Shown piece after piece: positions 1 to 64,000 of a stretch of 64,000 bases of DNA. The notes under the pieces were generated by a model. It was not told the DNA's origin and made no database searches. It saw nothing but the letters and a program-made list of their open reading frames with translations. The translations under genes were made by a program, and so were the position numbers. Numbering within the stretch: position 1 is the first letter of the stretch; each line of letters starts with the position of its first letter. This stretch comes from an uncultured Actinomycetes bacterium (lineage in GTDB: Bacteria > Actinomycetota > Acidimicrobiia > IMCC26256 > BP-133). Location: NCBI GenBank assembly GCA_963723985.1, contig CAVRTC010000005.1:567-64566 (forward strand). The letters run 5' to 3'.

Positions 1-1319
1 CAGTCTGGGCCGGCGGGGAAGTCTGGCTGCTGGCTGCCCGAGGCGCACATCGAAGACGCCAGTGGGGCCATCAACGGGGGCACGGCGCTGGGTGCCAGCT
101 TTGGTTCAGGAAACGGATCCCGGTGTGGCGATGCTGGGCAGCGACGCCCTGGTGCGCTTCCGGGCGGAGTACTTCACCAATGACCTGGCCTACGACGGCA
201 TCATCGTCCCGGAGCTGGGGCCTTATCCGTTCAACCAGACGTCTCGTTTCCATGGTTTGAAGGGACTACGTTCAGCAGTGTCAGCTCCGCGATCAAGGGG
301 GCTGTGATCCACGAGCTGACGCACGGTTTCGGATTTCCACATGATTTCCGAAATGATGACAACTACCACGGCAACCTGATGGGCAATGGATTTCGCGGAC
401 TGCGCGGCTGCTTTATCCTGCGCGCTACCCGGCGGACTACGCGCACCTCACCCTGGCGGTGGGTCGCGGCCTGAACGTGAACCGCTATTTTGGCGGCACG
501 GCGCTTGAGAACGTTAAGCCCACCCTGGCCGTCACGACCGCCGGCGCGGTGCTCCCGTCCAACGGGCTGAATTGAACTCAACGTTCAGCCCGGCGACCTC
601 GCCAGGCGCTGGCTGGCAGTACCTGACGCCCTGATTATGGCGATACCGTCGCGGATATGCCGCTGGCGGGAACAAACCTCAGCTCGTTTCTCCGTACCGA
701 ACTTTACGCCCGGCGCCGCCAATAACTTCGAGGTAGTGGTCTGGGACGTGCACGGGAACCGCAGTTCCGGAGCGGACCACGAGTGGTTCCTTCTTCGCCG
801 GGCAATCGCGCACCGCTGGCAACTGTCGCGATCTCGCAACCGATCGGATTGCCGGGGCAGATGGTCGTTCTGAGCGCAGCGGGATCGAGCGACCCTGACC
901 ATCCCAATAGCAGCCTGACGGTGGAATGGGACCTGGAGGGCAACAGCGCCTTCGACACCAGTGCCACGACCAACAAGACGCGTGATTTGATGCTGGCGGC
1001 AGCGGGCGTACGGCGGATCGTAGCGCGCATGCGCGATCCGGCAGGCGCAGCATCCGTCTCCGCGCCGATTCCGTTGCTCACGCATCAGCCGTTGCTCTGG
1101 CCCGCGGAAGTTTCCGAAATTACCAACGCCGTCATCGCGTGGGCTTCCGCCCTGGGATTTGTGTATCAGGTGCAGCAGTCATCGGATCTGTCGTCATGGA
1201 GCAATCAACTCGCAACGCCCATCGTTGGCGATGGGGGAATGCAACATTCCGCCGACGCGCTTGCGACCACCGGCCCTGTCTTCTATCGGCTGACGCATGC
1301 GTTACGCGGGGGGCCATGA
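1..1319 (+). pseudogene. Secreted zinc-metalloprotease-like protein with PKD-like domain (5' end cut by window edge; reading frame broken several times)
   Basis: HExxH motif HELTH encoded at 310-324 (AVIHELTHGFGFPHDFRNDDNYHGNLMGNGF) lies in a different frame from ORFs 62..307 and 783..1319. ORF 783..1319 has a PKD-like stretch (SSDPDHPNSSLTVEWDLEGNSAFD) and ends GPVFYRL. The pieces join only if >=3 frameshifts are allowed. Confidence 0.5.
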
Positions 1320-1429
1320 GCCGCTACGAAGTCGGATGAGTGGAAAGCGACTCGGTGTAACCGATTAAGCGTAAACGACTAGGTGTGTGGATGAACCATG
1401 AGCGATTCATCCTTCTACTCCTGGTCGAC

Positions 1430-1527
1430 GGCGACGGAGCCCGTCGCCCTCCAGGGAATTGCCGCCTTCGACTCGAGCAGATGGAGGGCGGCAGGCCCTG
1501 CCGCCGTGGGAGGTTCGATCCCCTCAC
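1430..1527. other. Cluster of four consecutive GC-rich hairpins in a convergent intergenic region (possible structured RNA or stacked terminators)
   Basis: Four hairpins: ggcgacgg-agc-ccgtcgcc (1430-1448); ccctcca(1447-1453)/tggaggg(1482-1488); ggcggca-ggccc-tgccgcc (1487-1505); gtggg-aggttcgatccc-ctcac (1506-1527). Flanked by an imperfect inverted repeat, cgattaagcgtaaacgac (1362-1379) versus gtcgtttacaattaatcg (1560-1577). Confidence 0.3.
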
Positions 1528-1550
1528 AGTTCATTGCTACACGTAGTCGC

Positions 1551-3763
1551 TTACGCGTTGTCGTTTACAATTAATCGTCCCATTCTGTTCGAACCGACAA
1601 CCGACAACCGAACACTGATCACCGTTCCCGGGCCTGCAACGCCCCAACATCCGGCGCCGCGCGCCGAAATCCTCATTGGATGCCGCGGATCACGATGCCG
1701 GCGTCGTGGCAGGGGCTGCGGTTGCAGGCGGAGATCGGCACCACGACTGTCCACCTTCAGGAAATCGGTGAAGGGGAGGGGGCCGTATTCGCCGCGCTCG
1801 AATCCGCCCAGGCCGGGGGTGGCGACGAATTGCGGGTCGGCGACCTGCCCGTGCGACTCCTGGCCGGTGGCGGCCTGGAAATCGGGGAGATTCGTATAGA
1901 CGCCCAGATCCCAGCCGTTGGTCGCGTTTTGGGTTTCCCAATGAAACACCACGGGCTCCAAGAATTAGGGGACGTGCGCGTAGCAATTGTAGTCGAAGGC
2001 GTTGCTCGCCTGTCCGAAGCGGATGCCTCGGCCGTCCACGATCAACGCGTTGTTCCAAAAGCGCTTGTTGGCCGTTTGCATCGTTTCGCCGGGGGCGAGG
2101 CTGATGCCGGTGCCGCCGTACGAGTTGCCCTGGGAGAGACAAACCATCGAATTGTGGTAGCAATAGGCCCAGCCTTTGGAAGACGCGGCGCCGACGTTGA
2201 GTTTGAATCCGAGCACGTAGAAGGTGGCGTCGTTGCGGGTAACGTAGACCGGCCCCTTTTCGACCGGCGCCATGGCGATCGCGGCAAAGGCGTTGCGGAT
2301 TGAGTTGCCGTGCACGCGCTGGTTGACGGCGCCCGAATCGACCTCAATCGCTTCGTGATCGCCGATGTCGGAGATTGTGTTGTACATGATGTCCATGTCG
2401 CGGCTGAGGTCGAGCCGGTCGCCGCGTCCCCAGCCGCCGGGCATGATGCCGTCGAACCAGCCGCGAATGTCACTGTGACAAAAGGACATGCCGCGCCCCA
2501 TGCGGCCGCTGGACCCGGCCCAGCCGGTGATGCCCTGGCGCTGATCGCCGCTGCGCTTGTTCTCTCCCCAGGAATAGGCGGTGAGGCCGCGCTCATAAAT
2601 GCGGTTGTGCCAGACCGCGTTCTCCGCCGTCGTTTCGCCGTACACGAACACACCCGCCTGCGCGTTGTGCAGTTCGTTGCTGTAGATGACACAACCGGTG
2701 GCGCCCTCGCCCAGCCGCACACAGGCGTGGCCGTAGTTGCGGATTTCGAATCCGCGCAACACCACGTGATGACTCGCGGCCAGCAACGCGCCGTATTCAT
2801 AGGTGGCGACGTTGAAGACGTGCTCCGCGGGTGACGCCCCGTCACGGAGACGGATCAGCAGGCGCCCCGCATTGGTGTCGTAGCACCAGCCGCGCGGAAC
2901 GGTGAAGGTGTCGCCCCAACCGGTTTCATGGACGTCCCGATGCAGGTCCTCCAGCGACCGAAAGTGGAAAATCCGCTCGCCATCCTCGGCCACATACATT
3001 AACCGCGAGGGTGGCGACGGAAAATCGAGGGCATGAATGCCGTCACCGAGGGATTCCCAATGCGTGCCCTTGGCGACCTCGATCGAATTAGTCGAGGATC
3101 GGATGTTCGCCGTCGGCGGCGGCGATGATGATAGGGGCGCCGGGCGTACCGGACAGGCGGCTGAAGAGATCGCCCTGGCGGTAAATTCCTGAAAGCGCGT
3201 AGATGGCATCACCCGGTTGCGCCACCGACGCCGCATGACGCAAGGTGCGGAAGGGTTGCCGCCTGGTGCCGGGTTTGAAGTCATTGCCGTCCGGTGTCAC
3301 GTAGTACCGCATTCCCCCGGCCGCGGGTTCCAAGGTCAGCGTGCGCATCGTGATGCTGCTCTCGAACCCCGCCGGTTCCTGAAGGCGCGCGTCGCTGCAG
3401 TCGATCTTCACCTCGATGGTTTCGCCCTGCGCCAGGGGCCAGATGCTGGCCCAGATTTGAGCTTCTTGTCGCGGTCGAAGGTCATTTCGACCCCGTTGGC
3501 CGCGCGGACTCGCCGGCGCGGCGCCAAACGAACCTGGCGTCGGCCTGGCGCGCGTCGTCGCCCGAGTAGGAAAGTTCGATGCCCACGGATGACCAGGTGG
3601 GATAGAGCTCCACGCGGCCGACGCGGATGACATCGTTGTCGGCGGCAAAGCCAGCAAGGGAAAACGTGAGGAGCAGAGAACAGACAAACGCGGAACGCGG
3701 ATCCGCCTTCGCCAAGGCTACGGCGGACAAGACTCGGAACGCGGTCGGAGGGGATTTGTTCAT
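1551..3763 (-). pseudogene. Secreted right-handed parallel beta-helix (pectate-lyase-fold) protein, broken by frameshifts and one in-frame TAA
   Basis: Signal-peptide-like N-terminus in ORF 3482..3763 (MNKSPPTAFRVLSAVALA). YYVTPDGNDFKPGTRRQPFRTLRHAASVAQPGDAIY in 3088..3687. Beta-helix repeats (HNRIYERG, HGNSIRNA, WNNALIVDG) in 1965..3284. The tail FHWETQNATNGW..FQAATGQESHGQVADPQF follows in the same frame right after the TAA at 1965-1967. The true stop is probably near 1619 after further shifts. Confidence 0.65.
1591..1612. repeat. Heptamer block (AACCGAC)2-AACCGAA just downstream of the beta-helix gene
   Basis: gaaccgacaaccgacaaccgaa read directly. An inverted copy lies at 3791-3811 and a shared octamer CCTGCAAC/GTTGCAGG lies nearby (1634-1641; 3815-3822). 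Confidence 0.6.
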
Positions 3764-3790
3764 GATGGGGTTATGGGGGAGGGGCGGGTT

Positions 3791-3811
3791 TTCGGTTGTC
3801 GGTTTTCGGTT
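3791..3811. repeat. Inverted copy of the AACCGAM heptamer block, just upstream of the beta-helix gene start
   Basis: ttcggttgtcggttttcggtt is the reverse complement of AACCGAAAACCGACAACCGAA, and it is followed by gttgcagg. Confidence 0.6.
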
Positions 3812-3987
3812 TCAGGTTGCAGGCAGAACGACCGCCGGCCCGCGGCGGACCGGATGGAAGGGGAGCATGCGACACTTTCTGCCACCTTTGTCGGGAGCTT
3901 TGACGCGAACTTCGTCGGAATTCGGATCGACAAGGCTCCGGACGAAGCTCGGGACAAAGTTTGTTCATGGTTTCCGCCGTAACCGTA

Positions 3988-4062
3988 ATGATTCTCATTC
4001 TCGTCCTCGTCCTCGTCCTCGATTCGTCCATTCGAGAACGAGGACGAATAAAGAAGAATCAT
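3988..4062. repeat. Imperfect ~75-nt inverted repeat containing a (TCGTCC)3 hexamer run
   Basis: atgattct...tcgtcctcgtcctcgtcctcg (3988-4021) pairs with cgagaacgaggacgaataaagaagaatcat (4033-4062). The outer arms atgattct/agaatcat and the inner arms tcgtcctcg/cgaggacga are complementary. Confidence 0.5.
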
Positions 4063-4199
4063 CGCAAAACGTTTGTTGCATCTCTTATCACACAGGCGGT
4101 GTCTCGACAGGAAAGAATCGGGAAGAAATCTGCTGCGTATCCGACTAAAACAAGAATGTTCCCGAGTGTGCCCGAGTCGATGAGCAGCCAAGGAGTCGT

Positions 4200-5838
4200 A
4201 TGAGCACAAAATGCGTCATCAACGTCGATCTGGCGGACGTCTTGGGCGAGCCCGGCCGCAAGAAGCTTCCTGCGCACGCTGGCCTGGGGGGATCGAGGTC
4301 GCGGTTCATCGAAACAGACCGACGCGCACCTCGAGGTCGAGACCGTCGAGTTCGACGAGAAGCCGGACGGCAGCATCCTGCCGAAGCCGGTAACCGGCTT
4401 CATCGAGCCCTCGAAACTCCGGCATCAAGTCAGCCGACGTCGTGCATCCGCGAAGATCAGAACAAGGTGCTGAAGGTCAACTTCGTCGACGTGCAGCAGG
4501 GCGACGGCGCGGTCATCGAGTCGCCGGACGGCAAGGTGATTCTGGTCGATGGCGGCGACAACCAGCTGTTCGCCCGCTACCTCGCCGGCCGCTTCCGCGG
4601 CACGACGCCGACCAAGCCCGAAGGAGATCGACTGCATCCTGGTCACCCACGGCGACGCCGATCACTTCGTCGGGCTTGCCCGAAATCTTCGAAGTCGGAA
4701 ACGAACAACGAGCAAGCGCAAGCGGCTGTTCATCCAGCCCAAGCGCGTCTACCACAACGGCCTCGTCAAGCGCCCGAGCACCCGGAACGGCAAGCGGTGC
4801 CCGACAAGGAGCTGCTGGGGCCGACCAAGAAGGTCGGCGACGACACGTTCCTCATCGGGCTCGAAGACGATCTGCTCGCAGGTCCCGACGAGCGAGATGA
4901 ACATGCCGTTCAAGCGGTGGAAGCAGACGCTCGCGGCATACAACAAGCGCGACCAGATCGAGTTCCGCCGGCTGCAGTTCGGCGATGACGAGGCGTTCGA
5001 CTTCTTCAACGGCGACGACCTGCGCATCGAGGTCCTCGGCCCGCTCTGACCAGAGGTCGCGGGCAAGCCGGCGCTGCAAGTTCCTCGGCGATCCGCCGAA
5101 GGGCCCGCGCATCGGGCACGAATCGCTCGAGACCGAGGACCGGGATTCAAGGGGCATCTCGGCATCGCACACGATCAACGGCCACTCGGTCGTGTTCCGC
5201 CTCAGTCTACGGCGGCTTCAGCTACCTGTTCGCGGCGACCTCAACGACGAGGCCAGCCGGTTGCTCGCGCGCGAGCACAACCAGGGCACGCTCGAATCTG
5301 CGCTCCGAGGTCTTCAAGGTGCCGCATCACGGCTCGGCGGATTTCTCGGGCGCGTTCGTCCAGGCGGTGGCGCCGATCGTCAGCGTGGTCTCGAGCGGCG
5401 ACGAGAACGCGCGCAAGGAGTACATCCATCCGCGCGCGACGCTGATGGGCGCGCTCGGCAAGTGGTCGCGGGTGCCGGAGCCGCTGATCTTCGTCACCGA
5501 GCTGGTGGCGTTCTTCAACGTCGAGGGCTGGTCGCGGCTGAGCGATGCACAAGAAGGCCGCAGAAGCGCGGCGAGTTCTTCGCGTTTCAGCCGCACCGCC
5601 TTCGGCATCGTCAAGACGCGGACCGACGGCAAGCGGTTGCTCGTCTACACCGACAGCGGCAACTGCAGATGAAGGAAGCGTATGCCTACGCGCTCGATTC
5701 CTCCGGCGTGCCCCAACCCGCGGAGGTCGTGCGGGTTTGATTGAATGGGCCGCACGCAAGGGCCCCGAAAAGCTCGCCGAATACCAGCACAAGAACGCGC
5801 AAAGCCTCGACGGTCTGCCCGCGATTGATCCGGCGTGA
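4200..5838 (+). pseudogene. ComEC/Rec2-like metallo-beta-lactamase-fold hydrolase, spread over all three plus frames
   Basis: VLKVNFVDVQQGDGAVIESPDGKVILVDGGDN (frame of 4200..4988). EIDCILVTHGDADHF, an H-x-D-x-DH type MBL motif (frame of 4549..5049). HSVVFRL..GDLNDEASR (4985..). KVPHHGSADFSGAFVQAVAPIVSVVSSGDEN (5319..5672). Possible tail LIEWAARKGPEKLAEYQHKNAQSLDGLPAIDPA ending at 5838. Confidence 0.6.
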
Positions 5839-5980
5839 GGCGGGGCGGAAGTTTTAGCCGCAAAAAGGCTTAACGCGGCCGAGGCCGCATCCGAACCGGA
5901 CTAGCGACTCAAGCCCCACTAGCCGCCTTCGTTAGGAAGCTACGGCGGGCCAAGGAAGAGAGAAGGCGGAGGAGTGTCTC

Positions 5981-6021
5981 CGCGGATCTGCCGCCCGGTT
6001 CAATCGGGCGGCAGATCCGCG
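5981..6021. repeat. Perfect 17-bp-stem hairpin (REP-like extragenic palindrome)
   Basis: cgcggatctgccgcccg (5981-5997), loop gttcaat, cgggcggcagatccgcg (6005-6021); exact complement. Confidence 0.7.
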
Positions 6022-6153
6022 CAACCGAGTCCCGAAAGAGAGCACGCTGCCGGAGTGGGACATCTGCGCCTCTCCGCGCAATCCGCGGTCAAATTCTTCG
6101 CAGACGCAGGGAATTAGCACTTTAGCAACACCCGCTTAGGCGGGCGTATAGAC

Positions 6154-6912
6154 CTAATCGATCACGCCTGATCCAGGCAACGGCTGCGAATCGAGAAGAC
6201 AGGCTGTCATCAGGTTGTCCATGAGCCAGTTGGGGCCGGGCTGAGTTGCAGCGTGGCGAAAGGGCGGCCGGGTGAAGGACAGAGCCAGTTGCCCTGGATC
6301 CGGCGGGGCGCCGAGGCGGTTGAAAAGGCGGGTGGCCAGGGATTCAAATCGTCCGTCTTGCGCCGGAAATACCGTTCCACCAGGCCGGCCCGGCCGAGCA
6401 GGCGCGGCAGGGCGGATTCGGGTAGGCATAAACGTCGGCCTCGTACAGCGTCAGTTTCCCATCCTGCTCGACGGCTTCGACATCGATCAGCGCCAGGAAT
6501 TTTCCAAAAGACCGCTTCCCGCTGACCTGGTAGACGATTTCGAAGCGGCTCGACGCGGATCGTCGCGCGGTACAATTCACGGATCTGCGAGTAACGGCCG
6601 TTGGAAATGCGGTAGGTGTACGTGCCCGGCTGCACTTGCTGCATGGCGGTTCTGGAGTTTTCCAGGTTTGACGTGACGCGCGTGCTCGGCCTGCACAGTT
6701 TCCATCAACGAGCCACGTTGCAGAGTCGCGACGATGTTGCTGTAGGGAACGGCCAGTTGCCCGTGGCCTTGCACGAGGATGTACCGCCGGGACAGCACCT
6801 CGCGCACGTAGGCATTGGTGGCAATGCCCTCCAATGCCGGCCCCGCCAGCCCCGCGGAGTGAACCGCCAACAACAAAAACCCAGTGAGCAAGATACGCAT
6901 GAGCGATAGCAC
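6154..6912 (-). pseudogene. Secreted hypothetical protein, frameshifted
   Basis: N-terminal signal peptide MLSLMRILLTGFLLLAVHSAGLA (ORF 6577..6912). Continuation is readable in ORFs 6344..6934 (FEIVYQVSGKRSFGKFLALIDVEAVEQDGKLTLYEADVYAYP), 6210..6644 and 6154..6429. No family recognised. Confidence 0.4.
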
Positions 6913-6934
6913 ACGCCACCACGTGAGCCATCAA

Positions 6935-6957
6935 CTAGTGTCCTGAGTTACAAGTTC
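6935..6957. repeat. IS630 left terminal inverted repeat
   Basis: ctagtgtcctgagttacaagttc is the exact reverse complement of 8072-8094. Confidence 0.85.
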
Positions 6958-6959
6958 GC

Positions 6960-8047
6960 TCACAAACGGTTTACGGACAGCGTTTGAGGATTCAGTTCGG
7001 CACTTGCGGTCCAGATGAAGGGCTTGGGTTTTCGATTATGGGCGGATGTATTCATCAATGGCATCTTCAAGTGCGTGACAGCCGTGAAGACGCCTCGGCG
7101 GAGGCGTTGCTCGGTCAGCAAACCAAACCAACGCTCGACCTGGTTCAGCCACGAGGCGCTGCGTCGGCGTGAAGTGCGGTGAAACCCCGGGTGCGCGAGA
7201 ACCACGCTGAATTCGAGGTGCTTATGCGTCCCGTAGTTGTCCAAGACCAGGTGCAGCGCCAAGTCCGGCGGCACCGTGTCGTTAATGGTCTTGAGAAGGC
7301 GACGAACTCCTGGTGCCGGTGCCGCCGGTAGCAGTTGCCCGATGACCGCCCCGGTGGCCACGTCCAGGGCGCGCGAACAGCGACGTGGTGCCGTGCCGGA
7401 CGTAGTCGTGGGTGGCCTTCTCGGCCCGGCCCGGGAGCAGCGGCTGGATCGGCTGGGTGCGGTCCAGCGCCTGGACCTGGCTCTTCTCGTCGACGCACAG
7501 GACGATGGCCTTCTCGGGCGGGGCCAGGTACAGGCCCGACGACGTCCCGCACCTTCTCGACGAAGAACGGGTCGGTCGAGAGCTTGAACGTCTCGCGCAG
7601 GTGGGGCTTGAGGCCGAACGCCCGCCAGATCCGGCCGACGGCCGTCTGGGACAGGCCGGCCTGTTTGGCCATACTGCGTGTAGACCAATGGGTGCCCCGA
7701 GCCGGTTTGCTTTCCAAGGTCTTGGTGATGACCGATTCCACGGCACGGTCCGAGATGCTTCGTGGCGGCCCGCTGCGCGGCGCATCTCCCAGCCCTTGGA
7801 GGCGCTCACGCACGAATCGCCCACGCCACTTACACACCGTGGCCGCACAGACCTTCAGCTCACTCGCCACTTGGTCATTCAACTCAACCTCCGCACAACG
7901 CAGAATGATGCGGGCACGCAACGCCGTACGCTGATCGGTCTTGGGGCGTCGTGCCAGCATTTCCAACTTTCCGCGCTCTTCGGGGCTCAATATCAGTCCC
8001 GCTTTCGGTCTCATCAGGCCTCCATCGTAGGGGTGGAAGCGCAGCAT
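6960..8047 (-). pseudogene. IS630-family transposase split over three frames
   Basis: N-terminal HTH part [72 protein letters not shown] (7145..8047). Middle part [30 protein letters not shown] (7282..7848). C-terminal part LHLVLDNYGTHKH...WLNQVERWFGLLTEQRLRRGVF (6960..7688). Confidence 0.8.
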
Positions 8048-8071
8048 AACCAGAGCGGAATATTATTCAAT

Positions 8072-8094
8072 GAACTTGTAACTCAGGACACTAG
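8072..8094. repeat. IS630 right terminal inverted repeat
   Basis: gaacttgtaactcaggacactag is the exact reverse complement of 6935-6957. Confidence 0.85.
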
Positions 8095-8206
8095 GATGAG
8101 GCTTAAGCAACACACAAACAAGCGTGAACGGACTGGGCGGTGTCCGCAAGTTGCGAGATCCGTTGCAGGACACCGTCCGGGCTGGGGCAGTCGCGTTGCC
8201 AACGGG

Positions 8207-8488
8207 TCAATAGTCGAGATTCGCGCCAAACTCCGGTGTTTCACCCTTGTTCACCGATTCGCTCCAGGTGTCGAGGCGATCACCGCCCATCTTCCAGAAG
8301 GCGCGGCAAAGAACGGTGAAGTTTACTCCAGTACAACCTGGCTCTCGCCTTTCGCCAGGAGATCCTTGGCCAGCATGTCGGGCCGAATGAATCCATCTGC
8401 GGCGAGCCCTTGCTGCCGGCGGGAATGCGAGCAGGCGTTTCTTCGCCTCTTCCACATTGCCTTCCGACAGCGCGATCCGACCGAGCAC
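8207..8488 (-). pseudogene. C-terminal remnant of a TPR-like hypothetical protein
   Basis: LGRIALSEGNVEEAKKRLLA and the tail FWKMGGDRLDTWSESVNKGETPEFGANLDY lie in different frames. An upstream in-frame stop and an 8-bp hairpin (gtttcccc/ggggaaac, about 8509-8533) replace any N-terminus. Confidence 0.3.
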
Positions 8489-8789
8489 CTGGTCGTCCCC
8501 TCTCTACAAGTGTTTCCCCACTTGCATAGGGGAAACCCTTAGTACTAATTAAGGGAGGTTTGTCGTCAAATCCATTGACGCGCTCGCGTTGACACTCGAC
8601 CATGCCGACTCCGATTCTCGGGAGCATGATGGTAAAGATCGCTTGGTTCTTTGGTGGGCGCATCCACGACGAAAACAGCACCGGCTCAAGGTGTCTCCTG
8701 CGAATTCTTCAGCACACCTCCCCACATGCGCCGTCTTGCAATTTGTGCAGGGAGTTCTTTCACGTGAATCCCACAAGCGAGGAAGCCGC

Positions 8790-10583
8790 ATGAGAAAGCT
8801 CACGATGACGCTAATGGCGGTGCCGTTGTTGGTTGCCGCGACTGGCAGGGCGCAATGGGTAACCCAGCAAGTGGACTTGCAACCCGGTTGGAACGCGGTT
8901 TTCCTTGCAATTGACCCCGAGCCTTCATCGTGCGACTTGGTCTTCTCGAACCTTCCTTTTGCCGTGAAAATCGTGCTGACCTACAAGCAGGACTTTTCTT
9001 CCGTGGAGTTTATTTCCGAAACAAATGATGTCATTACGACCAGTGCCGAGTGGTTGCAGTGGTTTCCGACCACGGCCGAAATTAGCTTCAGCCGAAGCCT
9101 GTTCAAGCTCCTGCCCAACCGTCCTTATTTCGTAAAAGTGTCAACCGCAGCCACCGGCATGGTGTGGTCCGTCAAGGGCAGGCCAAGGTCCCGCGGAATT
9201 GATTGGCGTGAAAGCGCTTACAACCTTGCAGGCTTCCCGGTCAGCCGCACAATCCGCCGACGTTTGCAGCGTTTTTTGCGTCATCCCCTGCACATGCAGG
9301 GCAGGCGATCTACCGCATGAATTCGCAAGGCGCCTGGCAGCAGATTGCCAATCCCGCGTCCACCTCCATGCGGAATCTGGAAGCGTTCTGGATCCGCATT
9401 TCCGGCGGATCAGCATACCAGGGACCGCTGACCACATCCTCTGATGGTTCCGAAGGGTTGGCATTTGATCGCGTGTTAACAGAAGTTCCGCTGCGGATCC
9501 GAAATGGAAGCACAAACGCCCAAAAGGTGGTCATTCGACAGATTTCCTCAGAAAGCCCACCCGTGGGAGCTACTGACGAGCCGCTTCTGGCCGGCGCGTT
9601 CCCTTTTCGTATTGGGACCTGAAATCTACCAACGGTTGGGAATTGCTGCCGGCCATGCTCTCCGTCACGAATCTGCTGCCGGGGGAAGAACGGGAGATAC
9701 GGATCGCGGTGCGGCGCATGGACATGATTCCCTTCAGCCCCCCCGGGCCGCCAGGCGCTATACCAAAGCCTGCTCAAGATCACCGATCCGCAGGGAGTCT
9801 GGACGAGGTCGTATCCGTGAGCGCCTACGGCCTCCAATCGTTCGACACGCTTGGGAATCCATTGAGCCCGCGTGCGGGCCTGTGGCTCGGGAGTGCCACA
9901 CTGAAAAGCATCAACCAGCCTACCGGGGCGTTCGCGCCTGACACACCCACGCCGACCGCCCCGGGCGCGGAATTCAACTACCGTGTGATCGTCCACGTGA
10001 ACACCAATGGACAGGCCAAGTTGCTGCAGCATGTGCAGCTCATGTGGAAAGAGGGCACGCTCAAACCGGACCCGGAAAATCCTGACTTGCAGATCACCGA
10101 TGTAGGCGGCCGCTACGTGTTGATCGCGGACGACAGTCTGATTTCTGATTTTGTCGGCGCTTCCCTGCGAGACGGAGGAAACGGTGGGCCGCCGGATTCG
10201 TCCACTGCATTTGCGTTCAAGACCCAATACCCATGCAAGGTATTTTCGGCACCCCCAGCAATACGGTTTCTTGCAGTGTGCAGCTGGACTACCACGATCC
10301 GCTCAATCCTTTCCTGCACGCGTACCATCCGGATCATGACAGCCTGACTCCGAGTTTCGCGCCCACGAACAATGCCGAATCCTTTACGGTTGCGCGGGAT
10401 ATTGGAATGACGTTCTCCGCGCAGGATCCTGACGGCCTTGTACTGGCGGGGTGGGGCGATGATCAGGTAGGCGGCTTCTGGGACGAAACCATCACCGGGC
10501 TTCGGCACCAGACATTGTATGTCAAAGGGACCTTCCGGCTACAGAGGGTTTCGAGAGTCGGTGTGTTGAATGATGGTCTTTAG
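8790..10583 (+). pseudogene. Large secreted hypothetical protein, frameshifted (four ORF pieces)
   Basis: Signal peptide MRKLTMTLMAVPLLVAATGRAQ at 8790. Pieces are 8790..9320, 9317..9622, 9643..10347 and 10233..10583 (QLDYHDPLNPFLHAYHPDHDSL..FRLQRVSRVGVLNDGL). They read as one protein if shifts near 9300, 9610 and 10240 are allowed. Confidence 0.5.
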
Positions 10584-10629
10584 AGCGTGAGTGGACGTCG
10601 CCTGGGCGTTTCCCAGGAGGGGGAAGACG

Positions 10630-11700
10630 ATGCGGTTAACATTCGGTTTTGGCCTACGCATGCAATTTGCGGTCGCATTGGTACTGTTTTTGGGGCGGGC
10701 AGATATCAGTCTGGGGAGCATCCTCCACAAATACACTTCCTCTGGTAGTCCATAGCAACACGGTTGCGCAGGGCGGAAACCTGCTGCTGTTTGCTCCGCA
10801 TCTGACCGAGTTCTCCGGTGTGGCAACCTCGAGCTGGGCGGATTGCGCCTGGAAAGCGCCGGCACCCTTGGGCTGGGGGGGACGCTGGTCGCAACGAATA
10901 CCGCCGGACAACGTCTTGCCGTGGGACCGTTGCATACCACCAGGATTTCATTCGGAGACCGGTGAGTTTCAGCCCTGCCGTCAACTCGTCCGGGATTCAA
11001 ACGCAGGCCCAGGTGCGCGCCTGGCTGAACATGGGGCAGCTTGTAACCAATACCATCCGGAACGAAAACATCTGCCTGCGCAGCGACCAGATTCGGGCCC
11101 ATTGCGGCTGCCGTGACCTACAATCCCGCCACCACAAACGTATTGCTTGTTCCGGACCGGCCATTCCGGCCGGGTGAACGGCTGCATGTCGATTTTACCG
11201 CGCATGTACGCGACATTTTTGGTTTGCCGGCCAAACCGCATCCTGGGAGTTCCGGGCGGCGGTGGGCCCGGGCGGCGGCAACTTCTCGGCAAAGGATCTT
11301 CAATTTGCCGGGAACGAGCAAGGCGTGGCCGCTGGCGACCTGGACCGGGACGGCAACCTGGATGTCGTGATCGCCAGTGACGATACCGTGCAAATTCTAA
11401 GAAATTCAAATGGGGGACAGTTCGGCACGGAAAACACACTCCCAGGCCTCGACAGCGTTGCCGGCGTCGCGCTGGGGGACTTCAACGGGGACGGATGGCT
11501 GGACATCCTGATTTCGCGCGGCAATGGAGATCCCCATCTCCTGTTCCGAAATACGAACGGGCAGTTTTCATTGTTAGACAACAGCACCATCCCGAGCAGC
11601 GTGGGTGCGGGCAGTTACGGAATTGCGGTGGGTGATCTCAACGGCGACGGCTATCCGCTTCCTGCGTTCCCCCAGCATGAACGTGTTGTTCGCCGACCGG
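10630..11700 (+). pseudogene. Secreted FG-GAP/VCBS-repeat protein, frameshifted and apparently cut off at the compositional junction
   Basis: N-terminus MRLTFGFGLRMQFAVALVLFLG. Ig-like segment TYNPATTNVLLVPDRPFRPGERLHVDF. FG-GAP repeats GDLDRDGNLDVV, GDFNGDGWLDIL and GDLNGDG (ORF 11262..11723). No normal C-terminus before the GC jump. Confidence 0.6.
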
Positions 11701-11847
11701 CCGGTCGTTCCTGCCTGTCGTGACGAAACGGACGTTCGGCGGGGGCCGGACGGGGCGCAAACTTCTCATCAAGGATCGGGCTCGACGAACCGATACCCAA
11801 ATCAAGAGAGCGGACAAGGCGTTCTCCCTGTGGCCCTGGAGGCCCTG

Positions 11848-12033
11848 ATGGCTGAGAACGAGCTGCTCACCCCCGCCGAAGTGGCGGTCATGTTCCGCGT
11901 GAACCCCAAGACCGTCACCCGCTGGGCCCGCGCCGGCAAGATCTCGGCGGTCCGCACCCTCGGCGGCCACCGCCGGTTCCGGGCGACGGAGATCCGCCGC
12001 TTCCTCTCGGAGGCCCAGGACCTGCAGGCCTGA
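11848..12033 (+). CDS. bldC: BldC-like MerR/excisionase-type small DNA-binding developmental regulator
   Basis: MAENELLTPAEVAVMFRVNPKTVTRWARAGKISAVRTLGGHRRFRATEIRRFL closely matches my recollection of Streptomyces BldC (LLTPAEVATMFRVDPKTVTRWAKAGKL..IRTLGGHRRY). Confidence 0.85.
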   Translation: MAENELLTPAEVAVMFRVNPKTVTRWARAGKISAVRTLGGHRRFRATEIRRFLSEAQDLQA

Positions 12034-12049
12034 TCGGGTACGCCGCTGG

Positions 12050-12713
12050 TTAGCGGCAGGCGAGGGCGTCGACGAACCCGGTCACCGGGTCGATTCCCGG
12101 GCCGATCCCGGTGGCGACGTCGGCCAGTTCGGCGGCGGCGCGGGCTCGTTCGGTCTCGTCCAGGGCGAGCAGGTCGAGGAGCCGCTCGGGTTCCCAGCTT
12201 GACAGGGCGCAGCACTGGAACAGCGCTCCCTCGCGGGTGCGACGCTGGCTGAAGCCCACCGCCTTGCGACCGGCGATCGTCACCTCCCCCGGGCCCAGAC
12301 CGGCGAAGCAGACCCAGTCCGACCACGGCGTCCGCTGCATGGCGCCGTCATGCCAGCCGGCCGCCAGTCCTCCGGCGGCCAGCACCTCCACCCAGGCGGC
12401 GCCCAGCCAGTGGAAGGCCCGACCCACGTCGTGGTCCCACAGGGGATCGCCGGCCGGGATCACGACGTCCACCCACACCGCCGTCCCCGGCTCCACCAGC
12501 ACCGCCGATCCCCCACTCCGGCGGTGCACCACCTCGACGCCCCGCTGGCTCACCCGCTCCCAGGCCACGGCGTCGTCGCGTCTGTGACGAGCCGAGCACC
12601 AGCGTGGGACGGGCCACGTCGAACACGACGACGCTCCGCTGTCCGACCGGGCGGGCCCTCGCCCGCTCGCCGATCCCCTCCCGCACCACCTCCAGGTGCC
12701 AGCCCGCCGCCAT
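12050..12713 (-). pseudogene. Lipoate/biotin protein ligase (BPL/LplA/LipB catalytic domain) family protein, one frameshift
   Basis: ORF 12050..12568 (..GRKAVGFSQRRTREGALFQCCAL..) looks like a BPL_LplA_LipB domain. The N-terminal 45 aa (MAAGWHLEVVREGIGERARARPVGQRSVVVFDVARPTLVLGSSQ) are in the frame of ORF 12348..12713. The shift is near 12575-12590. Confidence 0.5.
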
Positions 12714-12719
12714 CAGGGA

Positions 12720-14235
12720 TCAGCCGGCGGCGGGGGGCCGGATCAGCTCGGTGCGGAGGACCCGGCGGAGCAGCTTGCCGGTCTCGTTGTAGGGCAGCTC
12801 CGTGCGGAACGCGACCACCGTCGGGGTGCGGGACGACCGCAGCCGGGCCCGGACCCAGTCCTGGAGCTCCTCGACCGTGGCCTCGGCGCCGGGCCCGAGG
12901 ACGACGGCGGCGGCGACGGTCTCGCCCCACTCGTCGTCGGGGAGGCCGACCACGCCGGCCTCGGCCACCGCCGGGTGGGTGAGCAGGACGTCCTCGATCT
13001 CGCCGGGCGACAGGTTCTCGCCGCCCCGCACGATCACGTCGTCGAGGCGGCCCTCGACGAACAGGAAGCCGTCGTCGTCGAGCCAGCCGCCGTCGTTGGT
13101 GGGGAACCAGCCGTCGGCGGTGAGAGCCCTGCCGGCCCAGGTACTCGCCGGAGACCTGCTCGCCGCGGACGTAGATCTCGCCCCGCTCTCCCGGCGGGAC
13201 GCCGTTCCCGTCGGGGTCGCGGATCTCCAGCTCCAGCGTCGGGAGCGGCCGGCCGACCGAGCCCGAGCCGGGCCCGCACCGCCGGGTCGTCGCTCTCGAA
13301 GGCGGCGCGGTGGTCCTCCGGGCCGAGCATGGCGATCGTCGAGCTGCCGTCTCGGTGAGGCCGTAGGCGTTGACGAAGCTCGACCGCCGGCAGCAGCCGC
13401 ATCGCCCGCTCGACGACCGGCGGCGGCATCCGGCCGCCGCCGTAGGCGAGGTGGCGCAGCGCTCGGCAGCGTGTCCCCCCGGGCCTCGACCACGTCGAGG
13501 ATCCGGCCCAGCATCGTCGGCACGACCATGGCGTGGGTGATGCCCTCGTCGCGGGCGACGTCGACCCAGCGCCGCGGGTCGAACTGCGGCAGGTAGCACG
13601 AGCCGGCGCCCGGCGTAGAGCGGCGGTGAGGACGGTGGCCATCGCCGGCGACGTGGTAGGGCGGGACGCTGACCAGCGCGGCGTCGTCGTCGGCGGCGCC
13701 CATGAACTCCACGGTGGACAGCACGTAGGAGGCCAGGTGCGGTGGCGCAGCACCGCCGCCTTCGGGCTCGCCGGTCGTGCCGCTGGTGAAGAGCAGCACG
13801 GCGATCTCGTCGGGATCGACCGAGGCCGGTCGGCGCCGGATCGGCCGCCTCCATCCGGGCCTCGAAGTTCGGCAGGCGACAGCACCGTCAGCCCGTCCAG
13901 CGCCGGCAATCCGGCCGACGGCGTCCTCGTCGACGACGGCCACCGCCGGCGCGGTCCGGGCCAGGATCGCCTGGAGCCGCTCGTCAGCCAGCCGGTAGTT
14001 CACCGGCACGAACGGCACGCCGGCCAGGCCACTGCCGAACAGCAGCGCCGGCAGCCGGGCCGAGTTCTGGCGCCACGAACACGACCCGCTCGGCGCCGGA
14101 GTCGGCCACCACGGCCGCCACCCGGCGGGCCTGGTCGAGCAGGCCGGCGTAGGTCAGCCCGTCCTTGGAGGGGCCGACCGCGACGCGGTCGCCCATCCCG
14201 TCGGCCGCCATCTCCAGCAGCATGCCGGTGTTCAC
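12720..14235 (-). pseudogene. Acyl-CoA synthetase / AMP-dependent ligase, many frameshifts
   Basis: N-terminus VNTGMLLEMAADGMGDRVAV (frame of 13984..14631). LLFTSGTTGEP AMP-binding motif. C-terminus WFPTNDGGWLDDDGFLFVEGRLDDVIVRGGENLSPGEIEDVLLTHPAVAEAGVVGLPDDEWGE (12720..14018). The central part is readable only by hopping among all three minus frames. Confidence 0.7.
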
Positions 14236-14362
14236 GGCTCCGAAGGCTACGGCAGCGCTGCGGCCGGACGGAGATGCGGCCGGACGTGGACGCTCCCGGC
14301 CCCGCAGACGCCAGAGCGGGGCCGGGAGCGTCGTGCCCCGGTGGCGGCTTGAGGCGTGGGCT

Positions 14363-17300
14363 CTACAGAGCGGCCACCGAGACGACCGGGCGGGCCGGCG
14401 GGTTGGCGCCGAGGGAGCCGGCGAACGGCCTGGCTGGAGAAGTTGAAGATGCCGCCGTCCTCGCCGACCATCAGGTAGCCGTCGCCGAAGCGGACCATGC
14501 CGGTCACCGGCTTGTTGAGCGGTTGCGCCGCCCATCGAGCCCCGGAACGGGGCGTCGAAGGCGAAGATGCCGCCGTCGGAGGCGACCAGCCAGTAGCCGA
14601 GCCCGTCGCCGTCGGGCACCAGCGACTGCACCGGGGCGTTGAGCGTTCGTGCCGCCCATGGACCCGTGGAAGCGGGCGTCGCCGAAGGCGAAGATGCCGC
14701 CGTCGCTGGCCACCATGTAGTAGCCCCGGCCCGACGGCGTCGGGATGGAGTCGAGGACGGGCCCGTTGAGCGTCACGCTCGGCCATGTCGCCGTAGGACG
14801 CGGCGTCGCCGAAGGGGACGACCCGGCCCCGGGTGGTGAAGATCCAGTAGCCCCGGCCGGTGGGTGTGGCCGACAGGCTGGTGACGGTCTCGCCGGCCGC
14901 CAGCCCGCCGCTCACGCTGCCCGAGGCGGCGGCACGTCGCCGAAGGCCGACACGATGCCCCGCCCGTCCACGACCCAGTAGCCGGCACCGGACGGCGTGG
15001 GCTCGAGGTCGACGGCGGCGACCCCGGCCGGGACGGCGGCATGGCCGAGCCAGCGGGCGTCGCCGAAGGCGTAGACCGTGCCGCCGGCTCCGACCATCCA
15101 GTATCCGGACCGGACCGACGCCGAGTTGGCGCCGCCCCCAGGCCCGGGCGGAGCGGGCGGCGGCGGCGTGCCGCCGGCGGGATGTCGTGGGTGGCCGACT
15201 CGGGTCGTCGTCGTGGTGGTCGGCGTCGAACCGTGGGGCGGGTCGTCGGAGGCGAAGCGGGCGAAGCCCTGGGCCACCGCGCCGCTGACCTTGTGGAACT
15301 CCCCGGCCACGAGGATGGAGCCGGCGGTCACCTGGAGGTCGAGGACGCCGTGGACGCCGCTGATCGTCGGCGCCCAGGGCTGGATGGCCCCGGTGTGCTG
15401 GTCGAAGGCGGCCAGGTGGCCCCGCATCTGCCCGGCGACCGTGGTGAAGTGGCCGCCGGTGTAGACGTAGGAGGCGCTGGTGTCGACGGCCTGGAAGTCG
15501 CCGTCGCCGGGCCGGTCCCAGACGAGGGCTCCGGTGACGGTGCTCCAGGCTTGCAGCCGGTTGCCGATGACCTGGCCGCCCCGGGTGGCGACGAAGGCCA
15601 GCGCCCCGTCGCCCGACAGGGCCATCGACGTGAGCGGCACCGGCACCTTCGGGTGCCAGCCGGTGGCCAGCCCGGTGGTGGCGTCGATGGCCGCCATGTA
15701 CGACCGGGAGGCGTTGCCGACCGCCGTGAACGTCGCCGGCGACGTAGACGAGGCGGCCGTCGGCCGACAGCCGGATGCGGTGGACGCCGGCGTTGACGTT
15801 GGGGTTCCACCAGGGTCGACCGACCCGTTGGCGGTGGACAGTCGGCCGAGGCTGCTGCGGGCGACGCCCCCCAGCGTGCTGAACGCCCCACCGACGTAGA
15901 GCCGGTTGCCGGCCAGGACGAGGCTCTGGACCTCGGCGCTGGCCGTCGCCTCCCAGCCGGTGGCGACGGCGCCGGTGGCGGCTTCGAGGAGGGCGAGGCG
16001 ACGGCGGGTCACGCCGTTGACGGTGCTGAACACGCCGCCGGCGTAGAGGCCGACCCCGTCGGAGGTCACGGCCATGACCGCGCCGTTGGTGTCGGCCACG
16101 AACCCGGTGTCGAGGGCGCCGCTGGCGGCGTCGAGAGCGGCGAGATTGTTCCGGCGCAACCCGTTCACGCTGGTGAACTGGCCACCGGCGTACACCGACC
16201 CGCCGGAGGCGGCCAGGGTCATGGTGGCGGCCGCCGGGCGGGGATCGAAGCCGGTGTCGACGGCGCCGGTGGTGGCGTCGATCGCCACCAGTAGGCGGCG
16301 GGGAGCGCCGACCAGGGCCGGGTCGTCGTTGTCCTCCCCGCCGCCGGCGTAGAGCCGGGTGCCGTCGGCTGAAAGCGCCACAGTCCGTACCTCAACGTCG
16401 GCGCCGGGATCCCACGACGCGTCGACCGCGCCGGCGCCGGCTGTCGACAGCGCCGCCAACCGCCGGCGGGCGGCACCGCCGACGGAGGCGAAGTCGCCCC
16501 CGATGTACAGGCGGGCACCGTCGGCCGATAGCGCCAGCGCCCCGACGCGGCCGTCGGCACCGGCCCCCCAGGCGGGGTCGGCCGTACCGGCGGCGGTGAG
16601 AGCGGCCAGCTTGGGCTGGGGCCGGCCGGCGACGCGGCTGAAGTCGCCCCCGACGAAGACCCGGCCGCCGGGCGCGGCGGCGAGGGCCCGGACGGCCCCG
16701 TCGGCCCCGGGGTTGAAGGCGGCGTCGACCGCGCCGCTGGCCGGGTGGACGGCAGCCAGCCGGGAGCGGTTGTACCCGCCCAGGATGGTGAAGTCTCCGC
16801 CGACCAGGAGGCGGGATCCGTCGGCCGACAGGGTCAGGGCGAAGATGGAACCGAACCCCGAACCGGCGATGCCCCACACCGCTTCGCCGCTGTAGAGGTT
16901 GGTGGCGGCGAGGCCCCGGGTGGAGACGGGGACGGGCGCGTTGTTGACGACGGTGAAGTCGCCGCCGATCCAGGCGAGGTTGGCGCCCGACCCGCTGCCC
17001 AGCACGATGGCCCGCACGGCCCGATCGACGTTGGGGTTCCAGGCGCCGACGGTGCCGTCGGCCAGGATCCGGGCGGCGTTGTGCCGGGACCGGTCGCCGA
17101 CCCGGGTGAAGTCGCCGCCGATGTACCACCCGCCGGTGCCATCGGGCACCGCGACGTAGACCGGGCCGTTGACCCGGGGGAAGGCCGCCGAGCGAGCTCC
17201 GGTGGCGGGATCCAGCGGCACACCCGATCCCGTGGCGGGGCCGACCTGGTCGAAGCTGCCACCGAGGTAGATGCGGCTTCCGGTTGAAAAGACACTGTTC

Positions 17301-17491
17301 ACGTCGCCGTTGGCCACCCAGGTCTCGTCGGGGAGGTCGCTGACCGCCGCCTCCGCAACTGGGCCGGCCGCGGCGAGGCCGGCGGCGAGCACGGCGCCGG
17401 CCACGGCGGCACCCGTCCGCCGCAACCGGAAGCCACGGCGCCGGCGGGCGCGGGAGGTGAAGGCCGCGGCGCGGCCAATGAGCTGGTCCAC
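14363..17491 (-). pseudogene. Large secreted beta-propeller repeat protein with C-terminal GYW...DGGIFAFGDA repeats; several frameshifts
   Basis: GTG start after AGGAG, then signal peptide RTGAAVAGAVLAAGLAAAGPVAEAA. More than 12 repeats of the type GGDFT.V.G..R..LAAL (ORF 14912..17803). A compensating indel pair lies near 15735/15826. The tail has six blades (GYWMVGAGGTVYAFGDA, GRGYYMVASDGGIFAFGDARFHGSMGG, GLGYWLVASDGGIFAFDAPFRGSMGG..) spread over three frames from 14363 to 15140. Confidence 0.6.
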
Positions 17492-17514
17492 GGAATACTC
17501 CTGGGGGATTGAAC

Positions 17515-17545
17515 GGCCCGCCTCCCCGGGGGTCGGAGGCGGGCC
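17515..17545 (-). terminator. GC-rich 11-bp hairpin between the Thr/Pro-rich gene and the propeller gene
   Basis: ggcccgcctcc (17515-17525), 9-nt loop, ggaggcgggcc (17535-17545). No U-tract, so it may be an intra-operon attenuator or stabiliser rather than a classic terminator. Confidence 0.3.
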
Positions 17546-17559
17546 CGGTCGTCGGCGGG

Positions 17560-18405
17560 TCAGGCCGGCCAGTAGCGGCCGGGGCGGCGATCCCACCAGC
17601 GAAGGGCGACGCCGGCGGCCAGGGCCAACAGGATGAGCAGGCTCAGGCCGAGCAGCACCGCCGAGGACGGGGATGAAGTCTGGTCCCGGCCGGGGAGGGC
17701 CGCCTCGAGTTCGCCGGAGGGCGAGTCGCTGACGTAGCCGGCCGGGGCTAGGTGAAGGCCACCGACACCGAGGAGCCCGTCGAGGCTGGCGGCGTCGACC
17801 CAACTGGGGTCGGGGGAAGGAGCGGGGGTCTCGTCGGATGGGTTGCCGGGTCGGGTCGGTGACGGACGGGTGGTGCGACCCGACCCGCCGGAGGGGGAGG
17901 CGGCGGCGCCGGTTGAGGGAGAACCGGCGCCGCCGCTGCCAGCGGGATCAGGGGTCACCACCGCCCCGGACGGGGAGGGAGCCGGGGCGGCGTTGGTGGT
18001 CGGGCCCGGGCCCGTCGTCGTGGGGGACGACGACGGCCGGTTGGTGTTGTTCGATCGACCCGAACCACCCGAGCCGCGGGAGGTCGTGCTCGTGGTGGAG
18101 GTGTCCGGGCCGCTGGTGTCGGTTGTGGGGTTGGAGGTAGGGGTCGCCGGGTCGTCGGTATCGTCGTTCGGCGCCGTTGTGGTGGAGGTGGTCGAGGAGG
18201 GATCGACCGTGGTGGTGTCAGTGGTGGTCGGATCCGACGCCGGCTCGGTCGTGGGGGACGGCTCGAGCGTGGTCGACGTCGTGGCGGTGCCGTCGCCCGG
18301 GTCGGGGTCACCGAGGTCGGCGAAGGCCGGCGCGGCGGGAAGGCAGACCACCGTCAAGAAGATGGTGGTGAGGGCCAGGGCCCGCCGCAGGTGGCTTCGC
18401 AACAC
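17560..18405 (-). CDS. Secreted Thr/Ser/Pro-rich low-complexity surface protein with C-terminal membrane anchor
   Basis: Signal peptide MLRSHLRRALALTTIFLTVVCLPAAPAFA. About 200 aa of T/S/P/G/D-rich sequence. C-terminal TM segment plus basic tail AVLLGLSLLILLALAAGVALRWWDRR. Uninterrupted ORF. Confidence 0.6.
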   Translation of the reverse strand: MLRSHLRRALALTTIFLTVVCLPAAPAFADLGDPDPGDGTATTSTTLEPSPTTEPASDPTTTDTTTVDPSSTTSTTTAPNDDTDDPATPTSNPTTDTSGPDTSTTSTTSRGSGGSGRSNNTNRPSSSPTTTGPGPTTNAAPAPSPSGAVVTPDPAGSGGAGSPSTGAAASPSGGSGRTTRPSPTRPGNPSDETPAPSPDPSWVDAASLDGLLGVGGLHLAPAGYVSDSPSGELEAALPGRDQTSSPSSAVLLGLSLLILLALAAGVALRWWDRRPGRYWPA

Positions 18406-18549
18406 TCAGGTCTCCCGTAGGGTCGAACGGCAACGCTGTAGACCACATCGGGCTTAGGGGCCGTTCGTCACCGTTCGGAATGTTCCAAAACGATGACAGC
18501 TAAAATCGGGCCGTGATCAGAGTCCAGCCGCTGCAGGAGCCTCCGAGTC

Positions 18550-19782
18550 GTGGGCCCCATACGGGGCCGGCTGTCGCGGCTGCTGTACGGGCTGATCGGG
18601 CCCGACCGGGAGAGTGCCCGGCAGGGGTCCTACGCCCTGCTGGTCTCGTCGGGCGGTGATCTCCTCGCCGGTGTGACGCTCGGCAGCATCCTCTCCACGC
18701 TGGAGGAGCTTCCCGGCCTGCTGGTGCTCATCCCGGCCGCCATCGCCTTGCGGGGCAACATCTTCGGAGCGCTCGGCAGCCGGCTCGGCACGGCCATCCT
18801 CACCGGGACCTTCATCCTGTCGCGACGCCGTTCCACCCTCGTCGGCCAGAACCTGCTGTCGTCCCTGGCGCTGACGTTTGTGATGTCGCTGGCCCTGGCG
18901 GCGCTGGCCAAGACGATCGCCGTGGCCTTTCACCTCGATTCCATGTCGATGCTCGACTTCGCCATCGTCTCCATGGTCGGAGGAGTGATCTCGTCGGCCG
19001 CGGTGATGGCCATCACCGTCGGGGTGGCCGCCGGCTCGGTCCGCTACGGGTGGGACATGGACAGCGTGGCGGCCCCGGTGATCACCGCCGCCGGCGACAT
19101 GGTGACCGTACCCTCGCTGTTCCTGGCCACCTACTGCGTGGACATCCCGGTCCTGTCCCCGGCGCTCGGCGCCCTCGCCGTCGGGCTCGCCGTCGTCAGC
19201 CTCGTCGCCGTCGTGCGGTCGGGCCTGCCGCTCCTCAAGCGGATCGTGGCGGAATCGCTGCCCATCCTGCTCCTCGCCGGGATGATCGACATCGTGGCCG
19301 GCATCACGTTCGAGAAGCGCCTGGAGGCGTTCGCCACCCTCCCGGCCCTCCTGGTGCTGGTGCCGCCCTTCCTGACGAAAACCGGCGCCCTGGGCGGGAT
19401 CCTGGCGGCCCGCCTGTCGTCGAAACTGCACCTCGGCATCATCGAACCGACCGTGCGTCCGTCTCGGGCGGCCCGCGCCGACTTCCGCCTGATCGCCGTC
19501 TACGCCGTGCCGGTCTTCACGCTCTTGGCCGTCTCAACGGACCTGGTGAGCCTCCTGCTCGGCCTGGAGAGCCCCGGGACGGCTCGCATGGTCGGGATTT
19601 CGCTCATCGGCGGGTTGCTGGCCACCACGGCCTGCCTGGCCATCACCTACTACGGCGCCATCGCCGCCTACCGCCTCGGCCTCGACCCCGACAACCACGG
19701 GATCCCGCTCGTCACCTCGTCAATGGACCTGATCGGCGCCATCGCGCTGATCTTCGCCCTCCTGCTCATGGGTGTCGGGTAG
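18550..19782 (+). CDS. MgtE-type divalent-cation transporter, tandem MgtE membrane domains without the N-terminal CBS module (SLC41-like)
   Basis: Two homologous halves (..LLAGVTLGSILSTLEELPGLLVLIPAAIALRGNIFGALGSRL.. and ..IVAGITFEKRLEAFATLPALLVLVPPFLTKTGALGGILAARLSSKL..). Intact 410-aa ORF. Confidence 0.7.
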   Translation: MGPIRGRLSRLLYGLIGPDRESARQGSYALLVSSGGDLLAGVTLGSILSTLEELPGLLVLIPAAIALRGNIFGALGSRLGTAILTGTFILSRRRSTLVGQNLLSSLALTFVMSLALAALAKTIAVAFHLDSMSMLDFAIVSMVGGVISSAAVMAITVGVAAGSVRYGWDMDSVAAPVITAAGDMVTVPSLFLATYCVDIPVLSPALGALAVGLAVVSLVAVVRSGLPLLKRIVAESLPILLLAGMIDIVAGITFEKRLEAFATLPALLVLVPPFLTKTGALGGILAARLSSKLHLGIIEPTVRPSRAARADFRLIAVYAVPVFTLLAVSTDLVSLLLGLESPGTARMVGISLIGGLLATTACLAITYYGAIAAYRLGLDPDNHGIPLVTSSMDLIGAIALIFALLLMGVG

Positions 19783-19818
19783 GCGGCGCCGGACCGGGCG
19801 CGCACCCGCGACGGCAAA

Positions 19819-20550
19819 TCAGCACCAGCCGGCGGCCAGGACCGGGGCTTCGGAGCGGGGACGGTCCAGCCTGCGACGGATGTGCAGCAGCCCGATGCCG
19901 TCGGCGGGGCCCTGAAGCGCAACCCTCAGCGACGCCGGCCTCGTAATGACGGCCAGCTCGCCGCCGGCCCGCAGGAACCGGGCCGCGGCGCGCAGCTCGG
20001 GAGCGAGACCGGGATCATGCGCCAACCGGCTGTCGGCCTCGATCACGTCGATCTCGCCGGACGGGCTGTCAGCGGTAGCCAGCGGCTCGTCGTCACCGAC
20101 GACGAAGACCAGCGCCGAGGCGCCGAGATCTCCGGCCAGCCGCTGGGCGTCGGCGGCCGTGTCGAGGGCCACCGCCCCGGCCTTGTAGTCGTCCCCGAAG
20201 GGCACGACCGGGTGGCCAACGGCAGTCACGACCGGAAACCCTGACCCGGCGAGAGCGGCGATGGCCTCGGCTTCCAGGACGGCCAGGGGCTCGGGGGAGA
20301 GCGACCCGGCCGGGTCGGCGAAGGCGGGATCGGCCGGGTCCACCAGCGTGTGCGTGACGATCGGGACGGCCCTCCGGCCGGCCCGGGACTGGCCGAGGCC
20401 GAGCGTGATCGTTCGGGCGGCGGGCCCGGTCGTGGACACCACCACGCTCCAGCCGTCGGCCATGAACGCCCGCACCGAACCGGCCAGCGTCGGCACGTCG
20501 ACCGGCCGACGCTCGCTGTATCCCATGGCCACCACTGCGATCCCGGCCAT
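19819..20550 (-). CDS. Carbamate-kinase-like amino-acid-kinase family protein with degenerate active-site motifs
   Basis: VTHTLVDPADPAFADP, GFPVVTAVGHPVV, AVALDTAADAQRLAGDLGASALVFVVGDD and APELRAAARFLRAGGELAVIT parallel carbamate kinase blocks. The N-terminal ALGGNA and GNGPQVG motifs read AMGYSE and STTGPAAR. Confidence 0.5.
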   Translation of the reverse strand: MAGIAVVAMGYSERRPVDVPTLAGSVRAFMADGWSVVVSTTGPAARTITLGLGQSRAGRRAVPIVTHTLVDPADPAFADPAGSLSPEPLAVLEAEAIAALAGSGFPVVTAVGHPVVPFGDDYKAGAVALDTAADAQRLAGDLGASALVFVVGDDEPLATADSPSGEIDVIEADSRLAHDPGLAPELRAAARFLRAGGELAVITRPASLRVALQGPADGIGLLHIRRRLDRPRSEAPVLAAGWC

Positions 20551-20911
20551 CGCGACACCCCCATCGGGCCCGGCGCCGACCCGGATCTCCGAGCGGCGGA
20601 CGTAGCGGATAAGAGACAGGCGTTCACGATAGTAGACGGAGCCGGAGGGTTCCAATCGCACGCCGACCCACTTCGTTCGGTCCTGCACCGACGTGCACGA
20701 GACCAAACCGCGTTGCGATGGCGCACCGGGCGAGGTTCCGGGTGCTCCTGGCCGCACACCGGAGGCACGGGCCGCACGAGACCTCGGCGCCGCCCCTTCC
20801 CGATGCCTTTACCCTTGTCCACAGACGAGAGGGGAGCAGTAGGGCTCCCACCCCGGCACAGCCTTCTGCGCGCTGGGTTCGTTCCCGGAGTGCACCGACC
20901 TGGCGAGGTGA

Positions 20912-22159
20912 ATGAAGCCGCTCGATGTGGCAGTCGTCGGCGGATCGCTGGCCGGTTGTTCGGCGGCCATTCTCCTGACGCGAGCAGGGCACAACGTGCA
21001 CATCTTCGAGCGTTCCCGGAGCGGTTTGGTGGGGCGGGGCGGCGGCATCGCAACGCCGGGCCCGCTGCTCGCGTCGTTGGTGGAACACGACGTCGTCGAC
21101 GCCGACTTCCCGCACTTGATGGCCACGTCGACACCGTTCGTCATCAGGACAGCGAACGAACCAGGACAGGGACACTTGGCGTGGGAACTCCCGCTCGACG
21201 TGGCGGTGTTCCACTGGGCGGCGCTGTGGGGTGCTCTCCGGCGGCGGGTGCCTGACGAGCGGTATCATCAGGGGTCGGTGGTGACCGGCGTGGTCCACCG
21301 TCCGGGCCCCCGTATCGCGCTCACCTTCGACGACGGATCCCCCGTCGAAGCCGATCTGGTCCTGTGGGCCGACGGCTACCAGTCCCTCGGCCGCCGCCTG
21401 GCGTTTCCGGAAGTCGCCTTGACCTATCGCGGCTACCTGTTGTGGCGCGGCCTCCTCCCCGAAGGCGCCATGGCCGGTGGCGACCCGCTCGGTTCGGCGC
21501 TGCCGCGGGTGTTCTACCGGGCGTTGCCGGGACACTTCGTGGCCTACTCCGTGCCCGGCGCCGACGGCTCCACGCGGCCTGGTGACCGGCTGGTGAACTG
21601 GGCGGCATTCATCCCCTTGGGGAAAGACGAGCTGGACGCGTTCATGGTCGATCGGTCCGGCGCGCCCCGGGTTGGCACAATCCCGCCGGGCGACGTCCGA
21701 CCGGATGAAGAAGACCGTCTCAAGGCGTTGGTGACAGCCCAGCTGCCCGAGGTCTACGCCGACATCGTCAGGCGGACCACGGTCACGTACGTGCAACTCA
21801 TCTACACCGTGAAGATGCCGGGCTACCACCGCGGCCGCATGGGCCTCATCGGCGATGCCGGGTCCGTCGCCCAGCCGTTCACCGGTTCCGGTGTTTTCAA
21901 GGGCTACAACAATGTGACCGGCCTGCTCGAGGTGCTCGCCCGTCACGACGATCTCGACGCCGCCCTTGAGGAGTGGGGAGCCAATCAGGTGGCACTGGGT
22001 GACCGGCTGCTCGCCCTCGGCCAACAGATGGAACAGGCGTTCATCTGGAACCCCCTCGATCTGGCCGAAGCGGACCCCGCGACGACCGAAGCCTGGTGGC
22101 GAAAAACCGTCGAGTTCCCGGAGGACTTCAGCCACGAGAGAACGAAAGAAGCCCGCTGA
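20912..22159 (+). CDS. FAD-dependent aromatic-ring monooxygenase (UbiH/salicylate hydroxylase-like)
   Basis: GxGxxG VAVVGGSLAGCSAAILL. DG motif LVLWADGYQSLGRR. GD motif LIGDAGSVAQPFTGSGV. Intact 415-aa ORF. Confidence 0.75.
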   Translation: MKPLDVAVVGGSLAGCSAAILLTRAGHNVHIFERSRSGLVGRGGGIATPGPLLASLVEHDVVDADFPHLMATSTPFVIRTANEPGQGHLAWELPLDVAVFHWAALWGALRRRVPDERYHQGSVVTGVVHRPGPRIALTFDDGSPVEADLVLWADGYQSLGRRLAFPEVALTYRGYLLWRGLLPEGAMAGGDPLGSALPRVFYRALPGHFVAYSVPGADGSTRPGDRLVNWAAFIPLGKDELDAFMVDRSGAPRVGTIPPGDVRPDEEDRLKALVTAQLPEVYADIVRRTTVTYVQLIYTVKMPGYHRGRMGLIGDAGSVAQPFTGSGVFKGYNNVTGLLEVLARHDDLDAALEEWGANQVALGDRLLALGQQMEQAFIWNPLDLAEADPATTEAWWRKTVEFPEDFSHERTKEAR

Positions 22160-22241
22160 ACGCCGTCACGGTTCCGAGGGCGCCTCAGGCCGAGAGCGGT
22201 CCTGCTGCGATCTGGGCCAAGCAGTTTGCGACCCCTCGAGG

Positions 22242-22754
22242 TCAGGCGCTCGCCTGCTTGAAGCGGGGTCGTCCGGGCTGACGCTTCCACTCTTCGACGA
22301 AGCGCCGCACCGAGGCGGCGGTCCACACCGGGCCGGCGCGCAACTCGGCGACCGGGGCAGGGAAGGAGCCGCTGCGGCAGAGCGTCGAGGCCCGTTGCGC
22401 AGAGACATCGAGGAGGTTGGCGATCTCTCGGATGCCGACGAGCTCCGGGAAGGAGGGGCGGGCCAGCTCGGCGTCGAGCTCGGCGTCGGTCACGACGGAG
22501 ATCCGGACGATGGGCCAAGGAGGCAGCCCGGCTTTGCGCTGCGCCTTCCCGAAGACCTCGCCGGCGAGCCCGACGGCCGAGAAGGGCGAGTCAGCCTCGA
22601 CGGTGAGGTCGGCGCCGTACCGGCCGCCCCCAGTCTCGGGTGAACACAGCACGGTGGCGTCGGGCCCGAGCCGATCGAGGAACCGCTCGAGCGCGTCGTC
22701 GGGGGGCGGCGCTCCGTCGCCCGCTGCTTCGAGGCTCACGTGGTAGACGGTCAT
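22242..22754 (-). CDS. hicB: HicB-like antitoxin candidate with C-terminal excisionase/MerR-like HTH
   Basis: MTVYHVSLEA.. N-domain followed by ELVGIREIANLLDVSAQRASTLCRSGSFPAPVAELRAGPVWTAASVRRFVEEW. Lies immediately downstream of the HicA-like ORF. Alternative start at 22784. Confidence 0.45.
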   Translation of the reverse strand: MTVYHVSLEAAGDGAPPPDDALERFLDRLGPDATVLCSPETGGGRYGADLTVEADSPFSAVGLAGEVFGKAQRKAGLPPWPIVRISVVTDAELDAELARPSFPELVGIREIANLLDVSAQRASTLCRSGSFPAPVAELRAGPVWTAASVRRFVEEWKRQPGRPRFKQASA

Positions 22755-22771
22755 GCCTTCCTCCAACGTGG

Positions 22772-22975
22772 TCAGGTGGGCCACTGCAGCCCTCGGCGGC
22801 GGAGCTGCGAAAGCGTCTTCTTGAGGGCGTGTTCCGGAGCCTGGCGGTGGGCGAGCACCTGTCCCTGGGTCGGGTCGGCCGGGTAGAACATCACCCCACT
22901 CCTGGTGTCCTCGACCCGCCAGCCCTGCCGGCGAGCGGCACGGGTCAGGTCCTCCAGCTTAAGTCCCATCATCAG
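22772..22975 (-). CDS. hicA: HicA-like mRNA-interferase toxin candidate
   Basis: MMGLKLEDLTRAARRQGWRVEDTRSGVMFYPADPTQGQVLAHRQAPEHALKKTLSQLRRRGLQW. Size, GW..v.....g, the central His and the l..l..Gl tail fit the HicA/YcfA pattern. Confidence 0.5.
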   Translation of the reverse strand: MMMGLKLEDLTRAARRQGWRVEDTRSGVMFYPADPTQGQVLAHRQAPEHALKKTLSQLRRRGLQWPT

Positions 22976-22980
22976 GCCTT

Positions 22981-22999
22981 CTATTGATGATGTCAATAG
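22981..22999. promoter_or_regulatory. AT-rich palindrome directly upstream of hicA-like start (candidate autoregulatory operator)
   Basis: ctattga-tgatg-tcaatag, 7-bp perfect arms, 6 nt upstream of the ATGATG start at 22975. Confidence 0.4.
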
Positions 23000-23067
23000 T
23001 TATTGTACCGGAGGATGGGCCGAGCAGCCGGGGCGGCCCGTCGCCCGTGCGACGCGCCGGAGCGTGT

Positions 23068-23721
23068 TCAGCGTCGCCGGCTGCTCAGGGCGCCGCTCGT
23101 TTTCGCCCGGGCGCCGAGGGCGGTGCCGTCGCGGAAGACGACCCAGGCCTTCAGGAGCGCCTCGTCGAGCGGGCCCTCGTCCGCCTCGTCGTCGGGCGGA
23201 GACTCGTCGCCGGGGAACAGCAGCCAGTTGCTGACCGTGACCAGCACCACGGCCATGAACAGCTCGGCCAGCTGGCGGGGCGACACGTCGGCCCGGATCT
23301 CGCCCCGGCGCTGGCCCTCCTCGAACAGGTCGGCCAGGTACCCCTGCGTCTGCTGCTCCCGCTCCCGGCCGAGCCCCAACCGGGTGTGGAGGGCGAGCTG
23401 GACGGCGAACTCCCGGTCGCCGGCGAAGTTGGCGGCGAAGTCGCGGACCAGCTCCTCCAGCCGTTCCAGCACCGCCCGGTCATGGTCGGCGACATCGTGG
23501 TGGAGGAGGATCGTGGCCCGGTCGAGGATGTCGTCGGCGGCGGCGTCGAGGACGGCGGCCTTGGTCGGGAAGTAGTTGAAGAAGGTCCCCTCGCTGATAC
23601 GCAGGCGTTCGGTGAGGTCCTGGACCCGGGTGGCCTCGAACCCCTGGGTCCGGAAGAGCTCCAACGCCGTGGCCAGGATCGCCAGGCGCTGCTCCTGCTT
23701 CTTCTCCTCCCGCAGCCCCAA
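23068..23721 (-). CDS. TetR-family transcriptional regulator
   Basis: N-terminal HTH RLAILATALELFRTQGFEATRVQDLTERLRISEGTFFNYFPTK. Intact 217 aa. Confidence 0.85.
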   Translation of the reverse strand: MGLREEKKQEQRLAILATALELFRTQGFEATRVQDLTERLRISEGTFFNYFPTKAAVLDAAADDILDRATILLHHDVADHDRAVLERLEELVRDFAANFAGDREFAVQLALHTRLGLGREREQQTQGYLADLFEEGQRRGEIRADVSPRQLAELFMAVVLVTVSNWLLFPGDESPPDDEADEGPLDEALLKAWVVFRDGTALGARAKTSGALSSRRR

Positions 23722-23768
23722 CTGCCGCCTCCGGAGTCCGAAATTCCTTGGTGTTACCCTAAACTTAT

Positions 23769-23785
23769 AGTTACACTATAACTGC
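23769..23785. promoter_or_regulatory. Palindrome in the TetR / hypothetical-gene divergent intergenic region (candidate TetR operator)
   Basis: ttatagt-tac-actataa, 7-bp perfect arms, in an AT-rich island between 23721 and 23808. Confidence 0.4.
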
Positions 23786-23807
23786 TGCTTCCGTAAGGAG
23801 GTGGGAG

Positions 23808-24338
23808 ATGGCAACGTTGTCGCCTCTGAACCCCTGGGGGGTCACTCGACCGGTCGACGACGACCGGCGGTGGCTGGTCGAGCCGGGACCGTTCCCCCAC
23901 CTGGCCCGGCTCGTCGATCTTCCCCCGCTCACAGCCCAGGCGGCGTTCGACGCCGTCCGCGCCGCCCACAGCCGCGGGCCGCAGTCCCGCCGGTGGGTCG
24001 TCCCCGCCGGCCACGGCCGCCTGGAACTGACCGGCCCCGGGTACGTGCCTTCGCCGCCCCGGCCGTGCTACTGGTCGCACCGCGAGGTGCCGGGGAAGAT
24101 CCGGTCGCCGCGCTGGCACCTGGCCGTCCCCGTCCGACTGCTCCTGCTGCCCTGGTCGGCCACCCGCAGCGCCGTGGCCATCGAGCTCCGGCGACACCCG
24201 TGGCTGTACGCCGCCGAGAACCTCTACCTCGATGCCGGGCACGCCGCCCTCGTCCGGTTGACCCACGAGCTCGAGGAGTGGGCGCTGGCCGAGACGAGGG
24301 AGGTCGACGCCTGGCTCGACAGCCTGGCGGCCGACTGA
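23808..24338 (+). CDS. Hypothetical protein (176 aa), divergent from TetR
   Basis: Strong RBS taAGGAGGTGggag before the ATG. Intact ORF. Trp/Arg/Pro-rich. No family recognised. Confidence 0.5.
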   Translation: MATLSPLNPWGVTRPVDDDRRWLVEPGPFPHLARLVDLPPLTAQAAFDAVRAAHSRGPQSRRWVVPAGHGRLELTGPGYVPSPPRPCYWSHREVPGKIRSPRWHLAVPVRLLLLPWSATRSAVAIELRRHPWLYAAENLYLDAGHAALVRLTHELEEWALAETREVDAWLDSLAAD

Positions 24339-24361
24339 TGCTCGGGGAGTAGGGTCCGGCC

Positions 24362-24514
24362 ATGGCCCGACCGAGCCTCAGGGACTTCTTCAAGAACTTC
24401 GACGACTACGACGCGTCATGGGACAAAAAGATTCGGAAAGCTCTTCGCAACAACGCCAAGAAGGTCACCACCTTCTCCGACTGCTGCGGGCACCCCGGCG
24501 AACCAGGCTGCTGA
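24362..24514 (+). CDS. Small Cys-rich protein (50 aa to the UGA); the same frame stays open for 69 more codons to the TAA at 24722-24724
   Basis: MARPSLRDFFKNFDDYDASWDKKIRKALRNNAKKVTTFSDCCGHPGEPGC-TGA-QKADSPRGGGHGHKHHHEADDITALKLQMADLSAKVDDLLTHMRTQEPVEEPVEEQVEEP... Third codon positions are mostly G/C on both sides of the TGA. Not in the ORF track because each piece is <60 aa. Confidence 0.45.
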   Translation: MARPSLRDFFKNFDDYDASWDKKIRKALRNNAKKVTTFSDCCGHPGEPGC

Positions 24515-24768
24515 CAGAAGGCCGATTCGCCCCGTGGGGGCGGCCACGGACACAAGCACCACCACGAAGCCGATGACATCACGGCGCTGAAGCTGCAAAT
24601 GGCGGACCTGTCGGCCAAGGTCGACGACCTCCTGACCCACATGCGGACCCAGGAACCGGTCGAGGAACCCGTCGAGGAACAGGTCGAGGAACCGGGCGAC
24701 CCGCCGTTGACTCCCCCGCCCTAACACTGTTAGGGTCGAGCTGAACGAGTGCTCAGTCGGGGGGTGCG

Positions 24769-25909
24769 ATGCCGGTTCTCAGCCCGGAGCAGGAGCTGTT
24801 CGCCGAGACCGTCAGCCGGGTGGCCGAGGAGCGCATCGCCCCGATCGGCGCCCGCATGGAGGAAGACAACCAGTTCCCCCACGACCTCATCGACCTCTAC
24901 CGGGAGCTGGGGTGGCTGTCGCTCATGACGCCGGAGAAGTACGGGGGGGCGGAGGCCGGGTCGACGGAGTGGGTGATCCTGGCCGAGAACATCGCCCGGG
25001 TCAGCGCCGCCGCGGCGCAGATGTTCGAGAACTTCGGGCCGGCGATTCCGTTGCGGTTCCTCGGGACGCCGGAGCAGCAGGACCGGCTCTTCCCCCTCCT
25101 GGAGGAACGCATCGGGTGCTTCGCCGCCACCGAACCCGAAGCCGGCAGCGACCTGGCGGGGATCCGCACCCACGCCGTCGACAAGGGCGGGTCGTACCTC
25201 ATCAACGGCGAGAAGTGCTTCATCACCAACGGGGGCGTGGCCAACTTCTTCGCCCTCGTGGCCTCCGTGGAGCCCGGCTCGGGCTGGCCGGGGTTGCGGC
25301 TGTTCATGGTCGACGCCCTGGAGTCCCCCGGCGTCAGCCTGATCCGGGAGGAGCAGAAGATGGGGCTGCGGGGCTCGTCGCTGGCCGCCCTGTCGTTCGA
25401 CAACGTGGAAGTGCCGGCTGAGAACATGATCGGCGGGGAGTACGGGCCTGCGCTCGGCGCAGCGGCTGCTCGACTTCGCCCGGCCCAACGTGGCCGGGAT
25501 GGCCTGCGGGCTGGCCCGGGGAGCGATGGAGTACGCCCTGGCCTACACGCTGGAGCGGCGGGCGTTCGGCCGGCCGGTGTACGAGTTCCAGGGCGTGTCG
25601 TTCCCAATCGCCGACATGGCCATCCGCATCGAGGCCGGCCGGGAGCTGGCCTACAAGGCGGCGGCCGAGGTCGACGCCGGCGGGCCCCGGGCCAGCGAGC
25701 TGGCCTCGATGGCCAAGGTGTTCTGCACCGACACGGCCATGGCGGTGACCACCGACGCCGTGCAGTGCCTGGGCGGCCACGGCTACCTGAAGGCGCACCC
25801 GGTGGAGCGCATGATGCGCGACGCCAAGGTGATGCAGATCTACATCGGCACCAACCAGATCCAACGGATGCTGGTGTCAGAGGCGCTGGCCCGCCGGGTG
25901 CGGCGATAG
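24769..25909 (+). pseudogene. Acyl-CoA dehydrogenase (paralog of 29013..30161), single frameshift
   Basis: The N-terminal 225 aa are in the frame of ORF 24769..26070 and the C-terminal part is in ORF 25490..25909 (..RPVYEFQGVSFPIADMAIRIEAGRELAY..QIYIGTNQIQRML). The switch is at about 25443-25447 in a G run (gagtacgggcctg). Confidence 0.8.
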
Positions 25910-26069
25910 TGCCTCGACCGGCAACGTTCGGCGGCGCCAGGCCGGCCAGGGACGCCGCTGGCTGCGTCCTCCTCCTCGACGTAGTCCCCGCTACGCCTCG
26001 TCGTGCGTCCTTGCCAGCGACGCCCCTGACTCGCCCTGGCACTCGCCAACGTCACCGGCCGAGGCACTG

Positions 26070-26908
26070 ATGCGGTTCGGGATCGGCCTCCCGCAGTACG
26101 GCCCGGCCACCGGCGAGGGGGTCACCCGGGCCGCCCGCCAGGCGGAGGACCTCGGCTTCGACGACGTGTGGGTCGCCGACCACATCGCCGTCCCCGTGGG
26201 GGCTCCCTACCCTCCGTCGTTCCTGCTGGAGGCGCTGTCCACCCTGACGTTCGCCGGGGCGGTGACGTCCGTGTCGGCCTCGGGACGAGCGTGCTCGTGC
26301 TGCCCCTGCGCCAGCCGGTCATCGCTGCCAAACAGCTGGCCACGCTGGACCGGCTCTCCGGCGGGCGGCTCATCCTCGGGCTGGGCGCCGGCTGGCTGGA
26401 GGAGGAGTTCGACGCCTGCAACGTCGAGTACCGCAAGCGGGGCCACCTCCTCGACGAGGCCATCGACGTGCTGCGGGCGTGCTGGGGGTCGGCCCCGGCC
26501 AGCTTCGCCGGTCCGACGGTCTCGTTTCGCGACATGAAGGTGCAGCCGCTGCCGGAGCGGCCCATCCCGCTGTGGGTGGGCGGTGTGAGCGATCGGGCGC
26601 TGCGCCGGGCGGTGGAGCAGGGCGACGGCTGGCACGGGGCCTTCCAGACGATCGGCGACATCGCCGCGGTGGTGAAGCGTCTGCGGGCCGACCGGCCGGA
26701 GCCCGGGTTCACGCTGTCGATGCGGCTCGACGTCGACGGCCTGTCGGGCGACCTCGACGCCCTCCGCCGGGAGCTCGACGAGCTCGCCGCCATCGGGATC
26801 AGCCACGTCCTGACCAGCCCCGTCCAGCGGAGCCTTGACGACTGGCTGGCGTCGGTCGAGGCGCTGTGGGGGGTGTTCTCCGAATACCGGGAGGGGGGAC
26901 CGGGGTGA
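26070..26908 (+). pseudogene. LLM-class (luciferase-like) F420-dependent oxidoreductase, single frameshift
   Basis: MRFGIGLPQYGPATGEGVTRAARQAEDLGFDDVWVADHI (26070 frame), then VRVGLGTSVLVLPLRQPVIAAKQLATLDRLSGGRLILGLGAGW (26168..26908 frame). Shift near 26262-26268. Confidence 0.75.
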
Positions 26909-27876
26909 AGAACTTCCCGTGGCGGACCATGCCCACCGGCTGGTTCCAGGTGGCGTGGTCCGACGAGTTGAAGCCGGGCGAGATCCGGCCGATGCGGTAC
27001 TTCAAGCGTGACCTGATCGCCTACCGGGGAGCGTCCGGTCAGGTGCACGTGCTCGACGCCTACTGCGCCCACCTCGGCGCCCATCTCGGCTACGGCGGCA
27101 CCGTCGTCGACGACGACATCGTCTGCCCCTTCCATCACTGGCGGTGGAACTGCGAAGGCTGCACGGTCGACATTCCCTACAGCGCCCGCAAGACGCAGGC
27201 CAAGCGCATCCCCACCTGGGCGGTGCGGGAGCTCGAGCCCTACGTCTTCGTCTGGCACGACGCCGCCGGCCTGCCGCCGTCGTGGGAGCCGGAGAAGCCG
27301 CCGCTCTCCCAGCCGCTGGAGGACTACTACCCGGTCTGGCCCGACGGTGCCCGACGCTTCGAGGGCGTGACCATGCAGCCGCAGCTGCTGATCGAGAACC
27401 TGCCCGACATCTTCCACTTCCGCTACGTGCACGGCACCGGGACCGTGCCGACGTTCGTGGACTTCTCCACCGACGGGCACCGGATCCACAGCCGCCAGGA
27501 GTTCACCGCTCCGCTCGACGCGCAGGGGGAGGACCTGTCGTCGGCCGGGGACGGCGACTTCGACGTGTCCGTACAGGGGCTCGGGATCCTGCTGACCAAC
27601 ATCAACGGCTTGAATGTCGCCCAGGCCGCCTGCGTGACACCGATCGACGACGAGAAGAGCGACTTCCACTTCACCGTCTTCGTTCCTCGGTCCATGCCGG
27701 CGAAGCAGGCCGCCGGTCTGTACAAGCTGCAGTTCAAGCTGGTGGTGGAGGACTTCCCGATCTGGGAGCACCTCTGCTACCAGGAGCGCCCGCCGTTCGC
27801 GCCCGAAGAAGCGCCCGCATACCAGGCCGTCCGCAAGTGGGTGCCGCAGTTCCATCCCCACGAACCGAAGCCCTGA
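26905..27876 (+). CDS. Rieske [2Fe-2S] non-heme-iron oxygenase, KshA-like
   Basis: Rieske motif CAHLGAHLGYGGTVVDDDIVCPFHHW (C-x-H-x17-C-x2-H). Mononuclear iron motif ENLPDIFHFRYVH (E-x3-D-x2-H-x4-H). GTGA overlap with the LLM stop. Intact. Confidence 0.8.
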   Translation: MKNFPWRTMPTGWFQVAWSDELKPGEIRPMRYFKRDLIAYRGASGQVHVLDAYCAHLGAHLGYGGTVVDDDIVCPFHHWRWNCEGCTVDIPYSARKTQAKRIPTWAVRELEPYVFVWHDAAGLPPSWEPEKPPLSQPLEDYYPVWPDGARRFEGVTMQPQLLIENLPDIFHFRYVHGTGTVPTFVDFSTDGHRIHSRQEFTAPLDAQGEDLSSAGDGDFDVSVQGLGILLTNINGLNVAQAACVTPIDDEKSDFHFTVFVPRSMPAKQAAGLYKLQFKLVVEDFPIWEHLCYQERPPFAPEEAPAYQAVRKWVPQFHPHEPKP

Positions 27877-27885
27877 GGAGGGTCT

Positions 27886-29010
27886 GTGGATTTCACGCAT
27901 CTGCCCGAGCATGAGGAGCTCGTTGCAGTGGCCCGGCGGGTAGCGGCCGAGCTGGCGCCGGGTTACGTGGAGCGCGACCTGGCCGGGGCCTTCTCCTGGG
28001 AGAGCCTGAAGCTGCTGGCCAATTCGGGGCTGCTCGGCGTGCATGTGCCCGCCGAGGCCGGCGGCCAAGGGGCCGGGGAGCTGGCCGCCGGGCTCGTCTG
28101 CGAGGAGCTCGGCCGGGCCGACTACACGACGGCGCTGATGATCATCCAGGCCGGCACGGCCGGGAAGCTGATCTGGCGCCTCGGTTCCGAGCGGGTCAAG
28201 GAGCAGTGGCTCCCCCGGGTGACCACCGGCGACACCACCTACGGGCTGGCCTTCACCGAGCCGGGAACGGGGTCCGACATCGCCGCGCTGGCCGCCACGG
28301 CCAAGCCTTCGGGTGACGGGTTCGCCATCAGGGGCGAGAAGTCGTCGATGAGCTTTTCGGAGTCGCAGGTGGCCTTCGTGCTGGCCAAGACCGAGGGCGG
28401 ACCGGGGCTGTTCGTCGTGCCGCTCGACGCACCCGGCGTGACGGTGGCGCCGTTCGACGACATGGGGTCGCGCCCTCTCGGGCGGGCGGTCGTCACCTTC
28501 GACGACGTCTTCGTCCCGGGTGACGCCATGCTCGGCACGCCCGGCGCCGGCCTCAAGCTGGCGCTGGGGTCGCTGGCGGCGTCGAAGGTCCTGGTGTGCT
28601 GCGTCTGTCTCGGGGTGGCGGAAGCGGCACTGGCCGAGGCGGTGGAGTGGGCCAAGGACCGGGTGACGTTCGGGGCGCCGCTGGCCACCCGGCAGGGCAT
28701 CGCCTTCCCGGCCGCCGACCTGGCGACCCAGCTGGAGGCGGCCCGACTGCTGGTCCACAAGGCGTTGTGGAAGGCCGACCGGGGAGAGGACTTCCGCCGG
28801 GAGGCGGCCATGGCCAAGGCGTGGATTCCCCGGCTGGCGTCGACGGTGTGCCACGAGGCGATCCTGACCATCGGGCACGTGGCCTACAGCCGGGAGCACC
28901 CGGCCCAGCTCCGCCTGCGGGACGTGCTGGCCACCGAGCTCGGCGAGGGTCCGGCCAACACGCAGCGGATGATCGTGGCCCGCGACCTGTTCGGCGTGAC
29001 GCCGTCGTAA
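27886..29010 (+). CDS. Acyl-CoA dehydrogenase
   Basis: Intact 374 aa with typical ACAD blocks (YGLAFTEPGTGSDIAAL, GEKSSMSF, ..ATELGEGPANTQRMIVARDL). Confidence 0.8.
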   Translation: MDFTHLPEHEELVAVARRVAAELAPGYVERDLAGAFSWESLKLLANSGLLGVHVPAEAGGQGAGELAAGLVCEELGRADYTTALMIIQAGTAGKLIWRLGSERVKEQWLPRVTTGDTTYGLAFTEPGTGSDIAALAATAKPSGDGFAIRGEKSSMSFSESQVAFVLAKTEGGPGLFVVPLDAPGVTVAPFDDMGSRPLGRAVVTFDDVFVPGDAMLGTPGAGLKLALGSLAASKVLVCCVCLGVAEAALAEAVEWAKDRVTFGAPLATRQGIAFPAADLATQLEAARLLVHKALWKADRGEDFRREAAMAKAWIPRLASTVCHEAILTIGHVAYSREHPAQLRLRDVLATELGEGPANTQRMIVARDLFGVTPS

Positions 29011-29012
29011 CG

Positions 29013-30161
29013 ATGCCGACCCTCAGCCCCGAACAGGAGGCATTCGCCGGCACCGTGGCCCGGGTGGCGGCCGAGCGCATTGCTCCGATCGCCGTCCGCA
29101 TGGAGGACGACGACGAGTTCCCCCACGATCTCCTGGCGCTGTACCGGGAGCTGGGGTGGCTCTCGATCCTCACTCCGGCGGCGTTCGGCGGGGCCGAGGC
29201 CGGTTCGACCGAGTGGGTGATCCTGGCCGAGAACATCGCCCGGCACTCCACCGCCGCCTGCCAGCTGTTCCAGCACTTCGGCGCGGTGATGGTCCTGCGC
29301 TTCGCCGGCACGCCGGAGCAGCAACAGCGGCTCTTCCCGGTGGTCGAGGAGCGGATCTCGTGCCTGGCCAGCACCGAACCGGAAGCCGGCAGCGACCTCG
29401 GTGGCATCCGCACCCACGCCGTCGACAAAGGCGGCTCCTTCGTCGTCAACGGCACAAAGTGCTTCATCACCAACGGCGACGTGTCCGACATCTACACGAC
29501 CCTGGTGACGGTGGAGCCGGGGTCGGGCCCGGCCGGCGTCCGGCTCCTCCTCATCGACGGGCGGGAATCGCCCGGCGTGTCGGTCATGGGTCGGGAGCGC
29601 AAGATGGGCCTTCGGGGCTCCACGATCGTGACGCTGGCGTTCGACGACGTGGAGGTCCCGGCCGAGAACATGATCGGCGGCGAGCGGGGCTTCGCCGCCC
29701 TGATGGGGATGTTCGACTTCGCCCGGCCCAACGTGGCCGCCCAGGGCGTGGGGCTGGCGTCGGCAGCCATGGAGTACGCCCTCGGCTACACCCTGGAGCG
29801 CCGGGCCTTCGGACGGCCGGTCTACGAATTCCAGGGCGTGTCGTTCATGGTGGCCGACATGGCCATCCGCATCGAGGCGGCCCGGGAGCTCGTCTACGCC
29901 GCCGCCGCCGAGATCGACCGGGGCGGGCCCCGCGCCGGGGAGCTGGCGGCGATGGCCAAGACCTTCTGCACCGACACGGCCATGGCGGTGGCCACCGACG
30001 CCGTCCAGTGCCTGGGCGGGCACGGCTACCTGGCCGACCATCCGGTGGAGCGGATGATGCGCGACGCCAAGGTGCTCCAGATCTACGAAGGCACGAACCA
30101 GATCCAGCGGCTGATCCTGAGCCGCATCCTGGCCGCCCGGGTCAAGGGAGCGACGAGATGA
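29013..30161 (+). CDS. Acyl-CoA dehydrogenase (intact paralog of 24769..25909)
   Basis: MPTLSPEQEAFAGTVARVAAERIAPIAVRMEDDDEFPHDLLALYRELGWLS..QIYEGTNQIQRLIL. About 70% identical to the 24769 copy over the stretches aligned by eye. Confidence 0.85.
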   Translation: MPTLSPEQEAFAGTVARVAAERIAPIAVRMEDDDEFPHDLLALYRELGWLSILTPAAFGGAEAGSTEWVILAENIARHSTAACQLFQHFGAVMVLRFAGTPEQQQRLFPVVEERISCLASTEPEAGSDLGGIRTHAVDKGGSFVVNGTKCFITNGDVSDIYTTLVTVEPGSGPAGVRLLLIDGRESPGVSVMGRERKMGLRGSTIVTLAFDDVEVPAENMIGGERGFAALMGMFDFARPNVAAQGVGLASAAMEYALGYTLERRAFGRPVYEFQGVSFMVADMAIRIEAARELVYAAAAEIDRGGPRAGELAAMAKTFCTDTAMAVATDAVQCLGGHGYLADHPVERMMRDAKVLQIYEGTNQIQRLILSRILAARVKGATR

Positions 30162-31345
30162 CCAAGAGCGAGGACCGGACGATCGACGAATGGGTGGCCG
30201 ACTTCGATCCGACCGATCCCCAGGTCGTCAAGAATCCCTACCCGATCTACGCCGCCATGCGGGCGAAGTGCCCGATCGCTCACGGCAGCCGGTTCGACGG
30301 CTTCTACGTGTTGAGCCGCTTCGCCGATGTGTACGACGCCGCCCACAACCCCGGGTTGTTCAGTTCGGCCCAGGGCGTGACGGTGCCGGACTTCGGCAAC
30401 CCGATGACGGCCATCCCCCTGGAGATCGACCCACCGGAGCACACCCGGTGGCGCCATCTGACCCAGGCGTGGTTCTCACCGGCGGCGGCGCTGACGCTCG
30501 AACCCGACATCCGGGCGATCGTGACCCGCCAGATCGACGCCTTCGTGGATCGGGGCCACGCCGATTTGGCCACCGAGCTGGCCGTGCCCGTCCCGCCGAT
30601 CGTGATCGCCCGCATGCTGGGCTTCCCCGAGCAGGACTGGCAGTACTACCGCAAGCTGTCGGAGACGATGCTGGAGGCGGCGGCCAACGACGACAGCCAG
30701 GTCAACGCCGAACAGGCGCTCCAGCTGTTCAGCTATCTGTTCGAGGCGCTGATGGACCGGCGCGACAACCCCCGGGACGACATGCTGACCCGGATCGTGC
30801 AGCTGGAGTTCGACGGCCGGCCCCTGACGGAGGACGAGCTCCTCGGGATCACGTTCCTCGTGGCCGTGGCCGGGCACGAGACGACGGTCGGGGCCATCGG
30901 CGCGCTGCTGCTCCGGCTGGCCGAACATCCCGAGGCCCGGGCGGCGATCGAGGCCGACCCGGAACTGGCCTTCAGCGCCATCGAGGAATCGATGCGGCTG
31001 GAGCCGCCCATCCAGTACTTCTCCCGGACCGTGACGCAGGACACCGAGATCGGCGGCGTGCGGCTGGCGGCCGGCGCCAAGGTCCTGCTGTCGTGGGCGT
31101 CGGCCAACCGCGATCCCGCCGCCTTCTCCGATCCCGATTCGTTCGTGTACGACCGCCCCAACAACCGCCATCTCGCCTTTGGGGCGGGCCCCCACCGCTG
31201 CATCGGCGCCCACCTCGCCCGCTTGGAGCTCCGGGTCGTGCTGGAGGAGATGTTGCGGCGGATTCCGACGTGGCGGGTCACCGGCGAGGTGATCATGGGC
31301 GGCGGAATCAACCGGCTGGTGAAGTCGCTCCCGGTCGAATGGTGA
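30158..31345 (+). CDS. Cytochrome P450
   Basis: Heme-binding loop FGAGPHRCIGAHLA, I-helix AGHETT, ExxR EESMRLEPP. ATGA overlap with the upstream ACAD. Confidence 0.9.
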   Translation: MTKSEDRTIDEWVADFDPTDPQVVKNPYPIYAAMRAKCPIAHGSRFDGFYVLSRFADVYDAAHNPGLFSSAQGVTVPDFGNPMTAIPLEIDPPEHTRWRHLTQAWFSPAAALTLEPDIRAIVTRQIDAFVDRGHADLATELAVPVPPIVIARMLGFPEQDWQYYRKLSETMLEAAANDDSQVNAEQALQLFSYLFEALMDRRDNPRDDMLTRIVQLEFDGRPLTEDELLGITFLVAVAGHETTVGAIGALLLRLAEHPEARAAIEADPELAFSAIEESMRLEPPIQYFSRTVTQDTEIGGVRLAAGAKVLLSWASANRDPAAFSDPDSFVYDRPNNRHLAFGAGPHRCIGAHLARLELRVVLEEMLRRIPTWRVTGEVIMGGGINRLVKSLPVEW

Positions 31346-31374
31346 GAGAGGCTCCTGCCTCGGCGGAAGGGCAG

Positions 31375-31998
31375 GTGAAGCTCCCAAGCCTGCGCACCCG
31401 GGCGCTGGAGGAGGCGCTGCGTATCGCCGACGCCGAGGGTCTCGACGCCCTGAGCATCCGGCGCCTGGCCGAAGCCCTCGGCGTGAAAGGCGCTTCGCTC
31501 TACCACCACTTCAAGGACAAGGACGAGATCCTCGACGGCGTCGCCTTCCTGGCGCTCTCCGGGCTCGGCCCGCCCGACGACGAGACGCTGCCGTGGATCG
31601 ACTGGCTGCTCCAGATGGCCGGCACCTACCGCGACGCCCTCCTCGCCCACCCCAACCTGCTCCCCCTGATCCTCGGCCGCCACAACCGCCGGGCCGGCTC
31701 GGCGGTCTACGACTACGCGGCGATGAAGCTGACCGAGGCCGGGATTCCCTCGGCCTATCAGGTGACGCTGATCAACGCCCTGGAGGCCTACGCCACCGGC
31801 TCGGTGCTCTACACATTGAACGCCCCTGCCTCGGCTTGGGAAGCTGAGCTGCCACCCGGCGGATGCGAGCACCTCCGCCGCGCCCTGCGGTCCGACGCCC
31901 ACGACGAAGACACCCGCTTCGAACTCGGCTGCCGGGCACTGCTGGAGGGTCTCGCGGCCGAGGTTACGCACGGTCGTCGCCCCCCCGCCCGCCGGTAG
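31375..31998 (+). CDS. TetR-family transcriptional regulator
   Basis: LRTRALEEALRIADAEGLDALSIRRLAEALGVKGASLYHHFKDKDEIL. Alternative GTG start at 31342. Confidence 0.8.
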   Translation: MKLPSLRTRALEEALRIADAEGLDALSIRRLAEALGVKGASLYHHFKDKDEILDGVAFLALSGLGPPDDETLPWIDWLLQMAGTYRDALLAHPNLLPLILGRHNRRAGSAVYDYAAMKLTEAGIPSAYQVTLINALEAYATGSVLYTLNAPASAWEAELPPGGCEHLRRALRSDAHDEDTRFELGCRALLEGLAAEVTHGRRPPARR

Positions 31999-32150
31999 CA
32001 GAGCCGCCCTCGCAAGAAAATTTTCGGGATAGCGGTTGATCGCGGGCGGAAGGCGCCACCAACCGGGCGCAAGGCTCAGATGACAGAGCCTCACCGGCTG
32101 GGGTCGGGGTGCCATGCGGGCGCCCGCGCCTTCAGACGGGAGGCGCGGAG

Positions 32151-33836
32151 GTGAGATCGGTGAAGCGACGATTTGTCCGGCGGGTGACGCCGAAGGCGCT
32201 GTTCGTGGCGCTGGCCGGCGTGACCCTGGTGGTGACGACGGTCGCGCAGGCCGACCTGCTGCCGCAGCGGGCCGTTTCGGTCGCCATGCTGTCGGGCGGC
32301 GACTCCGCCGCCCTGCCCGGCGCCGACACGGCCCTCCCCGCCCCGGCTCCCCCCGCCGAGGCGCTTCCGGAGCCGGAGTCGCCGCCGACGACCGCCGAAT
32401 CGACGACCACCACGGCCGCCACCAAGGTCGCCTCCACGGCCACAGCCCGGGTGGCCAAGCACCCTTGCCCCAAGACCTCGTCCCCGAACCGACCCTGCTC
32501 GCCGCCCTGCCCCCAACCCCGGCCAGACGGCAATTCTGAGAAGTGCCCCCCGCCCTGTCCGCAACCCGGCTCGGCCAACTCCGCCAGGGCGTGCCCGCCG
32601 CCCTGCGCCCAGCCAGCCGCTCCCCCCAGCGCCCCGCAGCCGGCCGCCTCGTCGGCCGGCGGTACGAGCCCCGCCCGGCCCGCCTGCCCTCCGCCCTGTT
32701 CGAGCACCCCCCGTTCGGACGGGTCGTGCCCGCCCTGCGGCCCTGAGCCGGCCAACTCGGAGCAGCCGACCAAGCCCTGCCCGCCGACCTGCCGCCAGTA
32801 CGACCCGGCCACCGGCGCGACCTCCCCCTGCCCGCCGCCCTGTTACGGATACGGCTCCGGCGGCACCACCGGCTCCCCCGGCAATACCTCTTCCGGTGCC
32901 ACGACCGAGCCCTCCGGCACGGCCGGATCGGGTGCCTGCCCCCCGCCCTGCCCGGAGTACGACGGCGGTGCCGCCAGCTCGGCCTACTCCTGCCCCCAGC
33001 CGTGCCCGGCCTACGCCACGACCGACGGGCGACCGGCCCCCTGCCCGCCGCCGTGCAAGTACGACCCCGCCGCCGGCGGTGGTTCGAGCTCCTGCCCGCA
33101 GCCCTGCCCGGCCTACGCCACGGCCGACGGCCGCCCGGCGCCCTGCCCGCCCCCCTGCTACTACGCCATGGACTCGGCCGCCGGCTCGGGCGGGTACGCC
33201 TGCCCGCCGCCGCCCTGCGCCTACCCGACCGAACCTGACGGCGGCACCGGTGCCACCGCCCCGCAGCCCATGATCTGGTGCCCGCCGCCGTGCTCCGCGG
33301 CCCCCGGGTCCCCCGACTCCTGCCCCCCGCCGTGCTACTCGACACAACCGGCGCCGGCGACCACCACCGCCGACCCGGTTCCGCCGAACAAGTGCCCCCC
33401 GCCGTGTCAGGGGCCGAAGGCGTGCCCGCCGCCCTGCCCGTCCGCCGCCTCGACCGACCAGCGCTGCGTTCCCCCCTGCAGCTACGAGCCGGCGAACAGC
33501 GGATCGGCGGCGGGGGCCTTCGCCCCCTGCCCGGCCCCCTCGGGAGTGACGGGCCGCGTCACGGCCGGCCCGACCTGCCCGGTCGAACGGCCCGACAAGC
33601 CGTGCCCCGACAAGCCGGTCGAGACCACCCTGCGCCTGCTGCGCAAGGACGGCTCCGTGGCGGCCACCGGCAAGTCCTACTCCGACGGCTCGTTCCGGAT
33701 GGCGGTGGCCCCCGGCTCCTACAAGCTCGTCGCGGACTGGCCCAGCCGGGTCGGCGGCTGTGCTCCGGTCGAGGTGACGGTCGAGCACGGCCGCTTCAGC
33801 TACGCCGACGTCAGCTGCGACACCGGCATCCGCTGA
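32151..33836 (+). CDS. Secreted CPPPC-repeat (C-x3-C) proline-rich protein with C-terminal carboxypeptidase-regulatory-like beta-sandwich
   Basis: GGAGG then GTG. Signal anchor VKRRFVRRVTPKALFVALAGVTLVVTTVAQA. 11 exact CPPPC plus 7 variants (CSPPC, CPPC, CPPTC, CPQPC x2, CPPPPC, CVPPC). C-terminus VTGRVTAG..LLRKDGSVAATGKSYSDGSFRMAVAPGSYKLV. Uninterrupted 561 aa. Confidence 0.6.
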   Translation: MRSVKRRFVRRVTPKALFVALAGVTLVVTTVAQADLLPQRAVSVAMLSGGDSAALPGADTALPAPAPPAEALPEPESPPTTAESTTTTAATKVASTATARVAKHPCPKTSSPNRPCSPPCPQPRPDGNSEKCPPPCPQPGSANSARACPPPCAQPAAPPSAPQPAASSAGGTSPARPACPPPCSSTPRSDGSCPPCGPEPANSEQPTKPCPPTCRQYDPATGATSPCPPPCYGYGSGGTTGSPGNTSSGATTEPSGTAGSGACPPPCPEYDGGAASSAYSCPQPCPAYATTDGRPAPCPPPCKYDPAAGGGSSSCPQPCPAYATADGRPAPCPPPCYYAMDSAAGSGGYACPPPPCAYPTEPDGGTGATAPQPMIWCPPPCSAAPGSPDSCPPPCYSTQPAPATTTADPVPPNKCPPPCQGPKACPPPCPSAASTDQRCVPPCSYEPANSGSAAGAFAPCPAPSGVTGRVTAGPTCPVERPDKPCPDKPVETTLRLLRKDGSVAATGKSYSDGSFRMAVAPGSYKLVADWPSRVGGCAPVEVTVEHGRFSYADVSCDTGIR

Positions 33837-33841
33837 CGAAC

Positions 33842-33882
33842 CACGATCTCTGTCTCTCAGGCAGTCACAAGACAGAATCGTG
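33842..33882 (+). terminator. Hairpin immediately after the CPPPC gene stop
   Basis: cacgat-c-tctgtct (33842-33855), 14-nt loop, agacaga-atcgtg (33870-33882): 13 bp with one bulge. No clear U-tract. Confidence 0.35.
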
Positions 33883-34077
33883 ACGGGGGCGTAGGATCGT
33901 GTGGACTCATCGGTCGACGCGGGAGGGCGCCGAGGTGGGCAGAAGTGGGCACCGCCCCAGATCCACGTCAGCGTCCTCGTCGACGACCCTGATCACACTC
34001 CGGACGTCGTCGTAATCATCCCCGCACTCCGCCGCGCCCCCGGGGGCGCGGCAATCATGTATTTGGGAGGGTCTTCA

Positions 34078-34983
34078 ATGCGCAGGTCCGCATCCGTCGT
34101 CGCCATCGTGATCACCACCGTCCTAGCCATGGGCACAGCCTTCGCTACGCCGCCGAGCGGCGACATCAAGTTCGAGGACTGGGCCCGCGTGCAGTCAGTC
34201 GATGCCGCCACCATCCCCATCAATGCCGGCTTCGACCTCGTCTCGGGGCAGTACTCGATTGCCTCCGGGGGCCAGACCGGGTGGCGCGAGCTGCCCGGCA
34301 CGATGATCCTCCTCGTCACCAAGGGAACGATGATGCTCCACGGCGGTGAAGGGTGCGCCGCCAAGGAGTTGGCCACGGGCAAGGGGACGGTCGTGGGGGG
34401 CGGCGTGTACTCGGTGCACAACGCCGGCAAAGAGCAGCTCGACTTCTTCGGCATGTTCCTGAAGCAGGCCCCCGGCTCTCCGCAGCCTCTCTCCGAGGGC
34501 CCGACCGTGGCGGCCCCGGCCGGGTGCTCCGGAGCACTGGCGGCCGAGCCCGGCGCGACTTCGGTGTCGCTCAAGACTCCGGCAGCGGGGACGTTCGTGG
34601 ACGCCCACTACACCGCCCACCACTCCGACTTCGAGGTCAAGAAGGACCTCGATGCCCTCGCCACGCACTACGACTTCGGCCCGGGGGCGAGCACCGGATG
34701 GATCTCGCACCTGCCGGCCCTGAACATCGTCGAAGAGGGCGAGTTGGGCTACGTCGAAGCCAAGGACGGCAAGTGCGACGAGAGCGAGACCTACACCGCC
34801 GGTGACGCCTTCTACCACCCGCCGCACCGCCACATCGCCTACAACCGGGGCCAGAGCCGACTCAAGCTCACGGTGGTCTTCTTCAACCTGCCGCACAACA
34901 CGCCGTTGCCGGTGATCGGGAACCAGACGACGGCGGTCGACTTCACCCAGGCGCCGCCGGCCGACTGCGTCCGGGCCCGTTGA
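34078..34983 (+). CDS. Secreted bicupin-like hypothetical protein
   Basis: RBS gggagg, then signal peptide MRRSASVVAIVITTVLAMGTAFA. Two beta-barrel-like halves (GWRELPGTMILLVTKGTMMLHGG..VYSVHNAG and GWISHLPALNIVEEGELGYVEAKDGKCDESETYTAGDAFYHPPHRHIAYN). The cupin assignment is tentative. Confidence 0.45.
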   Translation: MRRSASVVAIVITTVLAMGTAFATPPSGDIKFEDWARVQSVDAATIPINAGFDLVSGQYSIASGGQTGWRELPGTMILLVTKGTMMLHGGEGCAAKELATGKGTVVGGGVYSVHNAGKEQLDFFGMFLKQAPGSPQPLSEGPTVAAPAGCSGALAAEPGATSVSLKTPAAGTFVDAHYTAHHSDFEVKKDLDALATHYDFGPGASTGWISHLPALNIVEEGELGYVEAKDGKCDESETYTAGDAFYHPPHRHIAYNRGQSRLKLTVVFFNLPHNTPLPVIGNQTTAVDFTQAPPADCVRAR

Positions 34984-34985
34984 CG

Positions 34986-35387
34986 ATGGGACGTTCGCAC
35001 CGCCGGCAACTGTGGTTGCCGGCGGTGGCGGCCCTCTCGTTGCTCGGGCTTCCGGTCGCCGGCTCCTACGCCGCCGGCGACTGCAGTCCCAACGGCACGG
35101 CGCTGTCGATCACGGCCTTCGACCAGAAGTACGACAAGGACTGTCTCGCCGCGCCGGCCGACCAGCCCCTGACGGTCGACTTCAAGAATTTCGACCGCAA
35201 CATTCCCCACAACCTGGCGATCTACGAGGACAGCACGGCGGCCAAGGCACTGTTCAAAGGCGAACTGGTCGACGGCCCAGGCACGACGACGTACTCCGTT
35301 CCGGGTCTCCCGGAAGGAACGTTCGTCTTCCGCTGTGACCCGCACCCTGACACGATGAACGGCAGCTTCATCGTTTCAGGGGCGTAA
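34986..35387 (+). CDS. Cupredoxin (plastocyanin/amicyanin-like type-1 blue copper protein), secreted
   Basis: Signal peptide RRQLWLPAVAALSLLGLPVAGSYAA. Ligand set: His in NIPHNLAIY and Cys-His-Met in FRCDPHPDTMNG. Starts 3 nt after the upstream stop. Confidence 0.8.
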   Translation: MGRSHRRQLWLPAVAALSLLGLPVAGSYAAGDCSPNGTALSITAFDQKYDKDCLAAPADQPLTVDFKNFDRNIPHNLAIYEDSTAAKALFKGELVDGPGTTTYSVPGLPEGTFVFRCDPHPDTMNGSFIVSGA

Positions 35388-35390
35388 CCC

Positions 35391-36401
35391 TCAGTCGGGG
35401 CCGACGATCCAGACGTCGTCGCCGAGCTTCTCCTCCAGCGTCCGGACCAGCTTGCCCAGCGACGGGTCCTTCCCGTCCCAGACGACCACGGCTTCGTCGG
35501 CGTGCTTGGCCAGCCAGCCGTCGCGCCTCGCCATGGCCCCGCCGAACTTCTGCTTGGAGTCGGGAACGGTCCGCTCGAGGAGGACGGCGGCGTCGGCGTG
35601 GCGGATGAGCTCGGCGTAGTGGTCCTTCGTTGACGATGGCCACTGGCTTTCCGGCGCCGGGAAGGGCTGCACGGCCACGTAGGGCACACCCGCCTTCCGG
35701 GCCGCCTCGGCCGCCAGCTGCTCGGCCCCGAGCTGCAGGCCGGTCAATAGCCAGAGGTCGGCGTGCAGCTCCTTCTTGGCAGCCAGGATCTCGGCCAGGC
35801 GGTCCCGGACCGCGGCGGCCACCGGGTTCTCGCCGTAGCCCCCAAGCTCGGGCGGGCGGTGCCCGAAGGCCGCCACCAGCCGCCCGCCGGGGAGGCGGGC
35901 GTCCCGGCCGGCGGGCAGGTCGGCGGGGCCGAGGTCGTCCTCATCCGGCAGCGTGTCGCCGGACCGGCTCCGCTGCGTCAGGGACGCCTCCACCGCCAGC
36001 CGGTCGACCACGTCGTTCAGCCGGTCGTCGCTGTGGCCCTTGACCCAGGTGAATGAGATCTCCCCGGCCCGGCGCCGGTACTCCTCGATCAACGGCTCCC
36101 ACAGGTCCCGGTTGGCCACCGGCTTCTTCTGCTTGTTGAGCCAGCCCCGGGCCAGCCACCCCTCCCACCACCGGTCTCGGAAGCAGTTCACGACATAGGT
36201 GGAGTCGCTGCGGATCTCGATCGGGCCGTCGAGCTTGGTCAGCGCGTCCAGCACCGCCTTGAGCTCCATCCGCTGGTTGGTGCTCTTCGCCTCCGCCCCG
36301 CTCTCGAACGGTCCCGACGGCGCCACGGCCCAGGCCCAGCCGCCCGGCCCCGGGTTCCCCGAGCAGGCGCCATCGGTGTACACGACCTGCGGAGTGCTCA
36401 C
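35391..36401 (-). CDS. RNase HI fused to a C-terminal YpsA/DUF1273-like SLOG domain
   Basis: N-domain VVYTDGACSGNPGPGGWAW..NQRMELKAVLDAL..IEIRSDSTYVVN..VKGHSDDRLNDVVDRLA (DEDD plus His present). C-domain GHRPPELGGY..DLWLLTGLQLGAEQLAAEAARKAGVPYVAVQPFPAPESQWPSSTKDHYAELIRHADAAVLL matches the YpsA/DUF1273 pattern. Confidence 0.7.
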   Translation of the reverse strand: MSTPQVVYTDGACSGNPGPGGWAWAVAPSGPFESGAEAKSTNQRMELKAVLDALTKLDGPIEIRSDSTYVVNCFRDRWWEGWLARGWLNKQKKPVANRDLWEPLIEEYRRRAGEISFTWVKGHSDDRLNDVVDRLAVEASLTQRSRSGDTLPDEDDLGPADLPAGRDARLPGGRLVAAFGHRPPELGGYGENPVAAAVRDRLAEILAAKKELHADLWLLTGLQLGAEQLAAEAARKAGVPYVAVQPFPAPESQWPSSTKDHYAELIRHADAAVLLERTVPDSKQKFGGAMARRDGWLAKHADEAVVVWDGKDPSLGKLVRTLEEKLGDDVWIVGPD

Positions 36402-36538
36402 CCGGGGTTGCTACCACAGGCCGGCGGGCCCCGGCCGAACAGCGAGCGCCGAAGGCACAACGGCCCCGAGGTCTTCGTCGGCGGGGGCCGGGGGTGACTG
36501 AGGTGCGAGACAACTCAACCCGGGGGCGATTCGCGCCG

Positions 36539-36796
36539 ATGGTTGGTGAGCCAACTCGGACCGCCAGGAGAGGACCAGCCGCCGTGCAGGACAGAGCCCA
36601 CCGCCTCAGCGTCATCGCCGCCCACCCGGGGACCCACCCCGACGTGGCGAGCCGGATCCGCTCGTCGGTGCGCCGCGTCGAACGCCGCAAGCGGCTGGCC
36701 GCCCTCGCCTCGCACCCGAGCACGAACCCCGCAGTCGCCCGCCGCATCCGGCTTGCCCTGTCCAACGAGGGCACCGACCGCGCCACGACCGTTTAA
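36539..36796 (+). CDS. Small hypothetical protein with two HEAT/LRV-like short repeats (weak call)
   Basis: Repeated pattern VIAAHPGTHPDVASRI / ALASHPSTNPAVARRI. G/C-rich third codon positions. Start uncertain (ATG 36539 or GTG about 36584). Confidence 0.3.
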   Translation: MVGEPTRTARRGPAAVQDRAHRLSVIAAHPGTHPDVASRIRSSVRRVERRKRLAALASHPSTNPAVARRIRLALSNEGTDRATTV

Positions 36797-36851
36797 GCCG
36801 CCACAAGCACGACCCGCAGCACCAGCTCAGGCCGACGGGCCGGCCCGCGCC

Positions 36852-36885
36852 GTAGCCCGCGACGATCCCTTCCGTCGCGGGCTAC
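36852..36885. terminator. Perfect 13-bp hairpin between convergent genes
   Basis: gtagcccgcgacg (36852-36864), loop atcccttc, cgtcgcgggctac (36873-36885). Confidence 0.5.
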
Positions 36886-36925
36886 GAACGCGCCCGGGCG
36901 ACGGACGGGCCCCGGCCACGGTCGG

Positions 36926-37609
36926 CTATCGGTAGATGTTGGCCCGCTCGTCGAGGCCGAGGGGGGCGAGGTCGGCCCGGCCGGTGGCGGCCAGGACGAA
37001 GGCCAGCGGGTCGCCGGTGAAGCGCGAGCCGACGGTGGAACCGTTGCCGGCGTTGGGGTTGACGGCGAACTCGGGGAGCCCGTCGAGGGCGAGGACGGCC
37101 GGGCCCCAGCCCTCGCGGGTGAGGACGTCGGCGATGTGCGACACGCTGGCCTTCATGCCCTCCCCCCGGTCGGACGGGCGGCCGAGGGCGGCCAGGATGT
37201 CGTCGCCGTGGAGCCAGGCGTCGTGCCACAGCGCCTCCACGCCCTCGCCGAGGGTGAAGTCGAACCCGCCCGGCGACGGCAGGGCCCAGACCTCGTCGTT
37301 GAAGGCGCACAGCAGGTCGGCGGTGGCCTTGATCGCCGCTCCGAGCTCGTCGGCCAGGTCGGCCGGCGAGCGGCCGTGGCGCTCGGCCACCTGACGGGCG
37401 GTCACCTCCGGGGTCCCCAACCCCTCGAGCCGGAGGGCGGCCACGTCGGCCATGCCGCCGATGACGTGGGCGGCCACGGAGCCCACCGTCCAGCCGGTGC
37501 AGCGGCTGGGGGTGTCCCATTCCTTCCGGCTGAGCGGCTGGATCAGGCCCTTGAACCGTTCGAGCTCCTCCAGCAGTCCGGTGGTCACCTCGGTGCGGGA
37601 CAGGGCCAT
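36926..37609 (-). CDS. Maleylpyruvate-isomerase-family mycothiol-dependent enzyme (DinB-like)
   Basis: RBS GGAGGAGG, then MALSRTEVTTGLLEELERFKGLIQPLSRKEWDTPSRCTGWTVGSVAAHVIG, typical of the TIGR03083-type N-terminal domain. Confidence 0.7.
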   Translation of the reverse strand: MALSRTEVTTGLLEELERFKGLIQPLSRKEWDTPSRCTGWTVGSVAAHVIGGMADVAALRLEGLGTPEVTARQVAERHGRSPADLADELGAAIKATADLLCAFNDEVWALPSPGGFDFTLGEGVEALWHDAWLHGDDILAALGRPSDRGEGMKASVSHIADVLTREGWGPAVLALDGLPEFAVNPNAGNGSTVGSRFTGDPLAFVLAATGRADLAPLGLDERANIYR

Positions 37610-37675
37610 ACCATCGCCTCCTCCAAAGAGTTCCAACTAACATGCAGGCTGCACGCATCTTTCTTCGGGAGCGGA

Positions 37676-38323
37676 GTGGCTGTCAAGCGGGAACACCCAG
37701 AACCCCAGCGCCGGACCCAGGCCGAGCGGTCGGCCGCCACCCGGGGCGCCCTGGTCAAGGCGGCCCGGGAGCTCTTCGCCCGCGACGGGTACTCGGCCAC
37801 CGGCCGGGAGGCGATCGTCGAGCGGGCCGGCGTGACCCGGGGAGCGCTGTACCACCACTTCGCCGACAAGGAGGCGCTCTTCCGGGCGGTCTTCGAGGAG
37901 ATCGAGGCCGAGGTGATGGCCCAGGCGGCCGAAGCCGCCATGACGGTGGCCCCCGACGACCCGCTCGGTCAGCTCCGGGCCGGCTCCCTGGCCTACCTCG
38001 ACATCGCCCTCGATCCGGCCGTCCAGCGCATCTGCCTCCTCGACGCGCCGTCGGTGCTCTCCCCCGCCGTCCGCCAGGAGGTGCTCGACGCCTACGCCGT
38101 CGGCCTCGTCCGGGAGGTGCTCCAGGCGGCCATGGACACCGGCGCCCTCGCCCCCCAGCCACTCGAGCCCCTCACCCACGTGCTGCTGGCCGCGCTGCAC
38201 GAGGCCGCGCTCTACGTCGCCCGGGCCGACGACCACGCCGCCGCCCGGGCCGAGGTGGGCGCCACCGTCGGGCACCTCCTCGACGGCCTGCGGCCCGCCG
38301 GCCAACCGCCCGGTCGCCCCTAG
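37676..38323 (+). CDS. TetR-family transcriptional regulator
   Basis: RSAATRGALVKAARELFARDGYSATGREAIVERAGVTRGALYHHFADKEALF. Confidence 0.85.
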   Translation: MAVKREHPEPQRRTQAERSAATRGALVKAARELFARDGYSATGREAIVERAGVTRGALYHHFADKEALFRAVFEEIEAEVMAQAAEAAMTVAPDDPLGQLRAGSLAYLDIALDPAVQRICLLDAPSVLSPAVRQEVLDAYAVGLVREVLQAAMDTGALAPQPLEPLTHVLLAALHEAALYVARADDHAAARAEVGATVGHLLDGLRPAGQPPGRP

Positions 38324-38330
38324 CGCCGGC

Positions 38331-38885
38331 TCAGGTCGCCGGCGAAGGCGGAGGTCCGAGGACGGCCATCACGAGCTCGTCGGCCCGGTCAGGGTCGAGG
38401 GGGGTGCGGCCCATCACCCGGCAGTAGATGACGGCGCCGGAAAGAGCCAGGGCAGCCATCTCGGGGTTGGCCACGCCGGCATCGGCCAGGGCGGTGGTGA
38501 GCGCCCGCCGGCGACCCTCGGTGAAGCGACGGTGCAACCGCCGCACGGCGCGATCCCGTTCGGCGGCATCGATCAGAGCCGGAACGATCGCCGAACGCTG
38601 CGGATCGGCCATGGCCTCGGCCAGGTGACGAACGAGGGCCACAACCCGGGGCCGACCGGGCGGCGACTCGTCGGGGGAAGGCTGGGTGGAGTGATGCTCG
38701 AGAGCATCGAGGAGGAGAGCGAGCTTGTCCGGCCAATGGCGGTACACCGTGCTGCGGGCCACACCGGCCCGGGCCGCCACCGACTCAATCGTGAACCCGC
38801 CCCACCCCGCCGCAGCCAGCTCGGCGATCGCCGCGCCGCGAATGACGCGTTGTGAGCGTTCCACCCTTGGATCAGTCTGCAACAT
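38331..38885 (-). CDS. TetR-family transcriptional regulator
   Basis: RSQRVIRGAAIAELAAAGWGGFTIESVAARAGVARSTVYRHWPDKLALL. Confidence 0.85.
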   Translation of the reverse strand: MLQTDPRVERSQRVIRGAAIAELAAAGWGGFTIESVAARAGVARSTVYRHWPDKLALLLDALEHHSTQPSPDESPPGRPRVVALVRHLAEAMADPQRSAIVPALIDAAERDRAVRRLHRRFTEGRRRALTTALADAGVANPEMAALALSGAVIYCRVMGRTPLDPDRADELVMAVLGPPPSPAT

Positions 38886-38917
38886 TAGTGTATCGTAGCA
38901 CTACATCTGTGTTGCAG
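38877..38917. promoter_or_regulatory. Nested palindrome spanning the TetR start codon and the TetR/VOC divergent intergenic region
   Basis: Outer arms ctgcaaca (38877-38884) / tgttgcag (38910-38917). Inner arms tagtg / cacta. The ATG of the 38331..38885 TetR (38883-38885) lies inside the left arm. Confidence 0.4.
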
Positions 38918-38931
38918 AGAGGAGTCTTCTG

Positions 38932-39300
38932 ATGACGACCATCCGGTACATCGCCGACGACGTGCCGACCACGGCCCGCTTCTACGCCGACCACCTCGGA
39001 TTCCGCATCGACCGCCAACCCGCACCAGGTTTTGCCATGCTCTCCCGAGGCGACCTGCGGTTGCTGCTCAATGCCCCCGGCGCCGGCGGCGCAGGACAAG
39101 CGGCCACCGACGGGCGAATCCCCGAACCGGGCGGGTGGTCCCGCTTCCAACTCGAAACCGAAGATCTCGACACCACGGTCGCAACCCTGACCGCCGCCGG
39201 CTGCACCTTCCGGACCGGCATCATCGGGGGCACCGGTGGGCGGCAGGCGCTGATCGAGGACCCGGCCGGCAACGTCGTCGAACTGTTCGAGGCCAGCTGA
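38932..39300 (+). CDS. Glyoxalase/bleomycin-resistance/dioxygenase (VOC) family protein
   Basis: MTTIRYIADDVPTTARFYADHLGFRI...RQALIEDPAGNVVELFE. 122 aa, intact. Confidence 0.75.
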   Translation: MTTIRYIADDVPTTARFYADHLGFRIDRQPAPGFAMLSRGDLRLLLNAPGAGGAGQAATDGRIPEPGGWSRFQLETEDLDTTVATLTAAGCTFRTGIIGGTGGRQALIEDPAGNVVELFEAS

Positions 39301-39312
39301 ACGCGCCGTACC

Positions 39313-40419
39313 TCAGCCAGGCGTCGTCAGGCTCGGCCCGGGCTCGGTCCGCTGGCGGTACTCGCTGAAGAACGCCTTGCCGATGGCCAGGAGCGGGTTG
39401 GCCAGCAGCGCCCCCACGAACCCCCCGGCCGCCGCCCCGGCCAGCACGGCCGTGATGCTGGCCAGCGGCGAGATCCGGATCGTCCGGCCGGTGATGAGCG
39501 GCTGGATGAGGTGGTTTTCCAGTTGCTGGTAGACGAGGAACAGCGCTGCGGCGCTGACGCCCGTGCCGAGGCCGTCGGTCAGCGACAGGACGACGAGGGT
39601 GGCCCCGCCCATGAACCCCCCGATCTGGGGGACGATGTTCCACAGCCCCGACCACACCCCGACCAGGGGCGCCAGCGGCGTCCCGAGGGCCAGGCCGATG
39701 GTGGTGACGGCGGCGGCGTTGACGACGGCGATGAACCCGGTGCCGGCGGCGTACCGGCCGACGACGCGGTAGCCCAGGTCACCGAAGTGGTTCAGCTCGG
39801 CGTGGAACCGCCCCGGCATGAGGTCACGCAGATGCCCGGCCAGCCGGGGCCCGTCGAGCAGCGCGGTGATGGCCACCAGCAGCACCCAGAAAACGGTCAC
39901 CAACCCGTCACCGGTGGACTGCACGACGCCCCGCAGCGCCTTGTCCCGGGTGGCCAGCGTGTCGGGCAGGTTGTCGAGGAAGTCGCGCACCCGGTCGTCG
40001 ATGCCGTTCTCGTCGATGGCCCGACCCACCAGCGGAAGGCTGTCGAGGTCGCTGATGACGGCCGGCACCTGGGCCCCCACCTGGCTGAGCTGGTTGACGG
40101 CCCGGGGCACGGCCAGCACGCCGAACGTCCCGGCGCCGGCCAGGAACCCGCCGACCACCAGCGTGACGGCCGCCGCCCGCCGGATACCGAGCCGGCGCAT
40201 GGCGGCGTCGACGACCGGGTTGAGGGCCAGGGCCAGGAAGATACCCAGCGTCGTCCGGATGAGAACGGCCGGGGTGTCGCTCAGCATCCGGTAGGTGAGC
40301 ACCAGGGTGACGACGACGATCAGGGCGAAGACGACCGAGCGGGGCGCGACGTCGATGACGAGGTGGCGCGCCGCCGGTTCCTCCGGTGCCGGCGGCGGGG
40401 GCGCGGGCAGCTCGGTCAT
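39313..40419 (-). CDS. AI-2E family (PerM/UPF0118) transporter
   Basis: Multi-TM protein with the family-typical C-terminal block LWNIVPQIGGFMGGATLVV..LVYQQLENHLIQPLITGRTIRISPLASITAVLAG. Start MTELPAPPPP at 40419. Confidence 0.75.
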   Translation of the reverse strand: MTELPAPPPPAPEEPAARHLVIDVAPRSVVFALIVVVTLVLTYRMLSDTPAVLIRTTLGIFLALALNPVVDAAMRRLGIRRAAAVTLVVGGFLAGAGTFGVLAVPRAVNQLSQVGAQVPAVISDLDSLPLVGRAIDENGIDDRVRDFLDNLPDTLATRDKALRGVVQSTGDGLVTVFWVLLVAITALLDGPRLAGHLRDLMPGRFHAELNHFGDLGYRVVGRYAAGTGFIAVVNAAAVTTIGLALGTPLAPLVGVWSGLWNIVPQIGGFMGGATLVVLSLTDGLGTGVSAAALFLVYQQLENHLIQPLITGRTIRISPLASITAVLAGAAAGGFVGALLANPLLAIGKAFFSEYRQRTEPGPSLTTPG

Positions 40420-41526
40420 GACGCCGCCTTCGGCGGCGGCCGCGGTGAGGGAAGGGTGAAGATCTCGTCGAGACCGTGGCCGAGCTCGCCGCTGACGTTG
40501 AGCCGTCTGGCCTCGGCCAGCGCGCCGCCGATGGCGGCGGCCAGGAACACGCCGACCATGGCCCCGGTGATCCGCCCCACGTGGAGGCCGGTCATGACCG
40601 ACAGCGTGAGCAGCAGCCCGCTCACGTCGACGCTGTGCCTGGCGATCCAGCGCCGCCGGGCCAGGGCGGCCAGAACCAGCCACAGGACGAGCACCGCCAG
40701 GGCTATCAGGCCCCTGGTCCGGTCTTCGGCCGCCGCCAGGCCGATGACCGGCAGGTAGCCGATCACGAGGCCCAGCACCGGGATGAGCGTCCACAGGCCG
40801 ACCCACAGGCCGAGCACCGAGGGGGCCGGCACCTCCAGCGCCTGGGCGGCCACGCCCGCCACCACACCGGACACGACGGCCAGGGCCAGCGTCCGCAGCG
40901 TGTAGCCCGTCCCGCCCCGGTAGGCGGCCCGGACGATCCGCTCCACCGTCGCCCGGAGGTTCCGATGCCGGATGAGGGCGATGCCGCCCTGGACCGTCTG
41001 CGTCCCCCGGGTGATGGTGAACATCGTGAGGATCGTGACCAGCAGGGCGCCGGTCACCCGGCTGGCGCCCTCGGCCGGGTTGTCGGTGCCGAGCACGATC
41101 CGGGCGGGAAGCTGGCCGAGCCACTCCCGCACCCGGGGTTCGACCTCGGCCTGCTCGATCGAACGGCGGACGGCATGGTCGGGTTCGAGCTCGAGGCGCA
41201 CCTCCTCGATCCGGGCCGGCACCGCCTCCTTGAGCCGGTTGGTCTCGGCGACGAGATCACGGATCTCCACCGCCGTCACGAGGGCAAAGCCGATGAGCAC
41301 GACGCCCACGGTCAGGGGGGCGGCGATGCCCAGCGGCATGTGGCGGGCCAGGCGCTGCGTGAGCGGCCGGAGCAGGCAGGCCAGCACGCCGGCCACCACG
41401 ACCCGCTGCGCCACCTCCGAGGCGGCCTCGGCCACGACCAGGAACACCCAGCGCCACCAGGACGAGCGCCACGACGAGCAGGATCGCCCGGGGCCGGACG
41501 ACGACGACCACCCGCTCGGAGTTCAC
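40416..41526 (-). pseudogene. Second AI-2E family transporter, one frameshift near the N-terminus
   Basis: ORF 40416..41447 (..GLWVGLWTLIPVLGLVIGYLPVIGL..). The N-terminal TM segment MNSERVVVVVRPRAILLVVALVLVALG is in the frame of 41257..41526. 4-nt overlap with the downstream paralog. Confidence 0.65.
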
Positions 41527-41548
41527 CTACGAATCGTAAAGTGCCGCC

Positions 41549-43243
41549 ATGCGCACGTCGTGGCAGCAGGCCGGCGAGTGGCACACGCGCCTCCGGGGCC
41601 GGCAGGTGTTCGGCGACCCCCGCATCAACAAGGGGACGGGCTTCGGTCCCGGGGAACGGGAGGCGCTGGGCCTGACCGGGCTCATGCCCTACAAGGTGTT
41701 CACGCTCGAGCAGCAGGCCGCCCGGTCCTACGCCCAGTACTCGGCCCAGCCCACGGCCCTGGCCAAGAACGTGTTCCTCACCGCCCTCCACGATCGTAAT
41801 GAGGTGCTGTTCTACCGCCTCCTCACCGACCACCTCCGGGAGATGCTGCCGATCGTCTACACGCCGACGATCGGGGAGGCGATCGAGCGCTACAGCCACC
41901 AGTACCGCCGGCCCCGGGGGGTGTACCTGTCGGTCGACGCCCCGGAGCTCATCGAGTCGTCGCTGGCCGCCACCGACCTCGATCCCGGCGAGGTCGACCT
42001 GATCGTGGCCACCGACGCCGAGGCCATCCTCGGCATCGGCGACTGGGGTGTCGGCGGCATCGCCATCGCCGAGGGCAAGCTCGTGGTCTACTGCGCCGCC
42101 GGCGGCATCGACCCCAACCGGGCGATCCCCGTCGTCCTCGACGTCGGCACCAACCGCCAGGCGCTGCTCGACGACCCGCTCTACCTCGGCAACGCCCACC
42201 CCAGGGTCGACCCCACAACCTACGACCGGTTCATCGACGCCTACGTCACCGCCGCCACCAAGCTCTTCCCCGACGCCCTGCTCCACTGGGAGGACTTCGG
42301 CGCCGACAACGCCCACCGCATCCTCGACCGGTACCGCGACCAGGTCCTGACCTTCAACGACGACATCGAGGGGACGGGCGCCGTGAACCTGGCCGCCGTC
42401 CTGTCAGGCGTGGCGGTGTCGGACGTGCCGCTCACCGAGCACCGGGTGGTGATCCACGGCGCCGGCAGCGCCGGCACCGGCATCGCCCGGCAGCTGGTCG
42501 ACGCCATGGTCGACTCCGGCCTGTCGGAGGCCGAGGCCCGGGGCCGCATCTGGGCTCTCGGCCGGCCGGGGCTGCTGACCGACGACATGGCCGTGGCCGA
42601 CTTCCAGCGCCCCTATGTCCGTCCGGCCGGCGAGGTGGTCGGCTGGGACCGCGATGGCGAGGGCCGCATCACCCTCGAAGAGGTCGTCCGCCGGGTGAGG
42701 CCGACGGTCCTCGTCGGCACGTCGACCCAGGCCGGCGCCTTCACCGAGCCGGTCGTTCGGGCCATGGCGGAGGCGTGCCGGCGGCCGATCATCCTGCCCC
42801 TGTCGAACCCCACCCGGCTGGCGGAGGCCACGCCGGGCGATCTCCTGCGCTGGACCGACGGGCGGGCGCTGGTGGCCACCGGCAGCCCCTTCGATCCCGT
42901 CACCCACGACCGGGTGACCTATGTGATCGGCCAGGCCAACAACGCCTTGATCTTCCCCGGCCTGGGCCTGGGGGCCATCGTCGCCCGGGCCAGCCGGATG
43001 ACCGACCGGATGATCTTTGCCGCCGCCGAGGCGGTGGCCGGCCTCGTCGACGCCACCTTCCCCGGTGCCTCCCTGCTCCCCCAGATCAACGACGTGCGGG
43101 AAACGTCGGTGTGCGTGGCCACGGCGGTGGCGCAGGCCGCGGCGGAGGACGGCGTGGCCCGGGCGGCCTTGTCTGCCGACCTCGAAGCGCAGGTGCGCGA
43201 TTCGATGTGGGAGCCCGTCTACCGCCCGGTCCGCCCCGCCTGA
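41549..43243 (+). CDS. NAD(P)-dependent malic enzyme
   Basis: FGDPRINKGTGFGPGEREALGLTGLMP..LHDRNEVLFYRLL..PIVYTPTIGEAIERYSHQYRRPRGVYLS..NNALIFPGLGLG. Intact 564 aa. Confidence 0.9.
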   Translation: MRTSWQQAGEWHTRLRGRQVFGDPRINKGTGFGPGEREALGLTGLMPYKVFTLEQQAARSYAQYSAQPTALAKNVFLTALHDRNEVLFYRLLTDHLREMLPIVYTPTIGEAIERYSHQYRRPRGVYLSVDAPELIESSLAATDLDPGEVDLIVATDAEAILGIGDWGVGGIAIAEGKLVVYCAAGGIDPNRAIPVVLDVGTNRQALLDDPLYLGNAHPRVDPTTYDRFIDAYVTAATKLFPDALLHWEDFGADNAHRILDRYRDQVLTFNDDIEGTGAVNLAAVLSGVAVSDVPLTEHRVVIHGAGSAGTGIARQLVDAMVDSGLSEAEARGRIWALGRPGLLTDDMAVADFQRPYVRPAGEVVGWDRDGEGRITLEEVVRRVRPTVLVGTSTQAGAFTEPVVRAMAEACRRPIILPLSNPTRLAEATPGDLLRWTDGRALVATGSPFDPVTHDRVTYVIGQANNALIFPGLGLGAIVARASRMTDRMIFAAAEAVAGLVDATFPGASLLPQINDVRETSVCVATAVAQAAAEDGVARAALSADLEAQVRDSMWEPVYRPVRPA

Positions 43244-43255
43244 CCCAGCCCAACT

Positions 43256-43297
43256 GGCGTTCGTTTACCGGGATATGGCGGAAAAGGAACGCCGGTT
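43256..43297 (+). repeat. Copy 1 of a 42-bp direct repeat forming a long-stem hairpin
   Basis: ggcgttcgtttaccgggatatggcggaaaaggaacgccggtt. With its flanks it forms a 12-bp stem (43251-43262 / 43287-43298) containing one G-U pair. Confidence 0.8.
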
Positions 43298-43326
43298 GGG
43301 CGCTGCCCCCGACCGGGCGTCAAACC

Positions 43327-43368
43327 GGCGTTCGTTTACCGGGATATGGCGGAAAAGGAACGCCGGTT
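43327..43368 (+). repeat. Copy 2 of the 42-bp direct repeat
   Basis: Identical 42-mer, 71 bp downstream of copy 1. With its flanks it forms a 13-bp perfect stem (caaaccggcgttc / gaacgccggtttg) with a 24-nt loop. Confidence 0.8.
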
Positions 43369-43380
43369 TGGGCGGGGGCG

Positions 43381-44628
43381 TCAGCCTGCTCGGCGGCTGG
43401 CGGCGGCCCGATCGGCCAGGAAGGTGCGTTCGGCGGCGTTGACCGTCAGCGCCAGTGCGGCGTCGTAGGCGTCGGCGGCTTCGCCGTGACGGCCCAGGCG
43501 GGTCAGGAAGTCAGCCCGGGTGGCGTGGAACAGGTGGTAGGCGGCCAGGTCCAGATCGTCGGTCGCCGCCAGGGCGGTGGCCGGACCTTTGACCTCGGCC
43601 AAGGCCACCGCCCGGTTGAGAGCGACGACCGGCGTGGGACTCACGACCAGAAGCTGGTCGTAGAGGGCCAGGATCTGGGCCCAGTCGGTGTCGCCGGCGG
43701 TCGGGGCGTCGCTGTGGACGGCGTTGATGGCCGCCTGGATCTGGTACGGACCGGGCTGGTTGCGCCGCAGGCAGGCCCGTACCAGGGTCTGCCCCTCGGC
43801 GATGAGTTGCCGGTCCCAGACGGTGCGGTCCTGGTCGGGCAGGAGCACCAGCGTTCCGTCGGGAGCGGTCCGGGCCGGTCGGCGGGACTCGGTCAGGAGC
43901 AGCAGGGCCAGCAGGCCGATCGCCTCGGCTTCGTCGGGCATCAGCTGGGCCAGGAGGCGGGCGAGGCGGATGGCCTCGGCGCAGAGATCCTCCCGGACGA
44001 GCTCGTCGCCGGCAGAGGCGACGTAACCCTCGTTGAAAATCAGGTAGATGACCGCCAGGACTGGCTTGAGGCGGTCGGGCAACTCGGCGTCGCCCGGCAC
44101 CCGGTAAGGGATTCTGGCCCCGGCGATCTTCTTCTTGGCCCGGGTGATCCGGGCGGCCATGGTGGTCTCTTGGACGAGGAAGGCCCGGGCGATCTCCGGA
44201 GTCTGGAGCCCGCCGAGCAGGCGCAGGGTCAGAGCGATCTGGGCCTCCGGGGCCAGAGCCGGATGGCAGCAGGTGAAGATCAGGCGGAGGCGGTCGTCGC
44301 TCACGGGTCCCACCGGTTCGCTCGGTTCGTTGTCTGCCTGTGGTTGCGAGGGGGCCAGGTGAAGCTGCCAAGCCTGGGCGTGGCGGTCAGGGCGTGAACT
44401 CTCTCGGCGCAGCCGGTCGATGGCCCGGTTCCGGGCGGTGGTTGTGATCCAGGCCCCCGGGTTCGGGGGCAGGCCGGCGGCCGGCCATTTCTCGAGGGCG
44501 ACGGCGAAGGCGTCCTGGACCGCCTCTTCGGCGATATCGATGCTGCCGAAGAGGCGGACCAGGGTGGCCACACTCCGGCCCGACTCGGCCCGGAAGATCT
44601 CGGCGATGCCGCGCTCGGCGCCCGTCAA
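43381..44628 (-). CDS. ECF sigma factor with long C-terminal TPR-like extension (ECF42-type)
   Basis: Region 2 AVQDAFAVALEKWPAAGLPPNPGAWITTTARNRAIDRLRRE. Region 4 LRLLGGLQTPEIARAFLVQETTMAARITRAKKKI. About 200-aa C-terminal extension. TTG start at 44628. Confidence 0.75.
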   Translation of the reverse strand: MTGAERGIAEIFRAESGRSVATLVRLFGSIDIAEEAVQDAFAVALEKWPAAGLPPNPGAWITTTARNRAIDRLRRESSRPDRHAQAWQLHLAPSQPQADNEPSEPVGPVSDDRLRLIFTCCHPALAPEAQIALTLRLLGGLQTPEIARAFLVQETTMAARITRAKKKIAGARIPYRVPGDAELPDRLKPVLAVIYLIFNEGYVASAGDELVREDLCAEAIRLARLLAQLMPDEAEAIGLLALLLLTESRRPARTAPDGTLVLLPDQDRTVWDRQLIAEGQTLVRACLRRNQPGPYQIQAAINAVHSDAPTAGDTDWAQILALYDQLLVVSPTPVVALNRAVALAEVKGPATALAATDDLDLAAYHLFHATRADFLTRLGRHGEAADAYDAALALTVNAAERTFLADRAAASRRAG

Positions 44629-44636
44629 CGGGCGTC

Positions 44637-44993
44637 CTACGCTTCGGGCTCGTCCTGGAAGGGGCGGACCTCGACCCGACCCTGGCAGGCCCTGCTCGCC
44701 CGGGTGGCGAGGGCCAGCGCCTCGTCGAGGTCGGTGCAGTTGAGGACCCAGAAGCCGCCGATCTGCTCTTTGGCCTCCGGCAGCGGCCCGTCGGTGGTGA
44801 TCACGTCGGCGCCCGAGGCGTCGACCACAGTGGCGATGTCCGCCGGCAGCAGTCCCCCGCCGAAGACCCACTTTCCGGCGGCCATGATCTCCTGGTTGAA
44901 GGCGTCGACGTCCTTGTACATCTGCTCAATGACCTCGGGCGCCGGCAGTTCCTCGCCCTCGATCATGTACACGCTCATCAGGTACTGCGTCAT
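44637..44993 (-). CDS. YCII-related (DGPF) domain protein, usual partner of ECF42 sigma factors
   Basis: MTQYLMSVYMIEGEE...GKWVFGGGLLP..DGPLPEAKEQIGGFWVLNCTDLDEALALA. Confidence 0.75.
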   Translation of the reverse strand: MTQYLMSVYMIEGEELPAPEVIEQMYKDVDAFNQEIMAAGKWVFGGGLLPADIATVVDASGADVITTDGPLPEAKEQIGGFWVLNCTDLDEALALATRASRACQGRVEVRPFQDEPEA

Positions 44994-45042
44994 CGGAGTC
45001 TCCTCTCGTCCCGACCGGCTCCCTGCCGGCCTTTCACCCCAG

Positions 45043-45069
45043 CTACGAACGGCCGCGGATGAAATCGAC
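45043..45069 (-). promoter_or_regulatory. Candidate ECF42-type promoter upstream of the YCII-sigma operon
   Basis: On the minus strand: TGTCGA (45069-45064), 17 nt, CGTA (45046-45043), about 50 nt before the YCII start. It resembles the TGTCGA..CGTC motif as I recall it for ECF42. Confidence 0.3.
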
Positions 45070-45202
45070 AGCCAGCCAGAAGATTCTTCCCACCACCGTC
45101 GCCAACAGTCGCACCCGCACCGGATCGAAGCACGTCTGTGCGAGGGACGACCGAGATCTGACTGTCGCGCTTGACCGCACTATGTGCGGTTAAGCGCATA
45201 CG

Positions 45203-45967
45203 TCAGCGGGGGCGGGCCTGGCGGCGGCGGGCTTCCATGGCGGCGACGGCGGACCAGTGGGCGTCGCCGGTCCAGGTTCGGGCGAAGCTGGCGGTGGCCG
45301 CCGGGGCGAGGTCGGGGCGGGAGGCCGGGCGGGCGGCGTCGGCCGCGGCCTTGATTCCAACGAGGGCTTCCCGGGGGGCTCGTGCGATTCGGTCGAGGAG
45401 GTCGGTCAGGCGGTCGTCGAACTCGGCTCGGGGGACGACCTGTTCGACGAGGCCCCAGGCGGCAGCGGTTGGCGCGTCGATGGGGAGGCCGGTGGTCAGG
45501 AGATAGAGCGCCCGGCCCCGGCCGACGACGGCCTGCAGCCGCTCGATCCCGCCCCAGGCCGGCATGATGCCGAGGTCGACCTGGTTGAAGGCCAGCTTCA
45601 CGTCGTCGGCGGCGAGGCGGAAGTCGCAGGCGATGGCCACCTCGCAGCCGCCGCCGAAGGCGTGCCCGTTGAGAGCGGCCACGACGGGGACGGGCAGCGA
45701 CGCCACCCGGTCGAGCAGGGTCCGCATCGTCAGGGCCATGGTCTGGGCCTCGGCCTCGGTGCGGATGGAGGCCAGCTCCTTCAGGTCGCCGCCGGAGACG
45801 AAGACACGCTCCCCCGCCCCCCGCAGGGCCACGACCCGGGCGTCCGACGCCGTCACCTCGTCGAGGGCCGCGCCGAGCTCGGCCATGGTCGGCCGGCTGA
45901 TGGCGTTCTGCGCCTTCGGCCGGTCGATCACGATCAGGGCGGCCTTCCCGAGCCGCTCCACCCGCAC
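45203..45967 (-). CDS. Enoyl-CoA hydratase/isomerase (crotonase) family protein
   Basis: VFVSGGDLKE, ALNGHAFGGGCEVAIACDFRLA and GIMPAWGG. GTG start at 45967. Confidence 0.8.
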   Translation of the reverse strand: MRVERLGKAALIVIDRPKAQNAISRPTMAELGAALDEVTASDARVVALRGAGERVFVSGGDLKELASIRTEAEAQTMALTMRTLLDRVASLPVPVVAALNGHAFGGGCEVAIACDFRLAADDVKLAFNQVDLGIMPAWGGIERLQAVVGRGRALYLLTTGLPIDAPTAAAWGLVEQVVPRAEFDDRLTDLLDRIARAPREALVGIKAAADAARPASRPDLAPAATASFARTWTGDAHWSAVAAMEARRRQARPR

Positions 45968-45980
45968 GCCGGCCGTGCCC

Positions 45981-46400
45981 TCAGGCGGAGACAACGCCCT
46001 GTTCCTTCCACAAGGCATTGACGCCGGCCACGACCTCGTCGATCGGCGTCCCGGTCGGGAACACGGCGTCGACGCCGATCTCCAGCAGGGCCCGACAGTC
46101 CGACGCCGGGATCGTCCCGCCGATCACCAGCTTGACGTCGTCGAGGCCGGCCGTCGCCAGGGCCTCCCGCACCTGGCGGGCCAGGCCGAGGTGGGCGCCG
46201 GACAGCACCGACAGGCCGACCAGATCGACGTCCTCCTGCAGGGCCAGCTCGGCAATCACCCCGACCTTCTGGCGGATCCCGGTGTAGATCACCTCGTAGC
46301 CGGCGTCGCGCAGCGCCCGGGCCACGATCTTGGCCCCCCGGTCATGGCCGTCGAGGCCCGGCTTGGCCACCAGCACCCGCCGCGGCGACCCGGGAGCCAT
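45981..46400 (-). CDS. Methylmalonyl-CoA-mutase-family small subunit (cobalamin-binding domain)
   Basis: RVLVAKPGLDGHDRGAKIVARALRDAGYEVIYTG (DxHxxG B12 motif). Overlaps the large-subunit stop. Confidence 0.85.
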   Translation of the reverse strand: MAPGSPRRVLVAKPGLDGHDRGAKIVARALRDAGYEVIYTGIRQKVGVIAELALQEDVDLVGLSVLSGAHLGLARQVREALATAGLDDVKLVIGGTIPASDCRALLEIGVDAVFPTGTPIDEVVAGVNALWKEQGVVSA

Positions 46401-48004
46401 CAGAAGACCACCGGCTGGCGGTACTCGCCCCACACGTCCCGCAGGGCCTGGGTGATCTCCCCGACGGTGGCGTAGGCCTCGACCGCCTCGACCAGCAGGG
46501 GCATGAGGTTCACGTCGGGCTGGGTGGCCGCCGTCTGCAGCTCCTTCAGGGCCCGCCCGACATCAGCGGCGGAGCGGGACGCCCTCACCTCGGCCAGCCG
46601 GTCGAGCTGGCGTTGCCGGCCGGCGGCGTCGAGCCCGAAGATCTGAAGGTCGGCCGGCGGCTCGTTGGTCTGGAAGATGTTCACGCCCACGATGGGCCGC
46701 TCGCCGCTCTCGATCATCCGCTGCGCCTTCCACGCCTCCTCGGCGATGAGGCCCTGCACGTAACCATCCTCGATGGCCCGCACCATGCCGCCGTGGTCGT
46801 CGAGGTCGGCCATGATCGCCACCAGCTGCTCCTCCATGGCGTCGGTCAGCGACTCCACGAACCACGAGCCGCCCAGCGGGTCGACCGTGCGGGCCACGCC
46901 CGTCTCGTAGGCCAGGATCTGCTGCGTGCGCAGCGCCAGCGTCGTGGACTCCTCGGTCGGAAGGGCGAAGGGTTCGTCCCACGCCGAGGTGAACATCGAC
47001 TGCACCCCGCCCAGCACCGACGCCAGGGCCTCGTAGGCCACCCGCACGATGTTGTTCTGGGCCTGCGGTGCGTGGAGCGTGGAACCACCGGCCACGCAGC
47101 CCATGCGGAACAGGCACGACGAGTCGTTCTGCGCCCCCCACCTCTCCTTGACCAGCCGGGCCCAGCGTCTCCGGCCGGCCCGGTACTTGGCGATCTCCTC
47201 GAAGAAGTCGTTGTGCGTGTAGAAGAAGAACGACACCTGGGGGGCGAACTCGTCGATCGTCATCCGCCCCCGTTCCAGCACGGCGTCGACGTAGGTGACG
47301 CCGTCGGCCAGCGTGAAGGCCATCTCCTGGGCGGCGGTGCAGCCGGCGTCGCGGAAGTGCGCCCCGGCCACCGAGATGGCGTTGTAGCGGGGGACGTGCG
47401 CGGCGCAGAACTCGATCGTGTCGACGATGAGTCGGATCGACGGTTCCGGCGGCCAGATCCAGGTGCCCCGGGCGACGTACTCCTTCAGGATGTCGTTCTG
47501 GATCGTGCCCCGCAGCCGGCTCGGAGGGACGCCCTGCTTCTTTCCCACCGCCACGTAGAAGGCCAGCATGATGGCCGCCGTGCCGTTGACCGTCCACGAC
47601 GTCGACACCTGATCGAGCGGTATGCCGTCGAAGAGGATCTCGGCGTCGGCCAACGTGTCGAGGGCCACGCCGACGCGGCCCACCTCCTCGGTCACGTCGG
47701 GGTCATCGGAGTCGTAGCCGATCTGGGTCGGAAGGTCGGCGGCCACCGACAAGCCGGTCCCCCCGTTGTCCAGCAGGTACTTGTAGCGGGCGTTGGTCTC
47801 GTCGGCCGTGCCGAACCCGCTGTACTGCCGGAACGTCCACAGCTTGTGGCGGTAGCCGGAGGCGAAGTTCCCCCGGGTGAACGGGAAGGTGCCGGGGTCG
47901 CCGATGTCGGCGTAGTCGAGCTTCGTCGTCTCCGGTGAGTACAGCGGCGCCACCGGGATGCCGCTCTCGGTCGTGACCGGGGCTGGTTCCTCTGCCTCGC
48001 TCAT
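46400..48004 (-). CDS. Methylmalonyl-CoA-mutase-family large (catalytic) subunit
   Basis: FPFTRGNFASGYRHKLWTFRQYSGFGTADETNARYKYLL..TIQNDILKEYVARGTWIWP. Intact 534 aa. Tyr (RQY) and Arg (VARG) sit at the positions that I recall distinguish MCM-type from ICM-type enzymes. Confidence 0.85.
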   Translation of the reverse strand: MSEAEEPAPVTTESGIPVAPLYSPETTKLDYADIGDPGTFPFTRGNFASGYRHKLWTFRQYSGFGTADETNARYKYLLDNGGTGLSVAADLPTQIGYDSDDPDVTEEVGRVGVALDTLADAEILFDGIPLDQVSTSWTVNGTAAIMLAFYVAVGKKQGVPPSRLRGTIQNDILKEYVARGTWIWPPEPSIRLIVDTIEFCAAHVPRYNAISVAGAHFRDAGCTAAQEMAFTLADGVTYVDAVLERGRMTIDEFAPQVSFFFYTHNDFFEEIAKYRAGRRRWARLVKERWGAQNDSSCLFRMGCVAGGSTLHAPQAQNNIVRVAYEALASVLGGVQSMFTSAWDEPFALPTEESTTLALRTQQILAYETGVARTVDPLGGSWFVESLTDAMEEQLVAIMADLDDHGGMVRAIEDGYVQGLIAEEAWKAQRMIESGERPIVGVNIFQTNEPPADLQIFGLDAAGRQRQLDRLAEVRASRSAADVGRALKELQTAATQPDVNLMPLLVEAVEAYATVGEITQALRDVWGEYRQPVVF

Positions 48005-48023
48005 GCCGCCCCCTTCCAGTAGG

Positions 48024-48048
48024 CTTCTGATATGTTACATATCAGAAG
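48024..48048. promoter_or_regulatory. 25-bp perfect AT-rich palindrome (candidate GntR operator) between the mutase and GntR start codons
   Basis: cttctgatatgt-t-acatatcagaag with 12-bp perfect arms. Contains a GT-N-AC core. Covers the GntR ATG (48032) and lies 20-44 nt upstream of the mutase ATG (48004). Confidence 0.6.
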
Positions 48049-48697
48049 GGACGGGCGCGGCATCGGTGGGACCGTCCGGGCCCGGGCGGCCGAGGAGCTC
48101 CGCAACCGGATCCTGACCGGCGCCCTCGGTCCCGGCACCCGTCTCGATCTCGACGCCGTCTGCGCCGAATTCGGCGCCAGCCGCACGCCGGTCCGGGAGG
48201 CGCTGCTGGAGCTGTCCTACGAGGGGCTGGTGGAAGTGGCGCCCCGGAGCGGAATCACGGTCATCGGCCTCAGCCCCCGGGACGTGCTCGACAACTTCGC
48301 CATCCTCGGCACGCTGGCCGGCAAGGCGGCCGAGTGGGCGGCCGCCCGCATCACCGACGAGGAACTCACCCACATCCGGGACCTGGGCGAGGCCGTCAAC
48401 CGGGAGGACGACCTCGTGGCGGCCAACTGGAGGTTCCACCGGGCGGTTCACCGGGCCTCGGGGTCACCCCGGATCCTGGCGCTGATCCGCCAGACGGTCG
48501 GTGTCGTGCCGACCAACTTCTTCGACGTGTTCCCCGATCAGGGCCAGCACACCGCCGCCGACCACGACGAGCTGGTGGTGGCCCTGGCCGGCCACGATGG
48601 GGCCGGGGCCCGGGCCGCGGCCGAGCGCCATGTGACCGAGGCCGGCGCCGCCCTGGCCCGCTTTCTGGAAGAGGGGCCTCGGCGCCAGCTGAGCTGA
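48032..48697 (+). CDS. GntR-family (FadR/FCD subfamily) transcriptional regulator
   Basis: AAEELRNRILTGALGPGTRLDLDAVCAEFGASRTPVREALLELSYEGLVEVAPRSG plus a helical FCD-like C-domain. Confidence 0.85.
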   Translation: MLHIRRDGRGIGGTVRARAAEELRNRILTGALGPGTRLDLDAVCAEFGASRTPVREALLELSYEGLVEVAPRSGITVIGLSPRDVLDNFAILGTLAGKAAEWAAARITDEELTHIRDLGEAVNREDDLVAANWRFHRAVHRASGSPRILALIRQTVGVVPTNFFDVFPDQGQHTAADHDELVVALAGHDGAGARAAAERHVTEAGAALARFLEEGPRRQLS

Positions 48698-48720
48698 CGC
48701 CGAGGAACCCCCCTTGCTTG

Positions 48721-49452
48721 CTACGACCGGAGCGGCTTCCCCAGTGGGTACCCCGGCCCGCCGAGTGACTGGTCGGCCGCGCTCAGCCAGATGTAGGCGC
48801 CGAGGGCGGCGAAGGTGAAGACGACGGCCCCGGCGACCTTGGTCAGGTCGGCCGGGTTGTCTCCGCTGTTGGCAATGAACAGGATCCACAGCGCGGCGTC
48901 CACCAGCGCGACGTCGACCGTGTAGGCCAACGGCAGCCGCATGGTGGAGATCGTGAGGAGGGCCATCGTGATGGCCCACGCCAGGAGGAACGCCTTCACG
49001 GTGTCCCCCACCACCGCCTTGTCCGTCTCCGCCAATGCTGCGAGACCCAACCAGCCGTTCAGCGCGCCCAGGACCAGCAACGTGTAACTGATCCAGAATC
49101 CGCAGAACACGCCGAAGGCTGCGGCGACATATGTCTGCCCCAGGTAGGCGGCCCAGATCGCCGAGACCATGAGGCCGAAGGCGGTGGCGCCCGCGATGAT
49201 CGGTATCGGGGCTCCCAGCGCACCCTGATTCACAAAGCCCACTAACTCGAGGCCTAGGCAGGTGGACCCGACCACAAAGACGAGCCAGCCGAAGACCTGG
49301 GGATCACCCGTGATCTTGGTTGGCACTGCCACTTCCCTAATGACCTCTACGGCCGCTTGTTTTGAACTTTCCACACTGACTTCCGTCAACGTGCCCTCCC
49401 CTCTCTGGGGCGCATCAGCTAAGGCGAACACGCTATGCAGCACGCCCGCCAC
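48721..49452 (-). CDS. GPR1/FUN34/YaaH (SatP-like) acetate/succinate transporter family protein
   Basis: Six-TM protein ..GDPQVFGWLVFVVGSTCLGLELVGF..GFWISYTLLVLG..AFLLAWAITMALLTIST... The start is uncertain (GTG 49452 or an internal TTG/GTG). GC is visibly lower than in the neighbours. Confidence 0.6.
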   Translation of the reverse strand: MAGVLHSVFALADAPQRGEGTLTEVSVESSKQAAVEVIREVAVPTKITGDPQVFGWLVFVVGSTCLGLELVGFVNQGALGAPIPIIAGATAFGLMVSAIWAAYLGQTYVAAAFGVFCGFWISYTLLVLGALNGWLGLAALAETDKAVVGDTVKAFLLAWAITMALLTISTMRLPLAYTVDVALVDAALWILFIANSGDNPADLTKVAGAVVFTFAALGAYIWLSAADQSLGGPGYPLGKPLRS

Positions 49453-49481
49453 TTAAGGCTTCATCACTTGGACTCGCCAGG

Positions 49482-49506
49482 AAAGGCGTGGAATCAGCCT
49501 TTTTTT
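49482..49506 (+). terminator. Plus-strand hairpin followed by a T7 run with no annotated plus-strand gene upstream
   Basis: aaaggc-gtggaatca-gccttt followed by tttt (T run 49500-49506). Both flanking genes are on the minus strand. Confidence 0.35.
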
Positions 49507-49641
49507 CGCGTATGCGCGGAGTGGAAGAGTCTGCTACGTCGGGATGCGGCTGCCGAACATCTGGACGGCGCCCGGCTCGAAGGCCGGAGAGGCCGCCTCC
49601 GAGGGCTCCGAACCGCCCAGGTGCATGTCGCCTGGGTACGG

Positions 49642-50524
49642 CTAGGAGGCGATGAACGGGTAGCCGTGGGCGTCCCAGGTGAAGGGCTCAGCCCGGATCT
49701 CGCGGTCGGCCCAGCCCGGATCGTGGCTCAGTTTCCGGTGGTAGACGAAGTGGCCCTGCCCGTCGACCTCGATGAAGCAGCCGTGACCGCCGCCGGTCAG
49801 GATCGGGCGAGGGAGCTTCGTCCAGGAGGACGGGTCGAGGATCTCGCCCCCGGTCCACTCCAGCAGGCCCACCTTGTACTCCGGCGTCCAGCTGGCGTCG
49901 GCCGAGAAGGCGATGAAGAGCTTCCCGTCCCGGGAGTTGCGGAGGATCTGGGGCCCCTCGTTGAGCGGCGCGATCCGCATGCTCCCATTCCAGGTCGGGG
50001 CTGGAGATCCGGACCCGCTCGCCGCTGATCGTGCCGGGATCGGCCATCAGGGCGATGTAGAGGTGCTGGGGAAACCCGTCGTTGGCGCCCTCCCAGCCCG
50101 ACCAGACGGCGTAGAGCCGACCCTCGTGCTGGAGCACGGTCATGTCGATGGCCCACGTGTCGTGGCGGGGATCGCAGACCTTCCCCAGCGCGTGGTACGG
50201 CCCGAGGGGATGGTCGGCCTCGAGCACGTACATGCGGTGGTTCTCGTTCTGGCCGTCGCTGGCGGCGTAGTACACGTACCACCGCCCGCCGATCTCGTGG
50301 AGCTCCGGGGCCCACAGCTGCCGGCCCCGGGCGCTGCCCCGGAGGGGCTTCCAGATGACCGTCGATGGTGTTGCGGTGCATCCGGTCGAGGTCGGCGAAC
50401 CGCTTGATGACGATCCGCCGGTCGTTGCGGGCCGTCTGGATCAGCAGGAACGCGCCTTCGTGGGAACGACGAACGGGTCCTGACCCGGGAACGGCTTGCG
50501 TTCCCGGAAGCTGTCCAGGATCAC
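49642..50524 (-). pseudogene. Glycoside hydrolase family 43-like protein, about three frameshifts
   Basis: LWAPELHEIGGRWYVYYAASDGQNENHRMYVLEAD..DMTVLQHEGRLYAVWSGWEG (49688..50275 frame). IAPLNEGPQILRNSRDGKLFIAFSADASW (49642..49980). The N-terminus is in two other frames. GTGA overlap with the upstream gene. Confidence 0.6.
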
Positions 50525-51075
50525 GGCTGGAGGCCGAGAGGCCGCAGGATGCGGTCGGTGCCGAGGCTGAGGAGCCAGCCGGTGGTGAGCAGGATCCACA
50601 CCGTCAGGCTGGCGTGGGCGATCTTGATGTTGTCCTCGTCGCGCATGTAGTCGGTGATCGCCTTGAACCAGAAGACGCTGCGGACGAGCCGGCGGAGCGG
50701 GCGGTTGTGGATGTCGGTCGACATGGCGTCGACGCACCACACGACGAAGGACATCGTCACCTGGGCCAGCAGGATGAAGACCACCTTGCGGGAGCCCGTC
50801 CGGTCGTACTCCAGGGTGACGAGCCAGCCGATGGTGGTGAGCAACCAGACGATCGCCGCGAACCGCCCCAGCTTGGGGAAGTTCCGGTGGGTGAACCAGC
50901 GGCCGAGGGTGACGGGCCACAGGACGGCCCGGACGAGCCGCTCGAACGGGCGACGGGGAGGCCCGTCAGGCAGGGAATCGGCGCACAGCACGATGAACGC
51001 CAAGGTCAATTCCACAAGAACCAAGGCAGCCATGGGGTGTGCTCCGACCGAAGGCAGCGTGCCGCTGCGAGCCAA
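50521..51075 (-). CDS. Hypothetical membrane protein with internal duplication
   Basis: Two similar halves: RPFERLVRAVLWPV..AAIVWLLTTIGWLVTLEYDR and RPLRRLVRSVFWFK..LTVWILLTTGWLLSLGTDR. Probable start MAALVLVE at 51033. Confidence 0.45.
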   Translation of the reverse strand: MARSGTLPSVGAHPMAALVLVELTLAFIVLCADSLPDGPPRRPFERLVRAVLWPVTLGRWFTHRNFPKLGRFAAIVWLLTTIGWLVTLEYDRTGSRKVVFILLAQVTMSFVVWCVDAMSTDIHNRPLRRLVRSVFWFKAITDYMRDEDNIKIAHASLTVWILLTTGWLLSLGTDRILRPLGLQP

Positions 51076-51111
51076 CGGGTTGTGTCCATCTTGTTTCCCG
51101 GCAGGCAGACG

Positions 51112-52051
51112 TCAATTTCCTGCGAAATGTTTCAGAACCGGTGACAGCCTTGGGGTGTTGGCCATGAATGCCCAGATCGCCTCGGCCCACTGCTCGTTGA
51201 AGGCCGGGACGTGGCCGCCGTCCTCGATGGTCCACAGCCGGACGTCGCGGCCCCCCGGGCAGCCGGTGTAGGCCTCTTCGAACGTCTCGTCGCCGCCGAC
51301 CGCCCGGTCGAGGTCGAACTTGCGGCCGGTGGCGGCCGAGGGACCCGCACAGCCGTTCTTCTGCGCCCAGTCGCCGACCGTCTCGACGGCGCCGGGGTAG
51401 AAGGCGCCATTGGGCATGGTGCCGCCCTCGTAGTTGAATGGTGCCGTCGTTCCGGCCGTGGACGTGGAGGACCGACACCGGGGCGACGACCCTCCGCAGC
51501 GGCTCTGGTCCTTCCACTGCATCCCGGCCAGGGTGACGATGGCGGCGACCCGAGCGGAGCGGTCGCAGGCGTAGCGGTGGGCCATGAAGGCGCCGTTGGA
51601 GTGGCCGACCAGGAACACCCGGGCCGGGTCGACCGGGTACTGGCCGGCGATCTCGTCGATCACGGCGTCGAGGTAGGCGACGTCGTCGACGCCGGAGCGG
51701 AAGAAGTCGCAGCAGGCGTCGGTGCCGTTCCAGAACCGGTTCCCGAAGAAGTCGCGGGTGCCGTTGGGGGTGGCGAGGAGGAACCCGGCCCTGTCGGCCT
51801 CCGGCGGCAGGCCGAAGTAGGCGGCCTGGGCGGCGCCGCTGGACGTGTAGCCGTGGAGGAGCACGACCAGCGGAACCGGGTGCCTGCCCGTCGTAGCCGG
51901 CGGGCACTTTGAGCCCGTACGGGCGGTTCGCGGTAGGGCTGGCCTTGGCCTTCTGGCCGGCTTTGGCGGTCGGGCCGGCCGACGACGGTAGGGCGAGCCC
52001 TCCCCCCACCAGGGCCAGGATCACGAACACCGACGCGAGCCATCGCCTCAT
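51112..52051 (-). pseudogene. PHB-depolymerase-family/LpqC-like secreted esterase, about three frameshifts
   Basis: Signal peptide MRRWLASVFVILALVGGGLALPSSA. LLHGYTSSGAAQAAYF. Nucleophile elbow VGHSNGAFM. C-terminus WTIEDGGHVPAF. Shifts near 51885, 51480 and 51440. Confidence 0.6.
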
Positions 52052-52089
52052 GAAACAAACGACGTATCGGGCGGCGGAGGCATTCGGTT

Positions 52090-52899
52090 TCATGTCGGTG
52101 TCCGCCGCAGGGTGCGGATCAGCTGGTGGTCGGGGGTGAAGAGGCGCCGCAGCGTCAGCTCGCCGCTGACCAGGGCGGCGAAGGCGTTGCCGCCGAGGAG
52201 CATGTACATCACCACCAGCTGCAGCCGGATGGCCGCCAGCGGGGAGGCCCCGGCCAGGATCATTCCCGTCATCGCCCCGGGGAGGGCCACGAGCCCGACG
52301 ACCTTCGTCTGGTCGACCGTCGGCAGCATGCCCGTCCGCAGGGCCAGCCGCTGCCAGGACCGGGCCGCCTGCCGGCTCGGCTGAGCCAGGGACAGGCGAG
52401 CCTCCACCTCCCGCCGGTTGGAGGCCAGGTCGTGGCGGAGGCGGCTCATGACCAGCGAGGTCGTGGTCATGGCGCTGCTGATGATCATCGACCCGAGCGG
52501 GATGACCACCCGGGAGGACCAGGGGACGATGCGCAAGGCCAGGAGCACACCCAACGTGCCGGCGGCGGCGGCCGTGATGGCCGCGGCGGCGATCGGCCGG
52601 GCGCCGGGGACTCCGGCCGCCCGCCGACCCGAGGTCAGGGTGGCCGTCCCGATCATGACCGTCAGCACCACCACCGTGAGGCCCCCCCGGCCCTGGAAGA
52701 CGAAGTCGAGGGCGTAGCCCACGGCCAGGAGCTGCACGAACGACCGGACGGTGGCCAGCCCCAGGTCGCCCTCCAGGCCGACGCGGCGCCACCGCGACAC
52801 CGCCACGGCCACCGCCACCAGCAGGAGCGACAGGGCGACGTCGCCGAAGCCGACCGGCGCAGTGAAGCCGGAACCGGACGGCGCGGAGGCCGCCGTCAC
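52090..52899 (-). CDS. fetB: FetB/YbbM-like ABC exporter permease (UPF0014)
   Basis: ..VRSFVQLLAVGYALDFVF..VVIPLGSMIISSAMTTTSL..DQTKVVGLVALPGAMTGMILAGASPL... GTGA overlap with the ATPase gene. Confidence 0.65.
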   Translation of the reverse strand: MTAASAPSGSGFTAPVGFGDVALSLLLVAVAVAVSRWRRVGLEGDLGLATVRSFVQLLAVGYALDFVFQGRGGLTVVVLTVMIGTATLTSGRRAAGVPGARPIAAAAITAAAAGTLGVLLALRIVPWSSRVVIPLGSMIISSAMTTTSLVMSRLRHDLASNRREVEARLSLAQPSRQAARSWQRLALRTGMLPTVDQTKVVGLVALPGAMTGMILAGASPLAAIRLQLVVMYMLLGGNAFAALVSGELTLRRLFTPDHQLIRTLRRTPT

Positions 52900-53507
52900 C
52901 GCCCGTCCTCCCGGGGCGGCGGTTCGACCGACACGACGTGGTCGGCGAGCTCGGCGTGGCGGGGATCGTGGGTCACCATCACCACGGTGAGGCCCGACGC
53001 GGCGAGCCCGGTGATGAGGTCCTCGATGCCGGCCTTGCTGGAGCTGTCGAGGGCCGACGTTGGCTCGTCGAGGGCCAGGACTTCGGGCTGGAGGGCAAGC
53101 GAGCGGGCCAGACACATCCGCTGCGCCTCCCCGACCGACAGGCGATCGGCCTCCCGGGCGGCGAGGGTCGGGTTGAGCCCGACGCGGGCCAACAGCGCGG
53201 CGGTGTCACCGCCGACGTTCTCGGCCACCGTCCCCGGGAACGTCACCGGCACCTGGCCGACGACCTGGACCCGGCGCCGGAGGTCGAGGACGTCGTACCG
53301 GCGCACGTCCTGGCCGGCGAACAGGACCGCCCCGCCGTCGGGGTCGTCGAGCCGGTTCAGCAGCCGCAACAGCGTCGTCTTGCCCGCTCCCGACGGGCCG
53401 ACCATGACCGTGAGCCGCCCGGCCGGGACCGCGGCCGAAAAACCGGCCACGATGGGCCCGTCGTCGCCGTCGACACGGACGTCCCGGTACTCGATCAAGA
53501 CGGTCAT
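52896..53507 (-). CDS. fetA: FetA-like ABC transporter ATP-binding protein
   Basis: Walker A GPSGAGKTT. Signature LSVGEAQR. Walker B VLALDEPTSALD. 203 aa, intact. Confidence 0.75.
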   Translation of the reverse strand: MTVLIEYRDVRVDGDDGPIVAGFSAAVPAGRLTVMVGPSGAGKTTLLRLLNRLDDPDGGAVLFAGQDVRRYDVLDLRRRVQVVGQVPVTFPGTVAENVGGDTAALLARVGLNPTLAAREADRLSVGEAQRMCLARSLALQPEVLALDEPTSALDSSSKAGIEDLITGLAASGLTVVMVTHDPRHAELADHVVSVEPPPREDGR

Positions 53508-53521
53508 GGATCACCCCTAGC

Positions 53522-54093
53522 ATGGCGGGCGTGAGCAACCCGGACGTTGACCAGCCAACCGCCCAGGGCGCGCCCGTCGGGCCGGCGTTCGTGCCGGCCG
53601 ATGTCGACCTCGCCGCCGTCGAGGCCCGCCGCTCCGAGCTCCTGGCCCGCTACCTGCAAGCCGGCGGCGGAGCGGCCGGCGTCGGCGGCCCGGGGAGTCC
53701 ACCACATCGCCCTGCATCTCGTCGGACGTCGAGCAGACGATCCGCTTCTACCAGGGGCTGCTGGAGTTCCCGCTGACGGAGATCTTCGAGAACCGCGACT
53801 ACAAGGGCTCGAACCACTTCTTCTTCGACATCGGCCACGGCAACCTGCTGGCCTTCTTCGACTTCCCCGGCCTCGAGCTCGGGCCCTACGCCGAGGTGCT
53901 GGGCGGCCTGCACCACATCGCCATCTCCGTCGACCCGGAGCGGTGGGCCCACCTCAAGGGCAAGCTCGACGCCGGCGGCCTCCCCTACCACGAGGCCAGC
54001 GGCTCGTCGATCTACCTGACCGACCCCGACGGCGCCCGGGTGGAGCTGATCTCCGACGAGCTGCTGACCATGTACGGCCACGAGGTCGGGTGA
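53522..54093 (+). pseudogene. Glyoxalase/VOC family protein, about two frameshifts
   Basis: GVHHIALHL (53547 frame), then DVEQTIRFYQGLLEFPLTEIFENRDYKGSNHFFFDIGHGNLLAFFDFPG..GLHHIAISVDPERW..SIYLTDPDGARVELI (frame of 53896..54093). Confidence 0.6.
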
Positions 54094-54095
54094 GC

Positions 54096-54866
54096 ATGAG
54101 CACTGCACTCCTACCCCAGATCGACATCCGCCGGGCCGACGACCGGTTCAAGACGAAGATCGGCTGGCTCGACTCCAAGCACTCGTTCAGCTTCAGCCGC
54201 CACTGGGATCCGGCCAACACCCACCACGGCCTGCTGCTGGTCAACAACGACGACATCGTGCTGCCCGGCGCGCGGGTTCGAGACGCACCCCCACCGCGAC
54301 ATGGAGATCGTGACCTGGGTGCTCCAGGGCTCGCTCGTCCACCAGGACTCCACCGGCACCTCCGGCGTGATCTATCCCGGGCTGGCCCAGCGGATGAGCG
54401 CCGGCACCGGCATCCTCCACTCCGAGAAGAACGACTCCTGGACGCTGGCCGGCGGCCCGCGCCACGACGAGCCCGTCCACTTCGTGCAGATGTGGGTCGT
54501 GCCCGACGAGGACGGCATCACGCCGGGCTACGAGCAGCTCGAGATCGAAGACGAGCTGCTCCGGGGCGGGCTGGTGCCGGTGGCCTCGGGGATGGACGCA
54601 GCACGACGGCCGCTCGGCCATCCGGATCCGCAACCGCTACGCCGCCCTGCACGCCGCCCGCCTCGGGTGTCGACCAGAGCGTGGAGCTGCCCGAGGCGCC
54701 GTACCTGCACCTGTTCGTGCCCCGGGGCACGGTCGACCTCGAGGGCGCCGGCACCCTGGTGGCGGGCGACGCCGTGCGGTTCACGGCCACCGGCGGCCAG
54801 AGGGTCACGGCCCTCGAACCGGCCGAGATCCTGGTCTGGGAGATGCACGCCGGCATGGCTGCCTGA
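54096..54866 (+). pseudogene. Pirin family protein, about three frameshifts
   Basis: GWLDSKHSFSFSRHWDPANTHHGLLLVNNDDIV, then GFETHPHRDMEIVTWVLQGSLVHQDS..GLAQRMSAGTGILHSE, then ..LHLFVPRGTVDLEGAG..AEILVWEM. Shifts near 54270, 54598 and 54668. Confidence 0.7.
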
Positions 54867-54877
54867 CGGCCGCGGCG

Positions 54878-55786
54878 ATGCGCTACTCGAGCTTCCTGAC
54901 CGACAACAGCCGATGGGACAGCTTCCCGCTCCGGTCCGGCGACATCATCATCAGCACCCCGGCCAAGTGCGGCACGACGTGGACCCAGATGATCTGCGCC
55001 CTGCTCATCTTCCAGACGCCGGAGTTCCCGGCGCCGCTCGACCGGCTCTCGCCCTGGCTGGAGATGCGGCTGCCGCCGGCGCCAGGAGGTCTTGGACCTC
55101 TACGAGGCCCAGACGCACCGTCGGTTCATCAAGAGCCACACGCCGCTGGACGGGCTGCCCGCCGACGAGCGCTTCACCTACATCTGCGTGGGCCGGGACC
55201 CCCGCGACGTGGCGCTGTCGTGGAACGCGCACATGCGAAAACCTCGATCTGGACACGGTCTTCAGCGCCCTGGCCGCCGCGATCGAACCCGACGACAACT
55301 TCGGACCACCCCCGCTCCGCCCGACTTCGCCGGCGAGAGCGACGCCTTCCTGTACTGGGTCGACGACCCGACTCCGCCGGAGGAGGTGGCCATGAGCCTG
55401 ACCGGAACCATCCACCACCTGGCCGGCTTCTGGGCCGATGCGGGACCGCGCACGACGTCGTCCTCCTCCACTACGACGACCTCCAGCGAGACCTCGAGGG
55501 CGAGATGCGCCGCCTGGCCAAGCGCCTCGACATCAAGGTGCCCGACGACCGCTGGCCGACGCTGGTCGAGGCGGCCACCTTCGCCAACATGCGCCGGCGG
55601 GCCGACGTGATGGCCCCCGACACCGCCAACCGGATCTGGAAGACCACCGCCGACTTCTTCCACCGGGGCACGAGCGGTCAATGGCGCGACGTCGTTGACG
55701 ACGAGGCGCTGGCCCGCTACTCCGCCCGGATGCGCGAGCTGGCCCCGCCCGATCTGGCCGACTGGCTCCACCGTGGCACCCTGTGA
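54878..55786 (+). pseudogene. Sulfotransferase-domain protein, about four frameshifts
   Basis: PAPS 5'-phosphosulfate loop [26 protein letters not shown]. 3'-phosphate motif [11 protein letters not shown] (55092 frame). C-terminus [37 protein letters not shown]. Confidence 0.7.
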
Positions 55787-55789
55787 GCC

Positions 55790-56773
55790 ATGGGCGCGCC
55801 GCTCCCCTCATCAGCTGCCACTGAACTCTGGGTTCCCCCGACGCCGTCCCTGGTGGAGACGGCGGCCGGCGCCGCGGCGGGCGCCTGGGCGGCGGTGGGA
55901 GCTCCGGTGCTCGTCCGGCTCGTCCGGCGGGGCCTGGGCCCGCTGGGGGTCTCCCGAGACGGTCGGCTGCCGTCGAGCAATGGTGCCGGCGACGACGCGG
56001 CCGGCGATCTCGGCTGGTTCGGTCCGGACAGCGTCACCTGGCGGGTCCACGCCGACACCTCGATGCTGGTGGCCGGGATGACGGCCTTCGCCCTCCAGAC
56101 CCTCCATCCCCGGGCCATGGCCGGCGTCTGGGACCACAGCGCCTTCGGCGGCGACTTCTTCGGCCGCACCCGGCGGACGGGCGAGTTCGTCCAGGGCGTG
56201 GTCTACGACCCGTCGCCCGCCGCCGAGCGCCGCTGCGACGCGCTGCGCCGCATCCACGACCGGGTCGTCGGCCACACCCCCGACGGCCGGCCCTACTCCG
56301 CCGGCGACCCCGAGCTGCTGGAGTGGGTGCACGTGACCGAGTACCTGGCCATCGCCGCCGCCAACCGCCGCTTCGCCGCCCGGCCCATGACCCGGGCCGA
56401 GCTCGACACCTACGTGGCCGAGGTCGCCCGGGTCGGCGAGGCCGTCGGCGTGGTCGACCCGCCCCGTTCGTGGGCCGAGCTCGACGGCGCCTTCCGGCGC
56501 CACGCCCCGGCACTCGGGGTCGGGGAGCAGGCCGCCGTGGCCGTCCACTACCTGTCGAACCCGCCCTTCCTCCCGGCGGTCGCCCGCCCGCCGTGGCGGG
56601 CCGTGTGGGCCGGGGCCCAGGCCTGCCTTCCTCCGCTGGGCCGGACGCTGCTGCGCACCTCCGAACCGCTACTCCCCGAGGTCGCCGCCTGCCGGGCGCT
56701 CGTCCGCGCCGTCGGCCGCCTGCTCGGCGAGCCCCTGCCCCTCCGCGCCGCCAAGCGGCGTCTAGCGGGCTGA
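55790..56773 (+). CDS. MpaB-family oxygenase (DUF2236)
   Basis: ..FGPDSVTWRVHADTSMLVAGMTAFALQTLHPRAMAGVWDHS..RIHDRVVGHTPDGRPYSAGDPELLEWVHV... Intact 327 aa. Confidence 0.65.
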   Translation: MGAPLPSSAATELWVPPTPSLVETAAGAAAGAWAAVGAPVLVRLVRRGLGPLGVSRDGRLPSSNGAGDDAAGDLGWFGPDSVTWRVHADTSMLVAGMTAFALQTLHPRAMAGVWDHSAFGGDFFGRTRRTGEFVQGVVYDPSPAAERRCDALRRIHDRVVGHTPDGRPYSAGDPELLEWVHVTEYLAIAAANRRFAARPMTRAELDTYVAEVARVGEAVGVVDPPRSWAELDGAFRRHAPALGVGEQAAVAVHYLSNPPFLPAVARPPWRAVWAGAQACLPPLGRTLLRTSEPLLPEVAACRALVRAVGRLLGEPLPLRAAKRRLAG

Positions 56774-56840
56774 CGCCCGCAACGCCGCTGGCTCTATCCT
56801 GGCGGCTTCGCCGCAGGGTCGGCCGAGGAGGGTGGGAGCC

Positions 56841-57683
56841 ATGAAGGACCTGTCCGGCAAGGTGTCTGTCGTGACCGGGGCGGGGGCGGGGATCGGCCGG
56901 GCCACCGCCCACGCCCTGGCGGCGCGGGGCTCGATCCTGGCCCTCTGCGACCTCGACGAGGGTCGCGCCAAGGAGACGGCCGAGATGGTGGCCGGGACCG
57001 GCGGGCGGGCCAGCGTGCACCAGGTCGACGTCAGCGCCGAAGACCGCATGCGGGCCCTGGTCGACGAGGTCCTCGCCGAGCACGGTGTGGTTGACGTCGT
57101 GGTCAACAACGCCGGGATCGCTCCGGCGCCCACCGCGGCCACCGACATCTCGCTCGAGGCGTTCAGACGGATCATCGATGTGAACTTCTGGGGGATGGTC
57201 TACGGCTCGCTCTTCTTCCTGCCGCACCTGCTCAGCCGTCCCGAAGCGAACCTGGTCAACGTGGCCAGCAATGCCGGGCTGGCCGGCTACTCGCGGCTGG
57301 CGACGTACTCGGCCAGCAAGTTCGCCATCCGGGGCTTCACCGAGTCGCTCCGCATGGAGCTCCGTAAGAGTCCGGTGAAGCTGACGGTGGTCTGCCCCGG
57401 CGCCACGCGCACGGAGATCATGCAGAACAGCCCGGTGATTGACGAGGCCAGCCGCCGCGAGTTCCAGCGGGCCTACGAACGGAGCAAGGCCCTGGCCCGG
57501 CCGGTCGAATCCGTCGCCGAGGCCATCGTGAAGGCGATCCTGAAGAACCGGCCCCGCTGCCTCGTCGGGCCCGACACCGCCGTCCTCGACGCCCTCACCC
57601 GGATCGCCCCCGGTCGCTACACGAACGCGGTGGGACCCGGCATCGACTTCTTCTTCACCAAGATGCTCGGGGCCAAGCCGTAG
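56841..57683 (+). CDS. Short-chain dehydrogenase/reductase (SDR)
   Basis: TGAGAGIGRA, NNAG and the catalytic YSASK motifs. Intact. Confidence 0.85.
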   Translation: MKDLSGKVSVVTGAGAGIGRATAHALAARGSILALCDLDEGRAKETAEMVAGTGGRASVHQVDVSAEDRMRALVDEVLAEHGVVDVVVNNAGIAPAPTAATDISLEAFRRIIDVNFWGMVYGSLFFLPHLLSRPEANLVNVASNAGLAGYSRLATYSASKFAIRGFTESLRMELRKSPVKLTVVCPGATRTEIMQNSPVIDEASRREFQRAYERSKALARPVESVAEAIVKAILKNRPRCLVGPDTAVLDALTRIAPGRYTNAVGPGIDFFFTKMLGAKP

Positions 57684-57811
57684 GGCGCCTTTTGGGATTG
57701 ACCGACCGAAAAGACGGATCTGACAAAGATCCAATGGTCTGACGAGACATTGTCCCAATACTGGGGCACAATGCACCCGTCCCAATCCACTACTACAAGG
57801 AGCCTCAAGCC

Positions 57812-58036
57812 ATGAAGCGTTTCATCGGCTTGTTCGTAGCAACGATCGCCGTCACCATCCCCCTCTCCGTCGGCGTGGCCGGCGCCAGCCCGGCGGCCCC
57901 CGCCGACTACCAGCCCGGCTGCGACCAGCTCTACGCCGCTGGTAAGCCGGTGTTCGACCAGGTCATCGCCAACGCCAAGGACGTCGCGGCAGCCATCGAG
58001 AAGGGCTTCTGCGGCGAGAACAAGTACGCCAAGTAA
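57812..58036 (+). CDS. Small secreted two-cysteine protein (74 aa precursor)
   Basis: RBS caAGGAGcc. Signal peptide MKRFIGLFVATIAVTIPLSVGVAGASPAAPA. The mature part of roughly 45 aa is helical-looking with Cys in PGCDQL and GFCGE. Sits in a lower-GC island. Confidence 0.55.
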   Translation: MKRFIGLFVATIAVTIPLSVGVAGASPAAPADYQPGCDQLYAAGKPVFDQVIANAKDVAAAIEKGFCGENKYAK

Positions 58037-58073
58037 ACAACGGGTAAGCTGCGTTCGCAGTTCTGAACAATTC

Positions 58074-58117
58074 AGAGGGGGGCAAGCGTCGACGGGCGCT
58101 GCCCCCCTCTTTATTTT
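58074..58117 (+). terminator. Rho-independent terminator after the small secreted protein gene
   Basis: agaggggggca (58074-58084), 15-nt loop, tgcccccctct (58100-58110), then ttatttt. Confidence 0.8.
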
Positions 58118-58166
58118 GGCGCGCCATCACGGATTCAACTGCGTTGGCGAGCGCTTTCCTTTGCCG

Positions 58167-59780
58167 CTATCCGGCGGCGTTGTTCGGCGCGATCCGGAGC
58201 ATTCCGGGCGGAACACTTTCGATCTGCACCGGCACGCCGAGCGCGTCTTCGAGCAGGTCCTTCCGGTTGTGGGCCGAGTACAGCTCGAGGTCGGCGTCGA
58301 GGCCGGGCGCCGTCTCCACCAGGATCCGCAGCGGCGCCCCGTCGTGGCCGCCATGCACCCGCAGGCGGCTGACCGCCCGGCAGCGGGTGCGGTCGAGACC
58401 GGCGGCGATGCGCAGCAGCCCCGACAGGATCTCGACGACCCGCTGGTCGGCCTCGTGGAGCCCGGCGTACTCGGGGTGCCGCGCCTTGGGTGTCGACTTG
58501 CGGTGGTAGCGGGCGACGAGGGCGATGATCTCGAGCTCGTGGTCGGTGAAGCCGGTCAGGAGCTCGCTGTTGCGGATCACGTAATAGCTGTGCAGGTGAT
58601 GCCGGTCATGGCTGATCACCAGCCCGACGTTCTGGAGAATGGCCGCCGCTTCGAGCCACTCCTCGGCCTCGTCGGAGAGCCCCGAGAGATGGCGGGTGCC
58701 TTCGAAGAGCTGCGCGGCCAGGGCGGCGATGTGCTCGCAGTGCTCCTTCTCTCCCGGCGTCAGGGCGGCGAGGTGGAGGACGCTCTCGTAGCGGAGATCG
58801 CGCAGGTGGCCGAGCGTGCCGGCCTGCCGCCGCCGCACGACGTCGAGGAGCACGCCCTCGCGGAGGGCGAACTCGGAGGTCACCAGCTCGCTGATGTCGA
58901 GCGACCGGAAGACCTGCTCGAGGACGACGACGCCGCCGAGGATGATGTCCGCCCGGCGGGGGTCGAGGCCCGGGACGGCCAAGCGGTCAGCCACCCGGGG
59001 GCGGCCGGCGAGGTCGTCGACCACGCCGGCCAGCCCGTCGGCGGTGAAGCGCGTCATGCCGACCTGACGGGACGGCTCGGCGCCGCCACGGGCCCGGACC
59101 ATCTCGGCGACGTTGAGGATCGTGCCGGAGCTGCCGACGGCCACGTCGAAGCCGCCGGCCTCGGTCACCATCTGCTCGACGCGGGGCAGGAAGCTCTTCA
59201 CGTACTTGCGGGCCTCGTCGACGGCCTTCTTCTTGACCGGCTCCCTGCGGAAGAAGCGTTCGGTGAGCCGGATGGCGCCGACCTTCAGGCTCCGGGCGGC
59301 CAGCATGTCACCGCCCCGGCCGACGATGAACTCGGTGCTGCCTCCGCCGATGTCGACGACAAGCACCTTCCGGTCGAACACGGGGACGGACTGAAGGACA
59401 CCGAGGTGGATCAGGCGGGCTTCCTCGATCCCGGAGATGACCTCGATCTTGATGCTGGCCTTGGCCTGCGCCGCCTCGAGGAAGTCGTCGCGGTTCTCCG
59501 CTTCCCGGACGGCGCTGGTGGCGACGGCGTGGACCTCGGCGCCGAACGTGTCGGCGATGCGACGGAACCGGCCGAGGGCAGCCACCCCGCGGGCGATGGC
59601 GTCGGCACGGAGCTGCTTCATGTCGCCCGACCCGGAACCGAGCCGGACGACCTCCTTGTCGCGGGCCAGGATCTCGAAGCGGTTGTTCCCGGACGGCCGG
59701 GCCACGACGAGGTGAAAGCTGTTGGTGCCGATGTCGATCGCCGCCACCGGGGTGACCACCGAGCGAGCCTCTGACACCAC
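58167..59780 (-). CDS. ppx: Ppx/GppA-family exopolyphosphatase with C-terminal HD domain
   Basis: [25 protein letters not shown] and the HD-domain block [48 protein letters not shown]. Intact. GTG start at 59780 or 59777. Confidence 0.85.
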
Positions 59781-59805
59781 GACCCCGCAGGTTACCCTCC
59801 AGTTC

Positions 59806-62025
59806 GTGAACGTCGCCCGGGCCATCGCCACTGAGCTCTCCGTCCGCGAGCCCCAGGTGAAGGCGGCCGTCGACCTCCTCGACGGGGGGGCCACCGTCCC
59901 CTTCGTCGCCCGCTACCGCAAGGAGGTCACCGGCGGGCTCGACGACGCCCAGCTCCGCACCCTGGAGGAGCGGCTCCGGCTACCTGCGGGAGCTGGAGGA
60001 GCGGCGGGCGACGATCCTCGAGTCGATCGAAGCGCAGGGCAAGCTCGACGACGCGCTGCGGGCCCGGATCATGGCCGCCGACTCGAAGGCCCGCCTGGAG
60101 GACATCTACCTCCCCTACAAGCCGAAGCGGCGCACCAAGGCCCAGATCGCCCGGGAGGCGGGGCTCGAGCCGCTGGCCGACGGCGCTGCTGGGCGACCCG
60201 GGCCTCGACCCGCGGCCACGGCCGCCGGCTACGTCGACGCCGACAAGGGCGTGGCCGACACCGCCGCCGCCCTGGACGGGGCCCGGGCGATCCTGGTCGA
60301 GCGCTTCGCCGAGGACGCCGACCTCATCGGCGCGCTGCGGGAGCGGCTGTGGAAGCCCGGCCGGGTCGTGTCGCCGGTGCGGGACGGGCAAGGAGGAGGC
60401 CGGCGCCAAGTTCGCCGACTACTTCGCCTTCTCCGAGCCGTTCACCAGGCTGCCGTCGCACCGGATCCTGGCCCTGCTGCGGGGCGAGAAGGAGGAGGTC
60501 CTCGACGTCGCCGTCGATCCCGGTGAACCGGCAGCCCGGGGGTCAGGGGGCGTCCCCTGAATGACTACGAGGCCCGCATCGCCGGCCGCTTCGGCGTCGC
60601 CGAACGGGGCCGGCCGGCCGACGGCTGGCTGTCGGAGACCGTGCGGTGGGCGTGGAAGACGCGGATCTCCGTCCACCTCGGGATCGACGTCCGCAGCCGG
60701 CTGCGCGCAGGAGGCCGAGGACGAGGCCGTCCGGGTCTTCGCCGCCAACCTCCGGGACCTGCTGCTGGCCGCCCCGGCCGGCACCCGGGCCACCATGGGC
60801 CTCGACCCCGGCTGCGGACCGGCGTGAAGGTGGCCGTCGTCGACGCCACCGGCAAGGTGGTGGCCACCGACACGATCTACCCCCACGAGCCCCGCCGCGC
60901 AGTGGGACGAGTCGATCGACCGCGCTGGCCCGGCTGGCCCGGAGCACAGGCGTCGAGCTGGTGGCCATCGGCAACGGCACCGCCTCCCGGGAGACCGACA
61001 AGCTGGCCGCCGAGCTGATCAAGGCCGCCACCCCGACCTCGGGCTGACCAAGGTCGTCGTGTCCGAGGCCGGCGCGTCGGTGTACTCGGCCTCCGCCTAC
61101 GCCTCGGCAGGAGCTGCCCGGCCTCGACGTGTCGCTGCGGGGAGCGGTGTCGATCGCCCGCCGCCTGCAGGACCCGCTGGCCGAGCTGGTCAAGATCGAC
61201 CCCAAGTCGATCGGCGTCGGCCAGTACCAGCACGACGTGTCGGAGCCGAAGCTGTCCCGGTCCCTCGACGCGGTGGTGGAGGACTGCGTCAACGCCGTCG
61301 GGGTCGACGTCAACACCGCCTCGGCCCCGCTGCTGCGCCGGGTGTCGGGCATCGGCGAGGGTCTGGCCGAGCAACATCGTGCCGCACCGGGACGAGCAAC
61401 GGCGCGTTCCGGCACCCGCACGGCCCTCAAGGAGGTGCCCCGGCTCGGGCCCGAAGGCTTTCGAGCAGTGCGCCGGGTTCCTGCGCATCCCGGGCGGCGA
61501 CGACCCGCTCGACGCCTCCGCCGTGCACCCCGAGGCCTACCCGGTGGTGCGGCGCATCCTGGCCGCCGCCGGCGCGACATCCGCGAGCCTGATCGGCAAC
61601 ACGGCGACGCTGCGGGCGCTGCGCCCCGAGGAGCTTCGTCGACGAGACGTTCGGGCTCCCCACCGTCACCGACATCCTGGCCGAGCTGGAGAAGCCGGGC
61701 CGCGACCCCCGGCCGGCCTTCCAGACCGCCACCTTCGCCGAGGGCGTGGAGAAGATCGGCGACCTCGAGCCCGGGCATGGTGCTGGAGGGGGTGGTCACC
61801 AACGTGGCCGCCTTCGGCGCGTTCGTCGACGTCGGCGTCCACCAGGACGGCCTCGTCCACGTCATCGGCCATGGCCCGCAGTTCGTGAAGGATCCCCGCG
61901 AGATGGTCAAGCCCGGCGACGTCGTCAAGGTCAAGGTCCTCTACGTCGACGTGCCCCGCAAGCGGATCTCCCTGACCCTGCGCCTGGACGACGAGCCCAG
62001 CGAGCGGCGCCGCCAGCCCCGCTGA
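59806..62025 (+). pseudogene. tex: Tex-like transcription accessory protein (YqgF/HhH/S1 domains), at least ten frame switches
   Basis: [57 protein letters not shown], then [48 protein letters not shown], ..[14 protein letters not shown].., ..VELVAIGNGTASRETDKLAAELI.., ..IDPKSIGVGQYQHDV.., and the S1 domain [51 protein letters not shown]. Each block is in a different frame from its neighbour. Confidence 0.8.
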
Positions 62026-62100
62026 CGGAATTTTTTTCGCAGAACGCTCAAGTCGCCCGGTCGGCGCGCCGAGAACCGAACCGTGGGGAACTATGACGAG

Positions 62101-62389
62101 ATGAGCACGGCTCGCCTCACCTGGGTGGTCCTCGACCGCCTGGTGCCCGACCGACGAGGAGGCAGCGGCCCAGGCCGCGCTGATCGCCCGGGATCCGGAG
62201 CTCCAGAGTCTCGTCGCCCAGGGCACCCTCACGGAGGCGGAGGCCGTCGAAGCGCTACGGTCCCGGCAGTCCCGCTATCGCCACGACGAGGGCCTCATCG
62301 GCGACCGGTTCGTCCTCTGGACCAGGCGCCTGGCCGCCTTGTCCGGCGCCTCGTTCGTCGGCTGGGTCCTCCTGCACGTGGCCCGCTGA
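62101..62389 (+). pseudogene. Small hypothetical protein with C-terminal TM helix (weak; needs one frameshift)
   Basis: MSTARLTWVVLDRLVP (frame 1), then TDEEAAAQAALIARDPELQSLVAQGTLTEAEAVEALRSRQSRYRHDEGLIGDRFVLWTRRLAALSGASFVGWVLLHVAR (frame 2, stop at 62387-62389). The frame-1 continuation is Arg/Pro/Gly junk. Confidence 0.3.
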
Positions 62390-62505
62390 GGCCGCATTTC
62401 GGGCGGATCTGCCGTCGCACTCCAGATTGGGTCCTTCGGGCTCTGGCGCCGGGCCGGCCGACGAGCCACGGTGGGAGTGTCACCGTTTCCCCTCAAGGAG
62501 ATGCC

Positions 62506-62790
62506 GTGCAGACACTGGCCAGCGACCCGGTTGTCATCGATCCTCTCACGATCACCCGCATCACCGCCGTCCCGGAGATCATGCAGGCCGAGGCGGGCGC
62601 CGAGGTGCGGTGGGACAACCACCCGGCCGACCACCACATCATCGTCACGAAGGGCACCTGCTCGGTGCTCGGCCGCCACATCAAGGTCGGCGGCTCGGCC
62701 TTCGTCCCGGCCGGGATCGACCACGCCGTCAAGGCCGGCGCTTGGGGCTGCAGTTTCTTCTCTCTGGACTCAGTGCACGAGACGTCGTAG
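62506..62790 (+). CDS. Small cupin-domain protein
   Basis: RBS AAGGAG, 5 nt, GTG. EVRWDNHPADHHIIVTKGTCSVLGRHIKVGGSAFVPAGIDHAVKAG. Confidence 0.6.
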   Translation: MQTLASDPVVIDPLTITRITAVPEIMQAEAGAEVRWDNHPADHHIIVTKGTCSVLGRHIKVGGSAFVPAGIDHAVKAGAWGCSFFSLDSVHETS

Positions 62791-63391
62791 CTGAAAGAGA
62801 GCCGAGAGCCAGCGCCACCAGCGTGTCGCTCAGCTCCTGGGGTGCGTAGCGGGCCTTCTGGCCATGGGACCGGTAGGTCCACCCGGCCATGCCGATCAGC
62901 GCCGAGACGGCCACCGGGACGTCGACCGGTCGGAACGTGCCGTCGGCGATTCCACGCTCGATGACACGATGCACGATGGCCAGGAAGTCGGCCTGCTTGG
63001 CCCGGACGACCTTCAGGTCGTCGGCCAGCAGCCATTTCGGGAGCCACTGCAGCTCCTGGAAGAACACCGTGACGTAGTCCGGGGCGTGGCTGATGGCGTC
63101 GACGATGGCCCGCATGATGTCGGCCAGCGCTTCATCGGCCGGCGTGTCGTCGTCGGTTTCGAGTCGTTCGGCCAGGTCGTCGGCGGTGGCCAGGTAGACG
63201 TGGAAGAGCAACCCGGCCTTGGACGAGAAGTAGTAGTAGAGCATCGCCTTGTTGAGCCCGACGGCGGCGGCGATGTCGTCGACGGTGGTGGCCGAGTAAC
63301 CGCGTTCGGCGAAGAGGCGGGCGGCGACGTCGAGGATCTCCCGCTCCCGGTTGGCCCGGCGCGTCCCCATCGCTTCAGCGTCCCGGGCCAC
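62729..63391 (-). CDS. TetR-family transcriptional regulator
   Basis: REREILDVAARLFAERGYSATTVDDIAAAVGLNKAMLYYYFSSKAGLL. The C-terminal tail overlaps the convergent cupin gene by about 60 nt and looks unnatural, so the stop may be misplaced. Confidence 0.8.
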   Translation of the reverse strand: MARDAEAMGTRRANREREILDVAARLFAERGYSATTVDDIAAAVGLNKAMLYYYFSSKAGLLFHVYLATADDLAERLETDDDTPADEALADIMRAIVDAISHAPDYVTVFFQELQWLPKWLLADDLKVVRAKQADFLAIVHRVIERGIADGTFRPVDVPVAVSALIGMAGWTYRSHGQKARYAPQELSDTLVALALGSLSATTSRALSPERRNCSPKRRP

Positions 63392-64000
63392 CTAGTCAGC
63401 CTTCTGGAAGTACGGGAACCGGGCGTAGGTCTCGGCCGGCGCAGGATCGGTGCCGGCCCGCACCTGCCACGGCACACCCGGGCCCGGGCAGGGGCCGTAC
63501 GGCTGGCCGTCGTCGCCACACCAGCCGTTATGAAGGTCGGACCGGTAGCCGGTCGGGAACCGGTCGGTGTAGAACGGACCGAGCTGGGCCAGGCCCATGG
63601 GGAAGGCCAGGAACACGACGTGGAGGAACCCGGTGACGGCCAGGAACCGGGCCGCCGTCCGCCGGTGCGGTGAGGTGATGCGTTCGGCGCCGCGCTCCAC
63701 GGCGCTGAACCCGTCGCCGGCCCGGCGGGAACGGACCAGCGCCGCCCCGCAGGTCCAGAACAGTGAAGCGCCAAGGCACTCGACGAGGGGGAACTGGTAC
63801 GTCTGCCCGCCCCACACCGCCAAGCGGTGCGAACCGGCCGGATAGGCGAAGAGGCCCGTCCGGCAGAACGGCAGTTCCAACACCAGGTCGAGCACGATGG
63901 CCGCCGCCAGGGTGCCGCCGAAGAGGGCCGGGGCGGGGGCGGCCGGGAACCGTTCCGCCAGGCGGCCCCAGACCCGGGCCAGCAGCAACACGAACGTGAT
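63392..64000 (-). CDS. AveC-family spirocyclase-like membrane protein (N-terminus beyond window end)
   Basis: ..LELPFCRTGLFAYPAGSHRLAVWGGQTYQFPLVECLGASLFW..GPFYTDRFPTGYRSDLHNGWCGDDGQPYGPCPGPG.. resembles AveC/MeiC-family proteins. The ORF is open to the window edge. Confidence 0.55.
   Translation of the reverse strand: MTFVLLLARVWGRLAERFPAAPAPALFGGTLAAAIVLDLVLELPFCRTGLFAYPAGSHRLAVWGGQTYQFPLVECLGASLFWTCGAALVRSRRAGDGFSAVERGAERITSPHRRTAARFLAVTGFLHVVFLAFPMGLAQLGPFYTDRFPTGYRSDLHNGWCGDDGQPYGPCPGPGVPWQVRAGTDPAPAETYARFPYFQKAD

Follow-up and report, generated by a model that had tools for sequence, protein, structure and literature searches.

The 64-kb window, by which we mean the whole stretch of DNA analysed here, derives from a source described as an uncultured soil actinobacterium. 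Its + strand carries the coding sequence of a Cys/Pro-repeat protein (32160..33836; 558 aa plus stop; GC3 of 0.91). As the initial annotation had stated, this ORF is intact, the frame being open without a break from 32109 to 33836. Its start, however, had been placed at 32151 (561 aa with 42 Cys), which is one of two in-frame alternatives upstream of 32160, the other being 32109, and which is overlapped by a Shine-Dalgarno-like GGAGG (32147..32151, + strand). Judging from the sequence, the GTG at 32160 is the likely start, because GGAGG sits 8 nt upstream of it and most homologues begin at the equivalent M/V-Q-R-R-W. The surroundings had also been described as full of frameshifts, but the genes on either side of the locus are intact and have all their domains; only a low-GC, transposase-bearing region at 1-12 kb could qualify as such a neighbourhood.

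The protein begins with a predicted export signal (32160..32252, + strand), which consists of a basic n-region (KRRFVRR), a 17-aa hydrophobic core and AQA|D. This basic and hydrophobic N-terminus had been recognised before, and it is further supported by an AF2 helix at residues 14-32 and by an A/S-x-A|D motif kept among homologues. The AQA|D site could fit signal peptidase I, with an uncleaved signal anchor as the alternative. Next comes a Cys-free proximal tether rich in Ala, Thr, Ser and Pro (32253..32465, + strand; pLDDT <50), in which the alignment of homologues shows conserved RAVSVAMLSGGD and ESPPTT...TTTT segments. It is followed by a Cys/Pro array (32466..33530, + strand) with 38 Cys, arranged as 18 C-x(2-4)-C pairs and two single Cys, and containing 27% Pro, 1 His and 2 Met. 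A recount of the translation gave 11 exact CPPPC motifs and the seven variants CSPPC, CPPC, CPPTC, CPQPC (twice), CPPPPC and CVPPC, in agreement with the numbers and positions reported earlier. When the 360-aa linker was shuffled 20,000 times, CPPPC occurred 0.08 times on average (maximum 3) against 11 observed, and CxxxC 2.8 +/- 1.6 times (maximum 10) against 16 observed. Outside the repeat gene, only three motifs of the CPPPC type, all isolated, were present in the six frames of the window. The near-perfect tandem duplication described in the array is real: TRF detected a repeated unit of 34 aa (102 nt) at 32991..33194 (+ strand), whose copies (32991-33092 and 33093-33194) are identical at 77 of 102 nt. 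Their 22-aa core, CPQPCPAYAT[T/A]DGRPAPCPPPC, agrees at 21 of 22 residues, with 7 synonymous differences and 1 non-synonymous difference over the 22 codons. AF2 treated residues ~33-460 as a low-confidence linker (pLDDT <50, no secondary structure); the unstructured tether as a whole spans ~430 aa, of which the Cys/Pro linker takes up ~360 aa.

The C-terminus is formed by a seven-strand beta-sandwich (33540..33833, + strand), which carries four invariant Cys and ends in an invariant CDTGIR. The AF2 model of residues 454-561 reached a pLDDT of 89.5, with a confident sandwich at 465-555 of a transthyretin-like, CnaB-like or CarboxypepD_reg-like fold. Foldseek matched it to the UafA and SdrD B domains, CnaB2 and the transthyretin-like domain of carboxypeptidase D (E ~4e-4 to 3e-3; TM 0.55-0.7; 12-18% sequence identity), and PF13620 is present on homologues of the domain, all of which supports the carboxypeptidase-regulatory-like sandwich proposed in the initial annotation. 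That annotation had also called for separate searches with the two parts of the protein. The repeat region has few relatives, whereas the C-terminal-domain profile retrieved >3,874 proteins, many with PF13620. The domain is thus one of a very large and uncharacterised family, mainly of Actinomycetota and Chloroflexota. Tethered PF13620 lipoproteins of this kind ('SGVxGxVxAGPTCPV...CDTGIR'), likewise uncharacterised, occur in Actinomycetota (e.g. Sinomonas), Chloroflexota, Patescibacteria and Dormibacterota; they share with the window protein the homologous C-terminal domain (40-88% identity, the four invariant Cys and the C-terminal GIR) and the same plan of export signal, low-complexity tether and beta-sandwich. 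They are typically 90-200 aa long, with a Cys-free tether of ~35 aa. Upstream sequence was available for 67 family members: 49 of these show a lipobox-like motif, the median tether is 35 aa (~76% Ser/Thr/Pro/Gly/Ala), and 57 have a tether free of Cys; members with at least four tether Cys are mostly fragments of the window protein's own clade. The window protein, in contrast, lacks a lipobox, and its tether is ~430 aa long with 38 Cys.

A full-length search returned only 17 homologues, and the indels by which these differ keep the reading frame. When the repeat region was used by itself, HMMER, run exhaustively against 1.84 billion representative proteins, gave three matches, all from the same family; in a scan of 185,579 species genomes, only ~7 matched across this region. 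The repeat architecture had no match in Pfam, NCBIfam, PDB sequences or the literature, consistent with the earlier remark that it is not a described family. By these searches, the Cys/Pro array is confined to a narrow clade of uncultured Acidimicrobiia, in which proteins range from 349 to 561 aa with 11-38 linker Cys and the window protein has the longest version of the array (~360 aa, 18 pairs). Identity in the aligned linker columns was 85% for Cys and 84% for Pro against 46% for other residues, figures that are somewhat inflated, given that within-repeat alignments are unreliable and the matrix favours C-C matches. From one Cys to the next, all homologues alternate between a short and a long gap; the spacing within pairs varies from 3 to 8, with CP3C drifting to CP7C, and many homologues have two arms of unequal length in the conserved CPQPC...CP(3-7)C unit. 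The dN/dS ratio is below 1 across the gene, being 0.42-0.54 in the linker and 0.13-0.33 in the sandwich. As far as the alignments tell, the Cys and Pro residues of the array are selectively conserved.

These data bear on the view that the array arose by neutral expansion of low-complexity sequence, through replication slippage in a GC-rich linker, and serves as a mere flexible spacer. The wide variation of close relatives in length and Cys number, a linker dN/dS above that of the C-terminal domain, the lack of structure in AF2 and the frameshifts in three metagenomic copies (P0010, P0012 and P0017) would all fit such an origin. However, GC-rich slippage does not favour Cys codons (TGC/TGT), and yet Cys is conserved at 85% in the linker against 46% for other residues; the pairing is maintained in all homologues, the old duplicate core has changed mainly at synonymous positions, and the rest of the family mostly does without tether Cys. 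Moreover, the assemblies behind the frameshifted copies are error-prone, and nearby genes in them are fragmented too. Neutral expansion therefore appears at odds with the conservation pattern; it is disfavoured, and we consider it quite improbable.

The repeat gene is followed by a 240-bp spacer, in which a consensus scan called no terminator or promoter. The spacer holds a perfect 20-nt GC palindrome, CCGCGCCCCCGGGGGCGCGG (34032..34051), then GGGAGGG (34065-34071), and leads to the ATG of a gene for a secreted two-barrel cupin-like protein (34078..34983, + strand; 301 aa). Pfam Cupin_1 and Cupin_2 match its C-terminal half; of the two barrels assigned previously, the C-terminal one holds, clearing the Cupin_1 cutoff, while the N-terminal one is weakly supported. 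Residues His114, 211, 247, 250, 252 and 273 as well as four Cys are invariant in 11 homologues, and 18 metagenomic homologues were found. The next gene (34986..35387, + strand; alternative start TTG 34980) encodes a Tat-signal type-1 copper cupredoxin, with Pfam Cupredoxin_1 and Copper-bind above cutoff. The complete type-1 Cu ligand set ascribed to it was confirmed, since its His/Cys/His/Met are in register with plastocyanin and invariant in 12 homologues, among which an RSHRRQL motif is also conserved. Convergent to it lies an RNase H-YpsA (SLOG) fusion gene (35391..36401, - strand), recognised by Pfam matches.

From this arrangement, the initial annotation had suggested that the paired Cys could bind Cu as thiophilic sites, which would make the repeat protein an extracytoplasmic metal sponge or chaperone for the cupredoxin; such a protein might supply or buffer copper, perhaps for the cupin as well. 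A lack of recurrent linkage to cupredoxin or cupin genes had been named there as a ground for rejection. The three genes are close together on the same strand (end at 33836; starts at 34078 and 34986), all three proteins have export signals, the 38 linker Cys are conserved and paired, and the cupredoxin has its full Cu site. On the contrary, none of the 14 related loci had a cupredoxin homologue in the fetched flanks of the Cys-Pro-repeat gene, and only one (L004) had a cupin, a weak single-domain match 5 kb off. The RNaseH-YpsA gene (85-89% identical) adjoins the repeat gene in nine loci; in L005, which matches the window best in synteny, and in seven others, the repeat gene runs directly to it, and in L008 the slot between the two is occupied by an unrelated 607-aa flavoprotein. 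Conversely, the cupredoxin lies immediately downstream of the cupin in all 18 metagenomic loci with this pair, none of which contains the repeat gene. The cupin and cupredoxin are a separate conserved two-gene redox module, which happens to lie in a variable slot before the RNaseH-YpsA gene that is empty or holds another gene in relatives, and the cupin has no functional link with the repeat protein. The spacer with its GC palindrome and separate Shine-Dalgarno sequence, the near absence of His and Met ligands from the linker, and rigid P3-P7 spacers of differing length also speak against a copper sponge. Across the 14 loci, the repeat gene shows no conserved linkage to copper genes, and these neighbourhoods largely refute the sponge proposal, which we regard as very improbable. 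No conserved neighbour hinted at a function for the beta-sandwich.

The array might also act as a set of thiols unrelated to these neighbours, either as an extracytoplasmic buffer or sensor of soft metals (Cu(I), Cd, Hg, Zn or As) or as a sacrificial redox or electrophile sink; we think this unlikely. Two neighbouring motifs with their four Cys (C-x3-C-x12/13-C-x3-C) could make up each site. Such sites would agree with the strong Cys conservation, the regular gaps of the central units (4,13,4,13,4,13,4) and the purifying selection on the duplicated unit; in addition, AF2 weakly places a beta-bridge near the T/A-D-G turn in both copies (289/295 and 323/329), which is compatible with hairpins joining two motifs. 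However, a defined four-Cys site should not tolerate the drift of the unit's second arm, no metal-resistance or thiol-reductant genes are conserved near the repeat gene, and exported Cys of aerobic Actinobacteria are generally oxidised (PMC2823432). The motif is also unlike metallothionein or Csp. With known Cys-based metal stores and chaperones (metallothioneins such as MymT and SmtA, the Csp copper storage proteins, and Sco), the window protein shares a high Cys count, with Csp1 and Sco an extracytoplasmic location, and with Sco, formally, the CxxxC spacing. It differs in having no sequence or Pfam similarity, no CxC, CC or CxxC clusters, no helical bundle or thioredoxin fold, rigid prolines, variable in number, between its Cys, and no conserved metal-gene context.

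The evidence is best fitted by an array that forms a disulfide-bonded structural stalk on an exported cell-envelope protein, a reading to which we give about an even chance. It takes up the second option of the initial annotation, in which disulfide staples would stiffen a stalk reminiscent of the IgG3 hinge. The family plan is a four-cysteine sandwich tied outside the cytoplasmic membrane by a low-complexity linker. In the narrow Acidimicrobiia clade, the usual lipobox has given way to a Sec-type signal or signal anchor, and the linker, a Cys-free Ser/Thr/Pro stretch of ~35 aa, has lengthened by repeated unit duplication into a rod rich in proline and set with C-P(3-7)-C pairs. We infer that the array cysteines would be disulfide-bonded, not metal-loaded, in the oxidising exoplasm of an aerobic actinobacterium, and the scarcity of other metal ligands in the linker was counted toward this state. 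Proteins exported by aerobic Actinobacteria are biased toward even Cys numbers and form disulfide bonds (PMC2823432). The linker Cys count is even in 11 of 14 homologues, a weak bias in that the 14 sequences are related, and one that an in-register assembly does not need. In IgG hinges (IgG1 CPPCP; IgG3 CPRCP(EPKSCDTPPPCPRCP)x3), in-register parallel inter-chain disulfide ladders make a stiff spacer between globular modules, and changes in spacing are tolerated since both chains are identical. A similar ladder between identical chains of the window protein could arise by in-register parallel self-association, an assembly that would best tolerate the free drift of spacing within pairs and between unit arms among homologues. 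The outcome would be a stiff stalk lifting the sandwich up to ~100 nm off the membrane.

Alternatively, the stalk might be cross-linked to neighbouring chains in the manner of minicollagens. The cysteine-rich domains of these cnidarian proteins (CXXXCXXXCXXXCXXXCC), flanked by polyproline, mediate a disulfide-dependent tough extracellular assembly (PMC4195985, PMC6989532). Both proteins combine CX3C motifs with polyproline stretches. Minicollagens, however, are not homologous and have compact six-Cys terminal domains around a Gly-X-Y collagen core, whereas the CX3C pairs of the window protein are dispersed 10-30 residues apart, with no Gly-X-Y and no terminal CC. Taken further, secreted monomers might be disulfide-bonded to each other or to envelope proteins, giving a sheath or matrix, not discrete stalks, in the way of minicollagens, keratin-associated proteins or cysteine-rich spore-coat proteins. 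We see this as a minority possibility, though the foremost of the alternatives. The signal-peptidase-like AQA|D site suggests that the protein leaves the membrane, the lipobox that most of the wider family has is lost, the extended, unstructured chain is very rich in Cys, CX3C with polyproline has a precedent in cross-linking, and Tyr commonly follows the motifs. The conserved globular C-terminal domain and the membrane-tethered relatives speak instead for a module on display over a bulk matrix, and the window encodes no partner protein with motifs of this sort. The matrix overlaps in part with the stalk, and sequence alone cannot separate the two.

Several features weigh on the stalk itself. 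In an ideal all-trans polyproline II helix, side chains at i and i+4 are 120 degrees apart, while the Cys of IgG CPPC, at i and i+3, lie on the same face. The hinge analogy is therefore imperfect, as the array Cys are at i and i+4. A spacer spanning the wall is not obviously needed either, because the fully extended tether of 130 nm would far exceed any cell wall, and with the signal peptide cleaved, no identified element would retain the protein on the cell. Stalk or spacer modules of the same fold as the sandwich occur in Gram-positive surface proteins with CnaB-type, B-repeat or transthyretin-like domains (UafA, SdrD and the pilins GBS52 and SpaA; the fold is also that of carboxypeptidase D). 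The window protein differs from these in that it has no LPXTG, ending in CDTGIR, and carries the domain distally, not in a stalk array. With the IgG hinge it shares no homology, only the setting of Cys in polyproline-type segments; the IgG3 hinge has 11 disulfides in 62 aa, and the window protein up to 19 possible in 360 aa.

The gene encoding the exported Cys/Pro-array protein (hereafter the repeat protein) lies in a + strand frame that is open without a break from 32109 to 33836. Read from 32151, this frame encodes a protein of 561 aa with 42 Cys. Because a GGAGG (32147-32151) is located 8 nt upstream of a GTG at 32160, and because the equivalent M/V-Q-R-R-W forms the N-terminal start of most homologues, the protein probably begins at 32160 and is 558 aa long. 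Translation reproduced exactly the motif count of the initial annotation, namely 11 CPPPC together with CSPPC, CPPC, CPPTC, two CPQPC, CPPPPC and CVPPC. When the 360-aa linker that carries the array was shuffled 20,000 times, CxxxC was expected 2.8 +/- 1.6 times (maximum 10) and CPPPC 0.08 times (maximum 3), compared with 16 and 11 observed, respectively. This motif pattern is no mere by-product of composition; outside the repeat gene, only three isolated motifs of this type were found in the six frames of the whole window. The tandem duplication described earlier was recovered by TRF as well: its copies (32991-33092 and 33093-33194) are identical at 77 of 102 nt, and in their 22-codon core, CPQPCPAYAT[T/A]DGRPAPCPPPC, they differ by seven synonymous changes and one amino-acid change. 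Two Arg/Gly-rich ORFs on the - strand (32091..33788, 565 aa; 30733..33345, 870 aa) overlap the repeat gene. They were rejected as mirror-frame artefacts of GC-rich repetitive coding sequence, whereas the + frame has a GC3 of 0.91 and conserved homologues, and they should not be annotated as genes.

The N-terminus of the repeat protein, with its basic n-region, 17-residue hydrophobic core and conserved A/S-x-A↓D site, is a predicted Sec signal peptide or signal anchor, and the remainder of the protein would be extracytoplasmic in both cases. A full-length AF2 model built from a 14-sequence alignment showed an N-terminal helix (residues 14-32), a confident beta-sandwich (residues 465-555) and, from residue ~33 to 460, no confident structure (pLDDT below 50), so that the model is uninformative for the linker. 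A low-confidence beta-bridge around the T/A-D-G turn in both duplicated units hints that local hairpins may form there. The sandwich was also modelled separately, using the C-terminal 108 residues and 69 homologues, which gave seven strands with a pLDDT of 89.5. Foldseek matched this model at TM 0.55-0.7 and 12-18% identity to the B domains of UafA and SdrD, CnaB2, the pilins GBS52 and SpaA, and the transthyretin-like domain of carboxypeptidase D; the target-normalised TM was 0.71 for the last of these (5aq0) and 0.66 for CnaB2 (8bdw). In view of these transthyretin-like and CnaB matches, the carboxypeptidase-regulatory-like C-terminus proposed from the sequence is correct at the level of the fold.

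The C-terminal domain also places the repeat protein in a family. At E<=1e-3, a profile made from 11 such domains gathered more than 3,874 proteins whose identity to the domain of the window is 40-88%; the sources are Sinomonas, many Acidimicrobiales, Chloroflexota, Solirubrobacterales, Dormibacterota and Patescibacteria. In 69 sequences, G15, P21, C23, P24, C32, G60, G106 and R108 are invariant. No Pfam family was matched by the repeat protein in hmmscan at E<=1, no family was matched in the NCBIfam scan, and a PDB sequence search with the C-terminal profile returned nothing meaningful. PF13620 is recorded for many homologues of the domain without directly matching the window protein, whose predicted PF13620 assignment is transitive, through these homologues. 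Homology and the predicted fold nevertheless both support the assignment of the repeat protein to the tethered PF13620-type sandwich family. Typical members are small lipoproteins of 90-200 aa: a lipobox-like motif was present in 49 of the 67 members with upstream sequence, and their Ser/Thr/Pro-rich tether has a median length of 35 aa and is Cys-free in 57 of the 67. Where a tether contains at least four Cys, the sequence is mostly a fragment from the Cys/Pro clade. In the window protein, the N-terminus has no Cys and the tether is ~430 aa long with 38 Cys, compared with the family median of 35 aa and none. The window protein thus belongs to a kind that is known though uncharacterised, with a tether that has been transformed. 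The family of tethered beta-sandwich lipoproteins is very large and entirely uncharacterised, and this work draws attention to it.

We then consider how widely the array itself occurs. The full-length search returned 17 homologues, all unnamed or annotated as hypothetical protein; wherever a source is labelled, it is an Acidimicrobiia MAG. When the repeat region alone was searched exhaustively with HMMER against 1.84 billion representative proteins, three matches came back, all to the same family, and about 7 of the 185,579 species genomes scanned had a match reaching into this region, numbers to be read with the lowered search sensitivity and distorted E-values of low-complexity sequence. Because the matches stay in one family, the Cys/Pro array is confined to a single clade and is no module that other proteins reuse. 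A PDB sequence search with the linker found nothing meaningful, and a full-text literature search for 'CPPPC' found only unrelated acronyms and one IgG paper. Neither Pfam, NCBIfam and PDB nor the literature and the HMMER results yielded a described family or a paper on the array.

The homologues, all of which come from metagenome assemblies and some of which are frameshifted (P0010, P0012 and P0017), vary chiefly by in-frame gain or loss of whole units; they range from 349 to 561 aa with 11-38 linker Cys, and the window copy has the longest array among them. In aligned linker columns, Cys and Pro are 85% and 84% identical, compared with 46% for all other residues, although alignments of repeats are error-prone, the scoring matrix favours C-C and the homologues are not independent. 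The gaps between Cys alternate between short (3-8) and long (>=9) in every homologue, and the linker Cys count is even in 11 of 14. Against four orthologues, dN/dS was 0.42-0.54 for the linker and 0.13-0.33 for the sandwich. Together with the 7:1 ratio of synonymous to non-synonymous changes in the old internal duplicate, these values show that selection acts on the Cys/Pro skeleton and on a few units. The selected units are CPQPCPAxATADGxPAPCPPP, CPPPPCAYPTEPDGG and PPPCPSAAPTDQxCxPPC...FAPC, while the filler between them drifts. Neutral low complexity, which would agree with the higher dN/dS of the linker and with the turnover of units but not with the conserved skeleton, is very unlikely to account for the array. 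Overall, the array is unusual, clade-restricted and evidently selected, and the plan of the protein is otherwise ordinary.

The initial annotation had tied the repeat protein to the two genes that follow it in the window, encoding a cupin (34078..34983, +) and a cupredoxin (34986..35387, +), as a copper sponge serving the latter. In five related loci (L001, L003, L004, L005 and L006), the gene directly 3' of the repeat gene is a convergent RNaseH-YpsA gene, and L009, L010 and L011 have the same arrangement; L005 also has in common with the window the upstream acyl-CoA dehydrogenase, P450 and TetR genes. Clustering of neighbouring genes at 86 loci of the C-terminal-domain family revealed no conserved partner except this clade-specific RNaseH-YpsA gene. 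Using tblastn, no homologue of the window cupredoxin was detected in 87 family loci, and for the cupin there was only a weak single-domain match in L004, 5 kb away. A metagenome scan with the cupin yielded 18 loci (52-64% identity), and in all 18 a cupredoxin homologue (57-71% identity) lies within 0-130 bp 3' of the cupin, while the repeat gene and the RNaseH-YpsA gene are absent from every one. The GC content of these loci is 0.67-0.74; clustering of their flanking genes gave no consistent partner, and conservation does not extend into the flanks. Because the two genes are adjacent in 18 of 18 loci lacking the repeat gene, and neither accompanies the repeat genes of the relatives, the cupin and cupredoxin are a self-contained conserved pair that, in the window, happens to fill a variable intergenic slot. 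Adjacency in the window speaks for the sponge, and the lack of recurrent linkage in the 87 family loci and the 18 cupin loci leaves it extremely improbable. The three-gene copper story, attractive and incorrect, had given the finding most of its appeal; what remains after its removal is an oddity with a putative structural role in uncultured bacteria.

The RNaseH-YpsA gene of the window (35391..36401, -) encodes an RNase H fused to YpsA/SLOG (336 aa); within the clade it is 85-89% identical, and its orientation relative to the repeat gene is convergent in every case. The slot between the two genes (33837..35390 in the window) varies: it is near-empty (9-180 bp) in eight loci, contains on the other strand an unrelated gene for a 607-aa Tat-signal FAD amine-oxidase-like flavoprotein in L008, and holds the cupin-cupredoxin pair in the window. 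A hairpin-forming repeat of ~45 nt, AACCGGCGTTCC...CAGCGGA[A/T]AA[C/G]GAACGCCGGTT, is found in one or two copies in the slot of other loci (L009:1153-1330, L011:1932-2100 and L001:9579-9667) and is not present in the window; it looks like a REP or MITE element or else like a bidirectional terminator. The 240-bp spacer 5' of the cupin contains a perfect 20-nt GC palindrome, CCGCGCCCCCGGGGGCGCGG (34032..34051), which lies 27 nt 5' of the cupin start codon, just ahead of a separate GGGAGGG Shine-Dalgarno sequence, and which could be an operator or a hairpin. A scan of 31300-35800 for consensus promoters and terminators gave no sites and did not call this palindrome.

The cupredoxin matches Cupredoxin_1 (30.7 bits, cutoff 27) and Copper-bind (23.3 bits, cutoff 21.2) in Pfam, and its PHN His, Cys, His and Met are in register with those of plastocyanin (1pla, 2plt) and amicyanin. 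The complete type-1 Cu ligand set noted earlier holds as a predicted site, with H75, C117, H120 and M124 invariant in 12 homologues; the same proteins also conserve two additional Cys and the twin-arginine signal RSHRRQL(W/L)LPAV. Most homologues have the amicyanin-like spacing C-x2-H-x2-M, and the window copy has one residue more. The cupin has an A-x-A signal peptide. Its C-terminal barrel scores 23.0 bits for Cupin_1 (cutoff 22) and 24.5 bits for Cupin_2 (cutoff 27.2), its N-terminal half gives weak matches (2fqp at E=0.38), and both halves match one single-domain cupin in L004 (E of 3e-4 and 8e-6). Since the C-terminal barrel alone reaches a Pfam cutoff, the two-barrel description is plausible but not proven. 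Four Cys, H211, H247, H250 and H252, as well as H114 and H273, are invariant in 11 cupin homologues. Compared with the canonical metal motif, G(X)5HXH(X)3-4E(X)6G with G(X)5PXG(X)2H(X)3N, the C-terminal barrel lacks HXH...E and has instead an H211 and H247-x2-H250-x-H252...N cluster, while the N-terminal barrel has H114 alone. The pair may represent an exported, uncharacterised metallo-oxidoreductase or redox enzyme and its blue-copper electron partner; a literature search for a cupin-cupredoxin pair or operon found nothing relevant.

For the repeat protein itself, we favour a disulfide-bonded structural stalk, a judgement that is evenly balanced. It is based on the array taking the place of a tether, its predicted extracytoplasmic location, its conserved Cys, its content of one His and two Met, and the lack of a conserved metal-gene context in the family loci. 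Exported proteins of aerobic Actinobacteria are disulfide-bonded, with an even-Cys bias and an average of ~2.2 Cys (PMC2823432), as against a total of 42 in the repeat protein. Among the homologues, the spacing within pairs drifts from CP3C to CP7C, and the CPQPC...CP(3-7)C unit often has arms of different length; both observations argue against fixed chelate sites and against hairpin ladders of two disulfides. An all-trans polyproline II helix rises 3.1 angstroms per residue, and the Cys of a CPPPC in this conformation are ~12 angstroms apart, a distance that neither a disulfide within the motif nor a shared metal ion could span unless there were a cis-Pro turn. If identical chains were paired in register and in parallel, which is the principle of the IgG hinge, changes in spacing would be accommodated automatically. 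A metal or redox thiol array independent of the neighbouring genes would likewise make use of the many Cys; we consider this explanation quite unlikely.

A second precedent is provided by minicollagens, in which CX3C and polyproline form a disulfide-assembled material (PMC4195985, PMC6989532). A cross-linked matrix of this general sort, in place of a discrete stalk, would draw on the same conserved Cys and is unlikely. More specifically, and only tentatively, the array could be an undescribed bacterial structural element, either a polyproline-type rod with a disulfide ladder or cross-linked lattice, or a reduced soft-metal/redox buffer. The rod would reach up to ~100 nm, and 19 or so Cys positions would form a ladder between identical chains or, alternatively, a cross-linked lattice, convergent with antibody hinges and cnidarian minicollagens. 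The outcome would be a covalently braced, length-tunable surface stalk or sheath for an actinobacterium; in the more unusual variant, the array would be kept reduced as an extracytoplasmic soft-metal or redox buffer. The stalk reading has weak points: the Cys of CPPPC, at i and i+4 whereas those of the IgG hinge motif are at i and i+3, point in directions that differ by 120 degrees in polyproline II; at full extension the tether would measure ~130 nm, longer than any wall; and if the signal peptide is cleaved, retention on the cell lacks an explanation. If the Cys did form a disulfide ladder on a polyproline rod, bacteria would have their own equivalent of antibody-hinge or minicollagen architecture, in the form of a simple, genetically length-tunable, redox-switchable rigid spacer, of some interest for the envelopes of uncultured Acidimicrobiia and for protein materials. 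Its practical significance is modest, given the narrow clade, the uncultured organisms and the absence of an attached phenotype or pathway.

Several known identities were rejected. Metallothioneins and Csp proteins have dense CxC, CC or CxxC clusters or a Cys-lined four-helix bundle, whereas the repeat protein has no Pfam/NCBIfam match to them, no predicted helices, and C-P(2-4)-C pairs 10-30 residues apart. The minicollagen cysteine-rich domain has the pattern CXXXCXXXCXXXCXXXCC (PMC4195985) and adjoins Gly-X-Y collagen repeats; the repeat protein lacks consecutive CX3C runs, CC and any Gly-X-Y tract. Sortase-anchored CnaB adhesins and pilins carry a C-terminal LPXTG with a hydrophobic, charged tail, whereas the repeat protein and all its homologues lack LPXTG and end in ...CDTGIR before the stop. 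Although C-x3-C-x12-C-x3-C is formally present, twin-CX3C proteins of the small Tim type have CX3C-X(11-16)-CX3C on two antiparallel alpha-helices; here the Pro-rich segments have no predicted helix and the arms are unequal in homologues. A twin-CX3C hairpin ladder was downgraded in view of the unequal arm lengths in many homologues. Lipoprotein anchoring was dismissed for want of a lipobox, an anti-sigma factor because the cytoplasmic tail is only ~12 aa, and a RiPP precursor or heme-binding CXXCH protein because this is a 558-aa secreted protein without the required His.

The initial annotation had described the surroundings as frameshifted. The immediate neighbours are intact, with complete Pfam domain sets in the acyl-CoA dehydrogenase, P450, TetR, RNaseH-YpsA, DinB/MDMPI and second TetR proteins, and the description applies at most to the low-GC, transposase-bearing region at 1-12 kb. 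In 1..12000, GC is 0.57-0.63 (0.70-0.75 elsewhere in the window) and Pfam-recognisable ORFs are few; the features include a right-handed beta-helix protein (1965..3284, -), an IS630-type HTH transposase fragment (7145..8047, -) and a doubtful 97-nt tRNA-Ala (5004..5100), the sole call of the tRNA scan. An Rfam scan of the window found nothing. Possible explanations for this region are a foreign island, a degraded mobile region and a chimeric join in the assembly. Elsewhere in the window, 14912..17803 (-) encodes a DUF5122/Rax2-type beta-propeller protein of 963 aa whose second codon position is GC-rich, and large homologues of this type lie a few kb 5' of the repeat gene in L003, L004 and L006, beside Ser/Thr-rich membrane proteins.
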